Below, piece after piece: positions 1 to 64,000 of a DNA stretch of 64,000 nt. A model generated the notes under the pieces. It had not been told where the DNA came from, made no database searches, and was given only the letters and a program-made list of their open reading frames with translations. The stretch is from positions 2,111 to 66,110 of the forward strand of contig JAFGSG010000055.1 of NCBI GenBank assembly GCA_016934735.1, in the 5' to 3' direction. The translations under genes were made by a program, and so were the position numbers. Within the stretch, counting starts at the first letter, position 1; each line of letters opens with the position of its first letter. The DNA comes from Spirochaetota bacterium (GTDB lineage: Bacteria; Spirochaetota; UBA4802; JAFGDQ01).

Positions 1-541
1 CATTTATTTTGCAACTGCACATAAAAGGTTAATGTTCGGCAGGATTTTTCTACTCCCGGTAATGATTGCTTATAAATCAGGCATCTTGACTGCTACAAAA
101 ACCAGGGAAATCGCGGCAGGATTCGCGTTTAGAGGATGCCGCCTTGCGGATATTCAATCCCTCGGCCGGATATTCGCCGATGAAATAATACCTCAATATA
201 TCAGGCCTGAAGCATTCAAAAGAATTCAATGGCATAAATCAAAGGGAGATAAAATTGTTGTTGTATCCGCATCTCTTGACGTATATCTGAAGCACTGGTG
301 CGATAAGCATGAATTGGAACTTATCTGTACAAGTTTTGATGTTGATAACGGACTTATTGCGGGAAAATATTATCCCGGAGACTGCAGCGGCAAGGAAAAA
401 GCGAGACGTATTATTGATAAATATAATACAAAAGATTATGAAATTATTTATGCTTATGGGGATACGGCAGAGGATAAAGAGATGCTTGATCTGGCAAATA
501 TTAAGTACTTTCAATGGAAACAAATAAGCAATTATGACTAA
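1..541 (+). CDS. HAD-IB family hydrolase, 5'-partial (reading frame open to window start; catalytic DxD N-terminus not in window)
   Basis: C-terminal HAD core motifs (KIVVVSASLDVYL..., YAYGDTAEDKEMLDLAN); frame 2 open from nt 2. Confidence 0.5.
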   Translation, partial: IYFATAHKRLMFGRIFLLPVMIAYKSGILTATKTREIAAGFAFRGCRLADIQSLGRIFADEIIPQYIRPEAFKRIQWHKSKGDKIVVVSASLDVYLKHWCDKHELELICTSFDVDNGLIAGKYYPGDCSGKEKARRIIDKYNTKDYEIIYAYGDTAEDKEMLDLANIKYFQWKQISNYD

Positions 542-658
542 TATGCTCAAGATGGCTGACGTTTTATAGATTAGTTCGTAGCTTATAAAGCAAAAAGTCA
601 GTTAACTTGAGTATATTCATTAAATTGTATAATAGCATAAACTTTTATTATCTTTAAA

Positions 659-2341
659 TTGGATGACAATGTGGCACAGATAAATCTGCAAAAGGTATCC
701 CTGACTTTCGGCAATATTCCAATACTTGGTGATGTGGACATCCAGATCCATGAGGATGAGAAGATATGCCTGCTTGGCCGCAACGGGGCTGGAAAATCCA
801 CCATGATGAAACTTATCAATGGGGACATTGAACCTGAGTCCGGACTTATATTCCGTGAGAAAGGACTTAAAACCTCGCTTCTGCCGCAGGAGGTGCCGCG
901 TGATCTTTCCGGAAGTATATATGACGTTATTGCCGGTGGAACCGGCGTCCATGATTCATCGGTTCATCATATGGACAATTTTGAAGAGCAGAAGATCCGC
1001 CTGCAAATAGAAAAGACAATATCGCTAATGAGCCTTGATCCGGAGCTCATGTTCGAAAACCTTTCTGCCGGCATGAAGAGGAGGGTGCTTGTGGGGCGCG
1101 CACTGGTGAATGATCCGGATGTCCTCCTCCTTGATGAGCCGACAAACCATCTTGACATTGATTCGATCAGCTGGCTTGAAGATTTTTTATATCGTTATAA
1201 TAAGACCATATTTTTTGTAACGCATGACCGCACGTTTCTGCAGAAGATCGCGAATCGGATAATCGAGCTGGACAGGGGCAGGCTCTTTGACTGGAGATGC
1301 GATTACCAGACTTTTTTACAGAGGAAGGAAGCATGGCTTGAATCCGAAGAAGCCCGGAACACGCTTTTCGATAAAAAATTAGCCCGGGAAGAGGCATGGA
1401 TAAGGCGGGGGATAAAGGCCCGCCGCACTAGAAATGAGGGAAGGGTAAGGGCATTAATAGAATTGCGGGGGGAAAGGGCTGCCCGCCGGGAACGGGCCGG
1501 AAATGTGCGCATGGAAATGCAGAAAGCTGAAAATTCAGGCAAAATGATAATCGAAGCGACGGATATTTCTTTCGGCTACTCTGATGTCAAGTTATTCTCA
1601 GGTTTTTCGACCAGGATCATGAGAGGTGACAGGATCGGCATCATCGGGCCTAATGGATGCGGGAAAAGCACTCTTATTAAGACACTATTAAATGAAATTG
1701 AACCGGAAACCGGAGATGTACGTATCGGGGCCGGAATTCAAAAGGCATATTTTGACCAGCTGAGAAATCAGCTCGATGATAATCTTACAATTAAACAGAA
1801 TGTTGCAGGCAGCGGCGAAATAATAGATTTCAATGGAAAGAAGAGGCATGTGATCGGGTATCTTGAGGATTTTCTTTTTAGTCCGGACAGGGTTGACGAG
1901 CCGGTAAAAGTTTTGTCCGGGGGCGAAAAGAACAGGCTGCTTCTTGCAAAGCTTTTTACAAAGGCATCTAATTTCCTCATCCTGGATGAACCAACCAATG
2001 ATCTTGATATTGAGACCATCGAGCTTCTTGAAGAGCTTCTGCTCGAATATGAAGGGACATTGCTTCTGGTAAGCCATGACAGGGCATTTCTTAATAACGT
2101 TGTGACAGATATTTTCGCGTTTGAAGTAAATTCTGATGTCAGGGTATATGCTGGCGGCTATGATGACTGGCTGGCTAAGAAAACCTATGATACCGCAAAA
2201 GGAATAAAACAGGAAAAAATTATCAGGGAGAAGGAAAAAGCCCGGAAAACAAAGCTTACCTTTAAAGAAAAAAAGAGATCGAATCAATTCCTGCGGCCAT
2301 TGAGGAAAAGGAAAAGAGAAAGCATGAAATTTATCAATTAA
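659..2341 (+). CDS. ABC-F family ATPase (Uup-like), two ABC cassettes; 0-frame terminates early after a -1 frame break at 2269-2275
   Basis: Walker A GRNGAGKST and GPNGCGKST, two LSGG signature motifs, Arg/Glu-rich inter-domain linker typical of ABC-F. Confidence 0.85.
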   Translation: MDDNVAQINLQKVSLTFGNIPILGDVDIQIHEDEKICLLGRNGAGKSTMMKLINGDIEPESGLIFREKGLKTSLLPQEVPRDLSGSIYDVIAGGTGVHDSSVHHMDNFEEQKIRLQIEKTISLMSLDPELMFENLSAGMKRRVLVGRALVNDPDVLLLDEPTNHLDIDSISWLEDFLYRYNKTIFFVTHDRTFLQKIANRIIELDRGRLFDWRCDYQTFLQRKEAWLESEEARNTLFDKKLAREEAWIRRGIKARRTRNEGRVRALIELRGERAARRERAGNVRMEMQKAENSGKMIIEATDISFGYSDVKLFSGFSTRIMRGDRIGIIGPNGCGKSTLIKTLLNEIEPETGDVRIGAGIQKAYFDQLRNQLDDNLTIKQNVAGSGEIIDFNGKKRHVIGYLEDFLFSPDRVDEPVKVLSGGEKNRLLLAKLFTKASNFLILDEPTNDLDIETIELLEELLLEYEGTLLLVSHDRAFLNNVVTDIFAFEVNSDVRVYAGGYDDWLAKKTYDTAKGIKQEKIIREKEKARKTKLTFKEKKRSNQFLRPLRKRKRESMKFIN

Positions 2342-2481
2342 TGGCTGACCCGGCTTTTTATCAGCAAAGCGGAGCCGGGGTTTCTGAAATAAAGGCGGAA
2401 CTGGAAAAGCTGGAGAGAGAACTTGATCTCCTTTTTGCCAGATGGGAAGAACTCGAAACGGTTGAGGGCGGCGCAGGTTAA
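2269..2481 (+). other. -1 frame continuation encoding the ABC-F C-terminal coiled-coil domain (...EIESIPAAIEEKEKRKHEIYQLMADPAFYQQ...ELETVEGGAG)
   Basis: Translation in frame 1 from the A7 run gives the canonical ABC-F/Uup C-terminal DPAFY segment ending TAA 2479-2481; frame 1 has TAA at 2263-2265 so the junction must lie at 2266-2275. Confidence 0.7.
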
Positions 2482-2654
2482 GCTTTTATAATACATCCAA
2501 ATTCTCATTGAACTATTTTTTCAATTGCATTTTCTTTGTCGCATTATAATGTATTATTATAACAAACGTATAAGGCCTGATTGTATTATACAAAATGCAT
2601 GGAATTTTTGGCGATGGGAAAGAACGCTGCTTGCGTGATTCTGAGGAGATTTGA

Positions 2655-3374
2655 ATGAAGTCTTTGCTCTCGTACGAACTAAATAATGATAATCCCGAGA
2701 ATAAAAAACGCTTTATAAAAAATTTATTCGATGATATTGTGCCGACATACGATCTTTTAAATCATCTGCTTTCTTTCGGTACAGATAAGCTGTGGAGGCG
2801 CAGGATATTCCGGCTCATGCGTCCCGTCAAAGACGCGCGTGCTCTTGACCTGTGCTGCGGCACAGGCGATCTTTCATTATTGATACACAGGCATGGTGCG
2901 GGGGTTGTATCGCTCGATTTTTCGCTTAACATGCTAGCAAAAGGAAAGCAGAGAAAGACTCTGCGCGGGTATTGCGTGGCGGCTGATGCAAGCAATCTTC
3001 CTTTCCGTGACAGCTCATTCAACGCTGCAGCAATAGCTTTCGGAATACGCAATATTCCTGATTTGAAGAATTTCATAAGGGATGTGCACCGCGTGCTCGA
3101 ACCCGGCGGGGAGTTCGCGATTCTCGAGCTCGTTCGTCCCCGCAGCCGGTTTATAAAGGCAGTCTATGCAGTTTATCTTAATAAACTGCTTCCACTGATC
3201 GGCGGCCTTGTATCCGGGAAATGGACGGCGTATAAATATCTTTCAGGTACAATCAGGACTTTCGTTGATCCGGATGACCTGAAGCTGATGCTCGAGCAGG
3301 GCGGTTTCCGTAATGTGAAGCTGCATCCTCAGACATTCGGGGTAGCCTCTATAATAGTATGCGAGAAGGCGTGA
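2655..3374 (+). CDS. ubiE: Class I SAM-dependent methyltransferase, UbiE/MenG (demethylmenaquinone/ubiquinone) family
   Basis: N-terminal FDDIVPTYDLLNHLLSFGTDKLWRR and DLCCGTGDLS SAM motif, LEPGGEFAILE. Confidence 0.7.
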   Translation: MKSLLSYELNNDNPENKKRFIKNLFDDIVPTYDLLNHLLSFGTDKLWRRRIFRLMRPVKDARALDLCCGTGDLSLLIHRHGAGVVSLDFSLNMLAKGKQRKTLRGYCVAADASNLPFRDSSFNAAAIAFGIRNIPDLKNFIRDVHRVLEPGGEFAILELVRPRSRFIKAVYAVYLNKLLPLIGGLVSGKWTAYKYLSGTIRTFVDPDDLKLMLEQGGFRNVKLHPQTFGVASIIVCEKA

Positions 3375-3419
3375 GTGCATACAATACAGGCTGAAGAGAT
3401 GCCGGTATTGTTGACTATT

Positions 3420-3655
3420 ATACAGATGCAGCCGCATGATGCGCAGATGCATTTCAAAGGAATACAGAGGCGGACGGAAGAAAATCAAATGCATCCGGGA
3501 GAAAAGCACAGGCAGTAGTAAAAAATACACCGGCAGGTCAGAGAAAATCATCAGCAGGTATAAGAAAAGCACTGACACATAGAGATGCAGGTAAAAGAAA
3601 TATACTTGCAGGTCAGGGAAATACACCGGCAGGAACAAGAAAATCAAAATCTTCT
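3420..3655. repeat. Degenerate tandem repeat of roughly 20-nt units (nGCAGGTnAnnGAAAAnnCA) in the intergenic spacer
   Basis: Units ggcaggtcagagaaaatca / agcaggtataagaaaagca / tgcaggtaaaagaaatata / tgcaggtcagggaaataca / ggcaggaacaagaaaatca visible by eye; the ORF called here on the minus strand is an artefact of the repeat. Confidence 0.6.
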
Positions 3656-3770
3656 GTTACAAAAACAAATGCAATTGAGTGAATTATGGATCTCTTACGT
3701 AATATAGCACTGCATCTTGTGCAGGGAAATATTTATAATACAGTATATTATCAGAAATTTTTAAGAAATA

Positions 3771-4424
3771 ATGAACTTTAACTATAAACATATTATATGG
3801 GACTGGAACGGCACGCTTATTAACGACGCGGAGCTGTGCGTAGAGATCATTAATGAACTCCTCGGGAGGAGAAATATACAAGGCATCAGCCTGCGCGAGT
3901 ACCAGGATGTTTTTGATTTTCCGGTAATTAACTTTTACGAAAAAATTGGTTTTGATTTTTCCAAGGAGCCATTCCATATCCCTGCTGCGGAATATATCGA
4001 TGCCTACAACGCACGCAGATTCAGCTGCAGTCTGCATGACGGCGCGCTCGAACTTCTCTCGGTTTTTAAAAAAGCCGGCATAGCTCAATCCATACTGTCT
4101 GCATCAAAGCAGAGTTCGCTTGAAGAAGCAGTCGGCTACTATTCATTGGAGTCTTTTTTTGCACATGTCTGCGGACTGGACGACCATTACGCGAATGGTA
4201 AAATAGACATTGCGAAAGAATTAATAGGGCGTATAGGCGCAGATAACAGGTCGCTTTTGATTATCGGCGATACGACACATGATTATGAAGTTGCGCGGTC
4301 ATTAGGAGCAGGCTGCATTCTGATCAGCAGCGGGCATCACAGCAGGGAAAAGCTTGAACAGAGCGGAGCGCGTGTGGTTGACTCTATCGCGGAAATATCA
4401 AATGCGGCAGAAGTATCTGAATGA
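3771..4424 (+). CDS. HAD-IA family hydrolase (phosphatase-like)
   Basis: N-terminal IIWDWNGTL (DxDGT-type motif I variant), LIIGDTTHD motif IV. Confidence 0.6.
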   Translation: MNFNYKHIIWDWNGTLINDAELCVEIINELLGRRNIQGISLREYQDVFDFPVINFYEKIGFDFSKEPFHIPAAEYIDAYNARRFSCSLHDGALELLSVFKKAGIAQSILSASKQSSLEEAVGYYSLESFFAHVCGLDDHYANGKIDIAKELIGRIGADNRSLLIIGDTTHDYEVARSLGAGCILISSGHHSREKLEQSGARVVDSIAEISNAAEVSE

Positions 4425-6835
4425 AGGTCTCTCATCAGTTAAATACGCTTATTAAGCAAAGGTTGTTCTTTATTTCAGCAGGGACACTTTCCCTTTGCCT
4501 GGTATTATGGCTTCTGTTTTATTCGCTGTTTCTGCTGATGCCGTCCGTGTTCATAAAAGCAGGACTGATCGCGCCTTTCCCTTTGCTGATTATATTTACA
4601 TTATCCCTGATCATCTCTTTAAGTGTTTACCTTTATAGAATGCCTCTTTTCGGGAAAAGATTCTTTAATGAGATATTGCTCCCGCCTTACTCAGCGAATG
4701 ATCTTAAGTCGGCGCTTGAACTGGAAAGCGGAAAGAGTTATCCGCGAACAAAGGGGGACAGCTCTTTAGAAGAAAAAAATATATCGTCCTTTTTCTCCGG
4801 TCAATTCATTGAAAATGTTTCAGCACACATTAAGCTTGAAAAGAGAATATTCGCCGGCCTTGTTCCGGATATCAAACGTTTAACAGTATGCACGCTGATA
4901 ATTATTATATCTATGGTTCTTTCAATAATAAAAAGCGATCTCGTGTTCGATGTTTATTCAGCATTAAGAACAGGCCTTCCTGCGGAACTGATCGCTCTGG
5001 ATGCTCCTGTAAAGTACGAAAAGATTGAAGCAGTGATTACTCCCCCGGCTTATATTGAATCGGGAATAAGTACTGCTGTTGATTTAACTGTTCACGATAA
5101 AATTAAAGTAATGCAGGGTTCCGGTGTCTCAGTAAAAGGGATTTTAAACAATATAAAATCCGGTAAACTGATTCTTTCGACCGGTAAAGGACTGGAATAT
5201 TTTACTGCGGCAATTTTTGAAGAAAAATTTTTCGAAGCTGCCTTTCTTGCTCCGGCAAAAGGCGCTTTTGCCCTTGAATTCGAATTTATAAAACTGGTTT
5301 CGGGTAAATCACGGGGCAAAAGCAAAGTGTACACCATTGAAGCCCTTCCGGACCAGCCGCCCTCTATAAAGATTTTTTTTCCGCCATCTGTCCACAACGT
5401 GCTGTTCGGAAATCCGGTGGAAATAAATTTTACTGCTTCTGACGATTATGGCATACTGGAAATTTCACTTTATCACCGGAATCCTGAAGAAAACAGCGGA
5501 TATTACAGAGAGATTGTTGCGAGGTTCCCGAAAGACCCCAAAACAAATTATTCGGCAAGCCATGTATGGAATCCGGTTATCCGCGAAGGCGAGAAGATGG
5601 ATGAACTTGTTTATGATCCTGGCACGAAATCAGTAGAATATTTTCTTGAAGTTAAAGATATTAATATATATTCAGAAGGCGGTACGGCAAAAAGTGAAAC
5701 AAGATATGTGTATTTTACTGATGCTCTGGCAGACCTGAAAGAAGGAATAAACCTGATCCGGGAATTGATAGATGACGGGAAAAAATTGTTACAGTCACCC
5801 GGGAATAAAAGGATAGCGGAAAATTATAAAAAAAAATTAGCAAAAGCCGTTCAGGTTTTCAGCAAAGAACGGCAGGAAACTATGCCTCAGAGCACGCTTG
5901 TGCAGAAAACAAACGAGATGCTCAGTGTTTTTTATATCGACAGTTCCAAAGAACTAAAAGAATCCCTCAGAAGCTACATCGCTTATCTTGAAAGATTTCT
6001 TGTTTTTATGCAGCTGCTCCTGGAGACCGAGAGCGCGGCTTCTATAGACAAGGAGCTTTCAAGGAATGACGATATGAAAAGCAGCATGGATAATTCTCTG
6101 AAGCGGATAAGCCGCGCTGCTGAGCTCATGGAGAATGAGTTTAAAAAAGATATTGAAGAGATTGAAGAACTCTTAAGGAAAGGCGATCAGGCAGGCGCCA
6201 GGGCTAAGACACTTGAACTCCTTGACAAAATTAAAAAGCGTATGGAAGAGGAAATCGCAAAGTCAATGGCCATGTCGCAGAAAATCGCTGATGAAATGAA
6301 AGACAAACTCGATAAGATGGCAAAGCTTGCTTCGGAATTGCTAAAAAAGCAGGAAGCAAACAGGACGATTACAGATAAGGGAAATATAAAAGGCGCTTCT
6401 GCTGATCAGGAAGAAATAAACGAAGGCCTGCGCAGTCTGAGTGCGCAGACGGAGAAGCTCAGTTCCGAATATCCTTTTGTAATGTACTCTCTTAATTCCT
6501 ATGCCGGTGCGGCAAAGATATACGGGGCAAGGGCTTCTGAAGCTCTCAGCAAATCCGAACCCGGCAAATCATCAAAGGATCAATCCCGGGTCATTCAATA
6601 TCTTAATAACTTTATGAATGCCTCAAATCAGCAGAAGCAGCTTATGGAAGAGCTGGCAAAAGGGAATTTTGAAAGTATTATGCAGCGCGGATATACGAAT
6701 CGTTTTGTGCTTATACCGAAGGAAGCAGTCTATACAATACCGATAGACTATAAAAACAAGATCATAGAAATGAGCAAAGACAGAAGCAGGCTCACGAAAG
6801 AAAAAGAGGCATTCTGGCGGGATATTTTACAATGA
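4421..6835 (+). CDS. Large hypothetical membrane protein: N-terminal TM helices, central beta-rich region, long C-terminal Lys/Glu-rich coiled coil
   Basis: 804-aa ORF overlapping the upstream HAD stop by ATGA; hydrophobic N-terminus; no recognisable catalytic motif. Confidence 0.55.
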   Translation: MKVSHQLNTLIKQRLFFISAGTLSLCLVLWLLFYSLFLLMPSVFIKAGLIAPFPLLIIFTLSLIISLSVYLYRMPLFGKRFFNEILLPPYSANDLKSALELESGKSYPRTKGDSSLEEKNISSFFSGQFIENVSAHIKLEKRIFAGLVPDIKRLTVCTLIIIISMVLSIIKSDLVFDVYSALRTGLPAELIALDAPVKYEKIEAVITPPAYIESGISTAVDLTVHDKIKVMQGSGVSVKGILNNIKSGKLILSTGKGLEYFTAAIFEEKFFEAAFLAPAKGAFALEFEFIKLVSGKSRGKSKVYTIEALPDQPPSIKIFFPPSVHNVLFGNPVEINFTASDDYGILEISLYHRNPEENSGYYREIVARFPKDPKTNYSASHVWNPVIREGEKMDELVYDPGTKSVEYFLEVKDINIYSEGGTAKSETRYVYFTDALADLKEGINLIRELIDDGKKLLQSPGNKRIAENYKKKLAKAVQVFSKERQETMPQSTLVQKTNEMLSVFYIDSSKELKESLRSYIAYLERFLVFMQLLLETESAASIDKELSRNDDMKSSMDNSLKRISRAAELMENEFKKDIEEIEELLRKGDQAGARAKTLELLDKIKKRMEEEIAKSMAMSQKIADEMKDKLDKMAKLASELLKKQEANRTITDKGNIKGASADQEEINEGLRSLSAQTEKLSSEYPFVMYSLNSYAGAAKIYGARASEALSKSEPGKSSKDQSRVIQYLNNFMNASNQQKQLMEELAKGNFESIMQRGYTNRFVLIPKEAVYTIPIDYKNKIIEMSKDRSRLTKEKEAFWRDILQ

Positions 6836-6873
6836 TGCACTCTCCCGCGATTTGCGGGGCCGCGGGCACTTCT

Positions 6874-7995
6874 TTATGCTTTCTCATTTTCTAAAACATC
6901 TGCAAGCAGAATATGCTCTCCGAGAGGTTTGGCGATATTTTTTAACTGCAGGGCAATATCGTTAATTTCCGGGCCTTTAAATTCCTTGTCTCTGTAAATA
7001 GTAATTATGCCAAGCAGGATATTCCTGTACAGTACCGGCAAGGTAACCTTTTTCCCTTTTTCCTGAAGAATTGTAGAAGAATTTTTCAGTTCTTCTGTTA
7101 TTCCCCGATTTATACTCATAGAATTAAATTCAGAATCGTCGATTTTTATAAGAGCCTTGCCTTTAAGTTCAAAAATTTTATTCAGTCTTGACTGATCTTC
7201 GCTCAGCAGATAGAAAGAGACAACTTCGGAATTATATTCACCGGATATATAATTAAAAAGATCATAAACATATCCTGTAAGGTAGTCAAGATTCAAAGTC
7301 GATTTGTCCGGCTCTCTGCCTGTATCCTTGTGTTCACTTATTTTTTTATCTTTGCCTGTTTTGTCCGGTTTTATTTTTTTTACGGACTCTTTTTTAATAA
7401 AACCGGCCGTCTTCCCGTTGGATGTTTTTGCCTTTTTGTTTAGTTTAATAGATATTAATGCTGTTATAATGATTGAAAAAATAGTGATTAACAATATTTC
7501 AAGAATTAGCTGGATGATAAGCTTTAAGCTGAGTTTATACGGAAAAACGATAAGGAGCTTACCGCCTGTAATATTATTGATAAAAATATAGAATCTGTTC
7601 TGATCGTAATATCTTATTACAAAATCATTCTTTTTATAAACTTTAAATTCATCCCGGATGAAGCCTTCTATCATCGCATCAAAAGTGATATTGGATCTTA
7701 TATATTTTTCATTTTTCATCGCCTTAAGAATTTTATTTTTTTTATCCGCAGCGGCAATTAAAGCAATTGAAGGAAATTTGTCTTTAATTAAAGAGTAATA
7801 TTTTGACAGGTCTTTATCATGCAGTTTTTTATCTTTTTCAAAACTGCTTATTGACAGAACTATTTTTTCGGATGTTAAAATAATGGCTTTAATGAATTGC
7901 TTTTCAAGCAATCCTGTTCTTAACGGAATATAAATAAAAATAATGAGTAAAGTTATGAATAAACATGTTATTATATTCTTTTTTTTTGATGTCAT
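6874..7995 (-). CDS. Hypothetical membrane protein with C-terminal GAF-like region
   Basis: Two hydrophobic segments, Lys-rich linker; C-terminus resembles a small-molecule-binding GAF fold only weakly. Confidence 0.45.
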   Translation of the reverse strand: MTSKKKNIITCLFITLLIIFIYIPLRTGLLEKQFIKAIILTSEKIVLSISSFEKDKKLHDKDLSKYYSLIKDKFPSIALIAAADKKNKILKAMKNEKYIRSNITFDAMIEGFIRDEFKVYKKNDFVIRYYDQNRFYIFINNITGGKLLIVFPYKLSLKLIIQLILEILLITIFSIIITALISIKLNKKAKTSNGKTAGFIKKESVKKIKPDKTGKDKKISEHKDTGREPDKSTLNLDYLTGYVYDLFNYISGEYNSEVVSFYLLSEDQSRLNKIFELKGKALIKIDDSEFNSMSINRGITEELKNSSTILQEKGKKVTLPVLYRNILLGIITIYRDKEFKGPEINDIALQLKNIAKPLGEHILLADVLENEKA

Positions 7996-8194
7996 GCCTG
8001 ATTCCGTATGGAATAAAATAGTTGTATTAAGAAAAAATTTTAAAAATATTTCTATATATTATAATCGGCAGGAAGCATAATTCGAAATATCATTTTATAT
8101 TTTTTTGATTGCGGAATAGATGTCATATTCTATAAATACGTGAGATGTAATAAATCTATACAGCGTCAAATGGGTTGGGGTACACTCAATAACT

Positions 8195-8935
8195 ATGAAA
8201 ATAATCGGAATAATACCTGCCAGATACGGATCGAGCCGTTTTCCCGGCAAACCGCTTGTAAAGATAGCCGGAAAGACTCTGATCGAGAGGGTCTACCGCA
8301 GATCAGAGCAGGCCGGGCTTGCTAAGATAATCGTAGCTACTGACGATAATAGAATCGAGAGAGAGGTGCTGTCTTTCGGCGGAAACGCGGCAATGACGGG
8401 TGAACATCATTCGGGAACAGACCGGATTGCAGAGGCAGCCGAAAACGAGAGCTGTGATGCTGTCATCAATATTCAGGGCGATGAGCCGCTTATTGATCCG
8501 GAGATTATCGGAACAGTATCATCCGCTCTTGAAAAGAATGCGTGGGCTGATATGGCGACCGCTGCGGCAGAGATAAAAGAGCATGACGATATTGATAATC
8601 CTAATGTTGTAAAAGTCGTATTTGCCGCAGACGGCAGGGCTTTTTATTTCTCACGGTCAGGGATACCGTATATTGTCAGGGCAGATGGAAAAACACCGCA
8701 GGCAAAACGCTACAGGCATATCGGCATATACGGATATAGAAAGGAATTCTTAAAAAAATTTACCGTCTTAAAGCCGTCGCCTCTGGAATCAGCCGAATCG
8801 CTTGAACAGCTCAGAGCTCTTGAGAACGGATTTTCTATTCATGTTTCTGTCGTTGATTACAAGGGCGCGGCTGTGGACACTCCTGAAGATGTAATAATAG
8901 TCGAGAATATTTTAAGCGGAGAGAATAAAAAATAG
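8195..8935 (+). CDS. kdsB: 3-deoxy-manno-octulosonate cytidylyltransferase (CMP-KDO synthetase)
   Basis: MKIIGIIPARYGSSRFPGKPL..., IQGDEPLI, HIGIYGYR, VDTPEDV: collinear with E. coli KdsB. Confidence 0.9.
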   Translation: MKIIGIIPARYGSSRFPGKPLVKIAGKTLIERVYRRSEQAGLAKIIVATDDNRIEREVLSFGGNAAMTGEHHSGTDRIAEAAENESCDAVINIQGDEPLIDPEIIGTVSSALEKNAWADMATAAAEIKEHDDIDNPNVVKVVFAADGRAFYFSRSGIPYIVRADGKTPQAKRYRHIGIYGYRKEFLKKFTVLKPSPLESAESLEQLRALENGFSIHVSVVDYKGAAVDTPEDVIIVENILSGENKK

Positions 8936-8945
8936 GGGGAATGAT

Positions 8946-9995
8946 TTACTCTCCGCCGTTTTCAAACAAAGACTGCTCTTTGTCTTCATATCCTGATTTA
9001 AAATATTTTATCCCAAGATGATCGTACGCGCTCTTTGAAACCTCTCTTCCTCTGGGAGTGCGGTTCAGCAGGCCTGACTGGACAAGGAAAGGTTCGTAGA
9101 AGTCTTCAATAGTGTCGGTTTCTTCTCCTACCGATATGGCGATTGTTTTTAGGCCGACCGGGCCGCCGTTATAATTCTCTATAATAGTACGCAGGATTTT
9201 TCTGTCCATGTCGTCAAGACCGGCAGAGTCAATGTCAAGCTTATCCAGGGCATACTTTGTGATTTTAATATCGATTTCCTTAAGCCCTCCCACAAGGGCA
9301 AAATCTGCGACCCGCTTAAGCAGCCTGTTCACAATACGCGGAGTTCTGCGGGATCTCTTCGCGAGCTCCATTGCTGCGTCGTCTTTTATACTGCTGTGGA
9401 TTATTCCTGCAGAGCGTTTGACTATCTGCCGCAGATCTTCATACTCATAATAATTAAGGCGCAGGGGAATGCCGAACCTGTCGCGCAAAGCGGAAGTTAA
9501 AAGGCCTGTCCTGGTGGTAGCTCCGATTAAAGTAAAAGGGGCGAGATCAATTTTAATTGATTTTGCACCGATACCCTGGCCTATAATAATGTCGATTGAT
9601 CTGTCTTCCATCGCGGGATACAGGATCTCCTCAATCGCAGGAGAGAGCCTGTGAATTTCATCGATAAAAAGAACGTCATTCTCTTCAAGAGCTGTAAGTA
9701 TGGATGCCATATCGCCGGATTTGTCTATAATGGGAGCCGATGTCGCTTTAATATTCACACCGAGTTCTCTGGCTGTAATGAACGCCAGTGTTGTTTTACC
9801 TAGTCCCGGAGGTCCGGCTAAAAGAACATGATCGAGGGATTGTTTTCTTATTTTTGCGGATTGAATGAATACCTTGAGGTTATCGATTATTTTTGTCTGG
9901 CCGATGAACTCTCTGAAGTTCGACGGCCGCAGGGATCTGTCATCTTCGTCTTCATGCAATTTCTGCGCGCTTGTGAGTTTCGATATGTTTTCCAT
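8946..9995 (-). CDS. ruvB: Holliday junction branch migration ATPase RuvB
   Basis: LLAGPPGLGKTTLA Walker A, DEIHRL, RTPRIVNRLLKRVADFA winged helix. Confidence 0.95.
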   Translation of the reverse strand: MENISKLTSAQKLHEDEDDRSLRPSNFREFIGQTKIIDNLKVFIQSAKIRKQSLDHVLLAGPPGLGKTTLAFITARELGVNIKATSAPIIDKSGDMASILTALEENDVLFIDEIHRLSPAIEEILYPAMEDRSIDIIIGQGIGAKSIKIDLAPFTLIGATTRTGLLTSALRDRFGIPLRLNYYEYEDLRQIVKRSAGIIHSSIKDDAAMELAKRSRRTPRIVNRLLKRVADFALVGGLKEIDIKITKYALDKLDIDSAGLDDMDRKILRTIIENYNGGPVGLKTIAISVGEETDTIEDFYEPFLVQSGLLNRTPRGREVSKSAYDHLGIKYFKSGYEDKEQSLFENGGE

Positions 9996-10001
9996 CTGCG
10001 G

Positions 10002-10472
10002 TCATTCTGAGTCTTTCTCAAAATTCTTAATTATTTTCAGTATCATTTCCGGTTTTTTAACTGTAAAAAGTTTTTCACGCAATTCATCCTTGTTCATAAG
10101 CCTCGCTATATTCGCCAGTGTTTTAATATGCTGTTTCAGTTTGTTTTTTGGTACAAGAATAAAAATTGCTATTTTAACCGGCAGACTGTCGATGGATTCA
10201 AAATCTATTCCATCACCGCAAAAAGCCAGAACAATCACAATGTCCTCGACAGCTTCCGTAGTGCAGTGCGGGATGGCAACTCCTCTGCCTATACCGGTGC
10301 TCATGGATTTTTCCCTTTCAAAAAGGGCGTTTTTAAGAATCTCCCTGTCTTCATTCCTGACATCATTATTCTTAATAGCCAGATCAAGCATTTCTTCAAT
10401 GAGATCCCATCTGTTCGCAGATTGTGCCTTGATTATTATGTTGTTCTTTTTTAAAGATTTGGATAAGATCAT
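10002..10472 (-). CDS. ptsN: PTS EIIA type-2 domain protein (EIIA-Ntr / PtsN-like regulator)
   Basis: GIGRGVAIPHC active-site His motif, about 155 aa, immediately upstream of ruvB. Confidence 0.6.
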   Translation of the reverse strand: MILSKSLKKNNIIIKAQSANRWDLIEEMLDLAIKNNDVRNEDREILKNALFEREKSMSTGIGRGVAIPHCTTEAVEDIVIVLAFCGDGIDFESIDSLPVKIAIFILVPKNKLKQHIKTLANIARLMNKDELREKLFTVKKPEMILKIIKNFEKDSE

Positions 10473-10655
10473 AGGGTATTATTATCTTTTTATCTAGAAA
10501 TATCTGAAAAGTTATATTTTATTATAACAAAAATTTAGTCAAGCTATATATTTTTAACAGTAATGCCCGTTATGAATTCAGAGTGTTTCGAAAAATATTT
10601 TATTATAAATTATTTTTCTTTTTTTAATTGATATAAATACTTATTAATTGCTATA

Positions 10656-10690
10656 TTGACGTTTGTCGCAGAATATATTATGCTATTTTA
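10656..10690 (+). promoter_or_regulatory. Sigma70-like promoter (TTGACG, 16-17 nt spacer, TATTAT/TTATGC) with AAGGAG RBS at 10700-10705
   Basis: Hexamers read directly in sequence upstream of the STAS gene. Confidence 0.4.
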
Positions 10691-10712
10691 AATAGTTCAA
10701 GGAGTTTTTTTT

Positions 10713-11042
10713 ATGATAGAATTTACCGATAAAGGCGATGGCGTTTATGTACTGCAGGTAAAAATCCCGGAAGTCCACACATTAGATGTTCCTGATTTAA
10801 AAGAGAAAATCCAGCAGATAATTCTTAATAATGATATCAAAAAAGTAGTTCTGGACTTATCCAAAGTCAAAACAATCACAAGTTCCGGAATTGGAATCTT
10901 TCTAAACATCAATGAAGCATTAAAATCGAAATTCAGACTTGCCAGCCCCGGCCCGGAAGTTAAAAAAGTTCTGGAGCTTACTAAAGTCAGCACAATATTA
11001 AAAGTATTTGAAACAGTTGAAATGGCTATAAAGAGTTTTTAA
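10713..11042 (+). CDS. STAS-domain anti-sigma-factor antagonist (SpoIIAA/RsbV-like)
   Basis: 109 aa; VVLDLSKVKTITSSGIGIF with conserved phosphorylatable Ser context. Confidence 0.8.
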   Translation: MIEFTDKGDGVYVLQVKIPEVHTLDVPDLKEKIQQIILNNDIKKVVLDLSKVKTITSSGIGIFLNINEALKSKFRLASPGPEVKKVLELTKVSTILKVFETVEMAIKSF

Positions 11043-11094
11043 CCTGTAGTAATATATCTGCATCCATTATCCTGATCTATCATAAAAGATTGTC

Positions 11095-11379
11095 ATGATT
11101 AATAATGAATTTGAAATAACAGTAACACCGAAATCTTCAAAATCAGAAGTATTTATTAACGGAGATAGTATAAAAATATATTTAAACTCACTTCCGGCGG
11201 ACGGGAAGGCGAACTCGGAATTAATTAAACTTTTATCGAAAGAGCTGCATATCGCGAAATCCGGTATTAGAATAATAAAAGGGGAAAAGAGCAGAAAGAA
11301 AAAAATTGCGATAGAGGGGTTTACAAAAGAGGAAATAATAAAAAGGTTCGCTGCTACAGTAAATCATCCAGCTCTTTAA
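11095..11379 (+). CDS. DUF167 / YggU family protein
   Basis: PADGKANSELIKLLSKEL...GEKSRKK motif typical of YggU. Confidence 0.7.
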   Translation: MINNEFEITVTPKSSKSEVFINGDSIKIYLNSLPADGKANSELIKLLSKELHIAKSGIRIIKGEKSRKKKIAIEGFTKEEIIKRFAATVNHPAL

Positions 11380-13207
11380 GGATCGAGTCTTTCTTTTGCT
11401 TTTGATTATTTTTGATCATTCTTTCTTCAACAGGAGGGCGCTCTTTAATCTCCTGTTTTTCTTTTAAAAGATTCGAATCAAAAATAGTCTCTTCTCCTTC
11501 ATTGAACTCAGGATTTCCGCACAGGTCACCCTCAAGACTGAGCCTGTAAATGAAGGCCATAGCGTAGTTATATGCGCAGTCTATTGCTTCGCATACATTT
11601 TTGTTGTTAATTATTTTATCGCCTTCTATTGCCGTCTCGAAACTAATTATATCCTCCGGATTAACTACTATGTTTTTTCCGCTGTTCATATCGTCTATAA
11701 GTGTTTTTAATTCCCTGCACAATTTTTCCATAAACATTTTTATCTGGGCTCTTGCCTCTGCGGCGATATGATTTTTTTCTTTATTGAGGGCTGAAAGCCT
11801 GTTGGAATATTCAATGAATTGAGTGCTGCTGATCGGCTTTTCACTTTTTAATTTGTCAAACGCGGCCAGGGTATTTGCATAGTCGAGCAATCTGTTTTTG
11901 CATTTTCCGATTTCATTGTAAATGTTCGCGAATTTATTTTTGAAATCAAGATTGTCAGAGGATTTAAAAATTGTATTATATTTTATTTTATTTGTTGTGA
12001 GAATAAATGAAAATTCTATGTCGAATTCATTGAAAAGCAGGTTCGCAATATAAATTTTATCTTTTGTATTAACGTTTTTAAATATTCTGTTTTTTGTGTA
12101 GATTTCACCGCTTTTCTCTATATCGATTTTACTCATAAGTTCCAGGCCTTTTTGCACCGGGTCAGGAATGACCTCGTTTTGATCTTCAGCCTTTTCCTTT
12201 CCGTCATCTTTGAAGGAAAGATTGTCATCAAACTGAAGATCAAAAGTCTTTGGAGGACTCTTCTTCCTTTTTCCCGGCATATCTTCCGGGAAGATGGAGA
12301 TTGTATCTTCAATATCTTTGTCGGATATGAATATTCTTTTTTCGTAGCAGCACATGAGCCAGTACAGCCTTGGATATAATTTATTAAAAATTATATAAAT
12401 ATTATTTTTTACCTTTCTTTTGTTTGAAGTAAAAAAAGTAAATTTTTCTTTTTCAAGCCGGTTTTGAAGTTTGAGCGCCCTGTCAAGTGCGATTAAAATA
12501 AGATCCTTATGCTGATTTAGAGGATATAATTTTCTGAATATTTTTGTAAACGGTTCCCTGAGTTCTTTAATTTCCTGAGGAACATCGGGGAAATTATAAA
12601 AGTGTTCCAGTATTTCATTTGAAGTAGTTCTGTCGTAAACATTTGAAAGGAGTTCGATAAGTTCAAAATACACCGGATGAATTTTATCTAATGAGTCGAT
12701 TATTCTCTGCCCGTTTCGCATGTTTTGTTTAAAAATATTAAAGTATATTGTCTGCATCGACAAAAGACACGGATTATATTCTTCATCATATTTTTTTATA
12801 AATTTCGGCATGAAATAATAGCCGGTGAAATCCGCGACATTCATTAAAAACAACCGGAGCCTGATTCTAAATCGCTGTAAAATAAGGCGAAATTGACTTA
12901 TTTCATTGATGTTAAATGATTGGCTCGCAGGTTTGATTTTTTCTTTTGTTTCTAAAGGATATTTAGGCGATGTTTTTTTTTGCGCATTTATGTCCGTGTA
13001 TTGAAACTTATTCTGTTTTTTTTCAGCTTCAAGCCTGTTCCTGAATCGTTTCTGCAGATCCCGGTCAAAATCCGAAAGCTTTCGTTCTTCCTTTTCGTTA
13101 ATTACTTCGCCGCCGGCTTCGACAAATTCGTTAAATAATTTTTTTCTGGTATGCTCGTCCAGCGATGTAACGCCTATATTTTGTTTGGTTTTCTCTACTT
13201 TTTTCAT
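11354..13207 (-). CDS. Hypothetical 617-aa Lys/Asn-rich protein, no recognisable domain
   Basis: Long uninterrupted ORF with RBS context; no Walker, nuclease or TM motifs seen. Confidence 0.5.
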   Translation of the reverse strand: MKKVEKTKQNIGVTSLDEHTRKKLFNEFVEAGGEVINEKEERKLSDFDRDLQKRFRNRLEAEKKQNKFQYTDINAQKKTSPKYPLETKEKIKPASQSFNINEISQFRLILQRFRIRLRLFLMNVADFTGYYFMPKFIKKYDEEYNPCLLSMQTIYFNIFKQNMRNGQRIIDSLDKIHPVYFELIELLSNVYDRTTSNEILEHFYNFPDVPQEIKELREPFTKIFRKLYPLNQHKDLILIALDRALKLQNRLEKEKFTFFTSNKRKVKNNIYIIFNKLYPRLYWLMCCYEKRIFISDKDIEDTISIFPEDMPGKRKKSPPKTFDLQFDDNLSFKDDGKEKAEDQNEVIPDPVQKGLELMSKIDIEKSGEIYTKNRIFKNVNTKDKIYIANLLFNEFDIEFSFILTTNKIKYNTIFKSSDNLDFKNKFANIYNEIGKCKNRLLDYANTLAAFDKLKSEKPISSTQFIEYSNRLSALNKEKNHIAAEARAQIKMFMEKLCRELKTLIDDMNSGKNIVVNPEDIISFETAIEGDKIINNKNVCEAIDCAYNYAMAFIYRLSLEGDLCGNPEFNEGEETIFDSNLLKEKQEIKERPPVEERMIKNNQKQKKDSILKELDDLL

Positions 13208-13390
13208 TTTTAATTTTCCGGAATCTTTTTGCTGCTTTTAAAAATTTTGTATCAATATATCGGTAGATTAATTACGAAGATTTTAGAAGGATTTTCAAAC
13301 CTTCATATATGTTAGGTAGATATGAATGATTTTGTCAATTATAAAATAATGGATCAGCTAAAATATGGCAATCAATAATAAAAAATTTCT

Positions 13391-13425
13391 TGACAAATAA
13401 TTAACTTTTTATACTTTGATATCAT
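13391..13425 (+). promoter_or_regulatory. Candidate sigma70 promoter (TTGACA, 15-17 nt spacer, TATACT) driving the leader upstream of 13688
   Basis: cttgacaaataattaactttttatactttg. Confidence 0.35.
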
Positions 13426-13524
13426 TAGTTGAAATTATTAATATTAACTCATTAAGGTAAAAGCAGAAAATGATCAATAATCAATCCATGGCTCACTCCT
13501 ATTATTATTTTTTTTACTACTCAA

Positions 13525-13605
13525 CAGTATGAGGACTGCTCATGGAATGATTGATTTCTATAGTCGATATTAAGCCGTGGGCAGAAACCCACGGCTTTTT
13601 TATTT
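13525..13605 (+). promoter_or_regulatory. Conserved leader element copy A: ...atgaggactgctcatggaatga...tcgatattaa followed by intrinsic terminator (stem 13574-13581/13588-13595, T-tract 13596-13601); candidate attenuator/riboswitch
   Basis: About 80% identical to copy B at 15108-15190; gctcatgg (13538-13545) can pair with the terminator 5' arm ccgtgggc (13575-13582) using two GU wobbles, giving an antiterminator alternative. Confidence 0.55.
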
Positions 13606-13687
13606 TTTAGGCCTTTTAAAAAAATAAAGAAAGTAAATAGACTTTCTTAGAATTAATTAAAATATAAATAAAACAACAGAGGTAGGT

Positions 13688-14935
13688 ATGGCAGAAGAAA
13701 AAAAAGTTGCAAGAAAGAAGCTTAGAACAGCTGAAGCTATGGGAAAATTTATGGCAGATTATTATTATGAACTGGATAATGCTGCAAAGACCGGTGAGAA
13801 AAAGATTGCGTGGTGTACAAGCGTTGGTCCGGCTGAAATATTAAGAGCTATGGGATTTCTTGTTTATTTCCCTGAGACGCATTCAGCAATGCTCGGCAGT
13901 TCAAGAATGGCCACTGATTATATTCCATATGCAAATGCCCTGGACTATTCTCCCGAAGTATGTTCGTATATGACTGCTGACATCGGAGCTTTTTTACAGG
14001 GTGTGACCCCTTTATCAAAAGCGTTTCCAGGAATACAAAGCATACCTAAACCGGATGTTCTGGTATTTAACACAAATCAATGCAGGGACGTTCGTGACTG
14101 GTTTTCCTGGTTTGCGAGAAGGTTCAATGTTCCGATCGTTGGAGTTGACGGGAATAGACATGTAAAAGTAGTGACTGATACTATTGTTGAGTCAAATGCA
14201 AAGCAAATGGAAAATCTTATTCCGCCTCTTGAAAAAGTAATTGGTAAAAAATTTGATATTGATAAACTTAGGGAAGCAGTAGCGCTTTCACGGAAATGTT
14301 CTAACCTATGGAAGGATATTCTTGAAGTTGCATCAGTTAAACCGTCTCCTCTGACATTCTTTGACGGCTGCACGCTTATGGGGCCGGCAGTTGTTGCCAG
14401 AGGGACACAGCCCGCTGTAGATATATATGAGCAGCTTCTCGAGGAGATGAAGGAAAGGGTTAAAGATAAGGAAGGGGCTGTTGAGAACGAAAAGTTCAGG
14501 ATTTACTGGGACGGAATGCCTGTTTGGGGAAGATTGAGAGCACATTCTGAATTATTCGCAGGATTGAACGCGAATGTGCTCGCATCCACGTATTGCAGCT
14601 CATGGATATTCACCGCTTTAGATCCGGCTGAACCGTTCAAAAGCATGGCAAGGGCATATAGTGAGCTTTTTAATTCCAGGTCTGACGAGTATAAGGAAGA
14701 ATATATCAAAGAAAAAATAAAATTATATGGTATAGACGGTATAATCTTCCATGATGCAAAGACATGTCCGTATAATACAAACTGCCGTTACGGTATGTCA
14801 AAAAGACTTGAGAATGAAACCGGTATACCAAGCCTTATCATCAATGGTGATTTAAATGACCTTCGTCTGGTTTCGGATGAGCAGATGAAAACCAATGTCG
14901 AAGCATTTATTGAACAGCTCGCGGAGAACAAATAA
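13688..14935 (+). CDS. 2-hydroxyacyl-CoA dehydratase family protein (HgdB/BcrB-like beta-type subunit), single-subunit double-cubane-cluster-protein-like
   Basis: KIAWCTSVGPAEILRAMGFLVYFPE N-terminal signature of the HGD-D family; 415 aa; multiple conserved Cys; no paired alpha subunit adjacent. Confidence 0.7.
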   Translation: MAEEKKVARKKLRTAEAMGKFMADYYYELDNAAKTGEKKIAWCTSVGPAEILRAMGFLVYFPETHSAMLGSSRMATDYIPYANALDYSPEVCSYMTADIGAFLQGVTPLSKAFPGIQSIPKPDVLVFNTNQCRDVRDWFSWFARRFNVPIVGVDGNRHVKVVTDTIVESNAKQMENLIPPLEKVIGKKFDIDKLREAVALSRKCSNLWKDILEVASVKPSPLTFFDGCTLMGPAVVARGTQPAVDIYEQLLEEMKERVKDKEGAVENEKFRIYWDGMPVWGRLRAHSELFAGLNANVLASTYCSSWIFTALDPAEPFKSMARAYSELFNSRSDEYKEEYIKEKIKLYGIDGIIFHDAKTCPYNTNCRYGMSKRLENETGIPSLIINGDLNDLRLVSDEQMKTNVEAFIEQLAENK

Positions 14936-15107
14936 AATATTATATTGTAGTTAAAAATAAATATGAATATGATAATAATAAAAATTAAATTTTTATTACG
15001 AACTTTTATTTTTGTCGATGTGATGAGACAGTTTACTAATGTGAGAAATTTTATAGCTGAAGAACTGAACTCAATGATTTATTTTTATTATTATTACTAT
15101 TATTATC

Positions 15108-15190
15108 CTTATGGATGAAGACTGCTCATGGAATGAAATTCTATATAATCGAATTAAAACCGTGGGCGGGAGCCCACGGTTTTTTTTATT
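15108..15190 (+). promoter_or_regulatory. Conserved leader element copy B with intrinsic terminator (stem 15158-15165/15172-15179, T-tract from 15180)
   Basis: ggatgaagactgctcatggaatgaaattctatataatcgaattaaaaccgtgggcgggagcccacggttttttttt; the loop differs from copy A while the stem is preserved. Confidence 0.55.
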
Positions 15191-15349
15191 TATAGGGTCG
15201 TTTCAAAAGGAAGTTAACTGAGGTTTCTCAGCGGTTATAAATAATCATCACAATAATAGAGGTTAATAAAGCTGAGATAAAGAGTAAATGAAAGCATTGT
15301 TTGAACAAATCATAAAAATTAAAAAATTAAATCAAAAGGAAAAAATAAT

Positions 15350-16285
15350 ATGGAAACTACATTAACAAAAATTAAACCGATACAACATACTGAACATTTT
15401 TTTCAGCTGGGAACCCCATTCTTCCCCGTGTACTTGTCCCTTGGAAAAGAGGCAATGCTCATAGAGGGCGGTACCGGAGGAACCCTTGATCTTGTCAAGG
15501 ATCAGATCGGGGAACTGGGACTTGATATCAATAAAATAAAGTATATTGCTCTCACACATTCACATGGAGATCATATCGGGCTTGTTCCGCATTTGATTCC
15601 GGAATGGAAACATGTTAAACTGGCGGCAAGTCCCAAGTCTGTGGATTTTTTAAAAGATCCGAATGTGATTAAACAGTTTGTAGAGATGGATAATTTTATT
15701 GCCGAGAGATTGGTGTCCCTGGGCGAGACATATTCCAAACCTCCTAAACTTGAAAAATATGAATTTAATGTTGGAAAAGTAATCGATGAAGGGGATACTC
15801 TGGATTTAGGCGGCGGTGTCAGATGGAGGGTTGTCAGGATAACCGGCCATTCTCCGTGCCAGATCGCATATTTTGAAGAGAAAGAAGGCACTTTGGTTGT
15901 CGGCGACGGCACAGGGTTGTATTTTCCTAGGATAGACGCTTTCTGGCCCGAGTATTTTTTATCACTTGAACAGTACTGTGCAAGCATGCACAAGCTGTCT
16001 GCTTTTAATGGTAAGAGGGTTGCTTTGAGCCATTTCGGAGTGGTTGACGGAAATTCCAGAGAATTTATAAAAAAGTCGTTGAAAGCTACAGAGGCATATC
16101 ATAATGAGATGATTGAAAGAATCAGGAACGGAGAAGACCCGAATGTGGTTGCACTGGAGAAAACAAAATGGGTACTGAGCAATCATAATTATATGTCGTT
16201 TGAGATAACCGAACAGATGGCCAGACTGCTCATAAAACGTTCGCAGAAAGATGCGGATAAGTCAGGGATGTTTGCCGGTTTGTAA
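15350..16285 (+). CDS. MBL-fold metallo-hydrolase
   Basis: THSHGDHIG (HxHxDH) zinc motif, later His/Asp ligands. Confidence 0.75.
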   Translation: METTLTKIKPIQHTEHFFQLGTPFFPVYLSLGKEAMLIEGGTGGTLDLVKDQIGELGLDINKIKYIALTHSHGDHIGLVPHLIPEWKHVKLAASPKSVDFLKDPNVIKQFVEMDNFIAERLVSLGETYSKPPKLEKYEFNVGKVIDEGDTLDLGGGVRWRVVRITGHSPCQIAYFEEKEGTLVVGDGTGLYFPRIDAFWPEYFLSLEQYCASMHKLSAFNGKRVALSHFGVVDGNSREFIKKSLKATEAYHNEMIERIRNGEDPNVVALEKTKWVLSNHNYMSFEITEQMARLLIKRSQKDADKSGMFAGL

Positions 16286-16296
16286 AATATTATACT

Positions 16297-16340
16297 GACG
16301 CAATGCATTACACTAATGATGCGATTCATTGCGTCTTTTC
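16297..16340 (+). terminator. Hairpin gacgcaatg...cattgcgtc followed by TTTTC between the MBL gene and the activase (possible attenuator/partial terminator)
   Basis: 9-bp perfect stem 16297-16305/16327-16335 read from sequence. Confidence 0.4.
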
Positions 16341-16369
16341 GCAAAACAATACAGAATATGGAGGCCTTC

Positions 16370-17146
16370 ATGCAGTCAAAGCAAGTATACGTTGGAGTTG
16401 ACATCGGATCTTCAAGAACAAAAGTAGCAGTGTTAGATGCGGATAAAAAATTTATAGGACGCGCTATTTTACACTCGGGTACGGATTTCGGCGGCACGGC
16501 TGAAGTCTGTCTTGAGTCTGCATTGAAGATGGCAGATGCTTCCACATATGACATTATTAAAACAATATCGACCGGCTATGGCAGAAAGAACGTTTCGTTT
16601 TCGAATGATACGAAAACCGAGATTGCATGCCATTCCGCAGGCTGTTATTATTATTTTCCCGAAGCAATAACAGTGATCGATATAGGCGGTCAGGACAATA
16701 AGATCATAAAGATAGATAAAAACGGCAGACGTATTAATTTTAAGATGAATAGAAAATGTGCAGCCGGGACTGGAGCTTTTCTGGAAGAGATGTCCATGCG
16801 GCTCAATATACCGCTTGAGGACATGAATGATCTGGCAAGTCAGTCCACTGACATGGTTAAACTCGGCAGTTTCTGCACGGTTTTCTCGGCCACTGAAGTG
16901 CTTGAAAACATCCGGCATGGGAAAAAAGTACCCGATATTGTTAAGGGTCTTTTCTATTCAGTGATCAAACGCGTTCTCGAGATGGATTCTCTTACCGATA
17001 ATGTAGTAATGACAGGCGGGGTCGTTGCACATAACCTCTATCTGGTCTCCATGACAGAAGAAATACTTAAGAGAAAGATATTAGTCCCGGAGTATCCCCA
17101 GTTTACAGGAGCCATTGGCGCAGCTCTCTTTGCTATGCAGGAATAA
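16370..17146 (+). CDS. CoA-substrate-specific enzyme activase (BadF/BadG/BcrA/BcrD-type ATPase; HgdC / DCCP-reductase-like)
   Basis: MQSKQVYVGVDIGSSRTKVAV, IDIGGQDNKII, CAAGTGAFLE; GGAGG RBS at 16350-16354 favours start 16370 over the ORF-track start 16316. Confidence 0.8.
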   Translation: MQSKQVYVGVDIGSSRTKVAVLDADKKFIGRAILHSGTDFGGTAEVCLESALKMADASTYDIIKTISTGYGRKNVSFSNDTKTEIACHSAGCYYYFPEAITVIDIGGQDNKIIKIDKNGRRINFKMNRKCAAGTGAFLEEMSMRLNIPLEDMNDLASQSTDMVKLGSFCTVFSATEVLENIRHGKKVPDIVKGLFYSVIKRVLEMDSLTDNVVMTGGVVAHNLYLVSMTEEILKRKILVPEYPQFTGAIGAALFAMQE

Positions 17147-17184
17147 TTACCCTGATGTAAAATCATACACCAAATTAAAATATA

Positions 17185-17250
17185 ATACCCCGGTTACGCC
17201 GAAGGTGGAAGCCGGTGCGGTAGCACCGGGGGCTTGCTCTGAGAAATTTA
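17185..17250 (+). ncRNA. GC-rich structured element copy 1 (taataccccgg-ttacg-ccgaaggtgg-aa-gccgg-[ggtgc ggta gcacc]-ggggg) in the 5' leader of the acyl-CoA ligase
   Basis: Roughly 65% identical to the reverse complement of 21365-21445; hairpin ggtgc/gcacc here corresponds to ggta/tacc in copy 2 (compensatory change). Confidence 0.45.
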
Positions 17251-17417
17251 ATTAAAAATTATATTATACGGTATGTTTAATGTGTAGACATCGAGTTAAT
17301 ATGTTCAGTCGGTTTTTTTTATTGCATTTTTAGGGCTATTTAAAAACATGTATATGAAAAATAAATATTTTTATTATAAATCATTTTACGTATTAAATTC
17401 GTCACAGGAGTAACAAT

Positions 17418-18950
17418 ATGAACGTAGCTACAAATTTAGAGATGTCAGCAAGATATTTCCCTAAGAATCCGGCACTAAGCATGGATGGCAGGGAGATTAC
17501 TTATGCGCAGTTTAACGAAGAAGCAAACCGTGTCGCAACTGCTTTTTTAAAACTCGGCATGAAGGCAGGAGACCACATTGGTATTTGCGCGCCTAATTCG
17601 CCAGAATGGCTTATTCTATACTTCGGCATATTGAAAATGGGTGCAATTGCAATAACACTCGGATTTCAGTTAAGCCCGGATGAGCTTCGTATGCTTCTCG
17701 GACATGCCAAACCTAGAATGCTTTTTACCACAGATGCTCGGTTAAAAGATATTGAAAGCCTCAGGGGCGGAAACGGGATTGAGAAAGTCATATGCCCGAA
17801 CGGCGATATGTCCTATGAAAAGCTGGTTGCTATGGGCAGTGCAAAATTCGAAGCAGTTTATCGTGACCGTGATGATACGGCCTCTGTACTTTATACCGGA
17901 GGCACTACAGGTATACCCAAAGGTGTAATGACTACTCATCTTAATATCAATACTTCAGCACATAATGTAGCATACAGCGAAAGGTCAACCGAAAAAGACA
18001 GGGCTTTGTGCTTTTTGCCGTTTAATCATGTATTTGGGCAGATGCATGTTATGAATGCGACGGTTTTCAGTGCAGGCTGTCTCGAGATACTGTCTGCTCC
18101 GGATATGGATAAAATGCTGGGTCTTATAAAAGCCGGCAGAATAACAAAACTTTTTTCAGTTCCTACAGTTTATACCCGTCTGTTAACTTTACCGGATGTG
18201 AGACAACTGATGTCAAAAGTCCGTTACTGTTTTTCTGCAGGAGCTGCAATGGCAGCCGAGATAGTCCGTCAATGGAAAGAATCGACAGGGCTTTTGATAT
18301 TTGAAGGTTACGGACTCACCGAGACAGCCTCGGCCGTAACATATAATCATTATTATGAACATGTTATTGGTTCCATAGGCGCCACTGTTCCGGGAATTGA
18401 GACTCAGATCAGAGATATCTCTACCGGAGAAGCTCTGGCGGTTGGGAAAGAAGGCGAGATCTGCATCAGAGGGAATAATATCATGAAAGGCTATCTGAAT
18501 AATCCTCAGGCAACGTATGATACATTCTGGCATCTGGATAAGGACAAGAAAAGACATGAAGACCAGTGGTTTAGATCCGGAGATGTGGGATATATGGACG
18601 AGCGCGGGTATTTTTATATTGTTGACCGCCTGAAAGACATGATAATTACCGGCGGAGAGAATGTATACTCAACAGAAGTAGAAGAGGCTATCTATAAAAA
18701 GCCGGAAATTCAGGAATGCGCAGTAATAGGCATACCTGACAGGGAATGGGGAGAAAAGGTAGCTGCCTTTATGATAGTTAAACCCGGAATGAATGTGACA
18801 GGCGATGAGATGAAAGCATTTCTGAAAAAAACGCTGGCACCATTCAAGGTTCCCAAGATTTATGAGTTTGTAAAGGATTTCCCCAGAACCGGTAAAGGTT
18901 CTATTCTAAAACGCGAAATAAGGGCACAGTTTACCGGCGGGAAGAAGTAA
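17418..18950 (+). CDS. AMP-dependent acyl-CoA synthetase/ligase (long-chain-fatty-acid--CoA ligase-like)
   Basis: YTGGTTGIPKGV AMP-binding motif, GYGLTET, later invariant Lys in FPRTGKGSILKRE. Confidence 0.85.
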   Translation: MNVATNLEMSARYFPKNPALSMDGREITYAQFNEEANRVATAFLKLGMKAGDHIGICAPNSPEWLILYFGILKMGAIAITLGFQLSPDELRMLLGHAKPRMLFTTDARLKDIESLRGGNGIEKVICPNGDMSYEKLVAMGSAKFEAVYRDRDDTASVLYTGGTTGIPKGVMTTHLNINTSAHNVAYSERSTEKDRALCFLPFNHVFGQMHVMNATVFSAGCLEILSAPDMDKMLGLIKAGRITKLFSVPTVYTRLLTLPDVRQLMSKVRYCFSAGAAMAAEIVRQWKESTGLLIFEGYGLTETASAVTYNHYYEHVIGSIGATVPGIETQIRDISTGEALAVGKEGEICIRGNNIMKGYLNNPQATYDTFWHLDKDKKRHEDQWFRSGDVGYMDERGYFYIVDRLKDMIITGGENVYSTEVEEAIYKKPEIQECAVIGIPDREWGEKVAAFMIVKPGMNVTGDEMKAFLKKTLAPFKVPKIYEFVKDFPRTGKGSILKREIRAQFTGGKK

Positions 18951-18985
18951 ATATTAAAATAAGTATAAATTCATTCAAAGATAAT

Positions 18986-19016
18986 AAAGCCTGCGGTTTT
19001 CCCGCAGGCTTTATTA
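18986..19016. terminator. Bidirectional intrinsic terminator (gcctgcgg tttt c ccgcaggc flanked by A and T runs) between convergent ligase and DAHP synthase genes
   Basis: 8-bp GC stem read from sequence with T-tract on both strands. Confidence 0.7.
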
Positions 19017-19039
19017 TTGGTTTATTTAATATATTAAAT

Positions 19040-20398
19040 TCATCTTTTATTATAATTGTTTTTTACCCGCGCTTTTTTTAGAAACTCTGAAATTAAAAAC
19101 GCAAGCTCAAGGGCCTGGTTGGCATTCAGGCGGGGATCGCATCTTGTAAAATATTTTTCAGTCAGCTTATTTTCGGTAATTTCTTCTGCTCCACCGATGC
19201 ACTCTGTTACATTCTGGCCGGTCATCTCACAGTGGATACCGCCTGCATAGGTTCCTTCCGCGTAATGAATCTCAAAGAAATTTTTCACTTCTTCCAGTAT
19301 GTGGTCGAATGAACGTGTTTTTATCCCTTTATGAGTCTTTACTGTATTGCTATGCATGGGATCAGTGCACCACACCACATTGCGGCCTTCCTTTTTTACG
19401 CGTTTTATTAATGGGGGAAGTTTTTTTGTAATAAGATCGCCGATCCGCGCAATTATAGTAAGACGGCCTGCTTCGTTTTGCGGATTAACCAGGTCGATTA
19501 GACGTATTAATTCATCAGGATCCATTGAGGGTCCTGCTTTAATACCTATTGGATTTTTAATTCCTCTAATGAACTCTATGTGAGCCTTGTCTGATTGACG
19601 GGTCCTGTCGCCTACCCATAGCATGTGAGCTGAGTAGTCATACCAGTCTCCGGTGAGGGCATCCTGCCGGGTTAATGCCTCTTCATAGTTCAGGAGAAGT
19701 GCCTCATGAGAGGTGTACAATGTTGTTTCACGTATGCTCGGCATGTCTACGCCGCATGCTTCCATGAATGCAAGCGCTTCTCCGATGCGGTCTGCAAGAT
19801 TCTGATAACGCTCGCCTAACGGGCTTTCCTTGACAAACTCAAGGTTCCATTGATGCACCTGATGCAGGTCTGCCAGGCCGCCTTTTGTGAACGCTCTGAG
19901 CAGATTAAGCGTTGTGGCAGACTGATTATATGTCTGGATTAACCGGTTTGGATCAGGAGTGCGAGCATCTTTAGTGAAAGTAATGTCGTTTACTGCATCT
20001 CCGAAATAGCTAGGAAGTTCAACGCCGTCAATGATTTCAGTTTTACTTGAGCGCGGTTTGGCAAACTGGCCTGCTAACCGGCCGACTTTTACAATCTGAC
20101 AGCTTCCCGCGTATGTCAGAACTACAGCCATTTGAAGGATTACTTTACAGGTATCCTGTATGTTTGTTGCGTTAAAATCGTCAAAGCTTTCGGCACAGTC
20201 TCCGCCCTGCAGGAGAAAAGCCTCCCTGCCGTTGACTTTAGCTAATTGTTTTTTTAATTCCTGGACCTCATTAGAAAATACCAGAGGAGGAAATTTAGTA
20301 AGCCGGGACTCGGACCTGCTGAGTTTTGAAGGATCAGGATATTCCGGCTTCTGTTCAATTGGTTTATCGCGCCAGCTTGAAGGAGTCCATTTATTCAT
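19040..20398 (-). CDS. Class II 3-deoxy-7-phosphoheptulonate (DAHP) synthase
   Basis: [12 protein letters not shown] and [11 protein letters not shown]...[15 protein letters not shown] collinear with class II (AroAII, M. tuberculosis AroG-type) enzymes. Confidence 0.85.
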
Positions 20399-20535
20399 TT
20401 TAGTCTGCTTCTATTAAAAGAATTAGTATAATTTATATTTTTATCCTTATTCTTTAGAGTCTTATATATTACAAGAACTTTTCAATATCTCCGAATAATT
20501 GTTATCTCTGTATTTTGGATGATATTATTTGTAAC

Positions 20536-21339
20536 TCACTTTAAATATTTTGAAATAAATGAATCAATTCCTGATTCATATTCATTTCTTGATTCAAGAA
20601 AGCCTCTGTTATGGCTTCCTGAAATAACTAATAATTCCTTAGGTTCATTCGCTGCATGGAATATTTTTTCACCCTGAGAAAACGGAGAAATTTCATCATC
20701 TTTACTGTGAATAATAAGCACAGGGCATTTTATTTTCTGCAGATGCCTGTAAGTGCTGTAGCTGTCCCCGAAAATTAGTTTGCCGGGAAACCATGGATAG
20801 CGGTCATGCGATACATCTGTTAAGGATCTGAACGATGATTCAATAATCAGAATTCCCGGAGTATAAGAATCCGCCAGCCAGGCGGATATGGATCCGCCGA
20901 GAGATCTTCCGAAAATAATTATCTTTCTGCGCTCAATACCACGTTCATTAACAAGGTAAAGCCATGCAGCTTCCGAGTCCATATATGTACCCATTTCTGA
21001 AGGCTCTCCTTCGCTTTCTCCGTAACCGCGGTAGTCGTAAATAAATACGCTTAGACTAAGTTTGTTGAAAATTTGTATTATTTCCAGACAATGGGAAATG
21101 TTCCCTGAATTTCCATGTGAATATAAAACGACGCCTTTTGCCTGGTCAGATGGTATCCACCATCCGATGATTATAGTATCATCTTTTGTTTTCAAGCGGA
21201 TTGATTCAAAATTTAGGTCTATATCCGAAGGCGTAGCTTTTATTTCTTTTTCAGGATAATACATGAAGTAAGGACGGCCTGCACAAAACAGGTTTGATAG
21301 AACGGCCAGAGCAATAATATAAAAAATAATTTTTTTCAT
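20536..21339 (-). CDS. Secreted alpha/beta-hydrolase (esterase/thioesterase-like); likely start is the MKKIIFYIIALAVLS signal peptide at 21339 rather than the ORF-track start 21384
   Basis: GRSLGGSISAWLA GxSxG nucleophile elbow, later Asp/His; N-terminal signal peptide. Confidence 0.7.
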   Translation of the reverse strand: MKKIIFYIIALAVLSNLFCAGRPYFMYYPEKEIKATPSDIDLNFESIRLKTKDDTIIIGWWIPSDQAKGVVLYSHGNSGNISHCLEIIQIFNKLSLSVFIYDYRGYGESEGEPSEMGTYMDSEAAWLYLVNERGIERRKIIIFGRSLGGSISAWLADSYTPGILIIESSFRSLTDVSHDRYPWFPGKLIFGDSYSTYRHLQKIKCPVLIIHSKDDEISPFSQGEKIFHAANEPKELLVISGSHNRGFLESRNEYESGIDSFISKYLK

Positions 21340-21364
21340 AAACTTTATTGGAAGCCATCTCAAA

Positions 21365-21445
21365 AATAGAATTCTCCGGGGCAATCCCCTGGTACTGACT
21401 TACCGGCCGCCAACTTCGGTGTCGGCGGGGTATTACGCCTTGAAA
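21365..21445 (-). ncRNA. GC-rich structured element copy 2 (minus strand) in the 5' leader of the alpha/beta-hydrolase gene
   Basis: Reverse complement taataccccgccgacaccgaagttggcggccggtaagtcagtaccaggggattgccccggag aligns to copy 1. Confidence 0.45.
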
Positions 21446-21553
21446 TAATGTAAAGACAGGAGAAATCGGCCTAAATTAAATTTAAAATTTTTTTGGCTTC
21501 ATAATATTTAACTTTAGCTGCGATTTGTTCCTGTAGTCTGCTAATCTCGTGAT

Positions 21554-22795
21554 TCACGGGTGCCCCCATGCAAACAGCATGACTGCTCTAATTTCGTGAC
21601 AGCCTTTTTCGGTTGTTCCGGCCGGGCTGTTGCGCCGCTGCGCATCAATACCATATCCATAGTCGATAAAAACCGGTATAAGATCAGCGATTTTCATTGA
21701 AAGGTATATGGAAATGCTTTGATAATATTTTCTCGGGTAATCCATGACTCCGGTAACTTTATTGTCTTTCGACATATAGAGAATATAATAAGCAGGTTCA
21801 ATTCTGGCTTCCAGAATTCCAAGAGGGATGCCGAATTTTAAATTTGCGATCAGATATTTGTTATGATAAAATTCACAGAAAAAATATCCGGGAATAGCGG
21901 CATGATCAGCTATCAGAGACCCGATCTTTTCCGCATTGTTTCTGTCTGTATTAAACTGCAAGGAGGCAACCGTTTCAAATTTAATATTATAATCATCCCA
22001 AAATTTATAATATAATCCAAGATCAAGATAGTATTTATATACTGAAGGTTTATCGGAAGTATCGGGTACTGTACCGTCGCTCATATTCCTGTCGTTAAAT
22101 GAATAGCCGGATCTATAACTATAATTATATTTAGCCGTTGCGAGGAATCCATTTTTTATAAGGCCGGAGTTTTTTTCACTGATTTTTTTTAATTGAAGTT
22201 GAATGCAGGCGTTATGTTCCGTATGCGCGTCCGGATTGGCCATATTCGCATTATTATCTGAATTATAGTAGTGATAGACTGGAAGGTAGTTTATACCCGT
22301 ATTGAATATTTTAGACCAGTTATATCTTAAATATAATTCCGCACCCATGTAATATCCTTTATTTTCGTTTTTACTATCAGTATAGCCTTTATTATAATCT
22401 GAATACGCGCCGTAGATAGTGTGTCCCCAGATTGGTTTTATTCCTGTGTTGTATTTTTCATTATGTGTGCCGAGCGCAGCAAATACGGTTGTTGTCCGGG
22501 CTCCGATCTCACAATATGAATTTTTTGAATTACTGTAATACTGCCAGTAGCTTAAATACATAATGGGTGATGTTTTATTCTTACCGTTGCTGAATGGCAG
22601 GTCTGCTCCGGCTGCCGATATTAAAGCGTATTCCCTCTTATAACTGCCTTCAGCATATATTACTGTAGATAAAAGTATTAGAATAGTAATAAACCATTTT
22701 ATTAAATTAATAGACAGAATTATTCTCCCGCTCAATTTTAGTAATGAATAATCAAACCAATATAAAATAGTATTTATTGAGAGTATAATTATCAA
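21554..22795 (-). CDS. Hypothetical Tyr/Asn-rich outer-membrane beta-barrel-like protein (start uncertain)
   Basis: Hydrophobic signal-like segment then alternating aromatic-rich strands; no catalytic motif. Confidence 0.45.
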   Translation of the reverse strand: MIIILSINTILYWFDYSLLKLSGRIILSINLIKWFITILILLSTVIYAEGSYKREYALISAAGADLPFSNGKNKTSPIMYLSYWQYYSNSKNSYCEIGARTTTVFAALGTHNEKYNTGIKPIWGHTIYGAYSDYNKGYTDSKNENKGYYMGAELYLRYNWSKIFNTGINYLPVYHYYNSDNNANMANPDAHTEHNACIQLQLKKISEKNSGLIKNGFLATAKYNYSYRSGYSFNDRNMSDGTVPDTSDKPSVYKYYLDLGLYYKFWDDYNIKFETVASLQFNTDRNNAEKIGSLIADHAAIPGYFFCEFYHNKYLIANLKFGIPLGILEARIEPAYYILYMSKDNKVTGVMDYPRKYYQSISIYLSMKIADLIPVFIDYGYGIDAQRRNSPAGTTEKGCHEIRAVMLFAWGHP

Positions 22796-22858
22796 TTCTT
22801 TTATTTAACTTATTGTTATATTTGATATAATCAAGGTGTACATACGCGGCAGGAGAAT

Positions 22859-23551
22859 ATGCTAATGAAATATAAACGAAAAGAGTTTCAGATATATCTT
22901 AAACCAACTGAATTTATAAACAGCGATTCGCAGGATGTAATTGCATATGCAGAATCAGTTGCCGGAACTGAAAATTCGGATATTGATAAAGCAGTTAAAC
23001 TTTATTATGCTGTAAGAGACGATATCAGTTATGACCCGTACAGGATTGATTTAAGCAGACACGGTTTGAAGGCAAGCACAACGCTGGAGAAAAAATACGG
23101 TTTTTGCATATCAAAAGCAGTTTTACTTGCTGCAACTGCACGTGTTATGCATATTCCGAGCCGTCTGCATTTCGCCGATGTTAAGAATCATCTTACAAGC
23201 AGGCGTTTGTATGAAATGATGCAGTCGGATATATTCGTTTATCATGCATATGCGGAATTGTATCTTGAGGATAAATGGGTAAAGGCAACGCCGGCCTTCA
23301 ACCGCTTGCTTTGCAGAGTCAGCGGAGTTGAACCTCTTGAATTTGACGGCAGGAACGATTCCATCTTTCAGCAGTTCGATCTAAAAGGCAATAAGTTCAT
23401 GGATTATATAAACGACAGGGGGAGTTTCGCGGATGTTCCTTATGAAGAATTGTTCAATGCGTTTAAGATTTATCATCAAAAATTGATTGATAAGGATCTG
23501 TCGGAAATAGAAGGGGTTTTTGAAAAGGAAGTGGATGTATCTATTGAATAA
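22859..23551 (+). CDS. Transglutaminase-like superfamily protein (Cys-His-Asp putative protease/transglutaminase)
   Basis: KYGFCISKAVLLAATARVMHIPSRL...HAYAELYLEDKWV core. Confidence 0.65.
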   Translation: MLMKYKRKEFQIYLKPTEFINSDSQDVIAYAESVAGTENSDIDKAVKLYYAVRDDISYDPYRIDLSRHGLKASTTLEKKYGFCISKAVLLAATARVMHIPSRLHFADVKNHLTSRRLYEMMQSDIFVYHAYAELYLEDKWVKATPAFNRLLCRVSGVEPLEFDGRNDSIFQQFDLKGNKFMDYINDRGSFADVPYEELFNAFKIYHQKLIDKDLSEIEGVFEKEVDVSIE

Positions 23552-24758
23552 TGTCCGTATTGAAACAGGTTACCTGGTTGCGTCCGTTCTTTTTTGAGTA
23601 ATACAGGGCTTTATCTGCCATTTCAATGAACTCTTCGACATTTTTCGGCGCAAGGTCCGGTATTGCGGCAAGACCGCCGGAGACTGTAAAATTTAAAAAA
23701 GAATTATTGTACTCGATATTTACCTGTTCGACTTTTTGTCTTATTCTTTCAACTACTATCAAAGCTTCTTTTTTTGTCGTCTCCGGTAAAATAATGGTGA
23801 ATTCTTCTCCGCCGTAACGGCAGGGAATGTCTATGGATCGTGAATTCAATAAAATTATTTTGCTCAGTTCCATGATTACCCTGTCGCCTGCCTGATGGCC
23901 GTATGTGTTGTTGAAAGTCCTGAAATTGTCAATATCGAAAATTACAATTGATAACGGATGTTTATATCTGTTTGATCTGCTCCATTCTTCGCGCAGTCTT
24001 TCTCTGAAATATTTGTTGCTGAAAAGTTTTGTCATTCCATCCCTGTTCGCCATGTCATAAAGTTCCGCATTTTTAATTGCAATTGCAGACTGGGTTGAAA
24101 TATATTGAAGCATTTCCTGATCGAATGAATCAAAATCGCCGTCTGATTTATTGATTGCTTCAATTACTCCGATGATTTCGCCTTTATAAGTAAGCGGAAC
24201 AGCTATGAGCGAACTGGTTTGTGTATTGGATTTTTTGTCGACTTTATCCGTAAACCTCGGGTCGTTCTTTGCATCGTTTATAATCATGGGATTTCCATTG
24301 CTCCATACGGTGCCGGCAATGCCTTCGCCAAGTTTCAGATTTAAATCCATTAATTGTTTGCCTTCTTCGTCTTTGCTTAAGTAAGCGAATCTTAATCTGT
24401 TCGTTTCTTTATCGACCAGGAGGACGCTGCTGGACTGGCACTGAAGCAGGCGTTTAACCTGCTGAAGAATCCTTTTCTGCACTTCTTCGCCTTCAAGGGA
24501 TTTTGTGATATATGAATTTATTTCTATTACAAGCTTTAATTTGCGTATAGTATCTTCAGAGGATTTTTTAAAATTTTCAGAATTTTTCATTTTAGGAAAA
24601 TTTAGTATATTATCTTCAGTAATCGAAGCCTTTCCTAAAATGTTTTTCTTTGCTGATATTTTTGCTTTTTTTGGCATAATTTTTTTACAGTAAAAGTTAA
24701 TCATATTATTATAATACAAATTAAACGGAATGTCAAAAAAATTGAAGATTTTCTGCAT
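23541..24758 (-). CDS. GAF-domain diguanylate cyclase (GGDEF)
   Basis: RYGGEEF active-site motif, upstream GAF-like region. Confidence 0.85.
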   Translation of the reverse strand: MQKIFNFFDIPFNLYYNNMINFYCKKIMPKKAKISAKKNILGKASITEDNILNFPKMKNSENFKKSSEDTIRKLKLVIEINSYITKSLEGEEVQKRILQQVKRLLQCQSSSVLLVDKETNRLRFAYLSKDEEGKQLMDLNLKLGEGIAGTVWSNGNPMIINDAKNDPRFTDKVDKKSNTQTSSLIAVPLTYKGEIIGVIEAINKSDGDFDSFDQEMLQYISTQSAIAIKNAELYDMANRDGMTKLFSNKYFRERLREEWSRSNRYKHPLSIVIFDIDNFRTFNNTYGHQAGDRVIMELSKIILLNSRSIDIPCRYGGEEFTIILPETTKKEALIVVERIRQKVEQVNIEYNNSFLNFTVSGGLAAIPDLAPKNVEEFIEMADKALYYSKKNGRNQVTCFNTDIIQ

Positions 24759-24939
24759 TTTTTAAAAAAATATTATTTATAGTTATTCTCGTCAACATAC
24801 ATTTATTTGTATAATATTTTTTAAATTAATGTTTTTTATCCTGATTTTTGGTTGCTATTCTTCAGCTTAAATTCAATAATGCGGCCGGATAGAATAAATT
24901 TGTTAAATTTTAAATAATTTATTTTATGGAGGAGATTTC

Positions 24940-26004
24940 ATGAAAGAAAAAGAGAAAAGACTTTTAATAATAGCCGTTCGTCTTTTTACTGTTTTTGCCG
25001 TGGTTTTAATATTTGCAATAAAGGCATATTCGGCGCAGATTTCCTTTATGGCTGGAGATGTTAAAGTTATAAAAAAAGGCAAGGCATCAGCTGCGCAGTT
25101 TCAAATGACGCTTTACTCAGGCGATATCCTTAAAACCGGCAAAGGAGCGTTTGCCGATATTTTATATGAAGACGGCAGCGTTATTAAAATAAAAGAAAAC
25201 AGCAGTATTATTGTAGGAAATAAGAGTGCAAAGGGATCCGATTCCCTGTCTGTAACGTCAGGTATAATAAGCGCAAAATTCGCAAAATTACAGAAAGACT
25301 CTGCACGCAGGGTTTACACGCCCACAACTGTCTGCGCTATCAGAGGAACTGAATTTGAAGTCGCGGTGAGTGATAGTGCTGATTCAAAAATACAGTTGTC
25401 CGAGGGCGCTCTTCAATTGCTGAATCCTTATGGCAAGCTTGATATCGAAGGAGATGAAGGAGCAGAAGTTGTTGTAGCTGAGGCGCCGGCTGAGGCCGGG
25501 AACGGCGAACTTGTCCAATGGAAAAATGAACAGGAAAACCAACTTGATAAGAATCCGGAACAGAAAGCCGATGCTTTCAGCCAGTATGTTAAAGATTTCC
25601 GGAAACGAAGCGAGAGCGCGTCAAAAAATATCAGCAATTTGGAAAAGAAAAGAAGCACTGTTATTAAAGGCGGCAAAGATAAACTCGATAAGGCAAATAA
25701 AGATTTAGATAATATAGAGAACGATGTTGAAAATGATCTGTATATGAATAATGCGGCCAATAATTCCATTGATGGAATTCTAAGTCGCTTTCGAAATGAT
25801 AAAAAAGGCATGTACGATAAATTCCTGAAAGTTAAAGCTGAGTCAAATAAGGTTATGGATCAGCAGAAGAAAAATTTTACAGCCATAGCTGCTGTAAAAG
25901 AAGCTTATCGTAAAGCTTACGATGATATTTTGAAAAAACATAAAGAGGGTATAGATAAAATAAAAGGCGGTTTTGATAAGGAATCTGTTAAACCGAAAAA
26001 GTAA
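24940..26004 (+). CDS. Secreted FecR-domain protein with Lys-rich coiled-coil C-terminus
   Basis: Signal/TM segment, GDVKVIKKG...GDILKTGKGAFADI...CAIRGTEFEV FecR-like beta fold; paralogous to 62438..63532. Confidence 0.6.
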   Translation: MKEKEKRLLIIAVRLFTVFAVVLIFAIKAYSAQISFMAGDVKVIKKGKASAAQFQMTLYSGDILKTGKGAFADILYEDGSVIKIKENSSIIVGNKSAKGSDSLSVTSGIISAKFAKLQKDSARRVYTPTTVCAIRGTEFEVAVSDSADSKIQLSEGALQLLNPYGKLDIEGDEGAEVVVAEAPAEAGNGELVQWKNEQENQLDKNPEQKADAFSQYVKDFRKRSESASKNISNLEKKRSTVIKGGKDKLDKANKDLDNIENDVENDLYMNNAANNSIDGILSRFRNDKKGMYDKFLKVKAESNKVMDQQKKNFTAIAAVKEAYRKAYDDILKKHKEGIDKIKGGFDKESVKPKK

Positions 26005-26017
26005 ATAAATATTTTAC

Positions 26018-26049
26018 AGCAGGGGCGGGTTTGGAATCCGCTCCTGCTG
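26018..26049. terminator. GC hairpin cagcaggggcgg...ccgctcctgctg between convergent genes
   Basis: 12-bp near-perfect stem read from sequence; A/T flanks. Confidence 0.55.
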
Positions 26050-26065
26050 CTAAGTGTATGAATAA

Positions 26066-27130
26066 TCAGTATTTATTCACAATTCTCTTCTGATAAAATT
26101 TCGGCATGGCCAGCAGGACTTCCACAAAACAGGCCATCCAGCATTTGTGGCATTTTCTGTAGCCTTCAACATCCTTTCTATATTTTTCAGTTAATAAAAT
26201 CTCTTCAAGAGCTGATTTGTGAATGTTCCCGATCGGTTCTCTGCTGCAGAGCGAAACATCACCGTTAGGATCAACGAATATTTTGTATGTTTTAAATATG
26301 CCTGTCAGATACGGGCAGTATTTGTCTGTTTCGTCCTTTACAAATTTTGGAATGCTTAAAAGAAAATCCCTTGAGCATGCTATGTTTTTTTTAGTAGCGG
26401 CAAGGGCGATAACTTTCTCAAGTTCGTCGCTGTAATGTAATGTCTGCAGGTCGGGATTGCTGCCATCCTGATAGAAGAAGCAGTTCCAGGGCGCGAGAGT
26501 CTGAGTCCACCCGTATTTTTCGGAAATTTTCAGTATTTTCGGGATCTGCTCAAGGTTCTGGTCGCATATCACGGTATTCATGTTAAGCGTGGAATTTGAT
26601 TTCATGTCTTTCCTTAACTGAGTGACCAGTTCAATATTCTTCAACACTCTTTCTGATACGTTTTTTGCACCGCGCAGCTTATCCGCAATTTTGCCCAGTC
26701 CGTCGAAAGAGGTGCCTATTCTGATGTTATTTCTTAATGCAGCTTCAGCGAACGGGACAATTATTTTTTCATCCGCGTATAGATTGGAGTTAACATTTAC
26801 ACCGAACGGGAATTTATCCGCGAAGAAATCTAGAATTTGCGGGATATCCCTTACCAAAGAAGGCTCTCCGCCGGAAATTGTTAATGAAGCGATCGAATAT
26901 GGCTTGAGTTTATTATATATTTCCATGCAGTCGTCAATATTCGTACTTACTCCGCCTTTTCTTCCTGTAATAACTGCATTGCACATCGGACATTGCTGGT
27001 TGCATATATTTGTAACATTCAGATTCAGATTAAATACAAGCGGTTTTCCGCGGAAATATTTCCAGGCGTACATTGCGCCTGCTTTGGCAATTTTACCTGC
27101 CTTTAAATTAAAGATTTTTGATTTACTCAT
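26066..27130 (-). CDS. Radical SAM protein with C-terminal Cys-rich (SPASM/twitch-like) region
   Basis: CNQQCPMC (Cx3Cx2C), GGEPSL; C-terminal CPYL...DVSLCS...CHKCWMAC. Confidence 0.75.
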   Translation of the reverse strand: MSKSKIFNLKAGKIAKAGAMYAWKYFRGKPLVFNLNLNVTNICNQQCPMCNAVITGRKGGVSTNIDDCMEIYNKLKPYSIASLTISGGEPSLVRDIPQILDFFADKFPFGVNVNSNLYADEKIIVPFAEAALRNNIRIGTSFDGLGKIADKLRGAKNVSERVLKNIELVTQLRKDMKSNSTLNMNTVICDQNLEQIPKILKISEKYGWTQTLAPWNCFFYQDGSNPDLQTLHYSDELEKVIALAATKKNIACSRDFLLSIPKFVKDETDKYCPYLTGIFKTYKIFVDPNGDVSLCSREPIGNIHKSALEEILLTEKYRKDVEGYRKCHKCWMACFVEVLLAMPKFYQKRIVNKY

Positions 27131-28148
27131 TATTAGTTTCCCGTAAATATTTTTCCTTCTCTTTGTTCACGCTACCGTAAAACAGAATAAGCATACCGAT
27201 ACCTGACCAGATAAATTTCCGAAGCCGCTGTATAATCCCAACGGTTAATCCGATTGCCGGGTCATACCCCAGGAATTTAAGCGCGCCTGCAAAGGAAGCT
27301 TCGCTTGTGCCTATATTTGCAGGCATAAAAAAGACAATGCTGGTTAAAAACAGCGTAAATATATAAATGAACATTGAATTTATAAGGGTGACATCGGTAT
27401 TTATAAATTTGAGAATAAGATAAACCTCAAGTGTCCCGGTTGTCAACACTGATATGTATCGTATAGCAAGAGATTTAATAAATCTTCTCAGATTGTTTTT
27501 ACCGGTTAAAATAATACTAATCTCTTTGTCTATCTCACGTATGCTTTTTAAGCGTTCTTCGGTTATGAATTTTATAGATAATTTTTCAGGAAGTTTATTT
27601 ATTATGAATTCTATAAATCCGTTTTTTTGTTTTTTCAGTACCATAAGCATTAAGATACAGACTAAAACAATAAAAATTAAAAAACCTATTGATATTCCCT
27701 TCGGAAGATTTAAAATAAAAAAGCTGCATATAATGCCGGTCAGAATCAAAAGAGTATTGGAAAGCGAGTGTACTGTTCTGTCGAGCACGACCGAAGCCAG
27801 CGCTGTCTTGAAAGGAATATGGTTTTTCATGAAGAGCGCTTTAATTGGATCGCCGGCAACGGATCCGATTGCATTAATTGACGAAGTCGAATCCCCCGCA
27901 ATTCTCGCGAGTATAAGCCTGCAGAAAATTCTGCCCGTAACGGGATAATTTATCAGGATTTTCCATGCATAAGATAATATAATATTATTAAAAAGAAAAA
28001 GCGAAACAACTATTAAAAAGCGCCAGCCGAGAAGCATTATATCATTAATAAACTTTTCAATTCCAAAACTTTTAAAAAGCAGGATTAAAATTATAATTCC
28101 GAATATTAAAAAAACAATTTGTGTTTTATTTAATTTTAGAAATTTCAT
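27123..28148 (-). CDS. UPF0104 / lysylphosphatidylglycerol-synthase-TM-like (flippase-like) integral membrane protein
   Basis: Eight or more hydrophobic helices, about 340 aa; overlaps the radical SAM gene by 8 nt. Confidence 0.55.
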   Translation of the reverse strand: MKFLKLNKTQIVFLIFGIIILILLFKSFGIEKFINDIMLLGWRFLIVVSLFLFNNIILSYAWKILINYPVTGRIFCRLILARIAGDSTSSINAIGSVAGDPIKALFMKNHIPFKTALASVVLDRTVHSLSNTLLILTGIICSFFILNLPKGISIGFLIFIVLVCILMLMVLKKQKNGFIEFIINKLPEKLSIKFITEERLKSIREIDKEISIILTGKNNLRRFIKSLAIRYISVLTTGTLEVYLILKFINTDVTLINSMFIYIFTLFLTSIVFFMPANIGTSEASFAGALKFLGYDPAIGLTVGIIQRLRKFIWSGIGMLILFYGSVNKEKEKYLRETNNE

Positions 28149-28165
28149 TATATTCAGGGATTAAT

Positions 28166-29881
28166 TTAAAATTTAATCGAAAGGATTGTAAAATCGTCTA
28201 TTACTTCATCGTCGAGATCAATTTTTTCCAGTTCGTTTTTATAAGTGCCGATAAATTCAGAAGGATGATAGTCAAGCTTGTCAATTGCTTTTTGAATCAG
28301 CGTATTTTCCCCTTTTTCAATATCACCGCTTCCCAGATATTCCAGAACGCCGTCTGTAAATAGAAGTACAACATCGCCGTGTTCAAAAATAGCAGCTCTT
28401 TCCTCGTATCTGGAATCCAGTTTCAATCCAAGGGCTTTGCCGTCAGCGTTCAGCTTTTCGACTGATTTGGTTTTTGCTCTGATCAATATCTGGTCGTTAT
28501 GCCCTGCGTTCCCATAATAGAGCAGATTATTGTGCGGGTCAATAAGCATGTAAAATGCTGTTACAAACATTCCGTGTTCAGAGTCCTGGTAAATATATTG
28601 ATTAGCGGTTGTTAAAAGCCGCCCGGGCTGATTGTTAAATCTGGTTTCCGCTCTGAGTATATTTCTTGCAGTACCCATGAAAAGCGCTGCAGGTATTCCT
28701 TTGCCCGACACGTCAGCTACGAGAACGGCGTATTTGTTGTCGTCGAATTTGAAGAGATCGTAGAAGTCTCCTCCGATTTCTTTTGCGGGCTTGTTGAATG
28801 CTCCGACTTCGTGCCCCGCTACATTTAAAGGAATTACGGGGAGGATTTTTCTTTGGATTTCCGCGGCAATATTAATTTCCTGCGATAACCTTTTCTGCGA
28901 CTTGATTTTTTTCTGATATATGAGTTCCTGATATATTCCGGCTATGCTTGTGCCTATGGTAGATATCACCTGATGATCGAATGATGTGAAGTCGAGACCG
29001 TTTTTTTTGTCCGCTAAATTTAGGACTCCTATTATTTCATTTTTTAATCTTATTGGTGTTGAAATAAACGCCCCTGTTTTATAAAAGCGTTCCCGTTTTT
29101 CATAAGGGAATGTCACTTCATTTCCGATATCGGAGACAATTAATGTGTTCCCGCTTTCCTTGACAAATCCTGATATGGAATCGCCTGTGTTTATTTCTAT
29201 TTGGTCCGCTATGTAATCCGGCAAGCCGTAAGATGCCGTTAATATAAATTTTTGTCTGGAGTTATCATAAAAAAGAATTGAAGCTTTTTCCACTTCAAGG
29301 GATTCGGCCAGCGAAATAATTATTTTTTTAAAAATGCTTTCGTCCGGGTCAGCAAAAGATATTGACTGAGAAATGTCGTAAAGGGCGGTCAGCTCTTTTA
29401 TTCTGCTTGTCAGGTCATCGTACAGCATTCGGTTAAAGATTGCGATTGCAGCATGTTCAGCAATATATGAAAGCAGTTCCTGGTCCCAGTCGGAAAAGCC
29501 TTCCCTGTCTACAGCGTTTACGGCCTCCAGAACACCAAGGAGTTTTCCCTGCATCTCCATGGGCACGCATAGAATGCTTTTCGTGGTAAAGCTGAATTTT
29601 TTATCAATTTCATCGAAGTGCCTGGGGTCGTTTCTGACGTCGTTAACTATCAGCGGTTTTCCGGTCTCCGCCACTGTGCCTGCAATACCGGATCCCTTTG
29701 GGACTTTTTCGCCCATTATTTCTTTTTTCCCGCCGCTCACAATATTAAAGATTAAATCTCCGGATTTGGGATCAGTAAGCAGAAGTGAAGATGCTTCCGC
29801 GTTTACAATGTCTTTCGCGACATCAAGGATAACCGTTAATAGTTCCGGCAGTTCCATTGATGAGTTAATCTTTTTATTCAC
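28166..29881 (-). CDS. GAF-GAF-PP2C (SpoIIE/RsbU-type) serine phosphatase
   Basis: Two GAF-like regions then GGDFYDLF...VADVSGKGIPAALFMG PP2C motifs. Confidence 0.85.
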   Translation of the reverse strand: MNKKINSSMELPELLTVILDVAKDIVNAEASSLLLTDPKSGDLIFNIVSGGKKEIMGEKVPKGSGIAGTVAETGKPLIVNDVRNDPRHFDEIDKKFSFTTKSILCVPMEMQGKLLGVLEAVNAVDREGFSDWDQELLSYIAEHAAIAIFNRMLYDDLTSRIKELTALYDISQSISFADPDESIFKKIIISLAESLEVEKASILFYDNSRQKFILTASYGLPDYIADQIEINTGDSISGFVKESGNTLIVSDIGNEVTFPYEKRERFYKTGAFISTPIRLKNEIIGVLNLADKKNGLDFTSFDHQVISTIGTSIAGIYQELIYQKKIKSQKRLSQEINIAAEIQRKILPVIPLNVAGHEVGAFNKPAKEIGGDFYDLFKFDDNKYAVLVADVSGKGIPAALFMGTARNILRAETRFNNQPGRLLTTANQYIYQDSEHGMFVTAFYMLIDPHNNLLYYGNAGHNDQILIRAKTKSVEKLNADGKALGLKLDSRYEERAAIFEHGDVVLLFTDGVLEYLGSGDIEKGENTLIQKAIDKLDYHPSEFIGTYKNELEKIDLDDEVIDDFTILSIKF

Positions 29882-30221
29882 AATGCTGATCTGCGACAGG
29901 TTTATGGTTTTTTTATCGATTGGCCGTCTCCTGAAAAAAATATATTGCTTTCCTGATAAAATAACAGCGATAATTTATATAAGATGCGTCCCAAATTTAT
30001 ATTTTGAATTATAAAACAATTTATTTGCAATGATTCCTTATGATATGTCCGAAGACCTTTAATCTTTTAAACAGGATTTTGGGGCACACCCTTAGTAAAA
30101 ATTATAAGTACTTGGCAATATGCTGCAAATAGACATATTGTAGCACAATGATTAAAAATTTATATTATAAAATTCAGGTATTATCCTGCAGTTATATATT
30201 TTTAGCAAGGGAAAAATAAGT

Positions 30222-31244
30222 ATGTATTATATTATTTACCAGACAGCTTTTATTGGAGATATAATTTTATCTTCTTCAATGATAAACACAATTAAGCATG
30301 CTGATCCGAAAAGCAAGATTATTTTTGTCACTACTCCCATCGGTGAGTCAATTCTGCATAACGATATGTGTATTGATAAAATTATAGTATATGATAAAAA
30401 AAAGCTCGATAAAGGCCTGTCCGGATTACTTAAAAAAGCAAAAGAAATACGTAAAATTACGCATGGGGAACGTTCAATTTTTATTTCTCCTCACCGTTTT
30501 TTAAGGGCTGCTCTTATGGCTTTATTATCCGGATCAGGGATCAGGGCCGGATTTAAAGGATCGGTTTTTTCTTTTTTATACAACAGACGCGTGCGTTATC
30601 AATTCGGTATTCACGAGATAATTAGAAATTTTAAACTGTTAAGGGCGGTTTTCGATCACAGTTTTAATCTGAAACCTGAAAGGCCGAGGCTCTACTTCTC
30701 TGAATACGACTTGGAAAAAGTTAAAAAGAAGATATTCAATATATTTCATCCTGATGATATAATTGTATCGATTGCTCCCGGGTCTGTGTGGCCTACAAAA
30801 AGATGGCCAGCCGAATATTTTACTAATGTTATTCACACTCTTGATAAGGCCGGCATCAAGGTACTCCTTGTAGGCGGTGAGAACGACCGGAAGCTTTGCG
30901 AATCTCTTGAGCGCGGGAACACATTAAATCTTGCCGGAGAGCTTTCTTTGCCAGAGTCCGCTGCTGCGATCGGCATGTCACGCGCGCTTGTATCCAATGA
31001 CTCCGCGCCTCTGCACATTGCATCTGCAGTGAACACGCCCACTGTTGCGATATTCGGTGCTACAACGTCGCATCTCGGCTTCGGCCCGCTCGCGGAAGGC
31101 TCTGTAGTGCTCGAGAATAATGAACTGGAATGCAGGCCGTGCGGGAGGCACGGGGGTGAAAGATGTGCGAAGAAGCATTTTGCGTGCATGAATAGCATTA
31201 CATCCGGGAGCGTAATTGACGCTCTGATGAAAATAATCAAATGA
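30222..31244 (+). CDS. Glycosyltransferase family 9 (ADP-heptose:LPS heptosyltransferase, WaaF/WaaC-like)
   Basis: IAPGSVWPTKRWP, VSNDSAPLHIASAVNTPTVAIFG, C-terminal CRPCGRH. Confidence 0.8.
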   Translation: MYYIIYQTAFIGDIILSSSMINTIKHADPKSKIIFVTTPIGESILHNDMCIDKIIVYDKKKLDKGLSGLLKKAKEIRKITHGERSIFISPHRFLRAALMALLSGSGIRAGFKGSVFSFLYNRRVRYQFGIHEIIRNFKLLRAVFDHSFNLKPERPRLYFSEYDLEKVKKKIFNIFHPDDIIVSIAPGSVWPTKRWPAEYFTNVIHTLDKAGIKVLLVGGENDRKLCESLERGNTLNLAGELSLPESAAAIGMSRALVSNDSAPLHIASAVNTPTVAIFGATTSHLGFGPLAEGSVVLENNELECRPCGRHGGERCAKKHFACMNSITSGSVIDALMKIIK

Positions 31245-31262
31245 ATCAGATGAATCCTTGTT

Positions 31263-33635
31263 CTAATTTTTGTCTAAAACTGTACGGACTTTAAAAGATA
31301 ATTCCTGAGTTGTAAAAGGCTTGCTTATAAAATTTATTCCCTGTTCAAGCATGCCCTGCTTATCTATGATTTCTGCCGTATAACCGGAATTATAAAGTAT
31401 TTTTAATTCAGGGCGCATAAGCAGCAACCTTTCGGCGGTTACCCGTCCGTTTATTCCAGGTAGAATAACATCGGTCATGAGCATATGAATCTTATCCTTA
31501 TAATTTTCGGCAATTATCAAAGCTTCTTCGCCGCTTGCAGCTGTCAGTACTTTGTATCCTAATCGTGTTAGAATTTCACGGCTGAATTCAAGTACCTGAG
31601 CTTTATCTTCGGTAATCAGGATTGTTTCCGTACCTGTAGGCATGTCAGGTTTTGTTTGAGGTTTTAGTGCCTGTGATGCAATCTGTAATGAACGGGGGAA
31701 ATATAGTTTAAATACAGTACCCCGGCCTGTTTCAGAGTAAACTTCTATTGTACCAATATTCTGTTTTACAATTCCGTATACTGTGGCCAGCCCCAATCCG
31801 GTACCGCGGCCCTTTTCCTTTGTTGTAAAAAACGGTTCAAAAATATGATCAAGTATATCTTTGCTCATTCCTGTCCCGGTGTCTGTAATTGACATCATTA
31901 CATAATCGCCTGGCAATAAATCGGCATGTTCACTGCAGTAATTTTCGTTAAAATAGACATTTGCTGTCTCGATCACAAGTTCGCCGCCGTCAGGCATGGC
32001 ATCGCGGGCGTTAGCCGCTAGATTAATAATGATTTGTTCAATTTGTCCCGGATCAGCTTTTATCGTAAACAGATCATGACGCGGAACAATATTCAGTTTA
32101 ATATTCTCGCCGACCAGGGTTAGAATCATTTTATGAACGCGTTCGATTATGCTGTTCAGATTAATAATTTCAGGTTCAATAACCTGTTTACGCGAAAAAG
32201 CCAGAAGCTGCTTAGTAAGGTTTACCGCGCCCTGTGCGGCTTTCATTACTACTGATAATTGTGAATAGAGTTTTCCTGCGGGATCGAGCTGATGCATAGT
32301 CAGCTCTGTGTATCCCAAAATAGCTGTAAGCAGATTATTAAAATCGTGAGCTATGCCGCCTGCCAGCCTGCCAATTGATTCTATTGTCTGGGAATGTAAT
32401 AGCATTTCCTCCAGGCGGGTCCTTTCGGTTTCCATTTTTTTCCACTCTGTTATATCGCTGAAAACACCTTCAATTCCGATTATGGTGCCGTTCCTGTCAT
32501 AGTAGAACTGGCTGTTGGTTAAAACATTGACCGGTTTTCCGTTATCCTGACGCTTAAGCGTGACTTCAAAACGAGTCAATTTCCCCTTGTCATTCATTGC
32601 TTTTAGAAATTTTTCCCTGTCTTCGGGGTGATAATAAAAGTCTTTGCCGATGTTCATACCTATCACTGAATCCAGTGAACGACAGCCGAGTATGCGGATT
32701 GCGGATGGACTGGCGAAAGTGATAATGCCGTTTAAATTGCAGCGGTAAACTGCATCATGCATGTTATCAATAAGAGTACGATATTTTTCTTCGTTTTCTC
32801 TAAGCGATTCCTCCGTTTTTTTACGTTCTGTAATATCGGTAAACATGCCAAATGATCCCATGAAACGATTCTGCGCATCCAGCAGCGGTGTTGCGGAAAT
32901 AATTGTCCAGATAGGACTGCCGTCTTTGCTCCTCATCCGGCATTCATATCGTTCCGAGTGTCCCCTTATCCTCATAATAATTTTCGCCTTATAATCAGGG
33001 ATATCTTCATTGAAAAGAAAAAAGAGATAGGGTTTTCCTATGATTTCTTCCGGTTGATATCCGAGCATGTCTGCCATCCGATTATTGACAAAATCAACGA
33101 CATGCCTTTCATTTACGCTCATAATTCCTTCATTGGAGGTATTAACGATACGGCGGTACTTTCGTTCATTTTCCTGTAATGCCTCCTCGGAACGTTTCCG
33201 TTCCGAGATATCATGAAAGAAAACCGACATACGGTTCTGCCCTGTCTGAAAAGCATAAATTTCGTATGCCCCTATAATTTTTCCATCAGAATAATTGACA
33301 TGATCTTCATGCAACTCCCTCCCGTTTGCCGCCACACGCTTGTATTTAGCAGGGATGTCCGTGTAGCCGAGCGAAGGGAATGCCGCTTCAATTGAGTTGC
33401 CTATCAGTAAAGAATGGTCAATTCCGAGTATCGCATCCGCGGATTTATTGGCCCCGACTAATATCAGCCGGCCGTCCGCGAATAATTCATAGGAGTGGGC
33501 GCCGAAAGGAGAGTTATCGATGATAGCACGCATGCGTTCTTCGCTTTTACGCAAAGCTTCGATTGCCGCGTCCTTTCGCGTTTCCGCATTTTTTTCTCTT
33601 TCGCTGACCGGATTTTTGTTTTGCTGCATTGGCAT
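31263..33635 (-). CDS. Hybrid sensor histidine kinase with multiple PAS domains, HisKA/HATPase and C-terminal receiver
   Basis: Repeated PAS blocks, HDFNNLL H-box, HATPase N/G boxes, REC domain with conserved Asp. Confidence 0.85.
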   Translation of the reverse strand: MPMQQNKNPVSEREKNAETRKDAAIEALRKSEERMRAIIDNSPFGAHSYELFADGRLILVGANKSADAILGIDHSLLIGNSIEAAFPSLGYTDIPAKYKRVAANGRELHEDHVNYSDGKIIGAYEIYAFQTGQNRMSVFFHDISERKRSEEALQENERKYRRIVNTSNEGIMSVNERHVVDFVNNRMADMLGYQPEEIIGKPYLFFLFNEDIPDYKAKIIMRIRGHSERYECRMRSKDGSPIWTIISATPLLDAQNRFMGSFGMFTDITERKKTEESLRENEEKYRTLIDNMHDAVYRCNLNGIITFASPSAIRILGCRSLDSVIGMNIGKDFYYHPEDREKFLKAMNDKGKLTRFEVTLKRQDNGKPVNVLTNSQFYYDRNGTIIGIEGVFSDITEWKKMETERTRLEEMLLHSQTIESIGRLAGGIAHDFNNLLTAILGYTELTMHQLDPAGKLYSQLSVVMKAAQGAVNLTKQLLAFSRKQVIEPEIINLNSIIERVHKMILTLVGENIKLNIVPRHDLFTIKADPGQIEQIIINLAANARDAMPDGGELVIETANVYFNENYCSEHADLLPGDYVMMSITDTGTGMSKDILDHIFEPFFTTKEKGRGTGLGLATVYGIVKQNIGTIEVYSETGRGTVFKLYFPRSLQIASQALKPQTKPDMPTGTETILITEDKAQVLEFSREILTRLGYKVLTAASGEEALIIAENYKDKIHMLMTDVILPGINGRVTAERLLLMRPELKILYNSGYTAEIIDKQGMLEQGINFISKPFTTQELSFKVRTVLDKN

Positions 33636-33710
33636 GATCCATTTGTTAATGATATGGCAGAATGAAAGTAAAACGTGTCATAATTATAAATCGCTTCAGC
33701 CGGAATGTAA

Positions 33711-33953
33711 ATAAAAAATAATAATATATCTGAAAAGGCAGAAGAGCTGATATATATTAAAATTGACCGTTCGTTTGTTAAAGACATAACATCTAATCCA
33801 AATGATCAGGTAATTGTAGAGGCAATCATTGCGATGTCCCGGATACTGGGCATCAGGAATATTGCGGAATGTGTTGAGACTGAAGAACAGTTAGATTTTT
33901 TGCTTAAGCAGAGATGTGATGAAATTCAGGTAATTTTTTATAATATTTTTTGA
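33711..33953 (+). pseudogene. Remnant of an EAL-domain c-di-GMP phosphodiesterase (C-terminal ~80 codons only, no start, decayed terminus)
   Basis: IKIDRSFVKDITSNPNDQVIVEAIIAMSRILGIRNIAECVETEEQLDFLLKQRCDEIQ matches the conserved distal EAL block; upstream in-frame TAA at 33708-33710. Confidence 0.6.
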
Positions 33954-34321
33954 CAAAGCCTGACATTTTTTATATATTATTACGACTGACTTCCTTCTGT
34001 GTGATCCGTATCTCTGAGCTAAGAAAAATTAGATAAAAGTATTACTGATATTATATGGAGAGAAATATAAGTTTAATCAAATTTTTATAATAATCATAGA
34101 TGTCAGTCCTATCATATCGGACTAGAAACAGCAATTAATATAACATGGATTGTAATTAGAACTCATCTCCTGAATTTTGTAATGTATTTTATTTTATTAT
34201 AAAAATATGTATTTTAAGATAAGTTATAGAAAATAGTAGATTACGATTTTCCGGAGCAGGCAAGAGGCATGATAATTATTAAAAAGTGTTTTAAATAAAT
34301 TTTATTTAATGAGGTAAAAAA

Positions 34322-35239
34322 GTGTATAAGCATAAATTTTTTAGTTTAAAAATTATTCTATTCACATTGTCGTTAACAATGTTTCAATGCGATTGTAAAA
34401 ATACTGATAATCTTGAATCGCAGGGAACTGTGCCGGATGCGCAGATCATAGCGGATCATACTGTGGTTGATCTATATGATGATATACCTCAGGTGTGGAT
34501 TGATGAAGGAAAAAAGATGTGGCTTGTGATAGCCGGCGAATCGCATTCGGCGGCATACCGGACTGGGTTATTAAATCTTGAAGGAAGTTATCCCACTTAT
34601 GTAGTTAATGTTACAGACTCGGGAACTCCAGAAGCATACACAACCTCGCACCTAAGGGTGAGTCGAGGGACATGGGGTGATAATAGTCATGAAACCGGGT
34701 GGATATATTCATACGGCGAGGAAGATTGGTTCACCGGTTCAAATGCGGTCAGCAGAACAAAAGCCGGCATTTCCTATTGCCATGCGAATAATTTAACGAT
34801 CAGCGCTTTTGGATTAGGATGGTGTTGGGATAATGGTATTGATGCAGATGAGATGATTAATTATTTAACAGCGACTGTGGATTATATGGATTACTGTACA
34901 GCCAGCAACATTCCGACAAAGATAATTTTTACAACGGGGCCTGTTGACGGTTATTCAGGAGAGGGTGCCTATAATAATTATCTCAGATGGCAGGCAGTCA
35001 GGGATTATATTGCTGCTATTCCTGAGGCTATATTATTTGACTATGCAGATATATTGTGTTACGACAATGGAGCAACCGACCCTAATACAATTACCTGGAA
35101 TGGCCATACATTTCCTACTATTACAGCAAATAATGAAGAACCCGAACAAACTGGGCATATCACAAATGCGGGTGCTTTACGGTTAGCTAAAGCAATGTGG
35201 TGGATGCTCGCTAGGATGGCTGGCTGGGACGGCAATTAG
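34322..35239 (+). CDS. Hypothetical secreted/lipoprotein-like Trp/Tyr-rich protein, locally higher GC
   Basis: Signal peptide with Cys (LSLTMFQCDC); flanked by very AT-rich DNA and followed by a strong terminator. Confidence 0.5.
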   Translation: MYKHKFFSLKIILFTLSLTMFQCDCKNTDNLESQGTVPDAQIIADHTVVDLYDDIPQVWIDEGKKMWLVIAGESHSAAYRTGLLNLEGSYPTYVVNVTDSGTPEAYTTSHLRVSRGTWGDNSHETGWIYSYGEEDWFTGSNAVSRTKAGISYCHANNLTISAFGLGWCWDNGIDADEMINYLTATVDYMDYCTASNIPTKIIFTTGPVDGYSGEGAYNNYLRWQAVRDYIAAIPEAILFDYADILCYDNGATDPNTITWNGHTFPTITANNEEPEQTGHITNAGALRLAKAMWWMLARMAGWDGN

Positions 35240-35290
35240 AAGAAGTGAATTTACAATAATCGTAAAGCTTCGGTAGCAAACTTATATAAA

Positions 35291-35317
35291 AAAACCGCCT
35301 TTTAGGGCGGTTTTTTT
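35291..35317 (+). terminator. Intrinsic terminator aaaaccgcc-ttttag-ggcggttttttt
   Basis: Perfect stem plus T7 run read from sequence. Confidence 0.8.
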
Positions 35318-35340
35318 ATGTGCAAAATATGTTTTTTTAC

Positions 35341-35395
35341 TTGACAATTATGTCACATTGTATTATTGAGTGGGGAATCGTGGTGATTTGTGTTG
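35341..35395 (+). promoter_or_regulatory. dcw promoter (TTGACA...TATTAT) followed by three direct repeats TGGGG / TGGTG / TGTTG at exact 10-bp spacing (35371, 35381, 35391): MraZ-type operator
   Basis: Matches the established MraZ operator architecture (TGGGN repeats at 10-nt periodicity upstream of mraZ). Confidence 0.6.
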
Positions 35396-35433
35396 ATTAT
35401 TCCCTTAAAATGGTACAGTGAGGCAGATTATCG

Positions 35434-35871
35434 ATGTTTATTGGTGAATATCATCCCAGTCTGGACGAAAAGGGCAGAGTGGCCATACCCGCCCGTCTCA
35501 GAAAGGCTTTCGGAGAAGACGCTGTTATCACCAGACTGATAATCGCCCCGAGTTTCGATAAATGCATAATCGCTTTCCGTGAATCTGAATGGAAAGATTT
35601 TGTACAGAATAAGCTGATAGTGCTTTCGCAGGGTGAGCAGAAAAACCGTATGAAGATGCGGTTTCTTCTGGGCGGCGCTGCTGAGTGCGATCTCGATAAA
35701 CAGGGCAGAATCATCATACCTGCCAATCTTCTTGAATATGCACAAATAAACGGAGATGTAACTATTCTTGGTGTATATGATAAAATAGAAATCTGGAGTT
35801 CAAAGATATACTGCGAACATAAACCGGACACGGACACATTGAATATGTTCGCAAAAGATTTAAGCTTTTAA
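35434..35871 (+). CDS. mraZ: Transcriptional regulator MraZ
   Basis: MFIGEYHPSLDEKGRVAIPARLRKAF and a second DxxGR repeat; first gene of dcw cluster. Confidence 0.9.
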   Translation: MFIGEYHPSLDEKGRVAIPARLRKAFGEDAVITRLIIAPSFDKCIIAFRESEWKDFVQNKLIVLSQGEQKNRMKMRFLLGGAAECDLDKQGRIIIPANLLEYAQINGDVTILGVYDKIEIWSSKIYCEHKPDTDTLNMFAKDLSF

Positions 35872-35912
35872 CTTCCGGGAATTTTTCCCGGTTTTGTTTT
35901 AATAAATATTGC

Positions 35913-36893
35913 ATGACGGCTTTACATGAAATTATGAGACATAATGTCGAAGATGATAAAATCGTACACAAGCCGGTCATGTGGAAGGAGGTTTTAAAAT
36001 TCGCAGGCAAGGTACAGGAAGCCGGCGATAATATTTTTGCAGACTGTACACTGGGCGAGGGCGGGCACAGCAAACTTCTGCTTGAGACATATAAGGATTT
36101 AAGGATAATCGCCTTTGAAAGAGACCCGGAAATACTGGAGATTGCGAAGAGAAGATTAGAGGAATATTCCGGCAGAATAGAATTTATCAATGACAATTTT
36201 GCGGATATAGAAGGATACCTGGGCACAAAAAAGCAAAAGTTAAGCGGGTTCCTGTACGATTTTGGGATTTCCTCATATCATTTTGAAAAAAGCGGGCGGG
36301 GTTTCAGCTTTACCGGGAATGAGCCGCTCGATATGAGACTGGATAAGCGAAAAGATCTTAATGCATATTATATAGCAAATAAATATCCTGAAAATAAGAT
36401 AAGGGAAATTTTCTGGGAATACGGGGAAGAGCGCTGGGCAAAACGGATCGCAAAAATTATTTGTGAAAGGAGAAAACTTAAATCCATTGAAACGTCAGAT
36501 GAACTCGCGGATATAGTTAAGAGTGCTATACCGGCGAAATTCAGAGTCAGGAATATTCATCCGGCTACAAGGGTGTTTCAGGCAATAAGAATAGAAGTAA
36601 ACGACGAGCTGAACTCGATCAGAAAATCGCTTAACGATGCGCATAAATATTTGGCGACAGGCGGAATGATAATTGCGATCTCGTTCCATTCACTTGAGGA
36701 CAGAATAGTCAAAGATCAGTTCAGGCGTCTGGCTAAAGGATGCGTATGTGGGTTGCCGCCTCAGCAATGTATGTGCGACGGTAAACCGCTAGTTGAAATA
36801 CTGACAAAGAAGCCGTTTACGCCGTCGGAAGAAGAACTTGAAGAGAACAGGCGTTCAAGGAGCGCTAAGCTCAGGGCGTGCAGGAAAGTGTAA
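35913..36893 (+). CDS. rsmH: 16S rRNA (cytosine1402-N4)-methyltransferase RsmH (MraW)
   Basis: HKPVM, DCTLGEGGHS, SFHSLEDRIVK. Confidence 0.9.
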   Translation: MTALHEIMRHNVEDDKIVHKPVMWKEVLKFAGKVQEAGDNIFADCTLGEGGHSKLLLETYKDLRIIAFERDPEILEIAKRRLEEYSGRIEFINDNFADIEGYLGTKKQKLSGFLYDFGISSYHFEKSGRGFSFTGNEPLDMRLDKRKDLNAYYIANKYPENKIREIFWEYGEERWAKRIAKIICERRKLKSIETSDELADIVKSAIPAKFRVRNIHPATRVFQAIRIEVNDELNSIRKSLNDAHKYLATGGMIIAISFHSLEDRIVKDQFRRLAKGCVCGLPPQQCMCDGKPLVEILTKKPFTPSEEELEENRRSRSAKLRACRKV

Positions 36894-37159
36894 GGAGGCT
36901 GGTTATTAAATATTTTATTACAGCATTACTGTGTATACTTTTCGTCATTATATATGTGTGGCAGAATGTTGAGGTTATGAAAATTAAAATTGATTATAGA
37001 AAAGCATTAAAAGAAGAAAGGCAGCTTATAAACATGAACGATAGATTAAGATACGAGATCGAGAGATACAGAAGAATGGAACTTATTGAAAAGTATGCAG
37101 CGGAAAACGGGATGAATGCCCTTTCTCCGTACGATTTTGTGACAATCAATATGGATTAG
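36878..37159 (+). CDS. ftsL: Cell division protein FtsL-like (single TM then coiled coil)
   Basis: Position between rsmH and murE, 93 aa, TM helix then heptad region. Confidence 0.6.
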   Translation: MQESVRRLVIKYFITALLCILFVIIYVWQNVEVMKIKIDYRKALKEERQLINMNDRLRYEIERYRRMELIEKYAAENGMNALSPYDFVTINMD

Positions 37160-37164
37160 AAAGC

Positions 37165-38694
37165 ATGAACGAAGTCATTAAAAAATCAATGCCTTTAGGT
37201 GCTTTAATGAATAACATTAAATGCGGCATTAAAATCGTTTCCGGCAATATTGATAAGGAGATCGCATCGGTCGAATATGATTCAAGAAAAGTGAATGATA
37301 AAGCATTATTTATCGCAGTTCCCGGCTTTGTGACTGACGGGCATTTGTATGTAAAGGATGCAGTAGAAAAAGGCGCCGGTGCTGTGTTGGTCTCGGATTC
37401 AAAAGCAGGCGAGTTTAAAGATTCTATAACTAACGGAACAGTTGTTCTGGCTGCGTCTGATACAAGAAGGGCTTTGTCCGCGTTTTCAGCGGCGGTTTTC
37501 GGCAATCCGACATCCAAAGCACCGGTCATAGGCATTACCGGAACGAACGGAAAAACGTCCATTACTTACATGATAGAGGCTGTATTAAGGGATTTCGGGA
37601 TGAGGCCGGGCGTTGTAGGTACTGTGAACTACAGATGGAAAGATAAAGTCGTCAGTGCGCCTAATACGACTCCGGAATCAAGAGATCTGCAGGAGATATT
37701 CGCGAATATGATTGCGGATGGTGTGAATGTAATCGTTATGGAAGTCTCTTCGCATGCGCTGAAATTATTCAGGGTTGAGGATATTGATTTTAATATAGCG
37801 GCATTCACAAATCTGACAAGGGATCACCTGGATTTTCATAAATCATTTGAAGATTATTTTAATTCAAAAAAGAAACTTTTTCAGTTGCTTGGAAAGAGTA
37901 TGAAAGATAATAAGGCCGGAATTGTGAATATTGATGATTTTTACGGCAGAAAAATATGTGAGAGCACGGAATTCGGTTATCCGGTTTTAGGGTTCGGCAT
38001 TGATAAGAGTGCGGAATATAAAGTGGACGAAAAAAGTATTTCGAGCTCTCTTGCCGGACTTTCTTATGCGCTGGAGAAACCTGCACGCGGTATAAATATC
38101 AGGCTTAATGTTCTTGGAAGTTTCCAGATGTATAATTCATTATGTGCCTTTGCAGTATGCCACAGGATGGGAGTGCCGGTCAGTATTATAAAAAAGGGTT
38201 TGGAAGATTTAAAGGTGATTCCCGGAAGGTTCGATTCGATAAAATCAAAAAGCGGTTTTTACGTGATTATAGATTATGCGCACACAGGCGACGCAGTGTT
38301 GAAGTTGTTAGCTTCTGCGAGAGAACTGAAACCCGATCGCATCATTACTCTGATCGGATGCGGTGGTAACCGCGACAGGACCAAGCGTCCGGTAATGGGA
38401 AAGACTGCGGTCGCAGGCTCCGACTGGGTTATCTTTACCAGCGACAATCCGCGCGACGAAGACCCTGATGAGATCATCATGGAAATTACATCGGGATTGA
38501 GCGGGACTAACTTTGAAACAATTACAGACAGGGAGAAGGCAATTAAAAAAGCCATATTTATGGCTAAAGAAAATGACCTTGTGGTGCTGGCAGGCAAAGG
38601 TCATGAGGATTATCAGATCATAAAGGGAAGGAAGACGCATTTTGACGATCATGAAATCGCGAGTAAATATATTGAAGAGCGGGAAAATAATTGA
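37165..38694 (+). CDS. murE: UDP-N-acetylmuramoyl-L-alanyl-D-glutamate--2,6-diaminopimelate ligase
   Basis: GITGTNGKTS, mDAP-specific DNPR motif in TSDNPRDE. Confidence 0.9.
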   Translation: MNEVIKKSMPLGALMNNIKCGIKIVSGNIDKEIASVEYDSRKVNDKALFIAVPGFVTDGHLYVKDAVEKGAGAVLVSDSKAGEFKDSITNGTVVLAASDTRRALSAFSAAVFGNPTSKAPVIGITGTNGKTSITYMIEAVLRDFGMRPGVVGTVNYRWKDKVVSAPNTTPESRDLQEIFANMIADGVNVIVMEVSSHALKLFRVEDIDFNIAAFTNLTRDHLDFHKSFEDYFNSKKKLFQLLGKSMKDNKAGIVNIDDFYGRKICESTEFGYPVLGFGIDKSAEYKVDEKSISSSLAGLSYALEKPARGINIRLNVLGSFQMYNSLCAFAVCHRMGVPVSIIKKGLEDLKVIPGRFDSIKSKSGFYVIIDYAHTGDAVLKLLASARELKPDRIITLIGCGGNRDRTKRPVMGKTAVAGSDWVIFTSDNPRDEDPDEIIMEITSGLSGTNFETITDREKAIKKAIFMAKENDLVVLAGKGHEDYQIIKGRKTHFDDHEIASKYIEERENN

Positions 38695-40079
38695 TAAATG
38701 AATTTAATACAGCGTTGTGGCAAGTAGCCGAATGGACAGGCGGTGTTCTTTTATGCGGTAGCCGCAATAAAGAGATTCATTCGATAACTACGGACTCGCG
38801 GGAGCTTGGTAAAGACAGCTTGTTTGTACCGATTGTCGGAGAAAGATTCGATGGGCATCAGTTTATTGATGGACTGGTCAGGAGCGGAGGCATAACGGCA
38901 TTTCTTACGATGAATGATAAGCATGATAAGATTGCCCGTGCGTATGGCGCGGGTGCTGTTTTATGCGACGATACATTGAAAGCATACGGGCGCATAGCAT
39001 CGCGTCACAGGTTATCGGTGAACGTAAAGGTGGTAGGGATCACCGGGACTAACGGGAAGACCACAACAAAAGAACTGCTGTGGGCAATTCTCAGCAGAAA
39101 ATATTCAGCTTTAAGGAACGAAAAAAATTACAATAACGAGATCGGTGTTCCTTACACCCTTCTCGGATTAAAGGAAGGGCACAAGTGGGCTGTAATAGAA
39201 ATGGGGATGAATCACGAAGGGGAGATCGCCAGGCTTTCGGAGATAGCTAAGCCGGACATGGCTGTTATAACAAACGTTGGTGAAGGCCATCTTGAATTTC
39301 TTGGAACCGTTGAGAACGTAGCTAATGCAAAATCGGAGATCATGAACAGCATGAAGCCCGGATCGCTTATCGTTCTGAACCGCGATTCTCAATGTTTTGA
39401 TATTCTCAGAAAGAAAACTTCCGAAGCGGGCCTAAAAGTAAAGACATTCGGATTATCCGATAGCGCTGACGTGAAACCGGATTCTTACAGTCTTTCATCG
39501 GATTTCATCTGGTATAATTATAATAATAAGGAGTTTACAGTATCGCTGTATGGCATTCATAACATATACAACGCACTTGCCGCAATGGCAGCCGCACTTG
39601 AACTGGGCGTTGAGGCAAATATCATACAGGAAGCTTTTAAAGAATTTAAAAATATTGACATGAGAAGCCAGGTTGTCTATCGGGACTATACCGTTATAAA
39701 CGATACATATAATTCAAATCCGCTCTCAGCAGGATACGCGCTTAAGTCTCTTATTGAAATTTTCTCAGGTAAAAGAAAGATTGCGGTTCTTTCGGATATG
39801 AAGGAACTCGGCGGTTCTTCGGAAAACTATCACAGGGAGTTGGGAAACCTTGCGGTCTCATTGGGCATTGACGTGCTTTTAACATGGGGAGAGATGGCCG
39901 AGAACATTGCTCTCGGGGCAAAAGAAGGCGGAATGAAAAACGGAGATGCCCTGCATTTTAAAACAAAATCCGGCTTGATCGATCATGCGAGAAAAATTTT
40001 ACGCCCCGATGATGTAATTCTTGTGAAAGGGTCAAGATCTATGAAAATGGAGGAGATAGTGGAAGCGATAATCCACTGA
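38691..40079 (+). CDS. murF: UDP-N-acetylmuramoyl-tripeptide--D-alanyl-D-alanine ligase
   Basis: GITGTNGKTTTKE Mur ligase motif; synteny. Confidence 0.9.
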   Translation: MINEFNTALWQVAEWTGGVLLCGSRNKEIHSITTDSRELGKDSLFVPIVGERFDGHQFIDGLVRSGGITAFLTMNDKHDKIARAYGAGAVLCDDTLKAYGRIASRHRLSVNVKVVGITGTNGKTTTKELLWAILSRKYSALRNEKNYNNEIGVPYTLLGLKEGHKWAVIEMGMNHEGEIARLSEIAKPDMAVITNVGEGHLEFLGTVENVANAKSEIMNSMKPGSLIVLNRDSQCFDILRKKTSEAGLKVKTFGLSDSADVKPDSYSLSSDFIWYNYNNKEFTVSLYGIHNIYNALAAMAAALELGVEANIIQEAFKEFKNIDMRSQVVYRDYTVINDTYNSNPLSAGYALKSLIEIFSGKRKIAVLSDMKELGGSSENYHRELGNLAVSLGIDVLLTWGEMAENIALGAKEGGMKNGDALHFKTKSGLIDHARKILRPDDVILVKGSRSMKMEEIVEAIIH

Positions 40080-40084
40080 AATTT

Positions 40085-41170
40085 ATGCTATATCATTTTA
40101 TTGCGCCGTTAAGCGAATATGTTTCATTTTTAAGATTGTTCCAGTACATCACTTTCAGATCCATGTACGCGGCTATTACTGCTCTTGTGCTTGTTTTATT
40201 ATTAGGCAATATGGCAATAAAACGGCTCAGGGCTTTAAAGTTCAAGGAAGAAATTTATGCACTTGGCCCGCAGACACATAAAACAAAAGCAGGTACTCCT
40301 ACAATGGGCGGTGTTGTAATTCTGGGAGCTGTTCTTGTATCCATTTTGTTCTGGGGAAATTTTAAAAATCATTATCTGGTGATTCTTATTTGCGCAATGA
40401 TTCTTCTCGGCATTCTCGGATTTATTGATGATTATATGAAGTCGGTTCTTAAAAGAAAGAACGGGATGCCTGCAAAGATGAAGTTTACTCTCCAAATAAT
40501 CATTGCCGTTGTAGTTTCTGTTTTAATTTATTTTTTTCCATCGAGCGAGCAGTATTCAACAAAACTTTTTGTACCGTTTTTTAATAGACCTGTAGCGGAT
40601 CTCGCACTTTTCTGGATCGTATTCTCGACTTTCGTAATTGTTGCAAGCACAAATGCTGTTAATCTTACAGACGGGCTTGACGGGCTTGCTATCGGATCGA
40701 TAATGATTGCCGCTGTTAGTATTGCGATTATGACTTATCTGACAGGGAATATAAAAATTGCAAATTATTTAAGGATTCCATATGTGCCTGCGGGTGCCGA
40801 ATTGACGGTTTTTGTGTCTGCAATTATAGGCGCTGCAATCGGATTTCTGTGGTTTAACAGCAATCCTGCATCGGTGTTTATGGGCGATACAGGTTCGCTC
40901 GCTCTCGGGGGAGTTATTGGTATTATAGCTGTGATGATCAAGAAAGAGATATTTTTATTTATCGTCGGAGGGGTCTGGGTAATGGAAACTATCTCGGTCA
41001 TTATTCAGGTAATGTATTTTAAGTTTACCAGGAAAAGAATTTTTAAAATGGCTCCGCTGCATCATCATTTTGAGCTTGAGGGCTGGCCTGAACAGAAAGT
41101 CGTTGTAAGGATGTGGATACTCGGAATTATTTTTATGATACTGGGTTTAAGTTCGCTGAAGATATTGTAA
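40085..41170 (+). CDS. mraY: Phospho-N-acetylmuramoyl-pentapeptide transferase
   Basis: NAVNLTDGLDGLA and MGDTGSLALGG motifs, 10 TM helices. Confidence 0.95.
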   Translation: MLYHFIAPLSEYVSFLRLFQYITFRSMYAAITALVLVLLLGNMAIKRLRALKFKEEIYALGPQTHKTKAGTPTMGGVVILGAVLVSILFWGNFKNHYLVILICAMILLGILGFIDDYMKSVLKRKNGMPAKMKFTLQIIIAVVVSVLIYFFPSSEQYSTKLFVPFFNRPVADLALFWIVFSTFVIVASTNAVNLTDGLDGLAIGSIMIAAVSIAIMTYLTGNIKIANYLRIPYVPAGAELTVFVSAIIGAAIGFLWFNSNPASVFMGDTGSLALGGVIGIIAVMIKKEIFLFIVGGVWVMETISVIIQVMYFKFTRKRIFKMAPLHHHFELEGWPEQKVVVRMWILGIIFMILGLSSLKIL

Positions 41171-41262
41171 CCTCACCGCAATCCCTACACCGGCAGGAGA
41201 GGGGCGGATGAGGTTAGAGATTTCATAACTATAAAGATTTTCAATTTATAAAGGTAGTATTT

Positions 41263-42633
41263 GTGTTAGAATTATCTAAAAACAGTAAAATACTTGTCGT
41301 AGGCCTTGGGAAAAGGTCCGGCCTTGCAGTGTGCAATTTTCTTTCGAAGAAGGGATATAAGGTGTATGCTTCGGATTCGAAGTCTGATGAAAAATTGAAG
41401 GATATTATCAAACAGCTGACAGGCGATGTTAAAGTCTTTGCCGGCAATCAGGACCCGTCAATATTGAGGGAAGGCTTTGATATGGTTGTGCTAAGCCCGG
41501 GGGTGCCGAAAAGCATTCCTTTAATAAAAGCAGCTTATGAAAAAAATATACCGGTTATTGCCGAGGTTGAGCTTGCATACAGATTTATGAAAGGCTTCAT
41601 GGTTGCTATTACGGGCACTGACGGCAAATCCACGACAACGAGCCTTGTCGGACATATTCTGAGCGAACTTGGTATTAAGACATTCACTGGCGGGAATCTT
41701 GGGATTCCGTTTATTACGTTTACAGAGGAAACCGACGAACATTCCGTATCTGTATTAGAGCTCTCTTCTTTCCAGCTCGAAACCATTGATAAACTCAAAC
41801 CGGATGTATCCGCTGTCCTTAATGTAACTCCGGATCATCTTGATCGGTATGATGACATGAGAGATTATCTTCGAGCTAAATTAAGAATAGCAATGAATCA
41901 GGCTCCGAATGATTTTTATATTTACAGAAAAGATGATAAAATGCTCACTCAAAACCTGAATGATATTAAGGCTAAAAAATTTTCCTTTTCCATGAAACGG
42001 GATTCTGATGCATTCTATCAGGATGGTTCAATTTTTATCAGATATGATGGCAGTGAAACAGAAGTGCTGGATACCTCCGAAATGCAGATTTTAGGCATGC
42101 ATAATATTGAAAATACAATGGCAGCTTTGCTTATAATTTTTGCGGTTTTCAAGAAAAACGGTATGTCTGTTGACTGGAAGCGAATTACAGAAGCTTGTCT
42201 TTCGTTTAAAGGCCTGGCGCACAGAATGGAAATGATTGGAACGTTTAACGGACGGACTTTTATAAATGATTCAAAAGCGACTACCGTAAGTGCAGTTGAA
42301 ATGGCGCTTAATAGTGTTCCTTACGGCAGTATTCTGATAATGGGCGGAAGGACAAAAGGTGATGATTATTCCCGCTTAACGCGTGCGATTAAAGAAAAAA
42401 TTAAACATTTAATCCTGATCGGGGAATCAGCGAATGATTTTAAGAAATATTATAAGAATGTGCCAAGCGAGGTTGCAAAATCAATGGATGATGCTGTACG
42501 AAAAGCGGTAAAAGCCAGCTCAATAGATGATGTAATTCTGTTGTCACCGGCGTGCGCGTCATTCGATATGTTTGCCAACTTTGAAGAAAGGGGCGAAAGG
42601 TTCAAAGAGGCGGTTTTAAAACTAGTTAAATAG
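41263..42633 (+). CDS. murD: UDP-N-acetylmuramoylalanine--D-glutamate ligase (GTG start)
   Basis: ITGTDGKSTTT, synteny, AAGGTAG RBS. Confidence 0.9.
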   Translation: MLELSKNSKILVVGLGKRSGLAVCNFLSKKGYKVYASDSKSDEKLKDIIKQLTGDVKVFAGNQDPSILREGFDMVVLSPGVPKSIPLIKAAYEKNIPVIAEVELAYRFMKGFMVAITGTDGKSTTTSLVGHILSELGIKTFTGGNLGIPFITFTEETDEHSVSVLELSSFQLETIDKLKPDVSAVLNVTPDHLDRYDDMRDYLRAKLRIAMNQAPNDFYIYRKDDKMLTQNLNDIKAKKFSFSMKRDSDAFYQDGSIFIRYDGSETEVLDTSEMQILGMHNIENTMAALLIIFAVFKKNGMSVDWKRITEACLSFKGLAHRMEMIGTFNGRTFINDSKATTVSAVEMALNSVPYGSILIMGGRTKGDDYSRLTRAIKEKIKHLILIGESANDFKKYYKNVPSEVAKSMDDAVRKAVKASSIDDVILLSPACASFDMFANFEERGERFKEAVLKLVK

Positions 42634-42688
42634 TTTTTATTCCCTTCTCCTGCAGGGAGGAACTGAACAAGGGAGTAAGAAAGTATGC

Positions 42689-43870
42689 TTGAAAAGGAGA
42701 GCAATTTTGGATTTTAAATATCAATCAAATAATAAAAATGGCGAGATTGATACAATTCTATTCATTACAATATTTATTTTAGCAGGTATTGGCATAGCTA
42801 TGATTTACAGCGCGAGTGCAGTCTATGCATTGAATACATTCGGGGATTCATTTTATTTTTTTAAAAGACAGGTCGCGTGGGTATGCATTGGATTTGCCGC
42901 GCTCTTTATTTTTCAAAATATAGATTATCATATTTATACTAAATATACAAAGATAATGCTTTTAGTATCTTTTTTATTGCTTGTACTTTTGCTTATACCG
43001 GGTATAGGCCATGGGACAAAGGGATCTGTGAGATGGTTCAGGATCGGAGAAATTACTATCCAGCCGTCTGAGTTTGTAAAAGTTTTTATGGTGCTTTATC
43101 TCGTAAAGGTATTTGCATCCGGCAGCGGCGAGAAAATAAACAGGATTCTACAGCTATTGATACCGATGATAGTTGTATTTGCCATTTTTTTGCTGATCAT
43201 GCTTCAGCCGGATTTCGGCACAGCAATAGATTTACTGCTGGTTTTCGGAGTGATTCTTTTTGTTTTCGGATTCCCTTTCTTTTCGATTCTTTATCTTTCG
43301 TTAATTAGCGTACCGATGTTTTATCTGCTTATTTATCAGGTACAGTACAGAAAAGAAAGAATACTCGCGTATCTTGATCCATGGAAAGAACGCTTCGGGG
43401 CCGGTTATCATATAATTCAGTCATATATAGCTTTTAAGAAAGGCGGGCTGCTAGGAACCGGCCTGGGATTCGGGACTCAGAAAATTAAGAGGCTTCCGGA
43501 GCCGCACACGGATTTTATTTTTGCTGTAATTGCAGAGGAAAGCGGTTATCTCGGTACCGCACTCATACTTATTTTATATTGCGTTTTATTCTGGCGTGGA
43601 ATGATAATTTCTTTAAGCGCAAGGGATGAATTCGGTTCTCTTCTTGCCATCGGGCTGACAATACTGATTACTGTTCAGGCGTTTATGAATATTGGTGTTG
43701 TGTGCGGAATTCTACCGACTAAAGGCATACCTCTGCCGCTTGTGAGTTACGGAGGTTCATCTTTTTTATCATGCATGATCGCACTTGGTATTCTGCTCAA
43801 TATTTCTAAGCAGACAGACCAGTTACAGAGTACTTTCCGGTTAAGGGATGGTGAATTTATAAATGGATAA
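42689..43870 (+). CDS. ftsW: Peptidoglycan glycosyltransferase FtsW (SEDS family)
   Basis: SEDS TM topology, QPSEF motif, synteny. Confidence 0.85.
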   Translation: MKRRAILDFKYQSNNKNGEIDTILFITIFILAGIGIAMIYSASAVYALNTFGDSFYFFKRQVAWVCIGFAALFIFQNIDYHIYTKYTKIMLLVSFLLLVLLLIPGIGHGTKGSVRWFRIGEITIQPSEFVKVFMVLYLVKVFASGSGEKINRILQLLIPMIVVFAIFLLIMLQPDFGTAIDLLLVFGVILFVFGFPFFSILYLSLISVPMFYLLIYQVQYRKERILAYLDPWKERFGAGYHIIQSYIAFKKGGLLGTGLGFGTQKIKRLPEPHTDFIFAVIAEESGYLGTALILILYCVLFWRGMIISLSARDEFGSLLAIGLTILITVQAFMNIGVVCGILPTKGIPLPLVSYGGSSFLSCMIALGILLNISKQTDQLQSTFRLRDGEFING

Positions 43871-44981
43871 TTTTTCAGTATTAATAACAGGCGGCGGGAC
43901 AGGAGGCCATATATTTCCGGGAATATCATTATATGAGGAATTCAAATTAAGAAAAATACAGGTATCATTGTTAGTAGGGAAAAAAGACATTAACTTTTCC
44001 CCGCTTTCAAAAATTAATAAAAATGATCTTCATGTTTACGGCGCTCCGGTTTTCACAATTAATATTTTTAAAATGCCGTTTTTCATGATTAATTTTTTAA
44101 AAGCGGTATTTAAGGCGGCAATGTTATTTAAAAGATTAAAGATTGATTCAGTAATCGGCATGGGCGGATATGTTTCCGCGCCTGCGCTTGCAGCAGCTGG
44201 AATTCTTAAGATACCGGTATTCCTGTGTGAGCAGAATAGCGTCCCCGGGAAAGTGACTCTGTTTTTTGCAGGAAAAGCAAAAAAAATTTTTACAAGTTTT
44301 AATATAACAAAGGTTTATTTTAAAGATGCTTTGAAATCCAAAGTGACTCATGCCGGTAATCCGATAAGAAAAGTAATATTGACAAAAGCCGGAAAGGAAG
44401 AGGCAAAGAAGTATTTCCATTTAGGTCATTGTAAAAATATTATTCTTGTTATCGGAGGCAGCCAGGGCGCTCTTCAGATAAATGAGCTTTTTCTTGAAAT
44501 TAAAAAGATGTACTCTAATGAATTGAAAGATACCGGAGTGATCTGGATCACGGGAGAATATTCTTATAAAAAATTTAAAGATGAATTAGGCAAGCTGGGA
44601 ACAGACGGCTCTGTTTATTTATCTCCTTTTATTGATGATATAGGTCGGGCATACAAGGCAAGCACTTTGGCGATAAGCAGGTCCGGTGCCGGCGGTGTGC
44701 TTGAATTTGCGTCAGTTGGTTTGCCGTCGGTATTGATCCCGTATCCGTATGCTGCGGATAATCATCAGGAGAAAAACGCCGATGCTTTTGAACTTGCCGG
44801 TGCTTCGGTGAAGATTCGTAAAGACGAAGCTGAGCCTGAGAAGCTTGGGGAAATTATCATTGATCTTCTCAGCAATGTGAACCAGCTTTCCCGGATGGCT
44901 GAGAAAGCAAAATCACTCGCAAAAATCAATGCGGCAAGGGATATTGTTGAGGCAGTTGCAAGGGAAATGAAAGAAAAATAA
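43863..44981 (+). CDS. murG: UDP-N-acetylglucosamine--N-acetylmuramyl-(pentapeptide) pyrophosphoryl-undecaprenol GlcNAc transferase
   Basis: ITGGGTGGHIFP N-terminal motif, C-terminal GAGGVLE. Confidence 0.9.
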   Translation: MDNFSVLITGGGTGGHIFPGISLYEEFKLRKIQVSLLVGKKDINFSPLSKINKNDLHVYGAPVFTINIFKMPFFMINFLKAVFKAAMLFKRLKIDSVIGMGGYVSAPALAAAGILKIPVFLCEQNSVPGKVTLFFAGKAKKIFTSFNITKVYFKDALKSKVTHAGNPIRKVILTKAGKEEAKKYFHLGHCKNIILVIGGSQGALQINELFLEIKKMYSNELKDTGVIWITGEYSYKKFKDELGKLGTDGSVYLSPFIDDIGRAYKASTLAISRSGAGGVLEFASVGLPSVLIPYPYAADNHQEKNADAFELAGASVKIRKDEAEPEKLGEIIIDLLSNVNQLSRMAEKAKSLAKINAARDIVEAVAREMKEK

Positions 44982-46367
44982 TTGTTTCAGGAGTTGGATT
45001 TGTTTAGGAAATCTGATAAAATGCACTTTCTGGGTATAGGCGGGATCGGCATGAGCGGAATTGCCGAGATACTAATAAATCTGGGCTATAAGGTTTCCGG
45101 GTCGGACATTAAAGAATCATACATAACAAAGAGACTCGCTTCGCTCGGTGCAAAGATATTTATAGGCCATAATCCTTCTAATATAAATGATTACAATGTT
45201 GTTGTAACATCGAGCGCAATAAATCCGGCAAATCCGGAGATTATGGAAGCGAAGAAAAGACGAATACCGATAATACACAGATCGGAAATGCTTGCGGAAC
45301 TTGTGAGATTAAAGCACGGGATCGGGGTCGCGGGCACGCATGGAAAGACTACAACATCATCAATGCTTTCATTTATCCTTTATCGCGGAGGAATAAATCC
45401 TACCGCAATTATAGGCGGCAAGGTATTGAATTTTGATTCTAATGCCAGAGCCGGGCAGGGCGAGTATATTGTTTTCGAAGCCGATGAATCCGACGGATCT
45501 TTCCTGCGCCTTCTGCCTACTATTGCTGTTGTAACCAATATAGATGCGGATCACATGGACTATTATAAATATTTTGATGGCTTGAAAGATGCTTTTTTAA
45601 AATACATAAACAATATTCCGTTTTACGGATATTCCGTGTTATGCAGGGATGACAATGTTGTGGCTGAACTGCTTCCGAAGGTTGAAAGGCCGTATGTAAC
45701 TTACGGATTTTCGGAGAATGCGGATTTTAGAGCCGGTAATATCAGGTGTTTTCCGGATATGACCGTCTATGATTGTTATTTTAAAAATGATCTGCTTGGG
45801 GAGATAGAGATAGGACTGCTCGGCAATCATAATGTCCTGAATTCACTTGCAGTGATTACTGTTGCTTTGGAACTTGGGCTTAATTTCGGTGTGATAAAGG
45901 ACGGACTGAAGGAGTTCAAGGGAGTAGGCAGGAGGATTGAAAGGATAGGCGAAGAGAAAGGCATAATCATAATTGATGATTACGGTCATCATCCGACTGA
46001 AATAAAGGCGACCTTGCAGGCAATAAAAAACATGGGCAGAAGAATGATCGTGCTGTTCCAGCCGCACAGGTATACGAGAACTCAACTGTTATGGGACGAT
46101 TTCGGCACAGCATTCGGCAATGCGGATATTGTTATGCTGACTGAAATATATCCGGCGGGAGAAGAACCTATCGAAGGTGTTTCATCAAAACTGATCAAGG
46201 ACTCAATCGAGAAGCACGACGGTAAAAGAGTTGAGATAATAGCGGGGATTGATAAGATCCCGGATTTGATTTTAAAGATCGCCAGAAAAGGAGATATCGT
46301 CCTTACTCTCGGCGCAGGCGATATTTTCAAAGCAGGCCCGATGATACTAGAAGCACTGAGAAAGTGA
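44982..46367 (+). CDS. murC: UDP-N-acetylmuramate--L-alanine ligase
   Basis: HFLGIGGIGMSGIA, GVAGTHGKTTTS. Confidence 0.9.
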   Translation: MFQELDLFRKSDKMHFLGIGGIGMSGIAEILINLGYKVSGSDIKESYITKRLASLGAKIFIGHNPSNINDYNVVVTSSAINPANPEIMEAKKRRIPIIHRSEMLAELVRLKHGIGVAGTHGKTTTSSMLSFILYRGGINPTAIIGGKVLNFDSNARAGQGEYIVFEADESDGSFLRLLPTIAVVTNIDADHMDYYKYFDGLKDAFLKYINNIPFYGYSVLCRDDNVVAELLPKVERPYVTYGFSENADFRAGNIRCFPDMTVYDCYFKNDLLGEIEIGLLGNHNVLNSLAVITVALELGLNFGVIKDGLKEFKGVGRRIERIGEEKGIIIIDDYGHHPTEIKATLQAIKNMGRRMIVLFQPHRYTRTQLLWDDFGTAFGNADIVMLTEIYPAGEEPIEGVSSKLIKDSIEKHDGKRVEIIAGIDKIPDLILKIARKGDIVLTLGAGDIFKAGPMILEALRK

Positions 46368-46398
46368 AGTTTTATTATTATCCTGATATTGGTTTAAA

Positions 46399-47088
46399 AT
46401 GAGAAAAATTTATTACATAATAATTTTACTTGCGTTATCTATCTCGACAGCATACGCAGGGAAAGATTTTAAAATATATAAATCAATTGAATTTAAAGAT
46501 CTTAATTATCTTTCTAAATATGAAATTATTGATTTAACGGATTTTACTGTTAAAGAAAAAAAAATAATAATTGATATCAATTCGCTTATAAGAGTTTTAA
46601 ACGATTTGCCTATGGTAAAGTCGTTTAAATTAACTGAAATAGATCAAAGCCTTTTAGTAACTATTGTTGAAAATCAGCCGGTGTTTCCGCTTTGTGTCAG
46701 AGAAGGCGGCAATAACCTGCTTATTGAGCTGGATAAAGATTATAATTTAATTTCCGTTGGCAGGATTCATGCGATAAATATGCCGATAATTATTATATCG
46801 CAAGAGGAAATGAGAAACAGGATACTATCCGCAGGATTAAAAAAGTTTCTGGGTTTATTATCTGATTTAAACAAGGACGGTTTAAGAGTAATAAGAGAGA
46901 TCAGAGAGATTGATTATATAAATAATTTAAATATAAATATTCTGCTAAAAGGCAGGAGGACTGTTTTTAATATTAAGCCGGATACGGACAGCTTTAATAA
47001 ATTAAATTACGCAGCCGGTTATTTTGACAGGATAAAATATTATCCTCACACTTTTACTATACTAAACGATTCTGGTATATTAAAGTGA
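46399..47088 (+). CDS. ftsQ: Cell division protein FtsQ/DivIB-like (short form)
   Basis: N-terminal TM, POTRA-like region, position before ftsA. Confidence 0.55.
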   Translation: MRKIYYIIILLALSISTAYAGKDFKIYKSIEFKDLNYLSKYEIIDLTDFTVKEKKIIIDINSLIRVLNDLPMVKSFKLTEIDQSLLVTIVENQPVFPLCVREGGNNLLIELDKDYNLISVGRIHAINMPIIIISQEEMRNRILSAGLKKFLGLLSDLNKDGLRVIREIREIDYINNLNINILLKGRRTVFNIKPDTDSFNKLNYAAGYFDRIKYYPHTFTILNDSGILK

Positions 47089-47107
47089 AAATTAGAGGAG
47101 AATCTTT

Positions 47108-48340
47108 ATGGACGATGTAGCAGTTGGTCTTGACATAGGCACGACAAAGACTTGTGCGGTAATCGGCTTCATGAATGAGAATAACCAGGTCGAGATTGCC
47201 GGAGTAGGAGTATCTCCTTCAAAAGGACTAAAGAACGGCGTTGTTGTAAATATAGATAATACTTCGTCTTCGATTATTAAGGCAGTTGAAGAAGCTGAAT
47301 TAATGGCAGGATGTGAAATTTCCGAAGTGTATGCGGGTATTACAGGCCAGCATCTGAAGGGAGAAAACTCAAGAGGGGTAGTCGCTATCTCGAACCGCAG
47401 CAGAACTATTACGCCTGCGGAGGTAAGAAGAGTAATTGACGCTGCACAGGCGGTTGTGGTGCCGGCTGACAGGGAAATTCTTCATGTGCTTTCAAAAGAA
47501 TTTTCTGTTGATGATCAGACAGGCATTAAAGATCCTATAGGGATGAACGGAGTAAGGCTGGAAGCGGAAGTGCATATTATTACTGCAGCGACTAGCAACA
47601 TTCAAAACCTTATCAAATCAATCGCGAAATCAGGTTTCCACTGCACGGATGTAATAGCATCGCCGCTCGCATGTTCTGAATCGGTCCTGAATCAGGATGA
47701 AAAAGAGCTCGGAGTTGTACTTATCGATATAGGAGGCGGTACAACGGATATAATTGTGTATTTTGAAGGCGGAGTTGCTTACTCTACCTCGCTGGCAATC
47801 GGAGGAATACATGTAACAAACGATATATCCATAGGCCTTAGAACACCTCTTGAATCAGCAGAGATGATAAAAAAGAAAGACGGATGTGCTGCGGCCGATA
47901 TTGTAGATCCTTCAGTATCGATCGAAGTTCCTTCTGTAGGCGGAAGAGCGCCGCGAAGAATATTTAAGCAGGAACTGGCGCATATAATAGAGCCGAGAAT
48001 GATGGAGATCATGGAAATGGTCGACCGCGAGCTATTAAAGAGCGGCAAAAAAGACGTGCTTGCCGCCGGTGTTGTTCTCACCGGAGGCGGTAGTATAATA
48101 GAAGGCTGTATTGAAGCTGCTGAGAGAGTTTTTAATATGCCTGTAAGAATAGGCGTCAGTAAAGCTTCTGCCGGTTTAAAGGAAGTTGTTGCTACTCCGC
48201 AATATACCAGCGGAGTAGGTTTATTGATGTATGGATTAAAAATGCGGGAATTTCAGAAGGGCAGGGTAAAAGCCGGAAGGGAAAGCAGTATATCCGGTAT
48301 TGGAAAAAAATTAAAAAGATGGTTTGAGGAATATCTGTAA
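47108..48340 (+). CDS. ftsA: Cell division protein FtsA
   Basis: Actin-like ATPase motifs VGLDIGTTKT, DIGGGTTD. Confidence 0.9.
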   Translation: MDDVAVGLDIGTTKTCAVIGFMNENNQVEIAGVGVSPSKGLKNGVVVNIDNTSSSIIKAVEEAELMAGCEISEVYAGITGQHLKGENSRGVVAISNRSRTITPAEVRRVIDAAQAVVVPADREILHVLSKEFSVDDQTGIKDPIGMNGVRLEAEVHIITAATSNIQNLIKSIAKSGFHCTDVIASPLACSESVLNQDEKELGVVLIDIGGGTTDIIVYFEGGVAYSTSLAIGGIHVTNDISIGLRTPLESAEMIKKKDGCAAADIVDPSVSIEVPSVGGRAPRRIFKQELAHIIEPRMMEIMEMVDRELLKSGKKDVLAAGVVLTGGGSIIEGCIEAAERVFNMPVRIGVSKASAGLKEVVATPQYTSGVGLLMYGLKMREFQKGRVKAGRESSISGIGKKLKRWFEEYL

Positions 48341-48590
48341 ATACCTCAAATCCCTTTTCCCGATAAGAGAGAAGGGGGAAAATTTACCCACTCGCCCTGC
48401 GGGAGAAGGGACAGGGAGGGTAAAGTTAGAATGTGGTCTCATTTCTTTAAAATTATAAGATTAGAATCAGGCCTTATGAGACATAATAGTTAAACTTGTT
48501 TTTTACAGTCTTTTTATTTTAGTTTTATATGCTTTAAGTTTTTTACAAGAGTTCGGCAGAAATAAAAAATATTAAACACAGGGGGCAGTT

Positions 48591-49772
48591 ATGTTTAGAT
48601 TAGAAGAAGAAAAAGAGTTAACAACAACAATTAAAGTAATAGGTGTCGGAGGTGCAGGGAATAATGCGGTTAATAGAATGATATCCACAGGAATGGAGGG
48701 TGTGGATTTTATTGTTGTAAATACTGACGCCCAGCAGCTTAAGGATTCGCTTGCACCCGTAAAAATTCAGATAGGCAATAAATTGACAAGAGGCCTGGGT
48801 GCGGGTGCGGATCCACAGGTTGGTAAAGACGCAGCAAACGAGGACAGAGATAAAATCCAAAAAGCCCTGAAGGGAGCTGATATGGTATTTGTTACAGCAG
48901 GCATGGGCGGCGGAACAGGAACAGGTGCTGCACCTGTAGTTGCGGAAGTTGCCAAAGAAAATAATTCTCTGGTTGTCGGCGTTGTAACAAAACCGTTCAG
49001 GGTTGAAGGAAAAAAAAGAATGGATAGAGCCATGGAAGGCATTAGTAACCTCAAGTCAAAAGTTGACACCCTGATTACAATTCCAAACGATCTGCTCCTT
49101 AAAATAATAGACCGGAAGACACCGATAGAGGAAGCTTTCAAATTAGCGGATGATATTTTAAGACAGGGTGTACAGGGCATAGCGGATCTTATTATGGTGA
49201 CCGGCATTGTTAATGTGGATTTTGCCGATGTAAGAACTGTAATGAAAGAGACTGGCGACGCACTTATGGGCGTCGGGATCGGTTCAGGGGAAAACAAGGC
49301 GATCGAAGCAACACAGATGGCCATAAACAGCCCGCTTCTCGAAGAAATAAGCATTGAAGGCGCAAAGGCTGTTTTAATTAACATAGCCGGCGGGAACGAT
49401 CTCTCTCTGCATGAAGTGAATGAGGTAACGGACATTATTACCCGACAGGTTGACACCGAAGCTAACATTATATTCGGAACAACTATTGACGCGGCTCTTG
49501 ATGACAGAATGCGTGTAACAGTCATCGCGACCGGATTCGATAAAAAGAGAAATCTTCTGAATAAAAAACCGGTAAGGGAGATGGATACAAAAACAGGCAC
49601 TTCTTTGACGCTAATAGAAGGCAGAGACTCTGGCAGAGATGAGGGAATGGAAAAACGTATTCCGGGAATGCATACATTTTCTTTGGACTATGAAAAAAAG
49701 AGAGCCAAGGATTATAATTTGGAAGATCTTGAGATACCTGCTTTTTTACGCCGCAGCGGGGAAGCACACTGA
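48591..49772 (+). CDS. ftsZ: Cell division GTPase FtsZ
   Basis: [13 protein letters not shown] tubulin signature, NTDAQQL. Confidence 0.95.
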
Positions 49773-49810
49773 CCACTGAAATATTTTAGCAGGGAAGCAT
49801 TGCTAGTAAA

Positions 49811-50476
49811 ATGAAAAAATGCATAAAAGATATGCCGGAGTTTTCACGTCCTCGCGAGAAACTTAAGGAACGCGGGCCGGAAGCGCTTTCTGCTGCAGAA
49901 CTGATTGCTGTGATTTTAGGCAGCGGCAATAAAGGTCAGGATGTAATGGCGCTTTCCGCAAAAATTGCAAAATTAATAACGGATAAAAAAGGCGGTCTGT
50001 CTCTTGATGACCTGTTAAGTATTGATGGCATAGGCCTTGCTAAAGCCTGTCAGGTGCTGTCCGGATTTGAACTTGCGAGAAGATATATATCAAAAGAAAG
50101 AGTGACTATAACCGCGCCTGAACACGTACTGCCTTTGCTATCGGACATTGTCGCAAAACAGCAGGAGTATTTCATTTGCATTTCACTTAATGGGGCAAAT
50201 GAACTAATTGAAAAAAGACTAATTACTGTAGGACTTTTGAATAACTGACAGGTGCATCCGAGGGAAGTTTTCGCTGATGTAATTACAGACAGGGCAGCCT
50301 CAGTAATATTCGCTCACAATCATCCTTCCGGAGAGCTGAATCCAAGCAGAAGCGATCTGGAAATCCAGGAACAGCTTACGCAGGCCGGCAAAATTCTCGG
50401 AATAAATATAATTGATCACATAATAATTTCAAAACGGGGATATTACAGTTTTCAGGAAAACGGATTAATTAATTAA
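49811..50476 (+). pseudogene. radC: radC (JAB/MPN-domain DNA repair protein RadC) interrupted by a single in-frame TGA at 50246-50248
   Basis: N-terminal HhH half (49811-50245) and C-terminal JAMM half (QVHPREVF...HNHPSG...) are in the same frame separated only by TGA; context UGA-C. Confidence 0.75.
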
Positions 50477-50485
50477 AGTGAATTA

Positions 50486-51046
50486 TTACCTGATAAGAGC
50501 TTTTCCAAAGCTGTCAAGATAAGTCATTGTATCAAGTGTTTTTCTGCTGGGCCCTGTTTTATCTTTTTCAGCAGATTTTCCTATAGGGATTATCACTACA
50601 ACTTCATTATCTTCGGGCACGCTTAAAATACTTTTACAGCTTTGATGGTCCAGCAGGCCCACTATGACTGTAGCAAGGCCTAAGTCGTGCGCCCTGAGGC
50701 AGAGGTTCTGTACTGCAAGCCCCACATCGAACATAAACCAGTTATTCAGGCAGGTTGCATCAAGTCCATTGCTGCATCCTGATAGGCCTTTTTTGGCGCA
50801 TGTCGCGATAAGCGCCGAAGCTGTAGCCGCGCACTGTCTTGCCGGATTTGTTTTTGAGAACGTATTGCTTATTTGTTCCATGATATTCCTGTCTCTTATA
50901 ACCACAAATGACCACACCTGTAAGTTTTTCCAGGAAGGAGCCCATCGTGCTGCTTCAATGACTTCTTTTATCTCTTCATCGGTTACATAATAGTCAGTAA
51001 ATTTTCTTATACTTCTTCTTTTCAATATCGCTTCTTTAAGTTCCAT
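50486..51046 (-). CDS. Nitroreductase family protein
   Basis: LKRRSIRKF, APSWKNLQVWSFVVI. Confidence 0.8.
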   Translation of the reverse strand: MELKEAILKRRSIRKFTDYYVTDEEIKEVIEAARWAPSWKNLQVWSFVVIRDRNIMEQISNTFSKTNPARQCAATASALIATCAKKGLSGCSNGLDATCLNNWFMFDVGLAVQNLCLRAHDLGLATVIVGLLDHQSCKSILSVPEDNEVVVIIPIGKSAEKDKTGPSRKTLDTMTYLDSFGKALIR

Positions 51047-51206
51047 ACAGTACCTCCAAATAGTTAATAAGAATTAATATATATTTTCTAAATTGGATTG
51101 TTAATAATGTCTACAATAATAATTAAAATTGAAAACATAATAACTTGACTGATAATCCTGATTCTGTTCAATAAGTATGAAATATTAATGTTTTTTAGGG
51201 GATAAG

Positions 51207-54119
51207 ATGACAGAAACATACGGATTTGAAATTTTAAAGAAACAAAAGATAAAAGAACTTAATTGTGATGCTTTATTCTTTAAGCATATAAAAACAGGCG
51301 CCGAACTGTTATCAATAGTAAATGATGACGAGAATAAAGTATTCGGCATCACTTTCCGTACGCCCCCCGGCGACTCAACAGGAGTTCCGCATATACTTGA
51401 ACATTCGGTTTTATGCGGTTCAAGAAAATATTCTGTTAAGGAACCTTTTGTTGAACTTCTAAAAGGGTCGTTACAGACATTTCTTAATGCTTTTACTTAT
51501 CCGGACAAGACATGCTATCCGGTCGCGAGCCAGAATCTGAAGGATTTCTATAATCTGGTTGATGTATATCTTGATGCGGTTTTTTATCCCCGCATTACCA
51601 AATGGATTTTCCAGCAGGAAGGATGGCATTATGAGCTTAATGAGGCTGAAGAGCCTCTAATAATAAAGGGGGTTGTATACAATGAGATGAAAGGAGCGTA
51701 CTCTTCTCCGGACAGTCTTCTGGCGCAGTATTCCCAGCAGTCTCTTTTTCCGGATAACGCGTACAGTATGGAGTCGGGCGGTGATCCCAGGATAATTCCG
51801 CAGCTTACTTATGAGAGCTTTCTTGATTTTCATAAAAAACTATATCATCCTTCAAATTCCAGGATATTCTTTTACGGCGATGATGATCCGGAAAACCGGT
51901 TAAAGCTGTTGAATGAATATCTTAAAGATTTTAGCAAAATACATGTCTCTTCCGCCATTGATCTTCAGAAAAAATTTAAAGATCCCTTGAAGCTTGAGGT
52001 TCCGTTTGTGGCTGAAGCTGGAGAAGGCAAAGCCCCGACCGGTATGATTACGGTAAACTGGATGCTTGGCGAGACAACGGATATTGAGACCAATGTTGGG
52101 CTGCAGGTGCTGACATATATACTGCTTGGAATGCCTGCATCTCCGCTAAGAAAAGCTCTCATTGAATCCGGCCTTGGTGAAAGACTTGCTGGCGTGGGTA
52201 TTGAGAACGAACTGCGGCAGATGTATTTTTCTGCCGGATTAAAGGGGATTGAAGTAAAGGACGCGGCTCTGGTTGAAAAGCTAATCGATAATACGCTTTC
52301 CGATTTGAAGACAAACGGCCTTGATAAGCTGACAATAGAAGCAGCGTTCAATACGATTGAATTTGCTTTGCGTGAAAATAATTCCGGAAGTTATCCCCGC
52401 GGGCTGTCTCTTATGCTCAAGTCTCTCACTACATGGCTTTATGATTCTGATCCGCTTGCCCTTGTAGCGTTTGAAAATCCCCTGCAGAATCTGAAAGCGA
52501 GGTACGCTTCCGATCCTTCGCTGTTTGCAAAGATGATCGATCAATATCTGCTGAGCAATCTTCACCGTACAACCGTGATCCTAAAGCCGGACGCGAATCT
52601 GGCGGAAAAAGAGCGTACGAGGGAACTCGATCTGCTTAACCGGAAAAAGAAATCTATGAGCAGGGACGATATCCTGTATTTAATAAAGAATACACAGGAA
52701 TTAAAGCAAATGCAGGAGACCCCGGACAGCGCAGAAGCTGTTGCCGCTATCCCGTTTCTCAGGCTCTCAGAGATAGATAAAAAGAACAGGAATATTCCTC
52801 TAAGCTGTGAAAAGAAAAAAGTTGACTTGTTTTATCATGATCTTTCTACGAACGGGATATTGTATTTTGATCTGGGACTCCGCATAAACGCACTTCCGCA
52901 GAAGTATCTGCCGTATATGACAGTTTTTGGAAAGGCGTTGCAGGAGATGGGCACTGAAAAAGAGGACTATGTTTCTTTTTCACAACGCATCAGCCGGAAA
53001 ACCGGAGGAATAAGCAGAAGTCTTTTTTCATCTCTTATTAAGGATACTGACAGTCCTGTTTCGTGGATGTTCATTCGGGGCAAGGCTCTAACGAATCAAT
53101 TCGGCGACATGCTGGATATTCTTTCGGACATGCTGTTCAAAGTCCGCTTCGATAACCGCGAAAGATTTAAACAGATTGTACTGGAAACCAAGTCCGCGCT
53201 TGAACAGAGCATTATACCTGCGGGCAACAGATACGTGAACGTGCGGATCAACTCGCATTTCAACAAAGCGGCCTGGGCAGAAGAACAGATGAGCGGTATA
53301 AGTTCGCTTTTTTTCCTTAGAGATATTACTGATAAAATTGATAACGATTGGCCCCATGTTCTTCGCGATCTTGAGGAGATATATCGTACCCTTGTCTGCT
53401 CAGGAAATATTCTGATAAACACCGCAATAGATGAAAAGAACTGGACGCTGATTAATAAACCTCTTTACGGGTTTATGGATTCTCTCCCTGCAGGCACTTC
53501 CGATCCTGAGCATTGGTCGCCTGTAAATCGGTCTGAATTTGAGGGACTCGTAATTCCCGCGCAGGTCAATTATGTGGGTAAAGGCTCTAATCTGTACAGG
53601 CTGGGTTATTCGTATAACGGCAGTATAAATGTGATAAGTCATTTTTTAAGAACAAGCTACCTCTGGGATAATGTGCGTGTCCAGGGCGGGGCATACGGAG
53701 CTATGTGCCAGTTTAACCGTATGTCCGGGGTAATGTCATTTGTATCGTACAGGGATCCTAATCTTAAGAAGACGCTGGACATATTCAGTAAGGCAGCTCT
53801 GTTCTTAAAGAATTTGAATATTTCCGATGTCGAACTTCAGAAAAGTATCATAGGCGCCATTGGAGACATTGACTCCTACATGCTGCCCGATGTAAAAAGC
53901 TACACTTCACTGCTGCGTTCTCTTAGCGGCAATTCGGACGAGGACAGGCAAATCGCGCGTGACCAGATATTGGGGACGTCGCCGGCAGATTTTAAAGCTT
54001 TCGCTGATGTATTGGAGAATGCCTGCGGAAACAGCATTGTTAAGATAATGGGCGGCCGGAATGCTTTCGAAGAAGCATACAGTAGTGATGAAATGCCGGA
54101 ACTTGTGAAAGTTCTGTAA
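51207..54119 (+). CDS. M16C-family (PreP/insulinase-like) zinc metalloprotease
   Basis: Inverted zinc motif HILEHSVLCGS (HxxEH) ... E, about 970 aa. Confidence 0.85.
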   Translation: MTETYGFEILKKQKIKELNCDALFFKHIKTGAELLSIVNDDENKVFGITFRTPPGDSTGVPHILEHSVLCGSRKYSVKEPFVELLKGSLQTFLNAFTYPDKTCYPVASQNLKDFYNLVDVYLDAVFYPRITKWIFQQEGWHYELNEAEEPLIIKGVVYNEMKGAYSSPDSLLAQYSQQSLFPDNAYSMESGGDPRIIPQLTYESFLDFHKKLYHPSNSRIFFYGDDDPENRLKLLNEYLKDFSKIHVSSAIDLQKKFKDPLKLEVPFVAEAGEGKAPTGMITVNWMLGETTDIETNVGLQVLTYILLGMPASPLRKALIESGLGERLAGVGIENELRQMYFSAGLKGIEVKDAALVEKLIDNTLSDLKTNGLDKLTIEAAFNTIEFALRENNSGSYPRGLSLMLKSLTTWLYDSDPLALVAFENPLQNLKARYASDPSLFAKMIDQYLLSNLHRTTVILKPDANLAEKERTRELDLLNRKKKSMSRDDILYLIKNTQELKQMQETPDSAEAVAAIPFLRLSEIDKKNRNIPLSCEKKKVDLFYHDLSTNGILYFDLGLRINALPQKYLPYMTVFGKALQEMGTEKEDYVSFSQRISRKTGGISRSLFSSLIKDTDSPVSWMFIRGKALTNQFGDMLDILSDMLFKVRFDNRERFKQIVLETKSALEQSIIPAGNRYVNVRINSHFNKAAWAEEQMSGISSLFFLRDITDKIDNDWPHVLRDLEEIYRTLVCSGNILINTAIDEKNWTLINKPLYGFMDSLPAGTSDPEHWSPVNRSEFEGLVIPAQVNYVGKGSNLYRLGYSYNGSINVISHFLRTSYLWDNVRVQGGAYGAMCQFNRMSGVMSFVSYRDPNLKKTLDIFSKAALFLKNLNISDVELQKSIIGAIGDIDSYMLPDVKSYTSLLRSLSGNSDEDRQIARDQILGTSPADFKAFADVLENACGNSIVKIMGGRNAFEEAYSSDEMPELVKVL

Positions 54120-54137
54120 ATTAAATTTTTATTTTAT

Positions 54138-54232
54138 GCACTCGCCCGTGCAGAACATCGGATGTCCCAAGGAGCGGCTCTTCGCACAGGGTGGCGGCGC
54201 GCTAGCGCCAGCCGGGGGAGGGCGTAAAGTAA
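54138..54232. other. About 95-nt GC-rich (about 70% GC) island between convergent genes; contains hairpin ggcgcgctagcgcc (54196-54209)
   Basis: Strong local compositional departure from the one-third-GC background; no ORF or tRNA/rRNA signature recognised. Confidence 0.4.
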
Positions 54233-54248
54233 AGTATGTTTATAAAAA

Positions 54249-54899
54249 TCAATCGGCAGTCGGTTTTTCCGGTTCAGAAAAACCGAGCGGATATTTTACT
54301 CCTATATTAATCACGATCCCCGACATATCTATCTCGAGATTGCCTTTGGAAAGTTTTGCGCTTCTGTAACCAGTTTCTGCAATAAATCTGATTTTCGATG
54401 AGTGTCCCGGATTGTACGACATGCCTAAAATAAGCTGCCATGTCAATCCGTGGAAAAGTTTTGTTTTAGTTTCGGATGACTCAGTTCCATGATCGGGTAT
54501 TGTATAATGAAGAATCATGAAAGAATAACCAAGGCCAAGTGTTAAATATGGTATTATGTGAAATTTACTTTCCATGTTCGGCAGACGTATCTGGGCGGCA
54601 GCGAGTACGGGAATAATATATGCATTAGAATCTGCCTTCACATTGGCTGAAACCTCTCCAACCTCTTCGCTGCTTAGCTTTCTTTCCCATCTTGCCCAGT
54701 AAATACCGGGTTCAAAACCAAGTGCAAAAAACGGATCAAGGTCTGCAAGCCATAAAAAATTAAGCTGCCATCCGAATTTTTCCGGATCCTGGGCATAGCC
54801 GGTACCGAGCTTCCCGTCCAGGGTTTTGGCGTACGGAAAAGCATTTGTAGAAATAAAAATTGTTAATAAAATAAACGAAATAAAGATAATGTTTTTCAT
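54249..54899 (-). CDS. Outer-membrane beta-barrel protein (OmpW/OmpA-like small porin)
   Basis: Signal peptide MKNIIFISFILLTIFISTNA, alternating aromatic strands, C-terminal aromatic. Confidence 0.65.
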   Translation of the reverse strand: MKNIIFISFILLTIFISTNAFPYAKTLDGKLGTGYAQDPEKFGWQLNFLWLADLDPFFALGFEPGIYWARWERKLSSEEVGEVSANVKADSNAYIIPVLAAAQIRLPNMESKFHIIPYLTLGLGYSFMILHYTIPDHGTESSETKTKLFHGLTWQLILGMSYNPGHSSKIRFIAETGYRSAKLSKGNLEIDMSGIVINIGVKYPLGFSEPEKPTAD

Positions 54900-55052
54900 T
54901 CTGAGCGTCTCCTGAATGGTACTGATAATTCTTAATAATATTTATCGGAATTTTATTAGGCCATATAAGTATGGAAACGAACTATATTGCCTATCATAAA
55001 AAGATAATAATATTAAAAATTATTTCAATTGTTTTGCTTAATTTTATGGATA

Positions 55053-56108
55053 TTATTTTTTTTCAGGTATATACGTGCAGTATGGCTCCTCATCAAAGTA
55101 ATCACCTGTCGCGTAATATGCCCGGGCCCTGCATCCAGCGCATACAGCCTTATAGTCGCATGCTCCGCATTTGCCTTTAAGGTTCCCGAGATCCCGTAAT
55201 TCATTAAATAGTTTTGATTCTTCCCATATTTCTTTAAATGGTTTTCTAGTGACATTACCTGCGTTAACGGGAAGATATCCGCACGGCTGTACATCGCCTG
55301 TATTTGAAATAAAGCAGACTCCGGTACCGGCGAGACAGCCTCTTGTCATTGCTGCCATACCGTCGGTCTGTACCGAAACGGTCCTGCCTTCTTCTTTTGC
55401 TTTCTGACGAATGATCCTGTAATATGGCGGGGCGCAGGTTGCTTTAAAATCCAGATTTGTAGTTTTCATACGTTCGTAAAGCCAGATTAAAGTTTTTTCA
55501 TATTCTTCCTTTGGAAGCATATCTGTATATGCAATTTCTGCTCCACATCCGACCGGAACAAGCATAAATATATGCAGTGCCTTTGCTCCGGCTTTTTCGC
55601 TAAGAAGAATAATTTCATCTAGGTCTTCGACGTTTCGTTTGGTAATGGTTGTGTTGAACTGGAATTCAACGCCGGCATCTCTTAATAATGAGGCTCCTTT
55701 AATTGCTTTATTAAAAGAACCATTTATTCCGCGAAATGCATCATGTGAGTTGGCGTCTTTACCGTCAATGGAAATGCTTACTCTGCTGATTCCGGATTTT
55801 TTTATTTTAAGCGCAGTATCCTTGTCTATAAGCGTGCCATTAGTGGCAAGGGCAACGTGAAAGCCTTTGTTATTCGCGTATTCAGCAATCGTAAAGATAT
55901 CTTTCCTGAAAAGAGGTTCACCGCCTGTTAATATGAGAATCGGCTTTGCGAATGACGCGATGTCATCAATAATATGCATTATATTGTCAGTATCAAGTTC
56001 GCCTTTAAATGTTCCATTATCTGCGGAAGCTCTGCAGTGAACGCATTTTAAATTACAGCTCTTTGTCAGTTCCCAGAAAACAAGCCTTGGCTTATCCGAT
56101 TTAATCAT
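55053..56108 (-). CDS. Radical SAM/SPASM protein, AhbD/NirJ-like (candidate heme synthase of the siroheme-dependent pathway)
   Basis: CNLKCVHC cluster motif, GGEPL, C-terminal CGACDYKAVCAGCRARAY SPASM cysteines; overlaps hemA by 4 nt. Confidence 0.6.
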   Translation of the reverse strand: MIKSDKPRLVFWELTKSCNLKCVHCRASADNGTFKGELDTDNIMHIIDDIASFAKPILILTGGEPLFRKDIFTIAEYANNKGFHVALATNGTLIDKDTALKIKKSGISRVSISIDGKDANSHDAFRGINGSFNKAIKGASLLRDAGVEFQFNTTITKRNVEDLDEIILLSEKAGAKALHIFMLVPVGCGAEIAYTDMLPKEEYEKTLIWLYERMKTTNLDFKATCAPPYYRIIRQKAKEEGRTVSVQTDGMAAMTRGCLAGTGVCFISNTGDVQPCGYLPVNAGNVTRKPFKEIWEESKLFNELRDLGNLKGKCGACDYKAVCAGCRARAYYATGDYFDEEPYCTYIPEKK

Positions 56109-57412
56109 ATACCTTTACCGAATAGTTGTTCAATGATTTTTATGTTTTCTTTTATTTTTTTCTTTTCTTTAGAGGCATACGACGTATAGCCTTTGATATA
56201 CATGATAGGATCATGGAGCGTTCTGGTCATTATTTGAATGGTTAGATTATCAATTATTTCCAGATCTTTCGCAGATAAATGTTTAAGCTTTCTTTTCGCA
56301 TATTTATTAAATTCATGTTTCCTTATCTCGTCAAATTTATTCCGGATATTAATAATGGCCGGTACAATAGCCAGGTTTTCATACCATTCATAAAATTTTT
56401 CAGCATCCGACTCAATCAGGCTCTCGGCTGCTTTGAGTTCATTGAGCCTGCTTTTTAAATTTTCATCGGCAATATTTTTCAGGTTATCTATATTATAAAG
56501 ATAAATATTTTCCAGTTTGCCTGCTGCGGGATCAATATTCCTCGGTACCGCGATATCTATAATAAACAATGGGTTATTGTTTTTCTGCTTCAAGATATGT
56601 TTTGCTGTTTCTTTTGTGATAATATATTCAATGGAAGCGGAGGACGCAATTATTATATCCGTTTTTTCGGCTTGGTTTTCAATATCATCAAGTGTGATCA
56701 CATTGGCTTTTATGTTTAATCTGTCAATAATACTCTGTGCGTTATGGAAAGACCTGTTAGCAATTGTTATATCATTTATTTTATATTTCGTAAGATATTT
56801 CAGTATCAGCTCTCCCATTTCACCAGCACCAATAAGAAGAGCTTTGCGTTTCGACAATCCCTTAAAAATGTTATTTGCTAACTCTACAGCGATAAATGCA
56901 ATGGAGAGTGGATTTTTTGCTATGGCGGTTTCAGTCCGTACTAATTTCGCAGTCCTGAATGCCTGATGGAACAGCTTATTTAAAATAGTGCCGGTTTTAT
57001 TAATAATGGCAGAGTTTCTGTAAGCGTCTTTAACCTGGCTCAGAATTTCATTCTCGCCAAGTACCATGGAATCCAGAGATGAAGCAACAGTGAGTAGATG
57101 AATAACGGCATCTTTGGAAAATTTTTTATACAGAATATTTTCCAATTTTGTTATAGACGACGATGATATTTCCCCAAGTGTTTTTATCAGGCCTTCAGCC
57201 GAATGATCCATATTTACGGAAGTAAAATAGATTTCCACTCTGTTGCATGTCGATATACATACAATTTCTTCAATACCGATTGATTCTGCTCTTTCAATAA
57301 CCTTGGATAATTTACTATCATCAAGCGAAAATTTTTCTCTGATATGAATCGGCGCTGTCTTATGGCTTATCCCGATCAAACCGATATCGGGGATTTTTTT
57401 TATTTTTTTCAT
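56105..57412 (-). CDS. hemA: Glutamyl-tRNA reductase
   Basis: STCNRVEIY active-site Cys motif, NAD-binding GAGEMG. Confidence 0.9.
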   Translation of the reverse strand: MKKIKKIPDIGLIGISHKTAPIHIREKFSLDDSKLSKVIERAESIGIEEIVCISTCNRVEIYFTSVNMDHSAEGLIKTLGEISSSSITKLENILYKKFSKDAVIHLLTVASSLDSMVLGENEILSQVKDAYRNSAIINKTGTILNKLFHQAFRTAKLVRTETAIAKNPLSIAFIAVELANNIFKGLSKRKALLIGAGEMGELILKYLTKYKINDITIANRSFHNAQSIIDRLNIKANVITLDDIENQAEKTDIIIASSASIEYIITKETAKHILKQKNNNPLFIIDIAVPRNIDPAAGKLENIYLYNIDNLKNIADENLKSRLNELKAAESLIESDAEKFYEWYENLAIVPAIINIRNKFDEIRKHEFNKYAKRKLKHLSAKDLEIIDNLTIQIMTRTLHDPIMYIKGYTSYASKEKKKIKENIKIIEQLFGKGI

Positions 57413-57606
57413 ATTTGTATAATGCTGGTTCTAAGTAAAAAAATAATAAATTTGACTTTTATTTTGCCATAGTTAGATACAATCAAATAACATGTATTTA
57501 TTATCAACAAATTTAACGCGTAATGAAGAATTTATTATTCTTGAAATATATCATATATCTGAAATAAATATATTCTTTTCGCGGATAATATCTGAAGAGT
57601 AATTGA

Positions 57607-58416
57607 GTGACTGACATGAGAAATGCGATAGATTATCATATACATACAAAACTTTGCGGCCATGCGTCCGGTACAACGGATGAATATATACGCGAAGCGA
57701 TAAATAAAAAGCTGAAAGAAATCGGATTTTCAGATCACGCTCCTCTGCCGGAGGGTCTCAGAGAAGGGATAACGATGCTTCCTGAGGAAACAGAGAATTA
57801 TATAAAACTAATTGAGCAAAAAAGGAAAGAATATAATAACCAAATTGATATAAAGATAGGCTTTGAGATTGATTTTCCATTAACAGATGCCCTGGGAAGA
57901 AAATATCTGAATGATAACAGGCTGGATTATCTGATAGGCTCATGTCATTTTCTCGGAGACTGGGCCTTCGATCATCCTGATAATGTCAGTGGATTTAAAA
58001 ACAGAGATATTAATGAGATTTACAGCGATTATTATAAGATCATCTCTGATCTGGTCCAATCCGGATATTTTAACATAGTAGGGCATTTTGATCTTGTTAA
58101 GAAGTTCGGCCATCGTGCAAAAGCTGACTTTACAAAAACAGTTGAGAATCTGGCTCTCAGTATAACAAGGAATAAAAATATAGCTGTTGAAATTAATACA
58201 GCAGGAATTAGAAAACCTGTTAATGAGTTGTATCCTTCAGAAAACATAATTGAAATTTTTTATCGCATGAATGTTCCCTTAACATTCGGCTCAGATGCTC
58301 ATAAACCGGAAGAAGTCGGTTATATGTTTGATAAAGCTGAAGAAACAATAAAAAAAGCAGGTTATAGAAAGATTTCCGGTTATTCAAAAAAGCAAAGATA
58401 TGACATCCTCCTGTAA
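57607..58416 (+). CDS. hisK: Histidinol-phosphatase, PHP family (HisK/HisJ-type)
   Basis: DYHIHTKLCGHA and later His/Asp metal ligands of the PHP fold. Confidence 0.7.
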   Translation: MTDMRNAIDYHIHTKLCGHASGTTDEYIREAINKKLKEIGFSDHAPLPEGLREGITMLPEETENYIKLIEQKRKEYNNQIDIKIGFEIDFPLTDALGRKYLNDNRLDYLIGSCHFLGDWAFDHPDNVSGFKNRDINEIYSDYYKIISDLVQSGYFNIVGHFDLVKKFGHRAKADFTKTVENLALSITRNKNIAVEINTAGIRKPVNELYPSENIIEIFYRMNVPLTFGSDAHKPEEVGYMFDKAEETIKKAGYRKISGYSKKQRYDILL

Positions 58417-59134
58417 TCCTTATAATGAAGCAAATAATAGATTTTTTTGCTTCAGTAATCACTCTCTGACACTGGGAGCTATTGGCAAATCAATAAATAC
58501 AATCGATTATTCAAATGATCTTGACAGCGTCAGGTTTCAGGAGATCGATCTTCTTAGCCGGTTTCTTGGTATAGAAAAGCGAACTATTTCAATGTTAAAT
58601 CAGGTTCACGGCGACTCGATTCTTGAAGTCAATGCGCCTTCGGAAGATGACAGAATTTTCCCTGACGCAGACGGTATGATTACATGCACCTATAAACACT
58701 GCCTTGTAATCCGTACGGCGGATTGTGTGCCTATCTTTGCATTTGATGCAAGACAGAAAGTACTTGGGGCGGCTCATTCAGGATGGAAGGGATGCAGATT
58801 GAATATTACCAATAAGTTGATTAAACATATGAAATCCCGATTCCAGTCAGAGAACAATGATTTACATATTTATATTTTACCATCCATAGGTCCGGATTCA
58901 TATGCTGTGAATATGGATGTGGGTTCTTTATTTAAAGATGATATAATAATTAAAGGTAATAAAATATATCTGAATCTATGGAATAATATTGCGAGAAATC
59001 TGACGGAAGAAGGAATACCTGATTTAAATATCCATCAATCGGGAATATGCACTTTTATTAATAATACTGATTATTTTTCATACAGACGCGGTGACATGGG
59101 ACGGAATTTGAATTTTGCTATGATAGATGGATAA
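58400..59134 (+). CDS. pgeF: YfiH/PgeF (DUF152, laccase-domain) purine nucleoside / peptidoglycan editing enzyme family
   Basis: NQVHGD, RTADCVPI, AHSGWKG conserved blocks. Confidence 0.75.
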   Translation: MTSSCNPYNEANNRFFCFSNHSLTLGAIGKSINTIDYSNDLDSVRFQEIDLLSRFLGIEKRTISMLNQVHGDSILEVNAPSEDDRIFPDADGMITCTYKHCLVIRTADCVPIFAFDARQKVLGAAHSGWKGCRLNITNKLIKHMKSRFQSENNDLHIYILPSIGPDSYAVNMDVGSLFKDDIIIKGNKIYLNLWNNIARNLTEEGIPDLNIHQSGICTFINNTDYFSYRRGDMGRNLNFAMIDG

Positions 59135-59162
59135 TGGCATATAGTAAACAGTAAAATATGCC

Positions 59163-60194
59163 GTGTTGAATGCCCTAAAATTAAAAAATCGTGCTTTACA
59201 AATGAATAACCTTCTGGAAAATGCGTTAAATATTTCTTCTGCTAATTTAAAGAAGCAAATAATCCATATGAAGGATAAAGATAAAATAATTTTAGCTGAT
59301 CTTATCGATTTACGCAATCCAAAAGATGTATATTCAGGCGTAAAGAAGATATTTTTTTATCATTATCCTAAAAATCTTTTTAATGAAATTGAGAAATGTT
59401 ATAAACAGACCAAAACTCTGTTTGATGGTAAATATTCGAATTATAATGCATGCAACACAAAATATCATAATTTTATTCATACTCTTGATATTTTTTTAGC
59501 AACAGCCAGACTGCTCGATGGTTATAATCTTAAAGGAAATAAACTGCCGGAAAGACTTGCGATAAATTTACTAAAAGCAAGTTTGCTCCATGATAGTGGG
59601 TACATCCAGGAAAAGTGGGACAAAGAAGGCACCGGTGCCAAGCACGCACAAAATCATATCGGAAGAAGCATTGCGTTCATTGTTAAGAACCGGGTTAATT
59701 TTTCGGTTAGTAAAGAAGATGTTGACACGATTTCAAAAATGATAAGATGTACTGAAGTAAAGGATAATATCAGTAAAATTCCGTTTTCTTCGGAAGAAGA
59801 AAGAATGACCGGGATGATACTTGGATCCGCAGATATTCTTGGGCAGATGTCCGACAGGGAATATCTGGAAAGGTTGTTGTTCCTGTATAACGAGATGAAG
59901 GAGGCAGGTGTTCACGGATATACAACCGAGTTTGATATAATTAAAAGCACGCTTAAGCTGTATAAAATAATTAAAAAAAGATTAAATGACTCATTCAAAA
60001 AAGTTTATGGTTACGCGGAGGACCATTTCAGGATAAGATTTAACATTGATAAAAATTTATATATAGAAGCGATTGAAAAGAATATCGAATATATTGAAAA
60101 GATAATCAATGATAGTTCTACGAATTTTCGCCATAAACTAAAACGCGGCAATTTTCCGGATGTTTGCAGCATTAATGAAAAAAATAAATCGTAG
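59163..60194 (+). CDS. HD-domain phosphohydrolase-like protein
   Basis: H...HTLD and LLHDSGY HD-motif residues. Confidence 0.55.
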   Translation: MLNALKLKNRALQMNNLLENALNISSANLKKQIIHMKDKDKIILADLIDLRNPKDVYSGVKKIFFYHYPKNLFNEIEKCYKQTKTLFDGKYSNYNACNTKYHNFIHTLDIFLATARLLDGYNLKGNKLPERLAINLLKASLLHDSGYIQEKWDKEGTGAKHAQNHIGRSIAFIVKNRVNFSVSKEDVDTISKMIRCTEVKDNISKIPFSSEEERMTGMILGSADILGQMSDREYLERLLFLYNEMKEAGVHGYTTEFDIIKSTLKLYKIIKKRLNDSFKKVYGYAEDHFRIRFNIDKNLYIEAIEKNIEYIEKIINDSSTNFRHKLKRGNFPDVCSINEKNKS

Positions 60195-60327
60195 AAGTTA
60201 AATAAATATCCGAATACAATAACGATATACTTAAGAAATGCCGTATAATCCTGCAATGAGTAAATAATAGACAATTTAACTGCCGCTAAAAGTCAAAAAT
60301 AAAAAAATACATTAATGAATAATAAGA

Positions 60328-61428
60328 ATGACTAATATTAACAAAGAAAGATTGATAAATTATTTTTTAGATCTTGTTAAAATTTCCTCTCCCAGCTGGA
60401 AAGAAGGCAGGGTAGTGGAATACATTGTTAATGTATTGAAAGATATTAAAGCAGATATTATTAAATATAAATGCGGCGAGTCAAACAATCTTCTCGTTCG
60501 TTTGTATGGAAATGTTCCGTGGACTCCGATATTATTTTCTGCGCATACGGATACTGTTACCCCTTGTGAAAATATTAAGCCTGTTGTTACGAAAACAAAA
60601 ATATTATCCGATGGAACAACAATACTTGGCGCGGACGACAAAGCCGCTATAGCGGCTTTTCTTGAAGCCATATCCCAGATAAAAGAAAATAATTTGCAGC
60701 ATGGCCCCATTGAATTTCTATTTACCTGCGCGGAAGAGATAGGTTTATACGGAATAAAAGAATTCGATCTGTCATTGCTTAACGCGAAATATGCATTCGT
60801 TTTTGACGGCGGAGGGGAAATCGGTAAAGTGATACTTAAGGCTCCGTATCAAACAACTTTTAATCTCATTATTAAAGGAAAGGCTGCCCATGCAGGCATT
60901 GCGCCTGAGAAAGGAGTAAGCGCAATCAGAATTGCTTCGGAGATCATTACAAAAATCCCGCACGGAAGGATTGATCATGAAACAACTGTGAATGTCGGAC
61001 TTATCTCCGGCGGCAAAGCAACGAATATTGTGGCAGAGGAGACATCTATTGCGCTTGAAGCGAGATCTATCAGCAGGGAAAAACTTAAGTCAATTGAAAA
61101 GAAGATAGAAAATATTGCAAACAGTATTGTCGATAAGAATAAAGCAAAGATAAAAATATATAAAAAATTAGAGTATTCCGGTTATGCAATTAAAGAAAAC
61201 GACAGGATTGTACGGATTCTTAATGACGCATTAAGAAAAATTCAAATAAAACCGGTTTATGAAAGTTCAGGTGGCGGAAGCGATACAAACGTTATAAACA
61301 GATCCGGAATTAAAGCTGTAAATCTTTCAATTGGGATGAGAGATGTTCATACAAAAAAAGAATATATTAATATTAAAGATTTAGTGAATGGGTCAAAATT
61401 AGTTCTTTCAATAATTGAAAGTGTTTAA
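60328..61428 (+). CDS. M20-family metallopeptidase (tripeptidase/PepT-like)
   Basis: SAHTDTV, GADDKAAIAA, CAEEIG metal-ligand blocks. Confidence 0.75.
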   Translation: MTNINKERLINYFLDLVKISSPSWKEGRVVEYIVNVLKDIKADIIKYKCGESNNLLVRLYGNVPWTPILFSAHTDTVTPCENIKPVVTKTKILSDGTTILGADDKAAIAAFLEAISQIKENNLQHGPIEFLFTCAEEIGLYGIKEFDLSLLNAKYAFVFDGGGEIGKVILKAPYQTTFNLIIKGKAAHAGIAPEKGVSAIRIASEIITKIPHGRIDHETTVNVGLISGGKATNIVAEETSIALEARSISREKLKSIEKKIENIANSIVDKNKAKIKIYKKLEYSGYAIKENDRIVRILNDALRKIQIKPVYESSGGGSDTNVINRSGIKAVNLSIGMRDVHTKKEYINIKDLVNGSKLVLSIIESV

Positions 61429-61444
61429 TTACCTGGCTGTAATT

Positions 61445-61478
61445 CCCCGTTGCTTGCGGCGGGGTTCTTCATTTATTT
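61445..61478 (+). terminator. Hairpin ccccg...cgggg followed by T-rich run; a second hairpin gcctcc...ggaggc lies at 61513-61538
   Basis: Read from sequence downstream of the M20 gene. Confidence 0.45.
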
Positions 61479-61571
61479 TATAAAAAAATTACGAATGACT
61501 TATAAGACAAAGCCTCCGATATAATTTATCAGGAGGCCTTTCTATTGACATATTTTTAAAAAAATAGATTT

Positions 61572-62345
61572 TTATTTTGGAATATATTTACTTGTCATTT
61601 GACTTAATGTATTCACCGTTTCTTTTACAAACGGATCCTCGCTCTGAAGACAGTAAACTCCAAGGTTAATTATCGGACTTATTCTGCTTCTACCCATATA
61701 GTAATATTTTACATCAAACGCCATGTCTGCGCTGCCGTTTTCGCTGTTTACAGAAAAGGAAAAGACCATCATCTCTTTTGTCAATTCATCCAAGTCTATT
61801 TTTTTTATGCGCAGCCCCTGTTTATGTCTAGAAATATTTGAAGGAACGTTAAGCAGTTTTTCGATTTCAGGTATACCCTCTTTATTGGGTGAGATCATAT
61901 AATTTTTACCCCCAAGCGGTATTGTCTCCTGTCTGCCGTTTACAATTATTTCTTTTAATTTTTTAAAATTTTCAGATGTACAGAATTTGTCAGGTTGCCC
62001 TTCGCGATCTATACGGTTCAGATCAATTGACCATTTTGCTGCAATATCTACTATCCCGTCAGCGTTGTTATCCTGAATTAAAATTATCTCCCTTTCGCCT
62101 GTTTTAAACTTGCCTATTATTATATTGCTGGTTTTTTTAATAGATTGAAAAACAGCATAATCGTTAGTTCCTGCCGGTATTGGCAGAAATCTCATATCCT
62201 GCGGTGTGACAATTTCACCGGGTACATAAGTGCCTCTTTCGACACGCGAAATTGTTACCCCCATTTTTTCCAATGACTGCACGTCAAATTGGCTTAAGAA
62301 ACTAAGTGCAAATACATAGATTATAATTTTTAATCCGGCCTTCAT
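61572..62345 (-). CDS. Hypothetical secreted protein
   Basis: Signal peptide MKAGLKIIIYVFALSFLS; no motif recognised. Confidence 0.5.
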   Translation of the reverse strand: MKAGLKIIIYVFALSFLSQFDVQSLEKMGVTISRVERGTYVPGEIVTPQDMRFLPIPAGTNDYAVFQSIKKTSNIIIGKFKTGEREIILIQDNNADGIVDIAAKWSIDLNRIDREGQPDKFCTSENFKKLKEIIVNGRQETIPLGGKNYMISPNKEGIPEIEKLLNVPSNISRHKQGLRIKKIDLDELTKEMMVFSFSVNSENGSADMAFDVKYYYMGRSRISPIINLGVYCLQSEDPFVKETVNTLSQMTSKYIPK

Positions 62346-62437
62346 GTTTTTCCTCCTGAATTTGGGTATTTATATGTATAATTATCGAATAAAAATAGTT
62401 AATTCCATATAATTTAAATAATAATATTTTTAAAATA

Positions 62438-63532
62438 TTATAGTCCTGTTATAAGGTCTAATTTTTTGGCTTTACCTTCGGAGAATACCAGTAATTTATC
62501 ACCTATTACTTCTACCTTGCCGTCATTTTTTATATTCCTTTTCCATAATACAGGCCCATCAATAGATGCGCAGAATACATAATCACCTGAAGCTATGTAA
62601 ATTTTATTGTCTTTTTGAATCGGAGGATTAATGATTTTCCCTTCCCACAACGGTTTTTCATTTTTAATAAAATATATTTCGTATCTGGTTATAAGAAGCC
62701 TGCCCTCTGGAACCGGCTGTTTTTTTTCAAGTATAACGACTTTTTTAATTTCTGCAATTACTTCTTTCGGTTTTTCTTTTACAGTAATCATTTCGTTATT
62801 TTCTTCTGCAAAATCTTCTATTTTAAATTTTTGGATCTCCTTGTTTGCTACTAAAACATCTTCCCTGTTTGTTTCACTTATCACTTTAAGTGTAGCCGCA
62901 TCAATGTCCTTATTTATTTTCTGCTCTTTCTCTATAGCCTGTTCTACTATCTTTTCAGTATGTTTGACCTCCTTTTCTGTGATTATTACTTTTTCCTCGC
63001 TGGCAAGACTTGGCGCGGTTTCCATGATTTTTCCAATAACTGCTTCATCAAGCTGTTTAACACGTTTTACCACTGTGACATTTCCATTGAAAACTTTAAT
63101 ACGTGAGGTTTTTTGAGTATCAGCTTCTACTGTGAATTTTGTTCCGCGCACTCCGGCAACCGCGGTTGGTGTTTTGACCAGGAAGTTTTCGGATTTTGAA
63201 AGTTTTTTGGCTTTACATAACAATTTACCCACATCGAGGTCGACACTTGTTCTTTCAATATCGTCTTTTCTGTACAATTCTGCCATTTTTACGTTGGACT
63301 TTTCTTTAACTCTGATGATTGAACCGCCTATTTTTATATCGCAGGAAGATTGCGCACCTGTTGCAATTATATCATTTTGAAGAATAATATCTCCGATCCC
63401 GATTTCTTTATTGTTCTTTTTTACATCACCGATGAAAAAAATTATTGTTGAATAGTCGTCTTCAGCTTCCTTTATGCATCCGAACGGCGTTATCAGTATA
63501 AGACATAGAACTGAATATAACAGCTTATTCAT
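62438..63532 (-). CDS. Secreted FecR-domain protein (paralog of 24940..26004) with Lys/Glu-rich C-terminal region
   Basis: Signal peptide, GDVKKNNKEIGIGDII...VAGVRGTKFTVEA FecR-like core. Confidence 0.6.
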   Translation of the reverse strand: MNKLLYSVLCLILITPFGCIKEAEDDYSTIIFFIGDVKKNNKEIGIGDIILQNDIIATGAQSSCDIKIGGSIIRVKEKSNVKMAELYRKDDIERTSVDLDVGKLLCKAKKLSKSENFLVKTPTAVAGVRGTKFTVEADTQKTSRIKVFNGNVTVVKRVKQLDEAVIGKIMETAPSLASEEKVIITEKEVKHTEKIVEQAIEKEQKINKDIDAATLKVISETNREDVLVANKEIQKFKIEDFAEENNEMITVKEKPKEVIAEIKKVVILEKKQPVPEGRLLITRYEIYFIKNEKPLWEGKIINPPIQKDNKIYIASGDYVFCASIDGPVLWKRNIKNDGKVEVIGDKLLVFSEGKAKKLDLITGL

Positions 63533-63717
63533 ATTTAACCTCCTGATTGCTACTCATTAAAAAGAATATAAATAGTTTTTAAATATTACAACAATTATTT
63601 AACATATTTAGCAAAAATATGGTTTTTCTTTAATACTAACCAGTCTAATTTTTAAATTAATCAATGAAGGTTGTATAGGCAGATTTTTAGTGAATTACAT
63701 TATTTTTATAAAAATAT

Positions 63718-63753
63718 TTGACAAAGTGTTATTAATAATTGTATAATTATGTG
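63718..63753 (+). promoter_or_regulatory. Near-consensus sigma70 promoter TTGACA-N18-TATAAT, with GGAGG RBS at 63829-63833
   Basis: Hexamers read directly. Confidence 0.5.
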
Positions 63754-63839
63754 ATATGTGTTAAATATGTATATTTGATGGATATTATGGGGGGAATACT
63801 TTAAAGGATTTTCTCCTGAAAACAGATGGAGGCAATTGA

Positions 63840-64000
63840 ATGTTAACAAAGAAAGTAGTAATACTGTTTGTAGTGGTTCTTGCTTGCATTTCTTTATTTT
63901 TATCGAGTGATCTTTATTCAGTAGATAACCCGTATTCGAGTGTTATAGATTATCTGCAAATAGAGGTAAGCTCTCTTACAAGGTACAATGAAGACAGGGT
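63840..64000 (+). CDS. Hypothetical secreted protein, 3'-partial at window end
   Basis: ATG after RBS; hydrophobic signal-like N-terminus VILFVVVLACISLFL. Confidence 0.4.
   Translation, partial: MLTKKVVILFVVVLACISLFLSSDLYSVDNPYSSVIDYLQIEVSSLTRYNEDR

Follow-up and report, generated by a model that had tools for sequence, protein, structure and literature searches.

A stand-alone catalytic-type 2-hydroxyacyl-CoA dehydratase-family gene, its activase, and predicted Tyr/Phe attenuators in a Spirochaetota bacterium

The four-gene locus

The window analyzed here is a 64-kb (64,000-nucleotide) stretch of contig JAFGSG010000055.1 from a Spirochaetota bacterium, and positions are counted from its first letter. 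Its four forward-strand ORFs of interest encode an HGD-D protein, an MBL-fold hydrolase, an activase, and an AMP-forming acyl-CoA ligase (Table 1). A preliminary description of this DNA had delineated the same co-oriented genes, and a Pfam search confirmed them, with HGD-D, Lactamase_B, BcrAD_BadFG, and AMP-binding all matched. The accompanying proposal that a lone HGD-D gene, a cognate activase, an MBL hydrolase, and a CoA ligase form a module acting on a CoA thioester is likewise supported, and the order HGD-MBL-activase-ligase recurs on a relative's contig, where a convergent class II DAHP synthase gene also follows. Upstream of the first gene, TTGACA at 13390-13395 is an alternative candidate promoter element. 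Rfam "Thr_leader" matches at the terminator downstream of the ligase were sub-threshold and reflect terminator look-alikes only.

Table 1. Positions of genes and predicted regulatory features in the window
Feature	Position	Strand	Details
Candidate promoter (sigma-70-like), HGD transcription unit	13416..13444	+	TTGATA-17-TAATAT; consensus scan only
Leader peptide ORF 1	13470..13532	+	MINNQSMAHSYYYFFYYSTV, then stop; 7 consecutive Tyr/Phe codons at 13500-13520
Predicted attenuator 1	13536..13603	+	Region 2 CUGCUCAUGGA (13536-13546); region 3 GCCGUGGGCAG (13574-13584)
HGD-D protein, 415 aa	13688..14935	+	Alpha-type (catalytic) by comparison; 2-hydroxyacyl-CoA dehydratase/class I benzoyl-CoA reductase family
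Leader peptide ORF 2, minimal form	15074..15118	+	MIYFYYYYYYYPYG, then stop; 14 residues, 10 of them Tyr and one Phe
Predicted attenuator 2	15120..15190	+	Region 2 GACUGCUCAUGGAAUGA (15120-15136), same as attenuator 1; hairpin 15156-15183, then U-run
MBL-fold metallo-hydrolase, 311 aa	15350..16285	+	Lactamase_B 3.4e-18
Activase/archerase, ASKHA-type [4Fe-4S] ATPase, 258 aa	16370..17146	+	TIGR00241; RBS
Aromatic-rich upstream ORF	17348..17413	+	MYMKNKYFYYKSFYVLNSSQE, then stop; ends 4 nt 5' of the ligase ATG, overlaps the ligase Shine-Dalgarno
AMP-forming acyl-CoA ligase, 510 aa	17418..18950	+	AMP-binding and AMP-binding_C
Bidirectional intrinsic terminator	18980..19018		Common to the ligase (+) and the convergent DAHP synthase
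Class II DAHP synthase	19040-20398	-	Convergent with the ligase

The MBL protein possesses a complete binuclear site (H70, H72, D74, H75, H167, D186, and H228), and its closest solved relative is PqsE, a 2-aminobenzoylacetyl-CoA thioesterase (2e-15). The activase ORF, which could also start at 16316, matches BcrAD_BadFG (7.7e-50) and the TIGR00241 model "acyl-CoA dehydratase activase" (228 bits, cut-off 125); the start at 16370 is preferred in view of a GGAGG 5 nt ahead of it and ortholog lengths of 256-260 aa. The activase resembles HadI (5.5e-54), MbdQ (9e-52), HgdC (8e-47), and DCCP-R (1e-34), its Cys residues in KCAAGTG and SFCTVF align with those of HadI, and its gene is probably co-transcribed with the MBL gene. 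Among solved structures, the ligase is nearest to malonyl-CoA synthetase, feruloyl-CoA synthetase, FadD13, and 4-coumarate-CoA ligases. Its orthologs, one of which lies on the contig with the same four-gene order, share 82-84% identity with it, and the ligases of type-A operons (see below) only ~30%. The contigs bearing these orthologs match in length those on which MBL orthologs were found.

Tyr/Phe leader peptides

The HGD and MBL genes are preceded by paralogous leaders of ~215 nt (13440-13690 and 15026-15262). Each contains a small ORF with an uninterrupted 7/7 aromatic stretch, found in only these two of the 757 small ORFs in the window. Region 1 of the first leader, UCCAUGGCU (13485-13493), lies within the peptide ORF, and a terminator scan located a hairpin at 13572-13597 followed by a U-run. 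This leader folds with an MFE of -39.6 kcal/mol (z = -5.4), and its predicted 2:3 antiterminator (-21 kcal/mol) and terminator (-18 kcal/mol) are mutually exclusive. The second peptide could be longer if it starts at an in-frame ATG at 15023 or 14963.

Tyr- or Phe-rich orthologs of the first peptide were found at four related loci (L094, L012, L014, and L015), the attenuator 1 core is kept in 5 further leaders, and L094 has both leader copies, with a second peptide identical to ours. The combination of Tyr/Phe-run peptide, terminator, and mutually exclusive antiterminator was seen in the 6 leaders folded, from 5 Spirochaetota genomes and 1 deltaproteobacterial MAG. Judging by sequence and folding, these are classical Tyr/Phe leader-peptide transcription attenuators, conserved in six genomes, whose mechanism is predicted; therefore, expression should rise under Tyr/Phe scarcity.

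The preliminary description had assigned a leader to each of the four genes. This holds for the HGD and MBL genes; the ligase shows a short partial match only and the activase none. The attenuators, which tie the module to aromatic amino acids, had escaped that description. The aromatic-rich ORF ahead of the ligase is followed by no terminator; it may be regulatory, or it could have arisen by chance in AT-rich DNA.

A catalytic-type protein encoded by a lone gene

The 415-aa protein had been described as HgdB-like, of the beta type, on the basis of an N-terminal signature. Neither point survived: the match to HGD-D (PF06050, 4.8e-69) covers residues 46-411, the entire domain, and the best matches are to alpha-type subunits, namely HadB alpha (2e-46; 2.7e-62 with a profile), MbdO (6e-38), and BzdO (7e-24). 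Its AF2 model agrees, with TM scores of 0.81-0.83 to HadB vs 0.64-0.67 to HadC, BzdN, and MbdN, the weakest structural matches. These comparisons place the protein in the alpha type (HadB, BzdO, and MbdO) with the catalytic signature retained. C92, C132, and C360 are the predicted [4Fe-4S] ligands and, together with the conserved W42 and E63, align with BzdO Cys95/128/380, Trp46, and Glu65; all five residues are near-universal in relatives at 26-57% identity. Four additional Cys (C43, C204, C303, and C366) are found in the family, which has 7 conserved Cys altogether, and a dehydratase model offers no explanation for these four.

The family spans phyla at 64-78% identity and occurs in at least 586 species, and our literature search found no biochemical characterization of it. 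In agreement with the preliminary description, the HGD-D gene has no partner: no second one was detected in the window (tblastn, and Pfam searches of the other large ORFs) or, with up to 8 kb on each side, in any of 80 non-redundant loci that represent at least 6 phyla; the sole extra match was a 129-aa fragment at L076. Neither are the best homologs canonical two-subunit enzymes, nor are the Cys ligands absent.

The neighborhood comparison that had been suggested placed an activase beside the gene in 62 of the 80 loci, along with ApbA/PanE-type 2-oxoacid reductases (48), AMP ligases (47), ADP-forming acyl-CoA synthetases (43), IorA (28), IorB (24), PaaK-like ligases (22), and thiolases (19); 2-oxoacid/2-hydroxyacid dehydrogenases, CoA ligases, and IorAB are recurrent neighbors. 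The MBL gene adjoins a single HGD-D gene in all neighborhoods sampled, and genes for an FAD dehydrogenase resembling GlcD and for an Fe-S subunit of the CCG type usually accompany the pair. Spirochaete-type loci have a GlcD/CCG-type 2-hydroxyacid-oxidizing dehydrogenase where other lineages have an NAD(P)H reductase, and a hydrolase where those have an ATP-conserving ADP-forming synthetase.

A Desulfococcus multivorans operon has the same gene lengths and order as the family operons, these being the two features compared. It is annotated as iorA3B3, ACT, "putative phenylpyruvate reductase," "R-phenyllactate dehydratase activator," "subunit alpha" (416 aa), and fadD4 (PMC5109826), and the counterpart of our protein by length and gene order, Dmul_24850, as "predicted R-phenyllactate dehydratase alpha." Phenyllactate supports growth of this organism, and proteins from the two adjacent clusters concerned are reported to be specifically formed on phenylacetate/phenylpyruvate (PMC5109826). 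In Desulfobacterales, the type-A operons appear catabolic and would run in the forward (dehydrating) direction.

Weighing alternative explanations

Could a beta subunit be encoded elsewhere in the genome, making this an ordinary heterodimeric dehydratase? Our view of the source genome spans 64 kb, and the profile is blind to remote beta-type subunits (HadC and BzdN were missed in the PDB search); however, with an adjoining beta-type gene in 0/80 loci (up to 8 kb on each side), we consider this improbable. In the characterized systems hadBC, hgdAB, fldBC, lcdAB, and bzdNO, both subunit genes are adjacent. Moreover, the D. multivorans table gives "subunit alpha" only, and a BzS1 study termed its FldB-like gene "singular." A similarly small chance attaches to a DCCP-like ATP-dependent reductase, in which the extra Cys would bind another Fe-S (sub)cluster and the protein would reduce its substrate stoichiometrically with ATP instead of dehydrating it. 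The preliminary label "DCCP-like" draws weak support from the layout of one HGD-D gene plus activase, shared with DCCP/YjiM-YjiL, and from C43, C92, C132, C303, and C360, which correspond to YjiM C40, C78, C108, C272, and C337, i.e., Cys at 5/6 double-cubane ligand positions; the family's 7 conserved Cys and an activase as near to the BCR subunit MbdQ as to HadI fit as well. However, the sixth position is non-Cys, the Cys2 position holds a catalytic-type Glu, C43 and C303 lack strict co-conservation in relatives, C366 is Ser in P0108, and the Trp occupying the site of the missing sub-cluster in BzdO is invariant in the family. Against the NCBIfam double_cubane model the protein reaches 68 bits (cut-off 350), PDB DCCP matches at only 5e-5, the published 7-Cys DCCP spacing has no match in the protein, and the neighbors are CoA-ester enzymes. 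By score and motif, the protein is not a DCCP.

The MBL protein, strictly linked to an O2-sensitive enzyme, might instead be an ODP-like di-iron protein that binds or scavenges O2/NO, protecting or sensing for the oxygen-labile radical enzyme, and no thioesterase. Weak Pfam ODP matches in the query and many homologs (24.6 bits, below the cut-off of 27.2) hint at this, but the better PqsE match, the canonical hydrolase-type site (HxHxDH...H...D...H), and the protein's place in the operon slot that an ADP-forming acyl-CoA synthetase has in other lineages make it improbable. A less remote, still rather unlikely option keeps the chemistry and reverses the physiology: a forward-running dehydratase of aryllactyl-CoA or another amino-acid-derived 2-hydroxyacyl-CoA, akin to the clostridial reductive Stickland branch or the Desulfococcus phenylpyruvate/phenyllactate degradation cluster, with the ligase activating the 2-hydroxy acid and the MBL enzyme freeing the enoate or its reduced product. 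Orthologous operons with 2-oxoacid reductase, ligases, enoyl-CoA hydratase, and thiolase, the D. multivorans annotation and protein formation, and the fermentative nature of HadB, the closest solved relative, are consistent with degradation. Against it, attenuators that activate genes under Tyr/Phe limitation give the wrong signal, the two replacements in spirochaete-type loci run counter to it, and enoyl-CoA reductase, Etf, and CoA-transferase genes are absent from the window.

Proposed function

We put at about even the chances that the module is an aryllactyl-CoA/cinnamoyl-CoA (de)hydratase system with a stand-alone catalytic-type enzyme serving Tyr/Phe supply. The HadB/FldB/BzdO-like enzyme, probably a homodimer or homo-oligomer, would bind its substrate at a single [4Fe-4S] cluster ligated by C92, C132, and C360, receive one low-potential electron from the HadI/HgdC-type activase at the cost of ATP, and interconvert (R)-2-hydroxyacyl-CoA and 2-enoyl-CoA by ketyl-radical chemistry, the likeliest pair being (4-hydroxy)phenyllactyl-CoA and (4-hydroxy)cinnamoyl-CoA. 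The ligase would load free cinnamate or p-coumarate onto CoA, the radical enzyme would run in reverse to hydrate the ester, and the PqsE/glyoxalase-II-like MBL enzyme would hydrolyze the thioester to (R)-aryllactate, which the GlcD/CCG dehydrogenase (in the same operon in relatives) could oxidize to arylpyruvate for transamination. We infer the aromatic substrate, the direction of flux, and the thioesterase activity, the first two from context.

Several observations weigh against supply. Proteins of the matching D. multivorans cluster were induced by phenylacetate/phenylpyruvate as growth substrates (the one proteomic study found), and the apparently catabolic type-A operons point the same way. 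The 64-kb window lacks genes for a 2-hydroxyacid dehydrogenase, an aminotransferase, or Ior, and the ligase's solved relatives also include malonyl- and fatty-acyl-CoA enzymes. In favor of supply, the ligase is similar to feruloyl- and 4-coumarate-CoA ligases, and DAHP synthase genes lie nearby (class II in the window and the relative, class I at L071). Given their Tyr/Phe codon runs, the predicted ribosome-mediated attenuators of HGD and MBL-activase should permit transcription when charged tRNA-Tyr/Phe is scarce. Since Tyr/Phe-sensing leader peptides would thus switch on the four-gene set, its role is probably to provide aromatic amino acids, not to degrade them.

Gene set and genomic setting

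Our analysis confirmed four co-oriented ORFs exactly where the preliminary description had placed them (see the table), and two observations favour 16370 as the start of the activase gene, namely a GGAGG box located 5 nt before it and the length of the orthologs (256-260 aa). None of the four proteins has a paralog in the window (tblastn), and homologs of ApbA, IorAB, ACD, ECH, thiolase, and GlcD/CCG are likewise absent from the rest of it, which is otherwise devoted to housekeeping genes (ruvB, the dcw cluster for cell wall and division, and genes for signalling proteins). The order HGD, MBL, activase, ligase, and then a convergent class II DAHP synthase gene recurs in a relative whose ligase is 84% identical. 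Several further features of the window were recorded: a GC-rich hairpin (CCCCGGT...ACCGGGG, no T-run) between activase and ligase (17188-17236), a 617-aa Lys/Glu/Asn-rich ORF divergent from the HGD leader (11354-13207, - strand) with no Pfam or NCBIfam match, and two ORFs with no Pfam match at 1e-5 (4421-6835, + strand, 804 aa; 6874-7995, - strand, 373 aa).

Module genes, predicted attenuators, and leader peptides (window positions unless a related locus is named)
Feature	Location	Strand	Remarks
Leader peptide 1	13470-13532	+	MINNQSMAHSYYYFFYYSTV; run YYYFFYY
Predicted attenuator of HGD (leader peptide to terminator)	13470-13603	+	
Terminator of HGD leader	13572-13597	+	intrinsic, before gene
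HGD-D protein, 415 aa	13688-14935	+	Pfam HGD-D PF06050, 4.8e-69, near full length
Predicted attenuator of MBL (leader peptide to terminator)	15074-15190	+	
Leader peptide 2	ending 15118	+	...MIYFYYYYYYYPYG; run YFYYYYYYYPY
Terminator of MBL leader	15156-15183	+	intrinsic, before gene
MBL-fold protein, 311 aa	15350-16285	+	Lactamase_B 3.4e-18
Activase	16370-17146	+	BcrAD_BadFG / TIGR00241, above curated cut-off
AMP-forming acyl-CoA ligase, 510 aa	17418-18950	+	AMP-binding and AMP-binding_C
Class II DAHP synthase	19040-20398	-	convergent to ligase; synteny kept in one relative
Predicted attenuator with leader peptide, locus L012	213-360		MITNQSRAYTYTYYYFYYNKIGLLMD; upstream of HGD or MBL; core and terminator follow
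Predicted attenuator with leader peptide, locus L014	7795-7935		MTNFQTMAFTFSNFKFTG; upstream of HGD or MBL; core and terminator follow
Predicted attenuator with leader peptide, locus L015	42-200		MKALLRALNYYYYYYYYYLNS; upstream of HGD or MBL; core and terminator follow
Predicted attenuator with leader peptide, locus L071 (deltaproteobacterial MAG)	5768-5925		MIKANQTIGTLYYYFYYFYGRGLLMV; upstream of HGD or MBL; core and terminator follow
Predicted attenuators with leader peptides, locus L094	1281-1531 and 2777-3194		both window-type peptides; core and terminator follow

A catalytic-type HGD-D protein

The 415-aa protein had been assigned to the beta/HgdB type, which proved wrong: our data show that it is a catalytic, alpha-type member of the family (i.e., of the HadB/BzdO/MbdO kind). 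The HGD-D model (PF06050) covers residues 46-411 and scores 234 bits, where the Pfam gathering cut-off is 28.4. The top NCBIfam model is HadB (NF052455), the alpha subunit of 2-hydroxyisocaproyl-CoA dehydratase, whose 216.9 bits lie far below the equivalog cut-off of 750. Among solved relatives, HadB matched best (E-value of 2e-46), followed by MbdO (6e-38), BzdO (7e-24), and the double-cubane cluster protein DCCP (5e-5, C-terminal half only). A family profile built from 35 sequences (A1) raised the HadB match to 2.7e-62 and left the beta-type subunits HadC, BzdN, and MbdN undetected. The AlphaFold2 model (pLDDT of 76, pTM of 0.81) gave TM-scores of 0.81-0.83 with HadB, 0.78-0.80 with MbdO/BzdO, about 0.70-0.73 with DCCP, and 0.64-0.67 with beta-type subunits.

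The residues of the active site follow the same pattern. C92, C132, and C360, the predicted [4Fe-4S] ligands, align with the HadB cysteines and with Cys95/128/380 of BzdO, which are the three ligands of its catalytic [4Fe-4S] cluster (PMC11971306), and W42 and E63 correspond to BzdO Trp46 and Glu65 (numbering of PMC11971306). None of the five varies among 120 homologs, and all are near-universal in relatives down to 26% identity.

The (R)-2-hydroxyisocaproyl-CoA dehydratase system HadBC/HadI of Clostridioides difficile (PDB 3o3m, 4eht) is the best match in sequence and fold for the HGD protein and its activase, and HadB shares with the former the three cluster cysteines, the Trp, and the Glu, at an identity of only about 25%. 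Unlike HadBC, the module has no HadC-type partner gene, its HGD protein carries four extra conserved cysteines, and a CoA ligase and an MBL hydrolase stand in place of the CoA-transferase; moreover, HadBC belongs to a fermentation operon, whereas the window module is under predicted Tyr/Phe attenuation. The class I benzoyl-CoA reductase (BCR) subunits BzdO and MbdO (PDB 8s02, 9g87) have the same fold and equivalents of the same five residues, and MbdO also has a Cys at the position of C43, whereas BzdO His131 is Val in the 415-aa protein. The module further differs from BCR in lacking a BzdN/MbdN [8Fe-9S] partner and in having one activase gene instead of two ATPase subunits.

Family spread and the missing partner subunit

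The best 120 matches of the 415-aa protein are 69-91% identical and come from Spirochaetota, Desulfobacterota, and Chloroflexota. When one genome per species was scanned, carriers (64-78% identity) were found in at least 586 species of bacteria and archaea, including Ignavibacterium, Geobacteraceae, Syntrophobacteraceae, and two archaeal MAGs, which fall at 64-75% identity.

To our knowledge, every characterised 2-hydroxyacyl-CoA dehydratase and class I benzoyl-CoA reductase depends on a pair of homologous subunits, of which one is catalytic and the other stores electrons. We called and clustered the ORFs of 80 non-redundant related loci, annotated the frequent clusters with Pfam, and found an adjacent second (beta-type) HGD-D gene in none of them. 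The 64 kb window has no second HGD-D gene either. The proposal of a lone subunit with its activase in a CoA-thioester module of open substrate is upheld. A partner search by hmmsearch with filters off across 1,125 neighbour ORFs, complemented by Pfam searches of the ten most suspicious, gave a single match: in the Ignavibacterium locus L076, an HGD-D fragment of 129 aa adjoins a long, second activase.

In that locus (4354-7034; CP070637), the C-terminal fragment precedes an unusually long BcrAD_BadFG protein (474 aa) and a further activase-like ORF; the normal activase-HGD pair lies immediately downstream, and the cluster may be what is left of a second system. In addition, three long HGD relatives (P0242, 728 aa; P0246, 603 aa; P0271, 768 aa) carry N-terminal extensions of 180-360 aa, and in two of the three the cluster cysteines are gone; these proteins may be fusions or degenerate paralogs.

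Relation to double-cubane cluster proteins

The preliminary description also likened the 415-aa protein to DCCP, a weak analogy that held for the layout of a single gene with an activase and failed on model score and cysteine spacing. DCCP/DCCP-R of Carboxydothermus (PDB 6eno, 7yyl) and YjiM/YjiL of E. coli likewise pair a single catalytic gene with an activase gene; DCCP is a homodimer encoded by one gene beside its reductase/activase, and the likeness of the module to it is one of gene arrangement. Unlike that of DCCP, whose physiological substrate is unknown, the context of the module is CoA metabolism. We rejected DCCP identity itself on score and motif; model NF040772 (InterPro cluster IV of Jeoung et al.) scored 68.1 bits against a cut-off of 350, over the C-terminal half only.

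DCCPs are defined by a seven-Cys motif with six cluster ligands, CX19CX18-19CX29CX166-170CX32-34CX32C (PMC7317905), which is unmatched in the 415-aa protein, where the conserved cysteines are spaced by 48, 39, 71, 98, 56, and 5. We used E. coli YjiM, the family member from MG1655, as the alignment reference; hhalign spanned only residues 125-411 (79% probability), and motif positions 1-3 were aligned by eye. In this alignment, the query has Cys at positions 1, 3, 4, 5, and 7 (C43, C92, C132, C303, and C360), Glu63 at position 2, and Asn/Ile rather than Cys at position 6, whereas HadB and BzdO retain only positions 3, 4, and 7. Outside the clade of at least 36% identity, C43 and C303 are not common, and C204 and C366 are confined to the narrow family. 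Since C43 and C303 are not strictly coupled and C366 is Ser in one close homolog, a full second sub-cluster appears unlikely on these alignments. The candidacy of C366 or C204 as a substitute sixth ligand was weakened as well, the former being Ser/Asn and the latter Ala in close relatives.

MBL protein, activase, and ligase

The closest solved relative of the MBL protein is PqsE (2e-15, residues 14-219). PqsE is the 2-aminobenzoylacetyl-CoA thioesterase of Pseudomonas and glyoxalase II is hydroxyacylglutathione hydrolase; both hydrolyse thioesters, which for glyoxalase II are (R)-2-hydroxyacyl thioesters. With these enzymes, the MBL protein shares the fold, a length of about 300 aa, and the full binuclear metal motif (HxHxDH, His, Asp, His: H70, H72, D74, H75, H167, D186, and H228); in an alignment of 121 sequences, these residues are at least 97% conserved. 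Unlike them, it belongs to a distinct family, linked in genomes to the lone HGD-D gene, and its NCBIfam GloB score of 32.5 bits is far below the cut-off of 200.8. The family is small (357 detectable members), and in every neighbourhood sampled, including those of three homologs at 48-50% identity, the MBL gene adjoins a single HGD-D gene, usually together with an activase and a GlcD-like FAD dehydrogenase with its Fer4/CCG iron-sulfur subunit. This distant similarity and this context suggest that the MBL protein is an acyl-thioester hydrolase.

The activase scored 228 bits with TIGR00241 (cut-off of 125) and matched HadI at 5.5e-54; it is of the same ASKHA type, and both of its cluster Cys motifs align with those of HadI. 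The ligase has AMP-binding (301 bits) and AMP-binding_C (67 bits) domains and reached the cut-off of no NCBIfam equivalog.

Operon types and a published cluster

Within 5 kb of the HGD gene in the 80 loci, the activase was the most common neighbour (62/80), ahead of an ApbA/PanE-type 2-oxoacid reductase (48/80), an AMP-forming ligase (47/80), an ADP-forming acyl-CoA synthetase (43/80), IorA (28/80), IorB (24/80), a PaaK-like ligase (22/80), thiolase (19/80), an ACT-domain protein (12/80), enoyl-CoA hydratase (9/80), and MBL (7/80). The most frequent order is ECH, IorA, IorB, PaaK, ApbA, activase, HGD, ACD, ligase, thiolase. Two operon types can be told apart: type A combines an NAD(P)H 2-oxoacid reductase with an ATP-conserving ADP-forming synthetase, and type B a 2-hydroxyacid-oxidising flavoenzyme with a hydrolase. 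The window module is a type-B variant in which the ligase replaces GlcD/CCG.

A likely type-A counterpart has been studied in D. multivorans, where two neighbouring clusters encode proteins that are reported to form specifically during growth on phenylacetate and phenylpyruvate, and where phenyllactate also supports growth (PMC5109826). Its operon (iorAB, ACT, phenylpyruvate reductase, activator, 416-aa alpha protein, ligases) has, by gene order and lengths, the commonest ortholog arrangement, and on the same grounds its alpha protein is probably orthologous to the window family. The Desulfococcus genes are predictions; compared with them, the window version adds the MBL gene and the attenuator and has no reductase, Ior, or thiolase genes. 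For strain BzS1, work from 2026 mentions a 'singular' FldB-like gene (30% identity to FldB). In view of both papers, the HGD family has already been noticed and provisionally named. Our literature search found neither an enzyme assay of the family nor a remark on the absent beta subunit, and no description of the present system under homodimeric dehydratases, an MBL-dehydratase link, or cinnamate-to-Phe salvage.

In several Desulfobacterales loci (L020, L025, L033, L036, and L038), genes for a carbon-nitrogen hydrolase, a TetR regulator, and a fused IcmF-like B12 acyl-CoA mutase (1092 aa) lie downstream of the HGD-ligase pair, which hints at a different fate of the CoA ester there.

Predicted Tyr/Phe attenuators

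HGD and MBL are preceded by leader regions that are paralogous along some 215 nt and that a relative with a 91%-identical HGD retains at ~95% identity. Each encodes a short, mostly aromatic leader peptide, and these two are the only ones among 757 small ORFs of the window with seven consecutive aromatic residues. Peptides rich in Tyr or Phe occupy the equivalent position in L094, L012, L014, L015, and L071. An invariant segment, CUGCUCAUGG (region 2), begins 4 nt past the leader stop codon and can pair either with region 1, inside the leader ORF, or with CCGUGGGCAG (region 3), which forms the 5' arm of the terminator. Pairing of regions 2 and 3 (9-10 bp, -15 to -23 kcal/mol) was predicted in all six leaders folded, and it would exclude the terminator (-16 to -20 kcal/mol).

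From these features, we predict that the leaders are ribosome-mediated transcription attenuators of the trp/phe type. A ribosome at the leader stop codon would mask region 2 and allow termination, and one stalled on the Tyr/Phe codons would mask region 1 and allow antitermination. Given this architecture, the module should be expressed when charged tRNA-Tyr/Phe is limiting. As in pheL-pheA, trpL, and hisL of Proteobacteria, there is a short ORF with a regulatory codon run, 1:2, 2:3, and 3:4 hairpins, an intrinsic terminator, and a stop codon positioned so that a terminating ribosome can mask region 2. Unlike those systems, the peptides are dominated by Tyr, the hosts are Spirochaetota and one deltaproteobacterial MAG, and the target is not a gene of the shikimate pathway but a radical-enzyme module. 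An Rfam search of 13000-19200 at E<=1 returned only sub-threshold, terminator-driven look-alikes (Thr/Leu leader, MicF) and no family covering the leaders, and the literature on Tyr leader peptides yielded no description of this attenuator.

Exact 17-mer matches to the leader core occurred in 116 stretches of metagenome_contigs; the terminator was absent from all of those examined (L099-L178), which are therefore chance matches. Two other small ORFs deserve mention. An aromatic-rich one (17348-17413; MYMKNKYFYYKSFYVLNSSQE) stops 4 nt short of the ligase start, overlapping its Shine-Dalgarno sequence, just downstream of a degenerate copy of the post-terminator sequence (17310-17345); it could reflect Tyr/Phe translational control or chance in AT-rich DNA. 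Another (15288-15350; MKALFEQIIKIKKLNQKEKII...), conserved in the related locus L094, lies between the second attenuator and the MBL start, out of the MBL frame.

Proposed function and direction

Primed by the activase, the HGD enzyme would interconvert (4-hydroxy)phenyllactyl-CoA and (4-hydroxy)cinnamoyl-CoA through a ketyl radical. We consider this aromatic pair the most likely substrate, and phenyllactate dehydratase shares phenyllactyl-CoA/cinnamoyl-CoA with it. FldBC is heterodimeric and forms a complex with a CoA-transferase; the lone HGD-D protein is probably homo-oligomeric.

As for direction, ordinary catabolic dehydration is the main rival. It is suggested by the Desulfobacterales operons, but in the window the logic of the attenuators speaks against it. 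We propose that the spirochaete version would instead run in the hydration direction and serve Tyr/Phe supply, because its predicted control is induced by starvation, type-B operons combine a hydroxyacid-oxidising GlcD/CCG partner with a hydrolase, and the ligase resembles feruloyl-/4-coumarate-CoA ligases. In this hydration scheme, cinnamate or coumarate would be loaded onto CoA and the ester hydrated to the (R)-2-hydroxyacyl-CoA; thioester hydrolysis would pull hydration forward and yield the aryl-lactate, which would be oxidised to the arylpyruvate and then transaminated.

DAHP synthase genes lie near the module, of class II in the window and one relative and of class I in locus L071, which fits an aromatic-supply neighbourhood; no leader peptide was found upstream of the window gene. 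In L071 (503-2525), the class I gene is directly followed by an MBL paralog, 3.4 kb upstream of an attenuator-MBL-activase-HGD operon, and it is preceded by a small ORF with FFWWWCW (a weak observation).

Taken to its full extent, our reading is speculative, and we would not expect all of it to hold: the lone HGD-D protein would be a homodimeric ketyl-radical enzyme and an evolutionary intermediate between homodimeric double-cubane proteins and heterodimeric dehydratases/BCRs, with two of the three distal-subcluster cysteines kept, and in spirochaetes it would act as an ATP-primed cinnamoyl/p-coumaroyl-CoA hydratase that, with a dedicated MBL 2-hydroxyacyl-CoA thioesterase and a GlcD/CCG dehydrogenase, forms an undescribed phenylpropanoid/aryl-lactate to Phe/Tyr salvage route under a new Tyr/Phe attenuator.

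The HGD protein is a widespread, uncharacterised, single-gene member of the catalytic-type dehydratases/BCRs with an unexpected and informative regulatory signature, and its Tyr/Phe attenuators offer a concrete, testable physiological handle. Knowing the mechanism of a lone catalytic-type subunit would test ideas on the evolution of the family from homodimeric double-cubane proteins and would reveal what the 'dehydratase family protein' that is widespread in anoxic sediments does. If the module does feed aromatic amino-acid pools from plant cinnamates or microbial aryl-lactates, it would represent a new salvage pathway and regulatory leader in anaerobes, as well as the first physiological role for this family of MBL-fold acyl-CoA hydrolases.

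Follow-up and report, generated by a model that had tools for sequence, protein, structure and literature searches.

Two putative tyrosine/phenylalanine-responsive leader-peptide attenuators precede the HGD-D-like and MBL-fold genes of a Spirochaetota operon

The 64-kb stretch of Spirochaetota DNA analysed here, which we call the window, carries an operon on its forward strand. Sequencing run SRR13394437 yielded the DNA of this contig. The first regulated gene (13688-14935) encodes a 415-aa protein of the HGD-D family (2-hydroxyacyl-CoA dehydratase/benzoyl-CoA reductase-like; Pfam PF06050, E 4.8e-69), for which the HadB alpha subunit is the nearest protein of solved structure (2.3e-46). The second regulated gene (15350-16285) encodes a 311-aa MBL-fold protein (PF00753); its nearest solved relative in the PDB is the acyl-CoA thioesterase PqsE (E 2e-15, residues 14-219), and it is itself a probable thioesterase. 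These are followed on the same strand by a BcrAD/BadFG-type activase, the ATP-dependent electron donor for HGD-D enzymes (16316-17146, PF01869), which also scored above the cut-off of NCBIfam TIGR00241 (acyl-CoA dehydratase activase), and by the last gene of the operon, an AMP-binding acyl-CoA ligase (17418-18950, PF00501 and PF13193). A hairpin with a 17-bp stem (18980-19018) marks the end of the operon and is common to the convergent class II DAHP synthase gene on the reverse strand (19040-20398), the only relevant aromatic-pathway function among the neighbouring genes of the window. HGD-D homologues numbered 7068 at E<=1e-30, with identities of about 70% across phyla. In relatives of the operon an FAD/FeS 2-hydroxyacid dehydrogenase is present as well.

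Both regulated genes are preceded by a copy of the same element. The preliminary description of this DNA had reported two homologous copies at 13525-13605 and 15108-15190 with about 80% identity, and we found them at exactly these places, the identity being 77% in a global alignment (66 of 86 columns) and 82% over 162 columns aligned with MAFFT, as against 56-57% in the adjoining flanks. The window contains the 17-mer GACTGCTCATGGAATGA exactly two times, both on the forward strand (13534 and 15120); with up to 3 mismatches, 0.15 matches would be expected by chance. The starts at 13525 and 15108 had, however, been placed too late: homology of the two copies reaches about 55 nt farther upstream, and this additional segment covers a short ORF rich in Tyr/Phe codons, which had been missed.

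As had been described, each copy ends in an intrinsic terminator, which a terminator scan recovered as a hairpin with a T tract, and the stem core CCGTGGG/CCCACGG is identical in both while the loops differ. Terminator 1 (13572-13608, forward strand) has the stem AAGCCGTGGG/CCCACGGCTT, the loop CAGAAA and the tract T6-A-T6; its hairpin (13572-13597) comprises 10 bp, 7 of them GC, with a folding energy of -18.7 kcal/mol. Terminator 2 (15156-15191, forward strand) has the stem AAAACCGTGGGC/GCCCACGGTTTT, the loop GGGA and a T8 tract, and its hairpin (15156-15183) comprises 12 bp, again with 7 GC, at -21.1 kcal/mol. Over ten aligned sequences of the family described below, the terminator hairpins range from -16 to -25 kcal/mol, and RNAalifold showed two GC<->AU compensatory pairs and one UA->UG change in their stems.

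The alternative 8-bp pairing GCTCATGG:CCGTGGGC proposed earlier is real and lengthens to 10 bp, namely CUGCUCAUGG:CCGUGGGCAG in copy 1 and CCGUGGGCGG in copy 2, with duplex energies of -17.1 and -16.2 kcal/mol, respectively. In its 5' arm lies region 2, CTGCTCATGG, at 13536-13545 in copy 1 and 15122-15131 in copy 2. The 3' arm, region 3, is CCGTGGGCAG at 13575-13584 in copy 1, where it serves the antiterminator when paired with region 2 and the terminator when paired with region 4, and CCGTGGGCGG at 15160-15169 in copy 2, as located by pairing tests; all four segments are on the forward strand. When the upstream 51 nt were dinucleotide-shuffled, a pairing as good was obtained in 0 and 1 of 1000 shuffles for copies 1 and 2, and across the family the 9-10 bp antiterminator was equalled by 0-7 and beat 993-1000 of 1000 shuffles. 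With region 4 withheld, the antiterminator was the minimum free energy (MFE) structure in all ten sequences (-15 to -25 kcal/mol). Region 2 is invariant in 10/10 aligned sequences, and as both regions 2 and 3 are unchanged in every homologue, the antiterminator showed no covariation and is argued for on energetic and positional grounds only. A covariance-model search, as suggested in the preliminary description, brought up no divergent members and hence no covariation for the antiterminator.

A leader ORF that looks translated occupies the stretch from the promoter region to the switch. Upstream of copy 1 we read a putative sigma-70-type promoter from the sequence at 13390-13417 on the forward strand (TTGACA, 16 nt, TACTTT), and the TTGACA hexamer stands 78-83 nt before the leader ATG in the window and at three homologous loci (L002, L003 and L005). 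A promoter scan also listed an alternative promoter for this leader at 13416-13444. Leader ORF 1 (13470-13532, forward strand) encodes MINNQSMAHSYYYFFYYSTV, with seven consecutive aromatic codons at 13500-13520 and the stop codon TGA at 13530-13532, which precedes region 2 by 3 nt; in the same frame another stop follows at 13548-13550, and AAGG is found 12 nt upstream of the ATG. Its N-terminal motif NQ[ST]xA and aromatic run are kept in homologues. Leader ORF 2 (15074-15118, forward strand) encodes MIYFYYYYYYYPYG, with nine consecutive aromatic codons at 15080-15106, one more at 15110, the stop TGA at 15116-15118 and a second in-frame stop at 15134-15136. Its start codon is ambiguous (15074, 15023 or 14963, the latter two giving longer in-frame versions), and a 51-aa version is annotated by the gene caller at locus L001. 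No other short ORF in any of the six frames of the window is enriched in Tyr, which accounts for 25-64% of the leader peptides as against 3.5% of the proteins of the window. TGA is an ordinary stop in the source genome, where it ends 12 of 39 long ORFs. Among homologues the leader codons show synonymous changes (TAT/TAC and AGG/AGA), and L002 differs from leader ORF 1 by TGA to TAA at the stop and His9 to Tyr. Judged by its sequence, the leader reading frame behaves as coding. A Met-Glu-stop mini-ORF (ATG GAA TGA) and an ORF starting at ATGAGG were also considered and were abandoned given the upstream homology and the true frame; the change of tatgagg to tataagg in L002, read in the leader frame, replaces one stop codon by another (TGA to TAA). 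The Shine-Dalgarno sequence before the leader ORFs is weak or absent in several members.

Seven further distinct homologues with the same layout were found in metagenomes and in Spirochaetota and 'Deltaproteobacteria' MAGs. HGD-D homologues led to L002a/b, L003, L005 and L008 without any DNA pattern being prescribed, and pattern scans led to L010, L012 and L055. These scans gave 18 matches in genome contigs, 4 of them true, and 54 in metagenome contigs, 2 of them true; the false matches were GC-rich coding DNA with neither T tract nor aromatic run. Homologous peptides, each ending at a stop codon, include MKALLRALNYYYYYYYYYLNS, MITNQSRAYTYTYYYFYYNKIGLLMD, MT[AV]NQSRAYLYYYYYY[TS]KRRGLLMD and MIKANQTIGTLYYYFYYFYGRGLLMV, as well as a Phe-only version, MTNFQTMAFTFSNFKFTG, in L005. 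Each leader carries 5-10 Tyr/Phe codons, with up to nine consecutive Tyr. In both copies and in all seven further homologues the leader ORF is on the same strand as the regulated gene and upstream of it, and, despite differing gene order, every member directly precedes an HGD-D or MBL gene at a distance of 20-160 nt; for L012 and L055 the leader peptide is linked to an MBL gene only. The family is small, with nine distinct sequences and only two copies in the 64-kb window. A covariance model of the nine sequences (R1), run on the window with filters off and also on 23 related loci, retrieved nothing beyond the seed elements and, on the reverse strand, their terminators; the best forward match after these (45512-45605, 24.8 bits) is inside a coding region. 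Orthologous operons at L004, L006/L007, L083-L086 and L090-L092 are without such a leader, and the element is lineage-restricted.

This distribution bears on whether the elements could be a trans-acting small RNA, or a repeat or mobile element carrying a terminator, with (TAT)n as a microsatellite and the ORF accidental. Duplication within 1.6 kb would suit such an origin, as would the weak, terminator-driven likeness to the sRNAs MicF and MicC in a cmscan search. But the window holds just the two copies, pattern scans of viral contigs gave 0 matches, across different phyla every member adjoins and points toward genes of the same two families, and the runs mix TAT, TAC, TTT and TTC while keeping the frame set by a conserved ATG and stop codon, all of which makes this origin hardly credible.

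The conserved ORFs might instead encode functional Tyr-rich micropeptides, for instance a precursor or substrate of the adjoining radical-type enzymes, in which case the hairpin would be a leaky terminator setting the ratio of peptide to enzyme transcript. Leaky terminators are known after precursor-peptide genes in RiPP clusters, which provides a precedent, and the ORFs share the N-terminal motif and adjoin HGD-D/activase genes. Against this, length and post-run sequence vary freely, Tyr gives way to Phe in L005, and the GLLMD segment comes after the stop in some members and before it in others. The position of the stop codon relative to the antiterminator is conserved, and CTGCTCATGG lacks synonymous variation, which points to a constraint on the RNA. 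The peptide is tied to the MBL gene alone in L012 and L055, and HGD-D/activase systems are not known to modify peptides. We therefore regard a micropeptide function as highly unlikely.

The preliminary description had ascribed riboswitch or attenuator logic to the elements. A metabolite-binding riboswitch would need, upstream of the terminator, an aptamer for a pathway intermediate or CoA ester, with ligand binding deciding whether the antiterminator or the terminator forms, and both the presence of a true terminator/antiterminator pair in 5' leaders and the strong conservation of the core sequences are in keeping with one. However, the RNAalifold consensus of ten sequences contained the terminator and no other helix, so that no aptamer fold was found; the spacer between regions 2 and 3 is just 28-34 nt and variable; and conservation outside regions 2-4 tracks the reading frame (start, aromatic run, stop) and not a fold. 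Translation accounts for the change from Tyr to Phe codons in L005, whereas an aptamer does not. No Rfam family matched at the gathering threshold anywhere in the window. The attenuator part of the earlier proposal thus stands, as does the placement of a terminator/antiterminator architecture before two genes of one pathway, and the riboswitch part, which we consider extremely improbable, does not. Since a leader ORF fills the space upstream of the switch and no aptamer fold is present, the sensor is most likely a ribosome reading Tyr/Phe codons, and thereby the supply of charged tRNA, rather than an RNA that binds a metabolite. The candidate ligands named earlier, CoA esters or pathway substrates, are not those to be expected.

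Folds with a ribosome placed on the leader are consistent with such a sensor. In all nine distinct sequences a ribosome on any aromatic codon left 8-10 bp of the 2:3 pairing, while a ribosome on the stop codon left 0 bp of it and gave the full terminator. With no ribosome, the full-length MFE folds of nine out of nine sequences combined the terminator with a 1:2 pairing, in which region 2 pairs with an upstream segment of the ORF; in copy 1 this region 1 is TCCATGGC (13485-13492, forward strand), and in copy 2 its pairing with region 2 is weak, the weakest in the family. Region 2 follows the stop codon by 3 nt, except in some homologues where the stop comes just after it, and across the family the last aromatic codon stands 9-15 nt ahead of region 2. 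In the fold simulation a ribosome at the stop codon thus blocked the antiterminator and a stalled ribosome left it free.

Leader ORF, regulatory codon cluster, intrinsic terminator, mutually exclusive antiterminator, fitting geometry and 1:2 hairpin are all found together here. From this anatomy, its conservation, energetics and geometry we infer that the leader would be translated, that transcription and translation would be coupled and that the system would respond to Tyr/Phe. In our estimate there is a probability of roughly 87% that each element is a ribosome-mediated (leader-peptide) transcription attenuator sensing the supply of charged tRNA-Tyr/tRNA-Phe. Transcription would begin upstream, and a ribosome would translate the leader ORF of 14-20 codons with its 7-10 aromatic codons. 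With Tyr/Phe-tRNA plentiful, the ribosome would reach the stop and cover region 2 (CUGCUCAUGG), region 3 (CCGUGGGC) would pair with region 4 (GCCCACGG) to form the terminator, and RNA polymerase would stop before the structural gene. With Tyr/Phe-tRNA scarce, the ribosome would stall in the aromatic run, at least 9-15 nt upstream of region 2, which would then pair with nascent region 3 (9-10 bp and an enclosed small hairpin), so blocking the terminator and allowing the operon to be transcribed. Without a ribosome, region 1 in the ORF would pair with region 2 and termination would follow. Copy 1 would gate the HGD-D-like gene, and copy 2, which stands before the MBL, activase and CoA-ligase genes, may act as a further checkpoint or else lead a transcript of its own. 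This arrangement implies that the downstream operon would be switched on when the cell is short of tyrosine.

We compared the elements with known systems. An Rfam search by E-value over 13200-15400 gave only sub-threshold, terminator-driven resemblances (MicF 32 bits, gathering threshold 79). Phe_leader (RF01859) was among the best resemblances on both copies; with 21.0 and 20.4 bits against a gathering threshold of 55 (E about 2-3), neither copy belongs to that family. T-box (RF00230) gave no match at gathering in the window or at E<=10 in 13200-15400, and the elements are not members of it. T-boxes, as in tyrS and Tyr-related genes of Firmicutes, use a large conserved RNA fold that binds uncharged tRNA directly and have no leader ORF; they read the charging of tRNA-Tyr and choose between antiterminator and terminator, as is predicted for the elements here. 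The four-segment archetype is trpL of the E. coli trp operon, whose untranslated leader adopts 1:2 and 3:4 and terminates, an outcome reproduced here in the folds. In contrast to the two Trp codons of trpL, with which there is no sequence relation, the present leaders carry a long run, and their stop codon comes immediately before or at region 2, which would make occlusion of region 2 by the terminating ribosome very direct.

The enterobacterial pheL/pheA leader and pheM of pheST combine a leader ORF of Phe codons, exclusive 1:2/2:3/3:4 hairpins and a terminator (PMC3082878, PMC11802643). An aromatic-codon run, exclusive hairpins and the predicted sensing of charged tRNA through ribosome position are shared with these; the codons here are, however, mainly Tyr (up to nine in a row) instead of Phe, the leaders come from Spirochaetota and 'Deltaproteobacteria' MAGs, they target HGD-D-like and MBL genes and not pheA or pheST, two attenuators lie in one gene cluster, and there is no sequence or model membership. 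In the account given in PMC11802643, aroR upstream of aroF in Corynebacterium glutamicum (Neshat et al. 2014) is a Phe-Tyr-Phe leader that attenuates an aromatic amino-acid gene, has three regulatory codons and responded to limitation of Phe, not Tyr. Both are mixed aromatic-codon leader peptides, but those described here have long Tyr runs, another phylum and other targets, and given these runs Tyr is expected to be the main signal, unlike in aroR. Our literature search found no published leader-peptide attenuator with long tyrosine runs, aroR being the closest.

The proposed mechanism is a textbook one, as in trpL and pheL, and not that of a riboswitch; what is new is the Tyr-run specificity, the hosts and the clue to the function of the genes downstream. 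A 2010 survey listed leader-peptide systems in Proteobacteria, Actinobacteria and a few Firmicutes only (PMC2965389), and Spirochaetota and 'Deltaproteobacteria' MAGs are poorly represented among such systems. The literature searched gave no link between HGD-D/MBL clusters and the biosynthesis of tyrosine. As none of the regulated genes is a recognised gene of Tyr/Phe biosynthesis, the physiological logic is drawn from the leader and not the reverse. Read in this way, the downstream operon probably serves Tyr/Phe supply. We tentatively consider, as a rather doubtful extension, that the attenuators may mark an unrecognised anaerobic supply route from aryl-acrylates or aryl-lactates (p-coumarate and cinnamate, for example) through 4-hydroxyphenylpyruvate/phenylpyruvate to Tyr/Phe, induced by Tyr-tRNA shortage and running as the reverse of the reductive Stickland branch, with the acyl-CoA ligase, the HGD-D-like radical enzyme with its ATP-dependent activase and the PqsE-like MBL thioesterase as its enzymes; if true, it would appear common to Spirochaetota and Desulfobacterota. 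The regulatory codons serve, in any case, as a label that predicts a role in Tyr/Phe supply for a widespread, highly conserved and uncharacterised gene set comprising a single-subunit HGD-D-like enzyme, its activase and an MBL-fold probable thioesterase. Because many ATP-driven radical enzymes of this type have no known physiological substrate, the leader offers a concrete hypothesis for their biochemistry.

Two and only two positions of the window, 13534 and 15120 (+ strand), carry the 17-mer GACTGCTCATGGAATGA, against a chance expectation of 0.15 matches with up to three mismatches allowed, and thus the two copies claimed in the preliminary description were recovered; a covariance model search revealed no third copy in the 64-kb window. 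The intervals proposed for them, said to be about 80% identical, align at 77% (82% over 162 columns with MAFFT), and the adjoining flanks share only 56-57% identity. As also described earlier, both copies end in terminator-like hairpins with T tracts (13572-13597 and 15156-15183) having a common CCGTGGG/CCCACGG stem and different loops, and at the stem base the copies show a compensatory difference, G-C to A-U. The starts of the intervals were placed too late, as the copy-to-copy alignment extends ~55 nt further upstream. This extension is a short ORF on the + strand, running from ATG 13470 to TGA 13532 in copy 1 (peptide MINNQSMAHSYYYFFYYSTV) and from ATG 15074 to TGA 15118 in copy 2 (peptide MIYFYYYYYYYPYG), where alternative in-frame starts are possible at 15023 and 14963 and the gene caller annotated a 51-aa form. 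These two are the only Tyr-enriched short ORFs of the window in any frame, the Tyr background of its proteins being 3.5% of residues, and TGA is an ordinary stop here (12/39 long ORFs end with it). Past the stop, 13533-13550 and 15119-15136 read G/R-L-L-M-E/D up to a second in-frame stop. A plausible promoter precedes copy 1: a TTGACA located 78-83 nt ahead of the leader ATG is kept in three homologous loci (L002, L003 and L005). Between copy 2 and the stop codon of the HGD-D gene (2-hydroxyacyl-CoA dehydratase/benzoyl-CoA reductase-like family) upstream of it are 140 nt, in which a terminator scan found no other terminator. A 617-aa ORF (11354-13207, - strand) with neither a Pfam nor an NCBIfam match points away from the promoter region of leader 1; other large ORFs lacking a Pfam match are 4421-6835 (+, 804 aa), 6874-7995 (-, 373 aa) and 21554-22561 (-, 335 aa).

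The window belongs to a 'Spirochaetes bacterium' MAG. Upstream regions were collected from the contigs of HGD-D homologues, imposing no DNA pattern, and the element was recovered at four loci, L002 (91% protein identity, both copies present), L003 (78%), L005 (75%) and L008 (74%). In pattern scans, 4/18 matches in species-representative genomes were genuine, namely two known loci together with L010 and L012 from 'Deltaproteobacteria' MAGs, as were 2/54 in metagenomes (L055, and L077, which equals L012); the viral scan gave zero matches. Run SRR13394437 is the source of both the window's HGD-D gene and locus L009, and L010 and L008 share the isolate prefix 'Zod_Metabat'. The leader was absent from the orthologous operons L004, L006, L083 and L090, and the element is therefore lineage-restricted. 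L006 carries at 1990-2235, between the HGD-D homologue and the activase gene, an array of ~8 units of 28-30 nt, each with CCGTAGG(G/A)A; the locus lacks a Tyr leader.

The leader peptides are MKALLRALNYYYYYYYYYLNS in L008, MITNQSRAYTYTYYYFYYNKIGLLMD in L003, MIKANQTIGTLYYYFYYFYGRGLLMV in L010 and MT[AV]NQSRAYLYYYYYY[TS]KRRGLLMD in L012 and L055. Their aromatic runs alternate TAT with TAC, the L012 and L055 leaders show synonymous AGG/AGA differences, and the L002 leader has changed its stop from TGA to TAA and His9 to Tyr, all of which shows that this frame is selected as a reading frame. Both the first and second in-frame stops of L002 are TGA to TAA changes. L003, L010, L012 and L055 lack the first stop, and their ORF continues for another 15 nt through CTG CTC ATG GNN, ending in GLLM[DV]; the distal stop after this segment is in frame in every family member and could be a back-up stop or the ancestral ORF end. 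A functional Tyr-rich micropeptide or RiPP-like precursor is unlikely, as peptide length and C-terminus vary, CTGCTCATGG lacks synonymous changes and the position of the stop relative to the antiterminator is conserved. The L005 leader (5795-5851, MTNFQTMAFTFSNFKFTG) has Phe codons only and precedes an HGD-D/FAD-oxidase/FeS operon without an MBL (MBL-fold, PqsE-like) gene, therefore the regulatory amino acid differs among members of one RNA family. A translated sensor could readily undergo such a codon switch, which an aptamer leaves unexplained. Nor was an aptamer or any Rfam match found, and the terminator is the sole conserved fold. The switch architecture suggested earlier (terminator and antiterminator) stands, but its reading as a metabolite-binding riboswitch does not hold. 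That the elements are an sRNA or a repeat is highly improbable, since there are two copies only, the elements always sit in front of, and face, genes from one and the same pair of families, and their aromatic runs differ from a pure microsatellite.

The RNAalifold consensus of ten sequences contained the terminator only. We noticed two GC-AU compensatory pairs and one UA to UG change in its stem across homologues. The antiterminator shows no covariation, its arms, region 2 (CTGCTCATGG) and region 3 (CCGTGGG), being invariant. Support for the antiterminator (2:3) therefore comes from energetics and geometry. Such invariance is expected where one segment has two alternative pairing partners; another possible cause is a recent horizontal transfer of the module between phyla that share a habitat. 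When region 4, the 3' terminator arm, was withheld, each sequence had an MFE structure in which CUGCUCAUGG paired with CCGUGGGC plus 1-2 loop nt, enclosing a small hairpin; its energy of -15 to -25 kcal/mol is similar to that of the terminator hairpins (-16 to -25). When the upstream 51 nt were shuffled 1000 times with dinucleotides preserved, only 0-7 shuffles equalled the 2:3 duplex itself (-13 to -17 kcal/mol). Furthermore, we placed a ribosome on nine distinct sequences with its leading edge 13 nt past the A site. With the A site on any aromatic codon and the transcript extending to region 3, 8-10 bp of 2:3 formed, while on the stop codon region 2 was covered, 2:3 fell to 0 bp and the terminator was complete. 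With no ribosome, the full-length MFE of all nine paired region 2 with an ORF-internal segment (region 1; in copy 1 13485-13492, TCCATGGC) alongside the terminator.

The elements thus have the sequence anatomy, conservation, energetics and geometry of an attenuator, and their best explanation, to which we give a probability of about 0.87, is a Tyr/Phe-sensing leader-peptide attenuator. We infer that the leaders are translated, that transcription and translation are coupled and that the system responds to Tyr/Phe. When charged tRNA-Tyr/Phe is high, the ribosome at the stop codon would mask region 2, allowing 3:4 to form and ending transcription before the gene; when it is low, a ribosome stalled in the aromatic run would let 2:3 form, giving readthrough. 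Copy 2 would serve either as a second checkpoint within the transcript that carries copy 1 or as the leader of its own transcript, started at a weak internal promoter. Both elements show the full 1:2/2:3/3:4 logic of the trp and phe attenuators and would work like pheL/pheA, pheM/pheST and trpL (PMC3082878, PMC11802643, PMC1183508), though they are not members of Rfam Phe_leader (21 bits vs a gathering score of 55). The nearest published mixed aromatic leader is the Phe-Tyr-Phe leader of C. glutamicum aroR, reported to respond to Phe and not Tyr (PMC11802643). A literature search for tyrosine leader peptides or attenuators found nothing relevant; a 2005 survey assigned tyrosine to T-box regulation, not attenuators (PMC1262725), and a 2010 survey knew leader-peptide systems only from Proteobacteria, Actinobacteria and its own Firmicutes cases (PMC2965389). 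Thus the mechanism is known, while the amino-acid specificity, host phyla and target genes are new.

The window operon comprises four genes, encoding the HGD-D protein (13688-14935; closest solved relative the HadB alpha subunit of 2-hydroxyisocaproyl-CoA dehydratase, 2.3e-46), the MBL-fold protein (15350-16285; closest solved relative PqsE, 2-aminobenzoylacetyl-CoA thioesterase, 2e-15), a BcrAD-type activase (16316-17146) and an acyl-CoA ligase (17418-18950). A Lys-rich 25-codon ORF (15288-15365, MKALFEQIIKIKKLNQKEKIIWKLH) between terminator 2 and the MBL gene, overlapping its start, is probably a chance product of AT-rich sequence. The operon closes with a hairpin of 17-bp stem (18980-19018), probably a bidirectional terminator, facing the convergent class II DAHP synthase gene (19040-20398, - strand); this aromatic-pathway neighbour may or may not be meaningful. 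In L010 the leader lies upstream of MBL, followed by activase and then HGD-D, and in L012 and L055 upstream of the MBL gene alone; related operons also carry an FAD-linked oxidase and an FeS/CCG protein of the GlcD/GlcF 2-hydroxyacid dehydrogenase type. In a 'Deltaproteobacteria' cluster (L083, 1742-2185, and relatives), the activase, HGD-D, CoA ligase and thiolase genes follow those for an ACT-domain protein and an ApbA-type reductase; no leader is present, and the ACT domain may point to a protein as the amino-acid sensor instead.

Since attenuators with codon runs activate their genes under shortage of the cognate amino acid, this gene set is predicted to supply Tyr/Phe. One tentative scheme, chemically coherent though hypothetical and which we regard as rather doubtful, is that the ligase would turn an aryl-acrylate into its CoA ester, the radical hydratase, in the reverse direction, would convert this to the (R)-2-hydroxyacyl-CoA, the thioesterase would free the 2-hydroxy acid, the FAD/FeS dehydrogenase would oxidize it to the 2-oxo acid, and transamination would yield the amino acid. 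The mechanism is classical; the value of the finding lies in its specificity for Tyr, the phyla concerned and, most of all, the hint it offers to the function of an uncharacterised radical-enzyme cluster.
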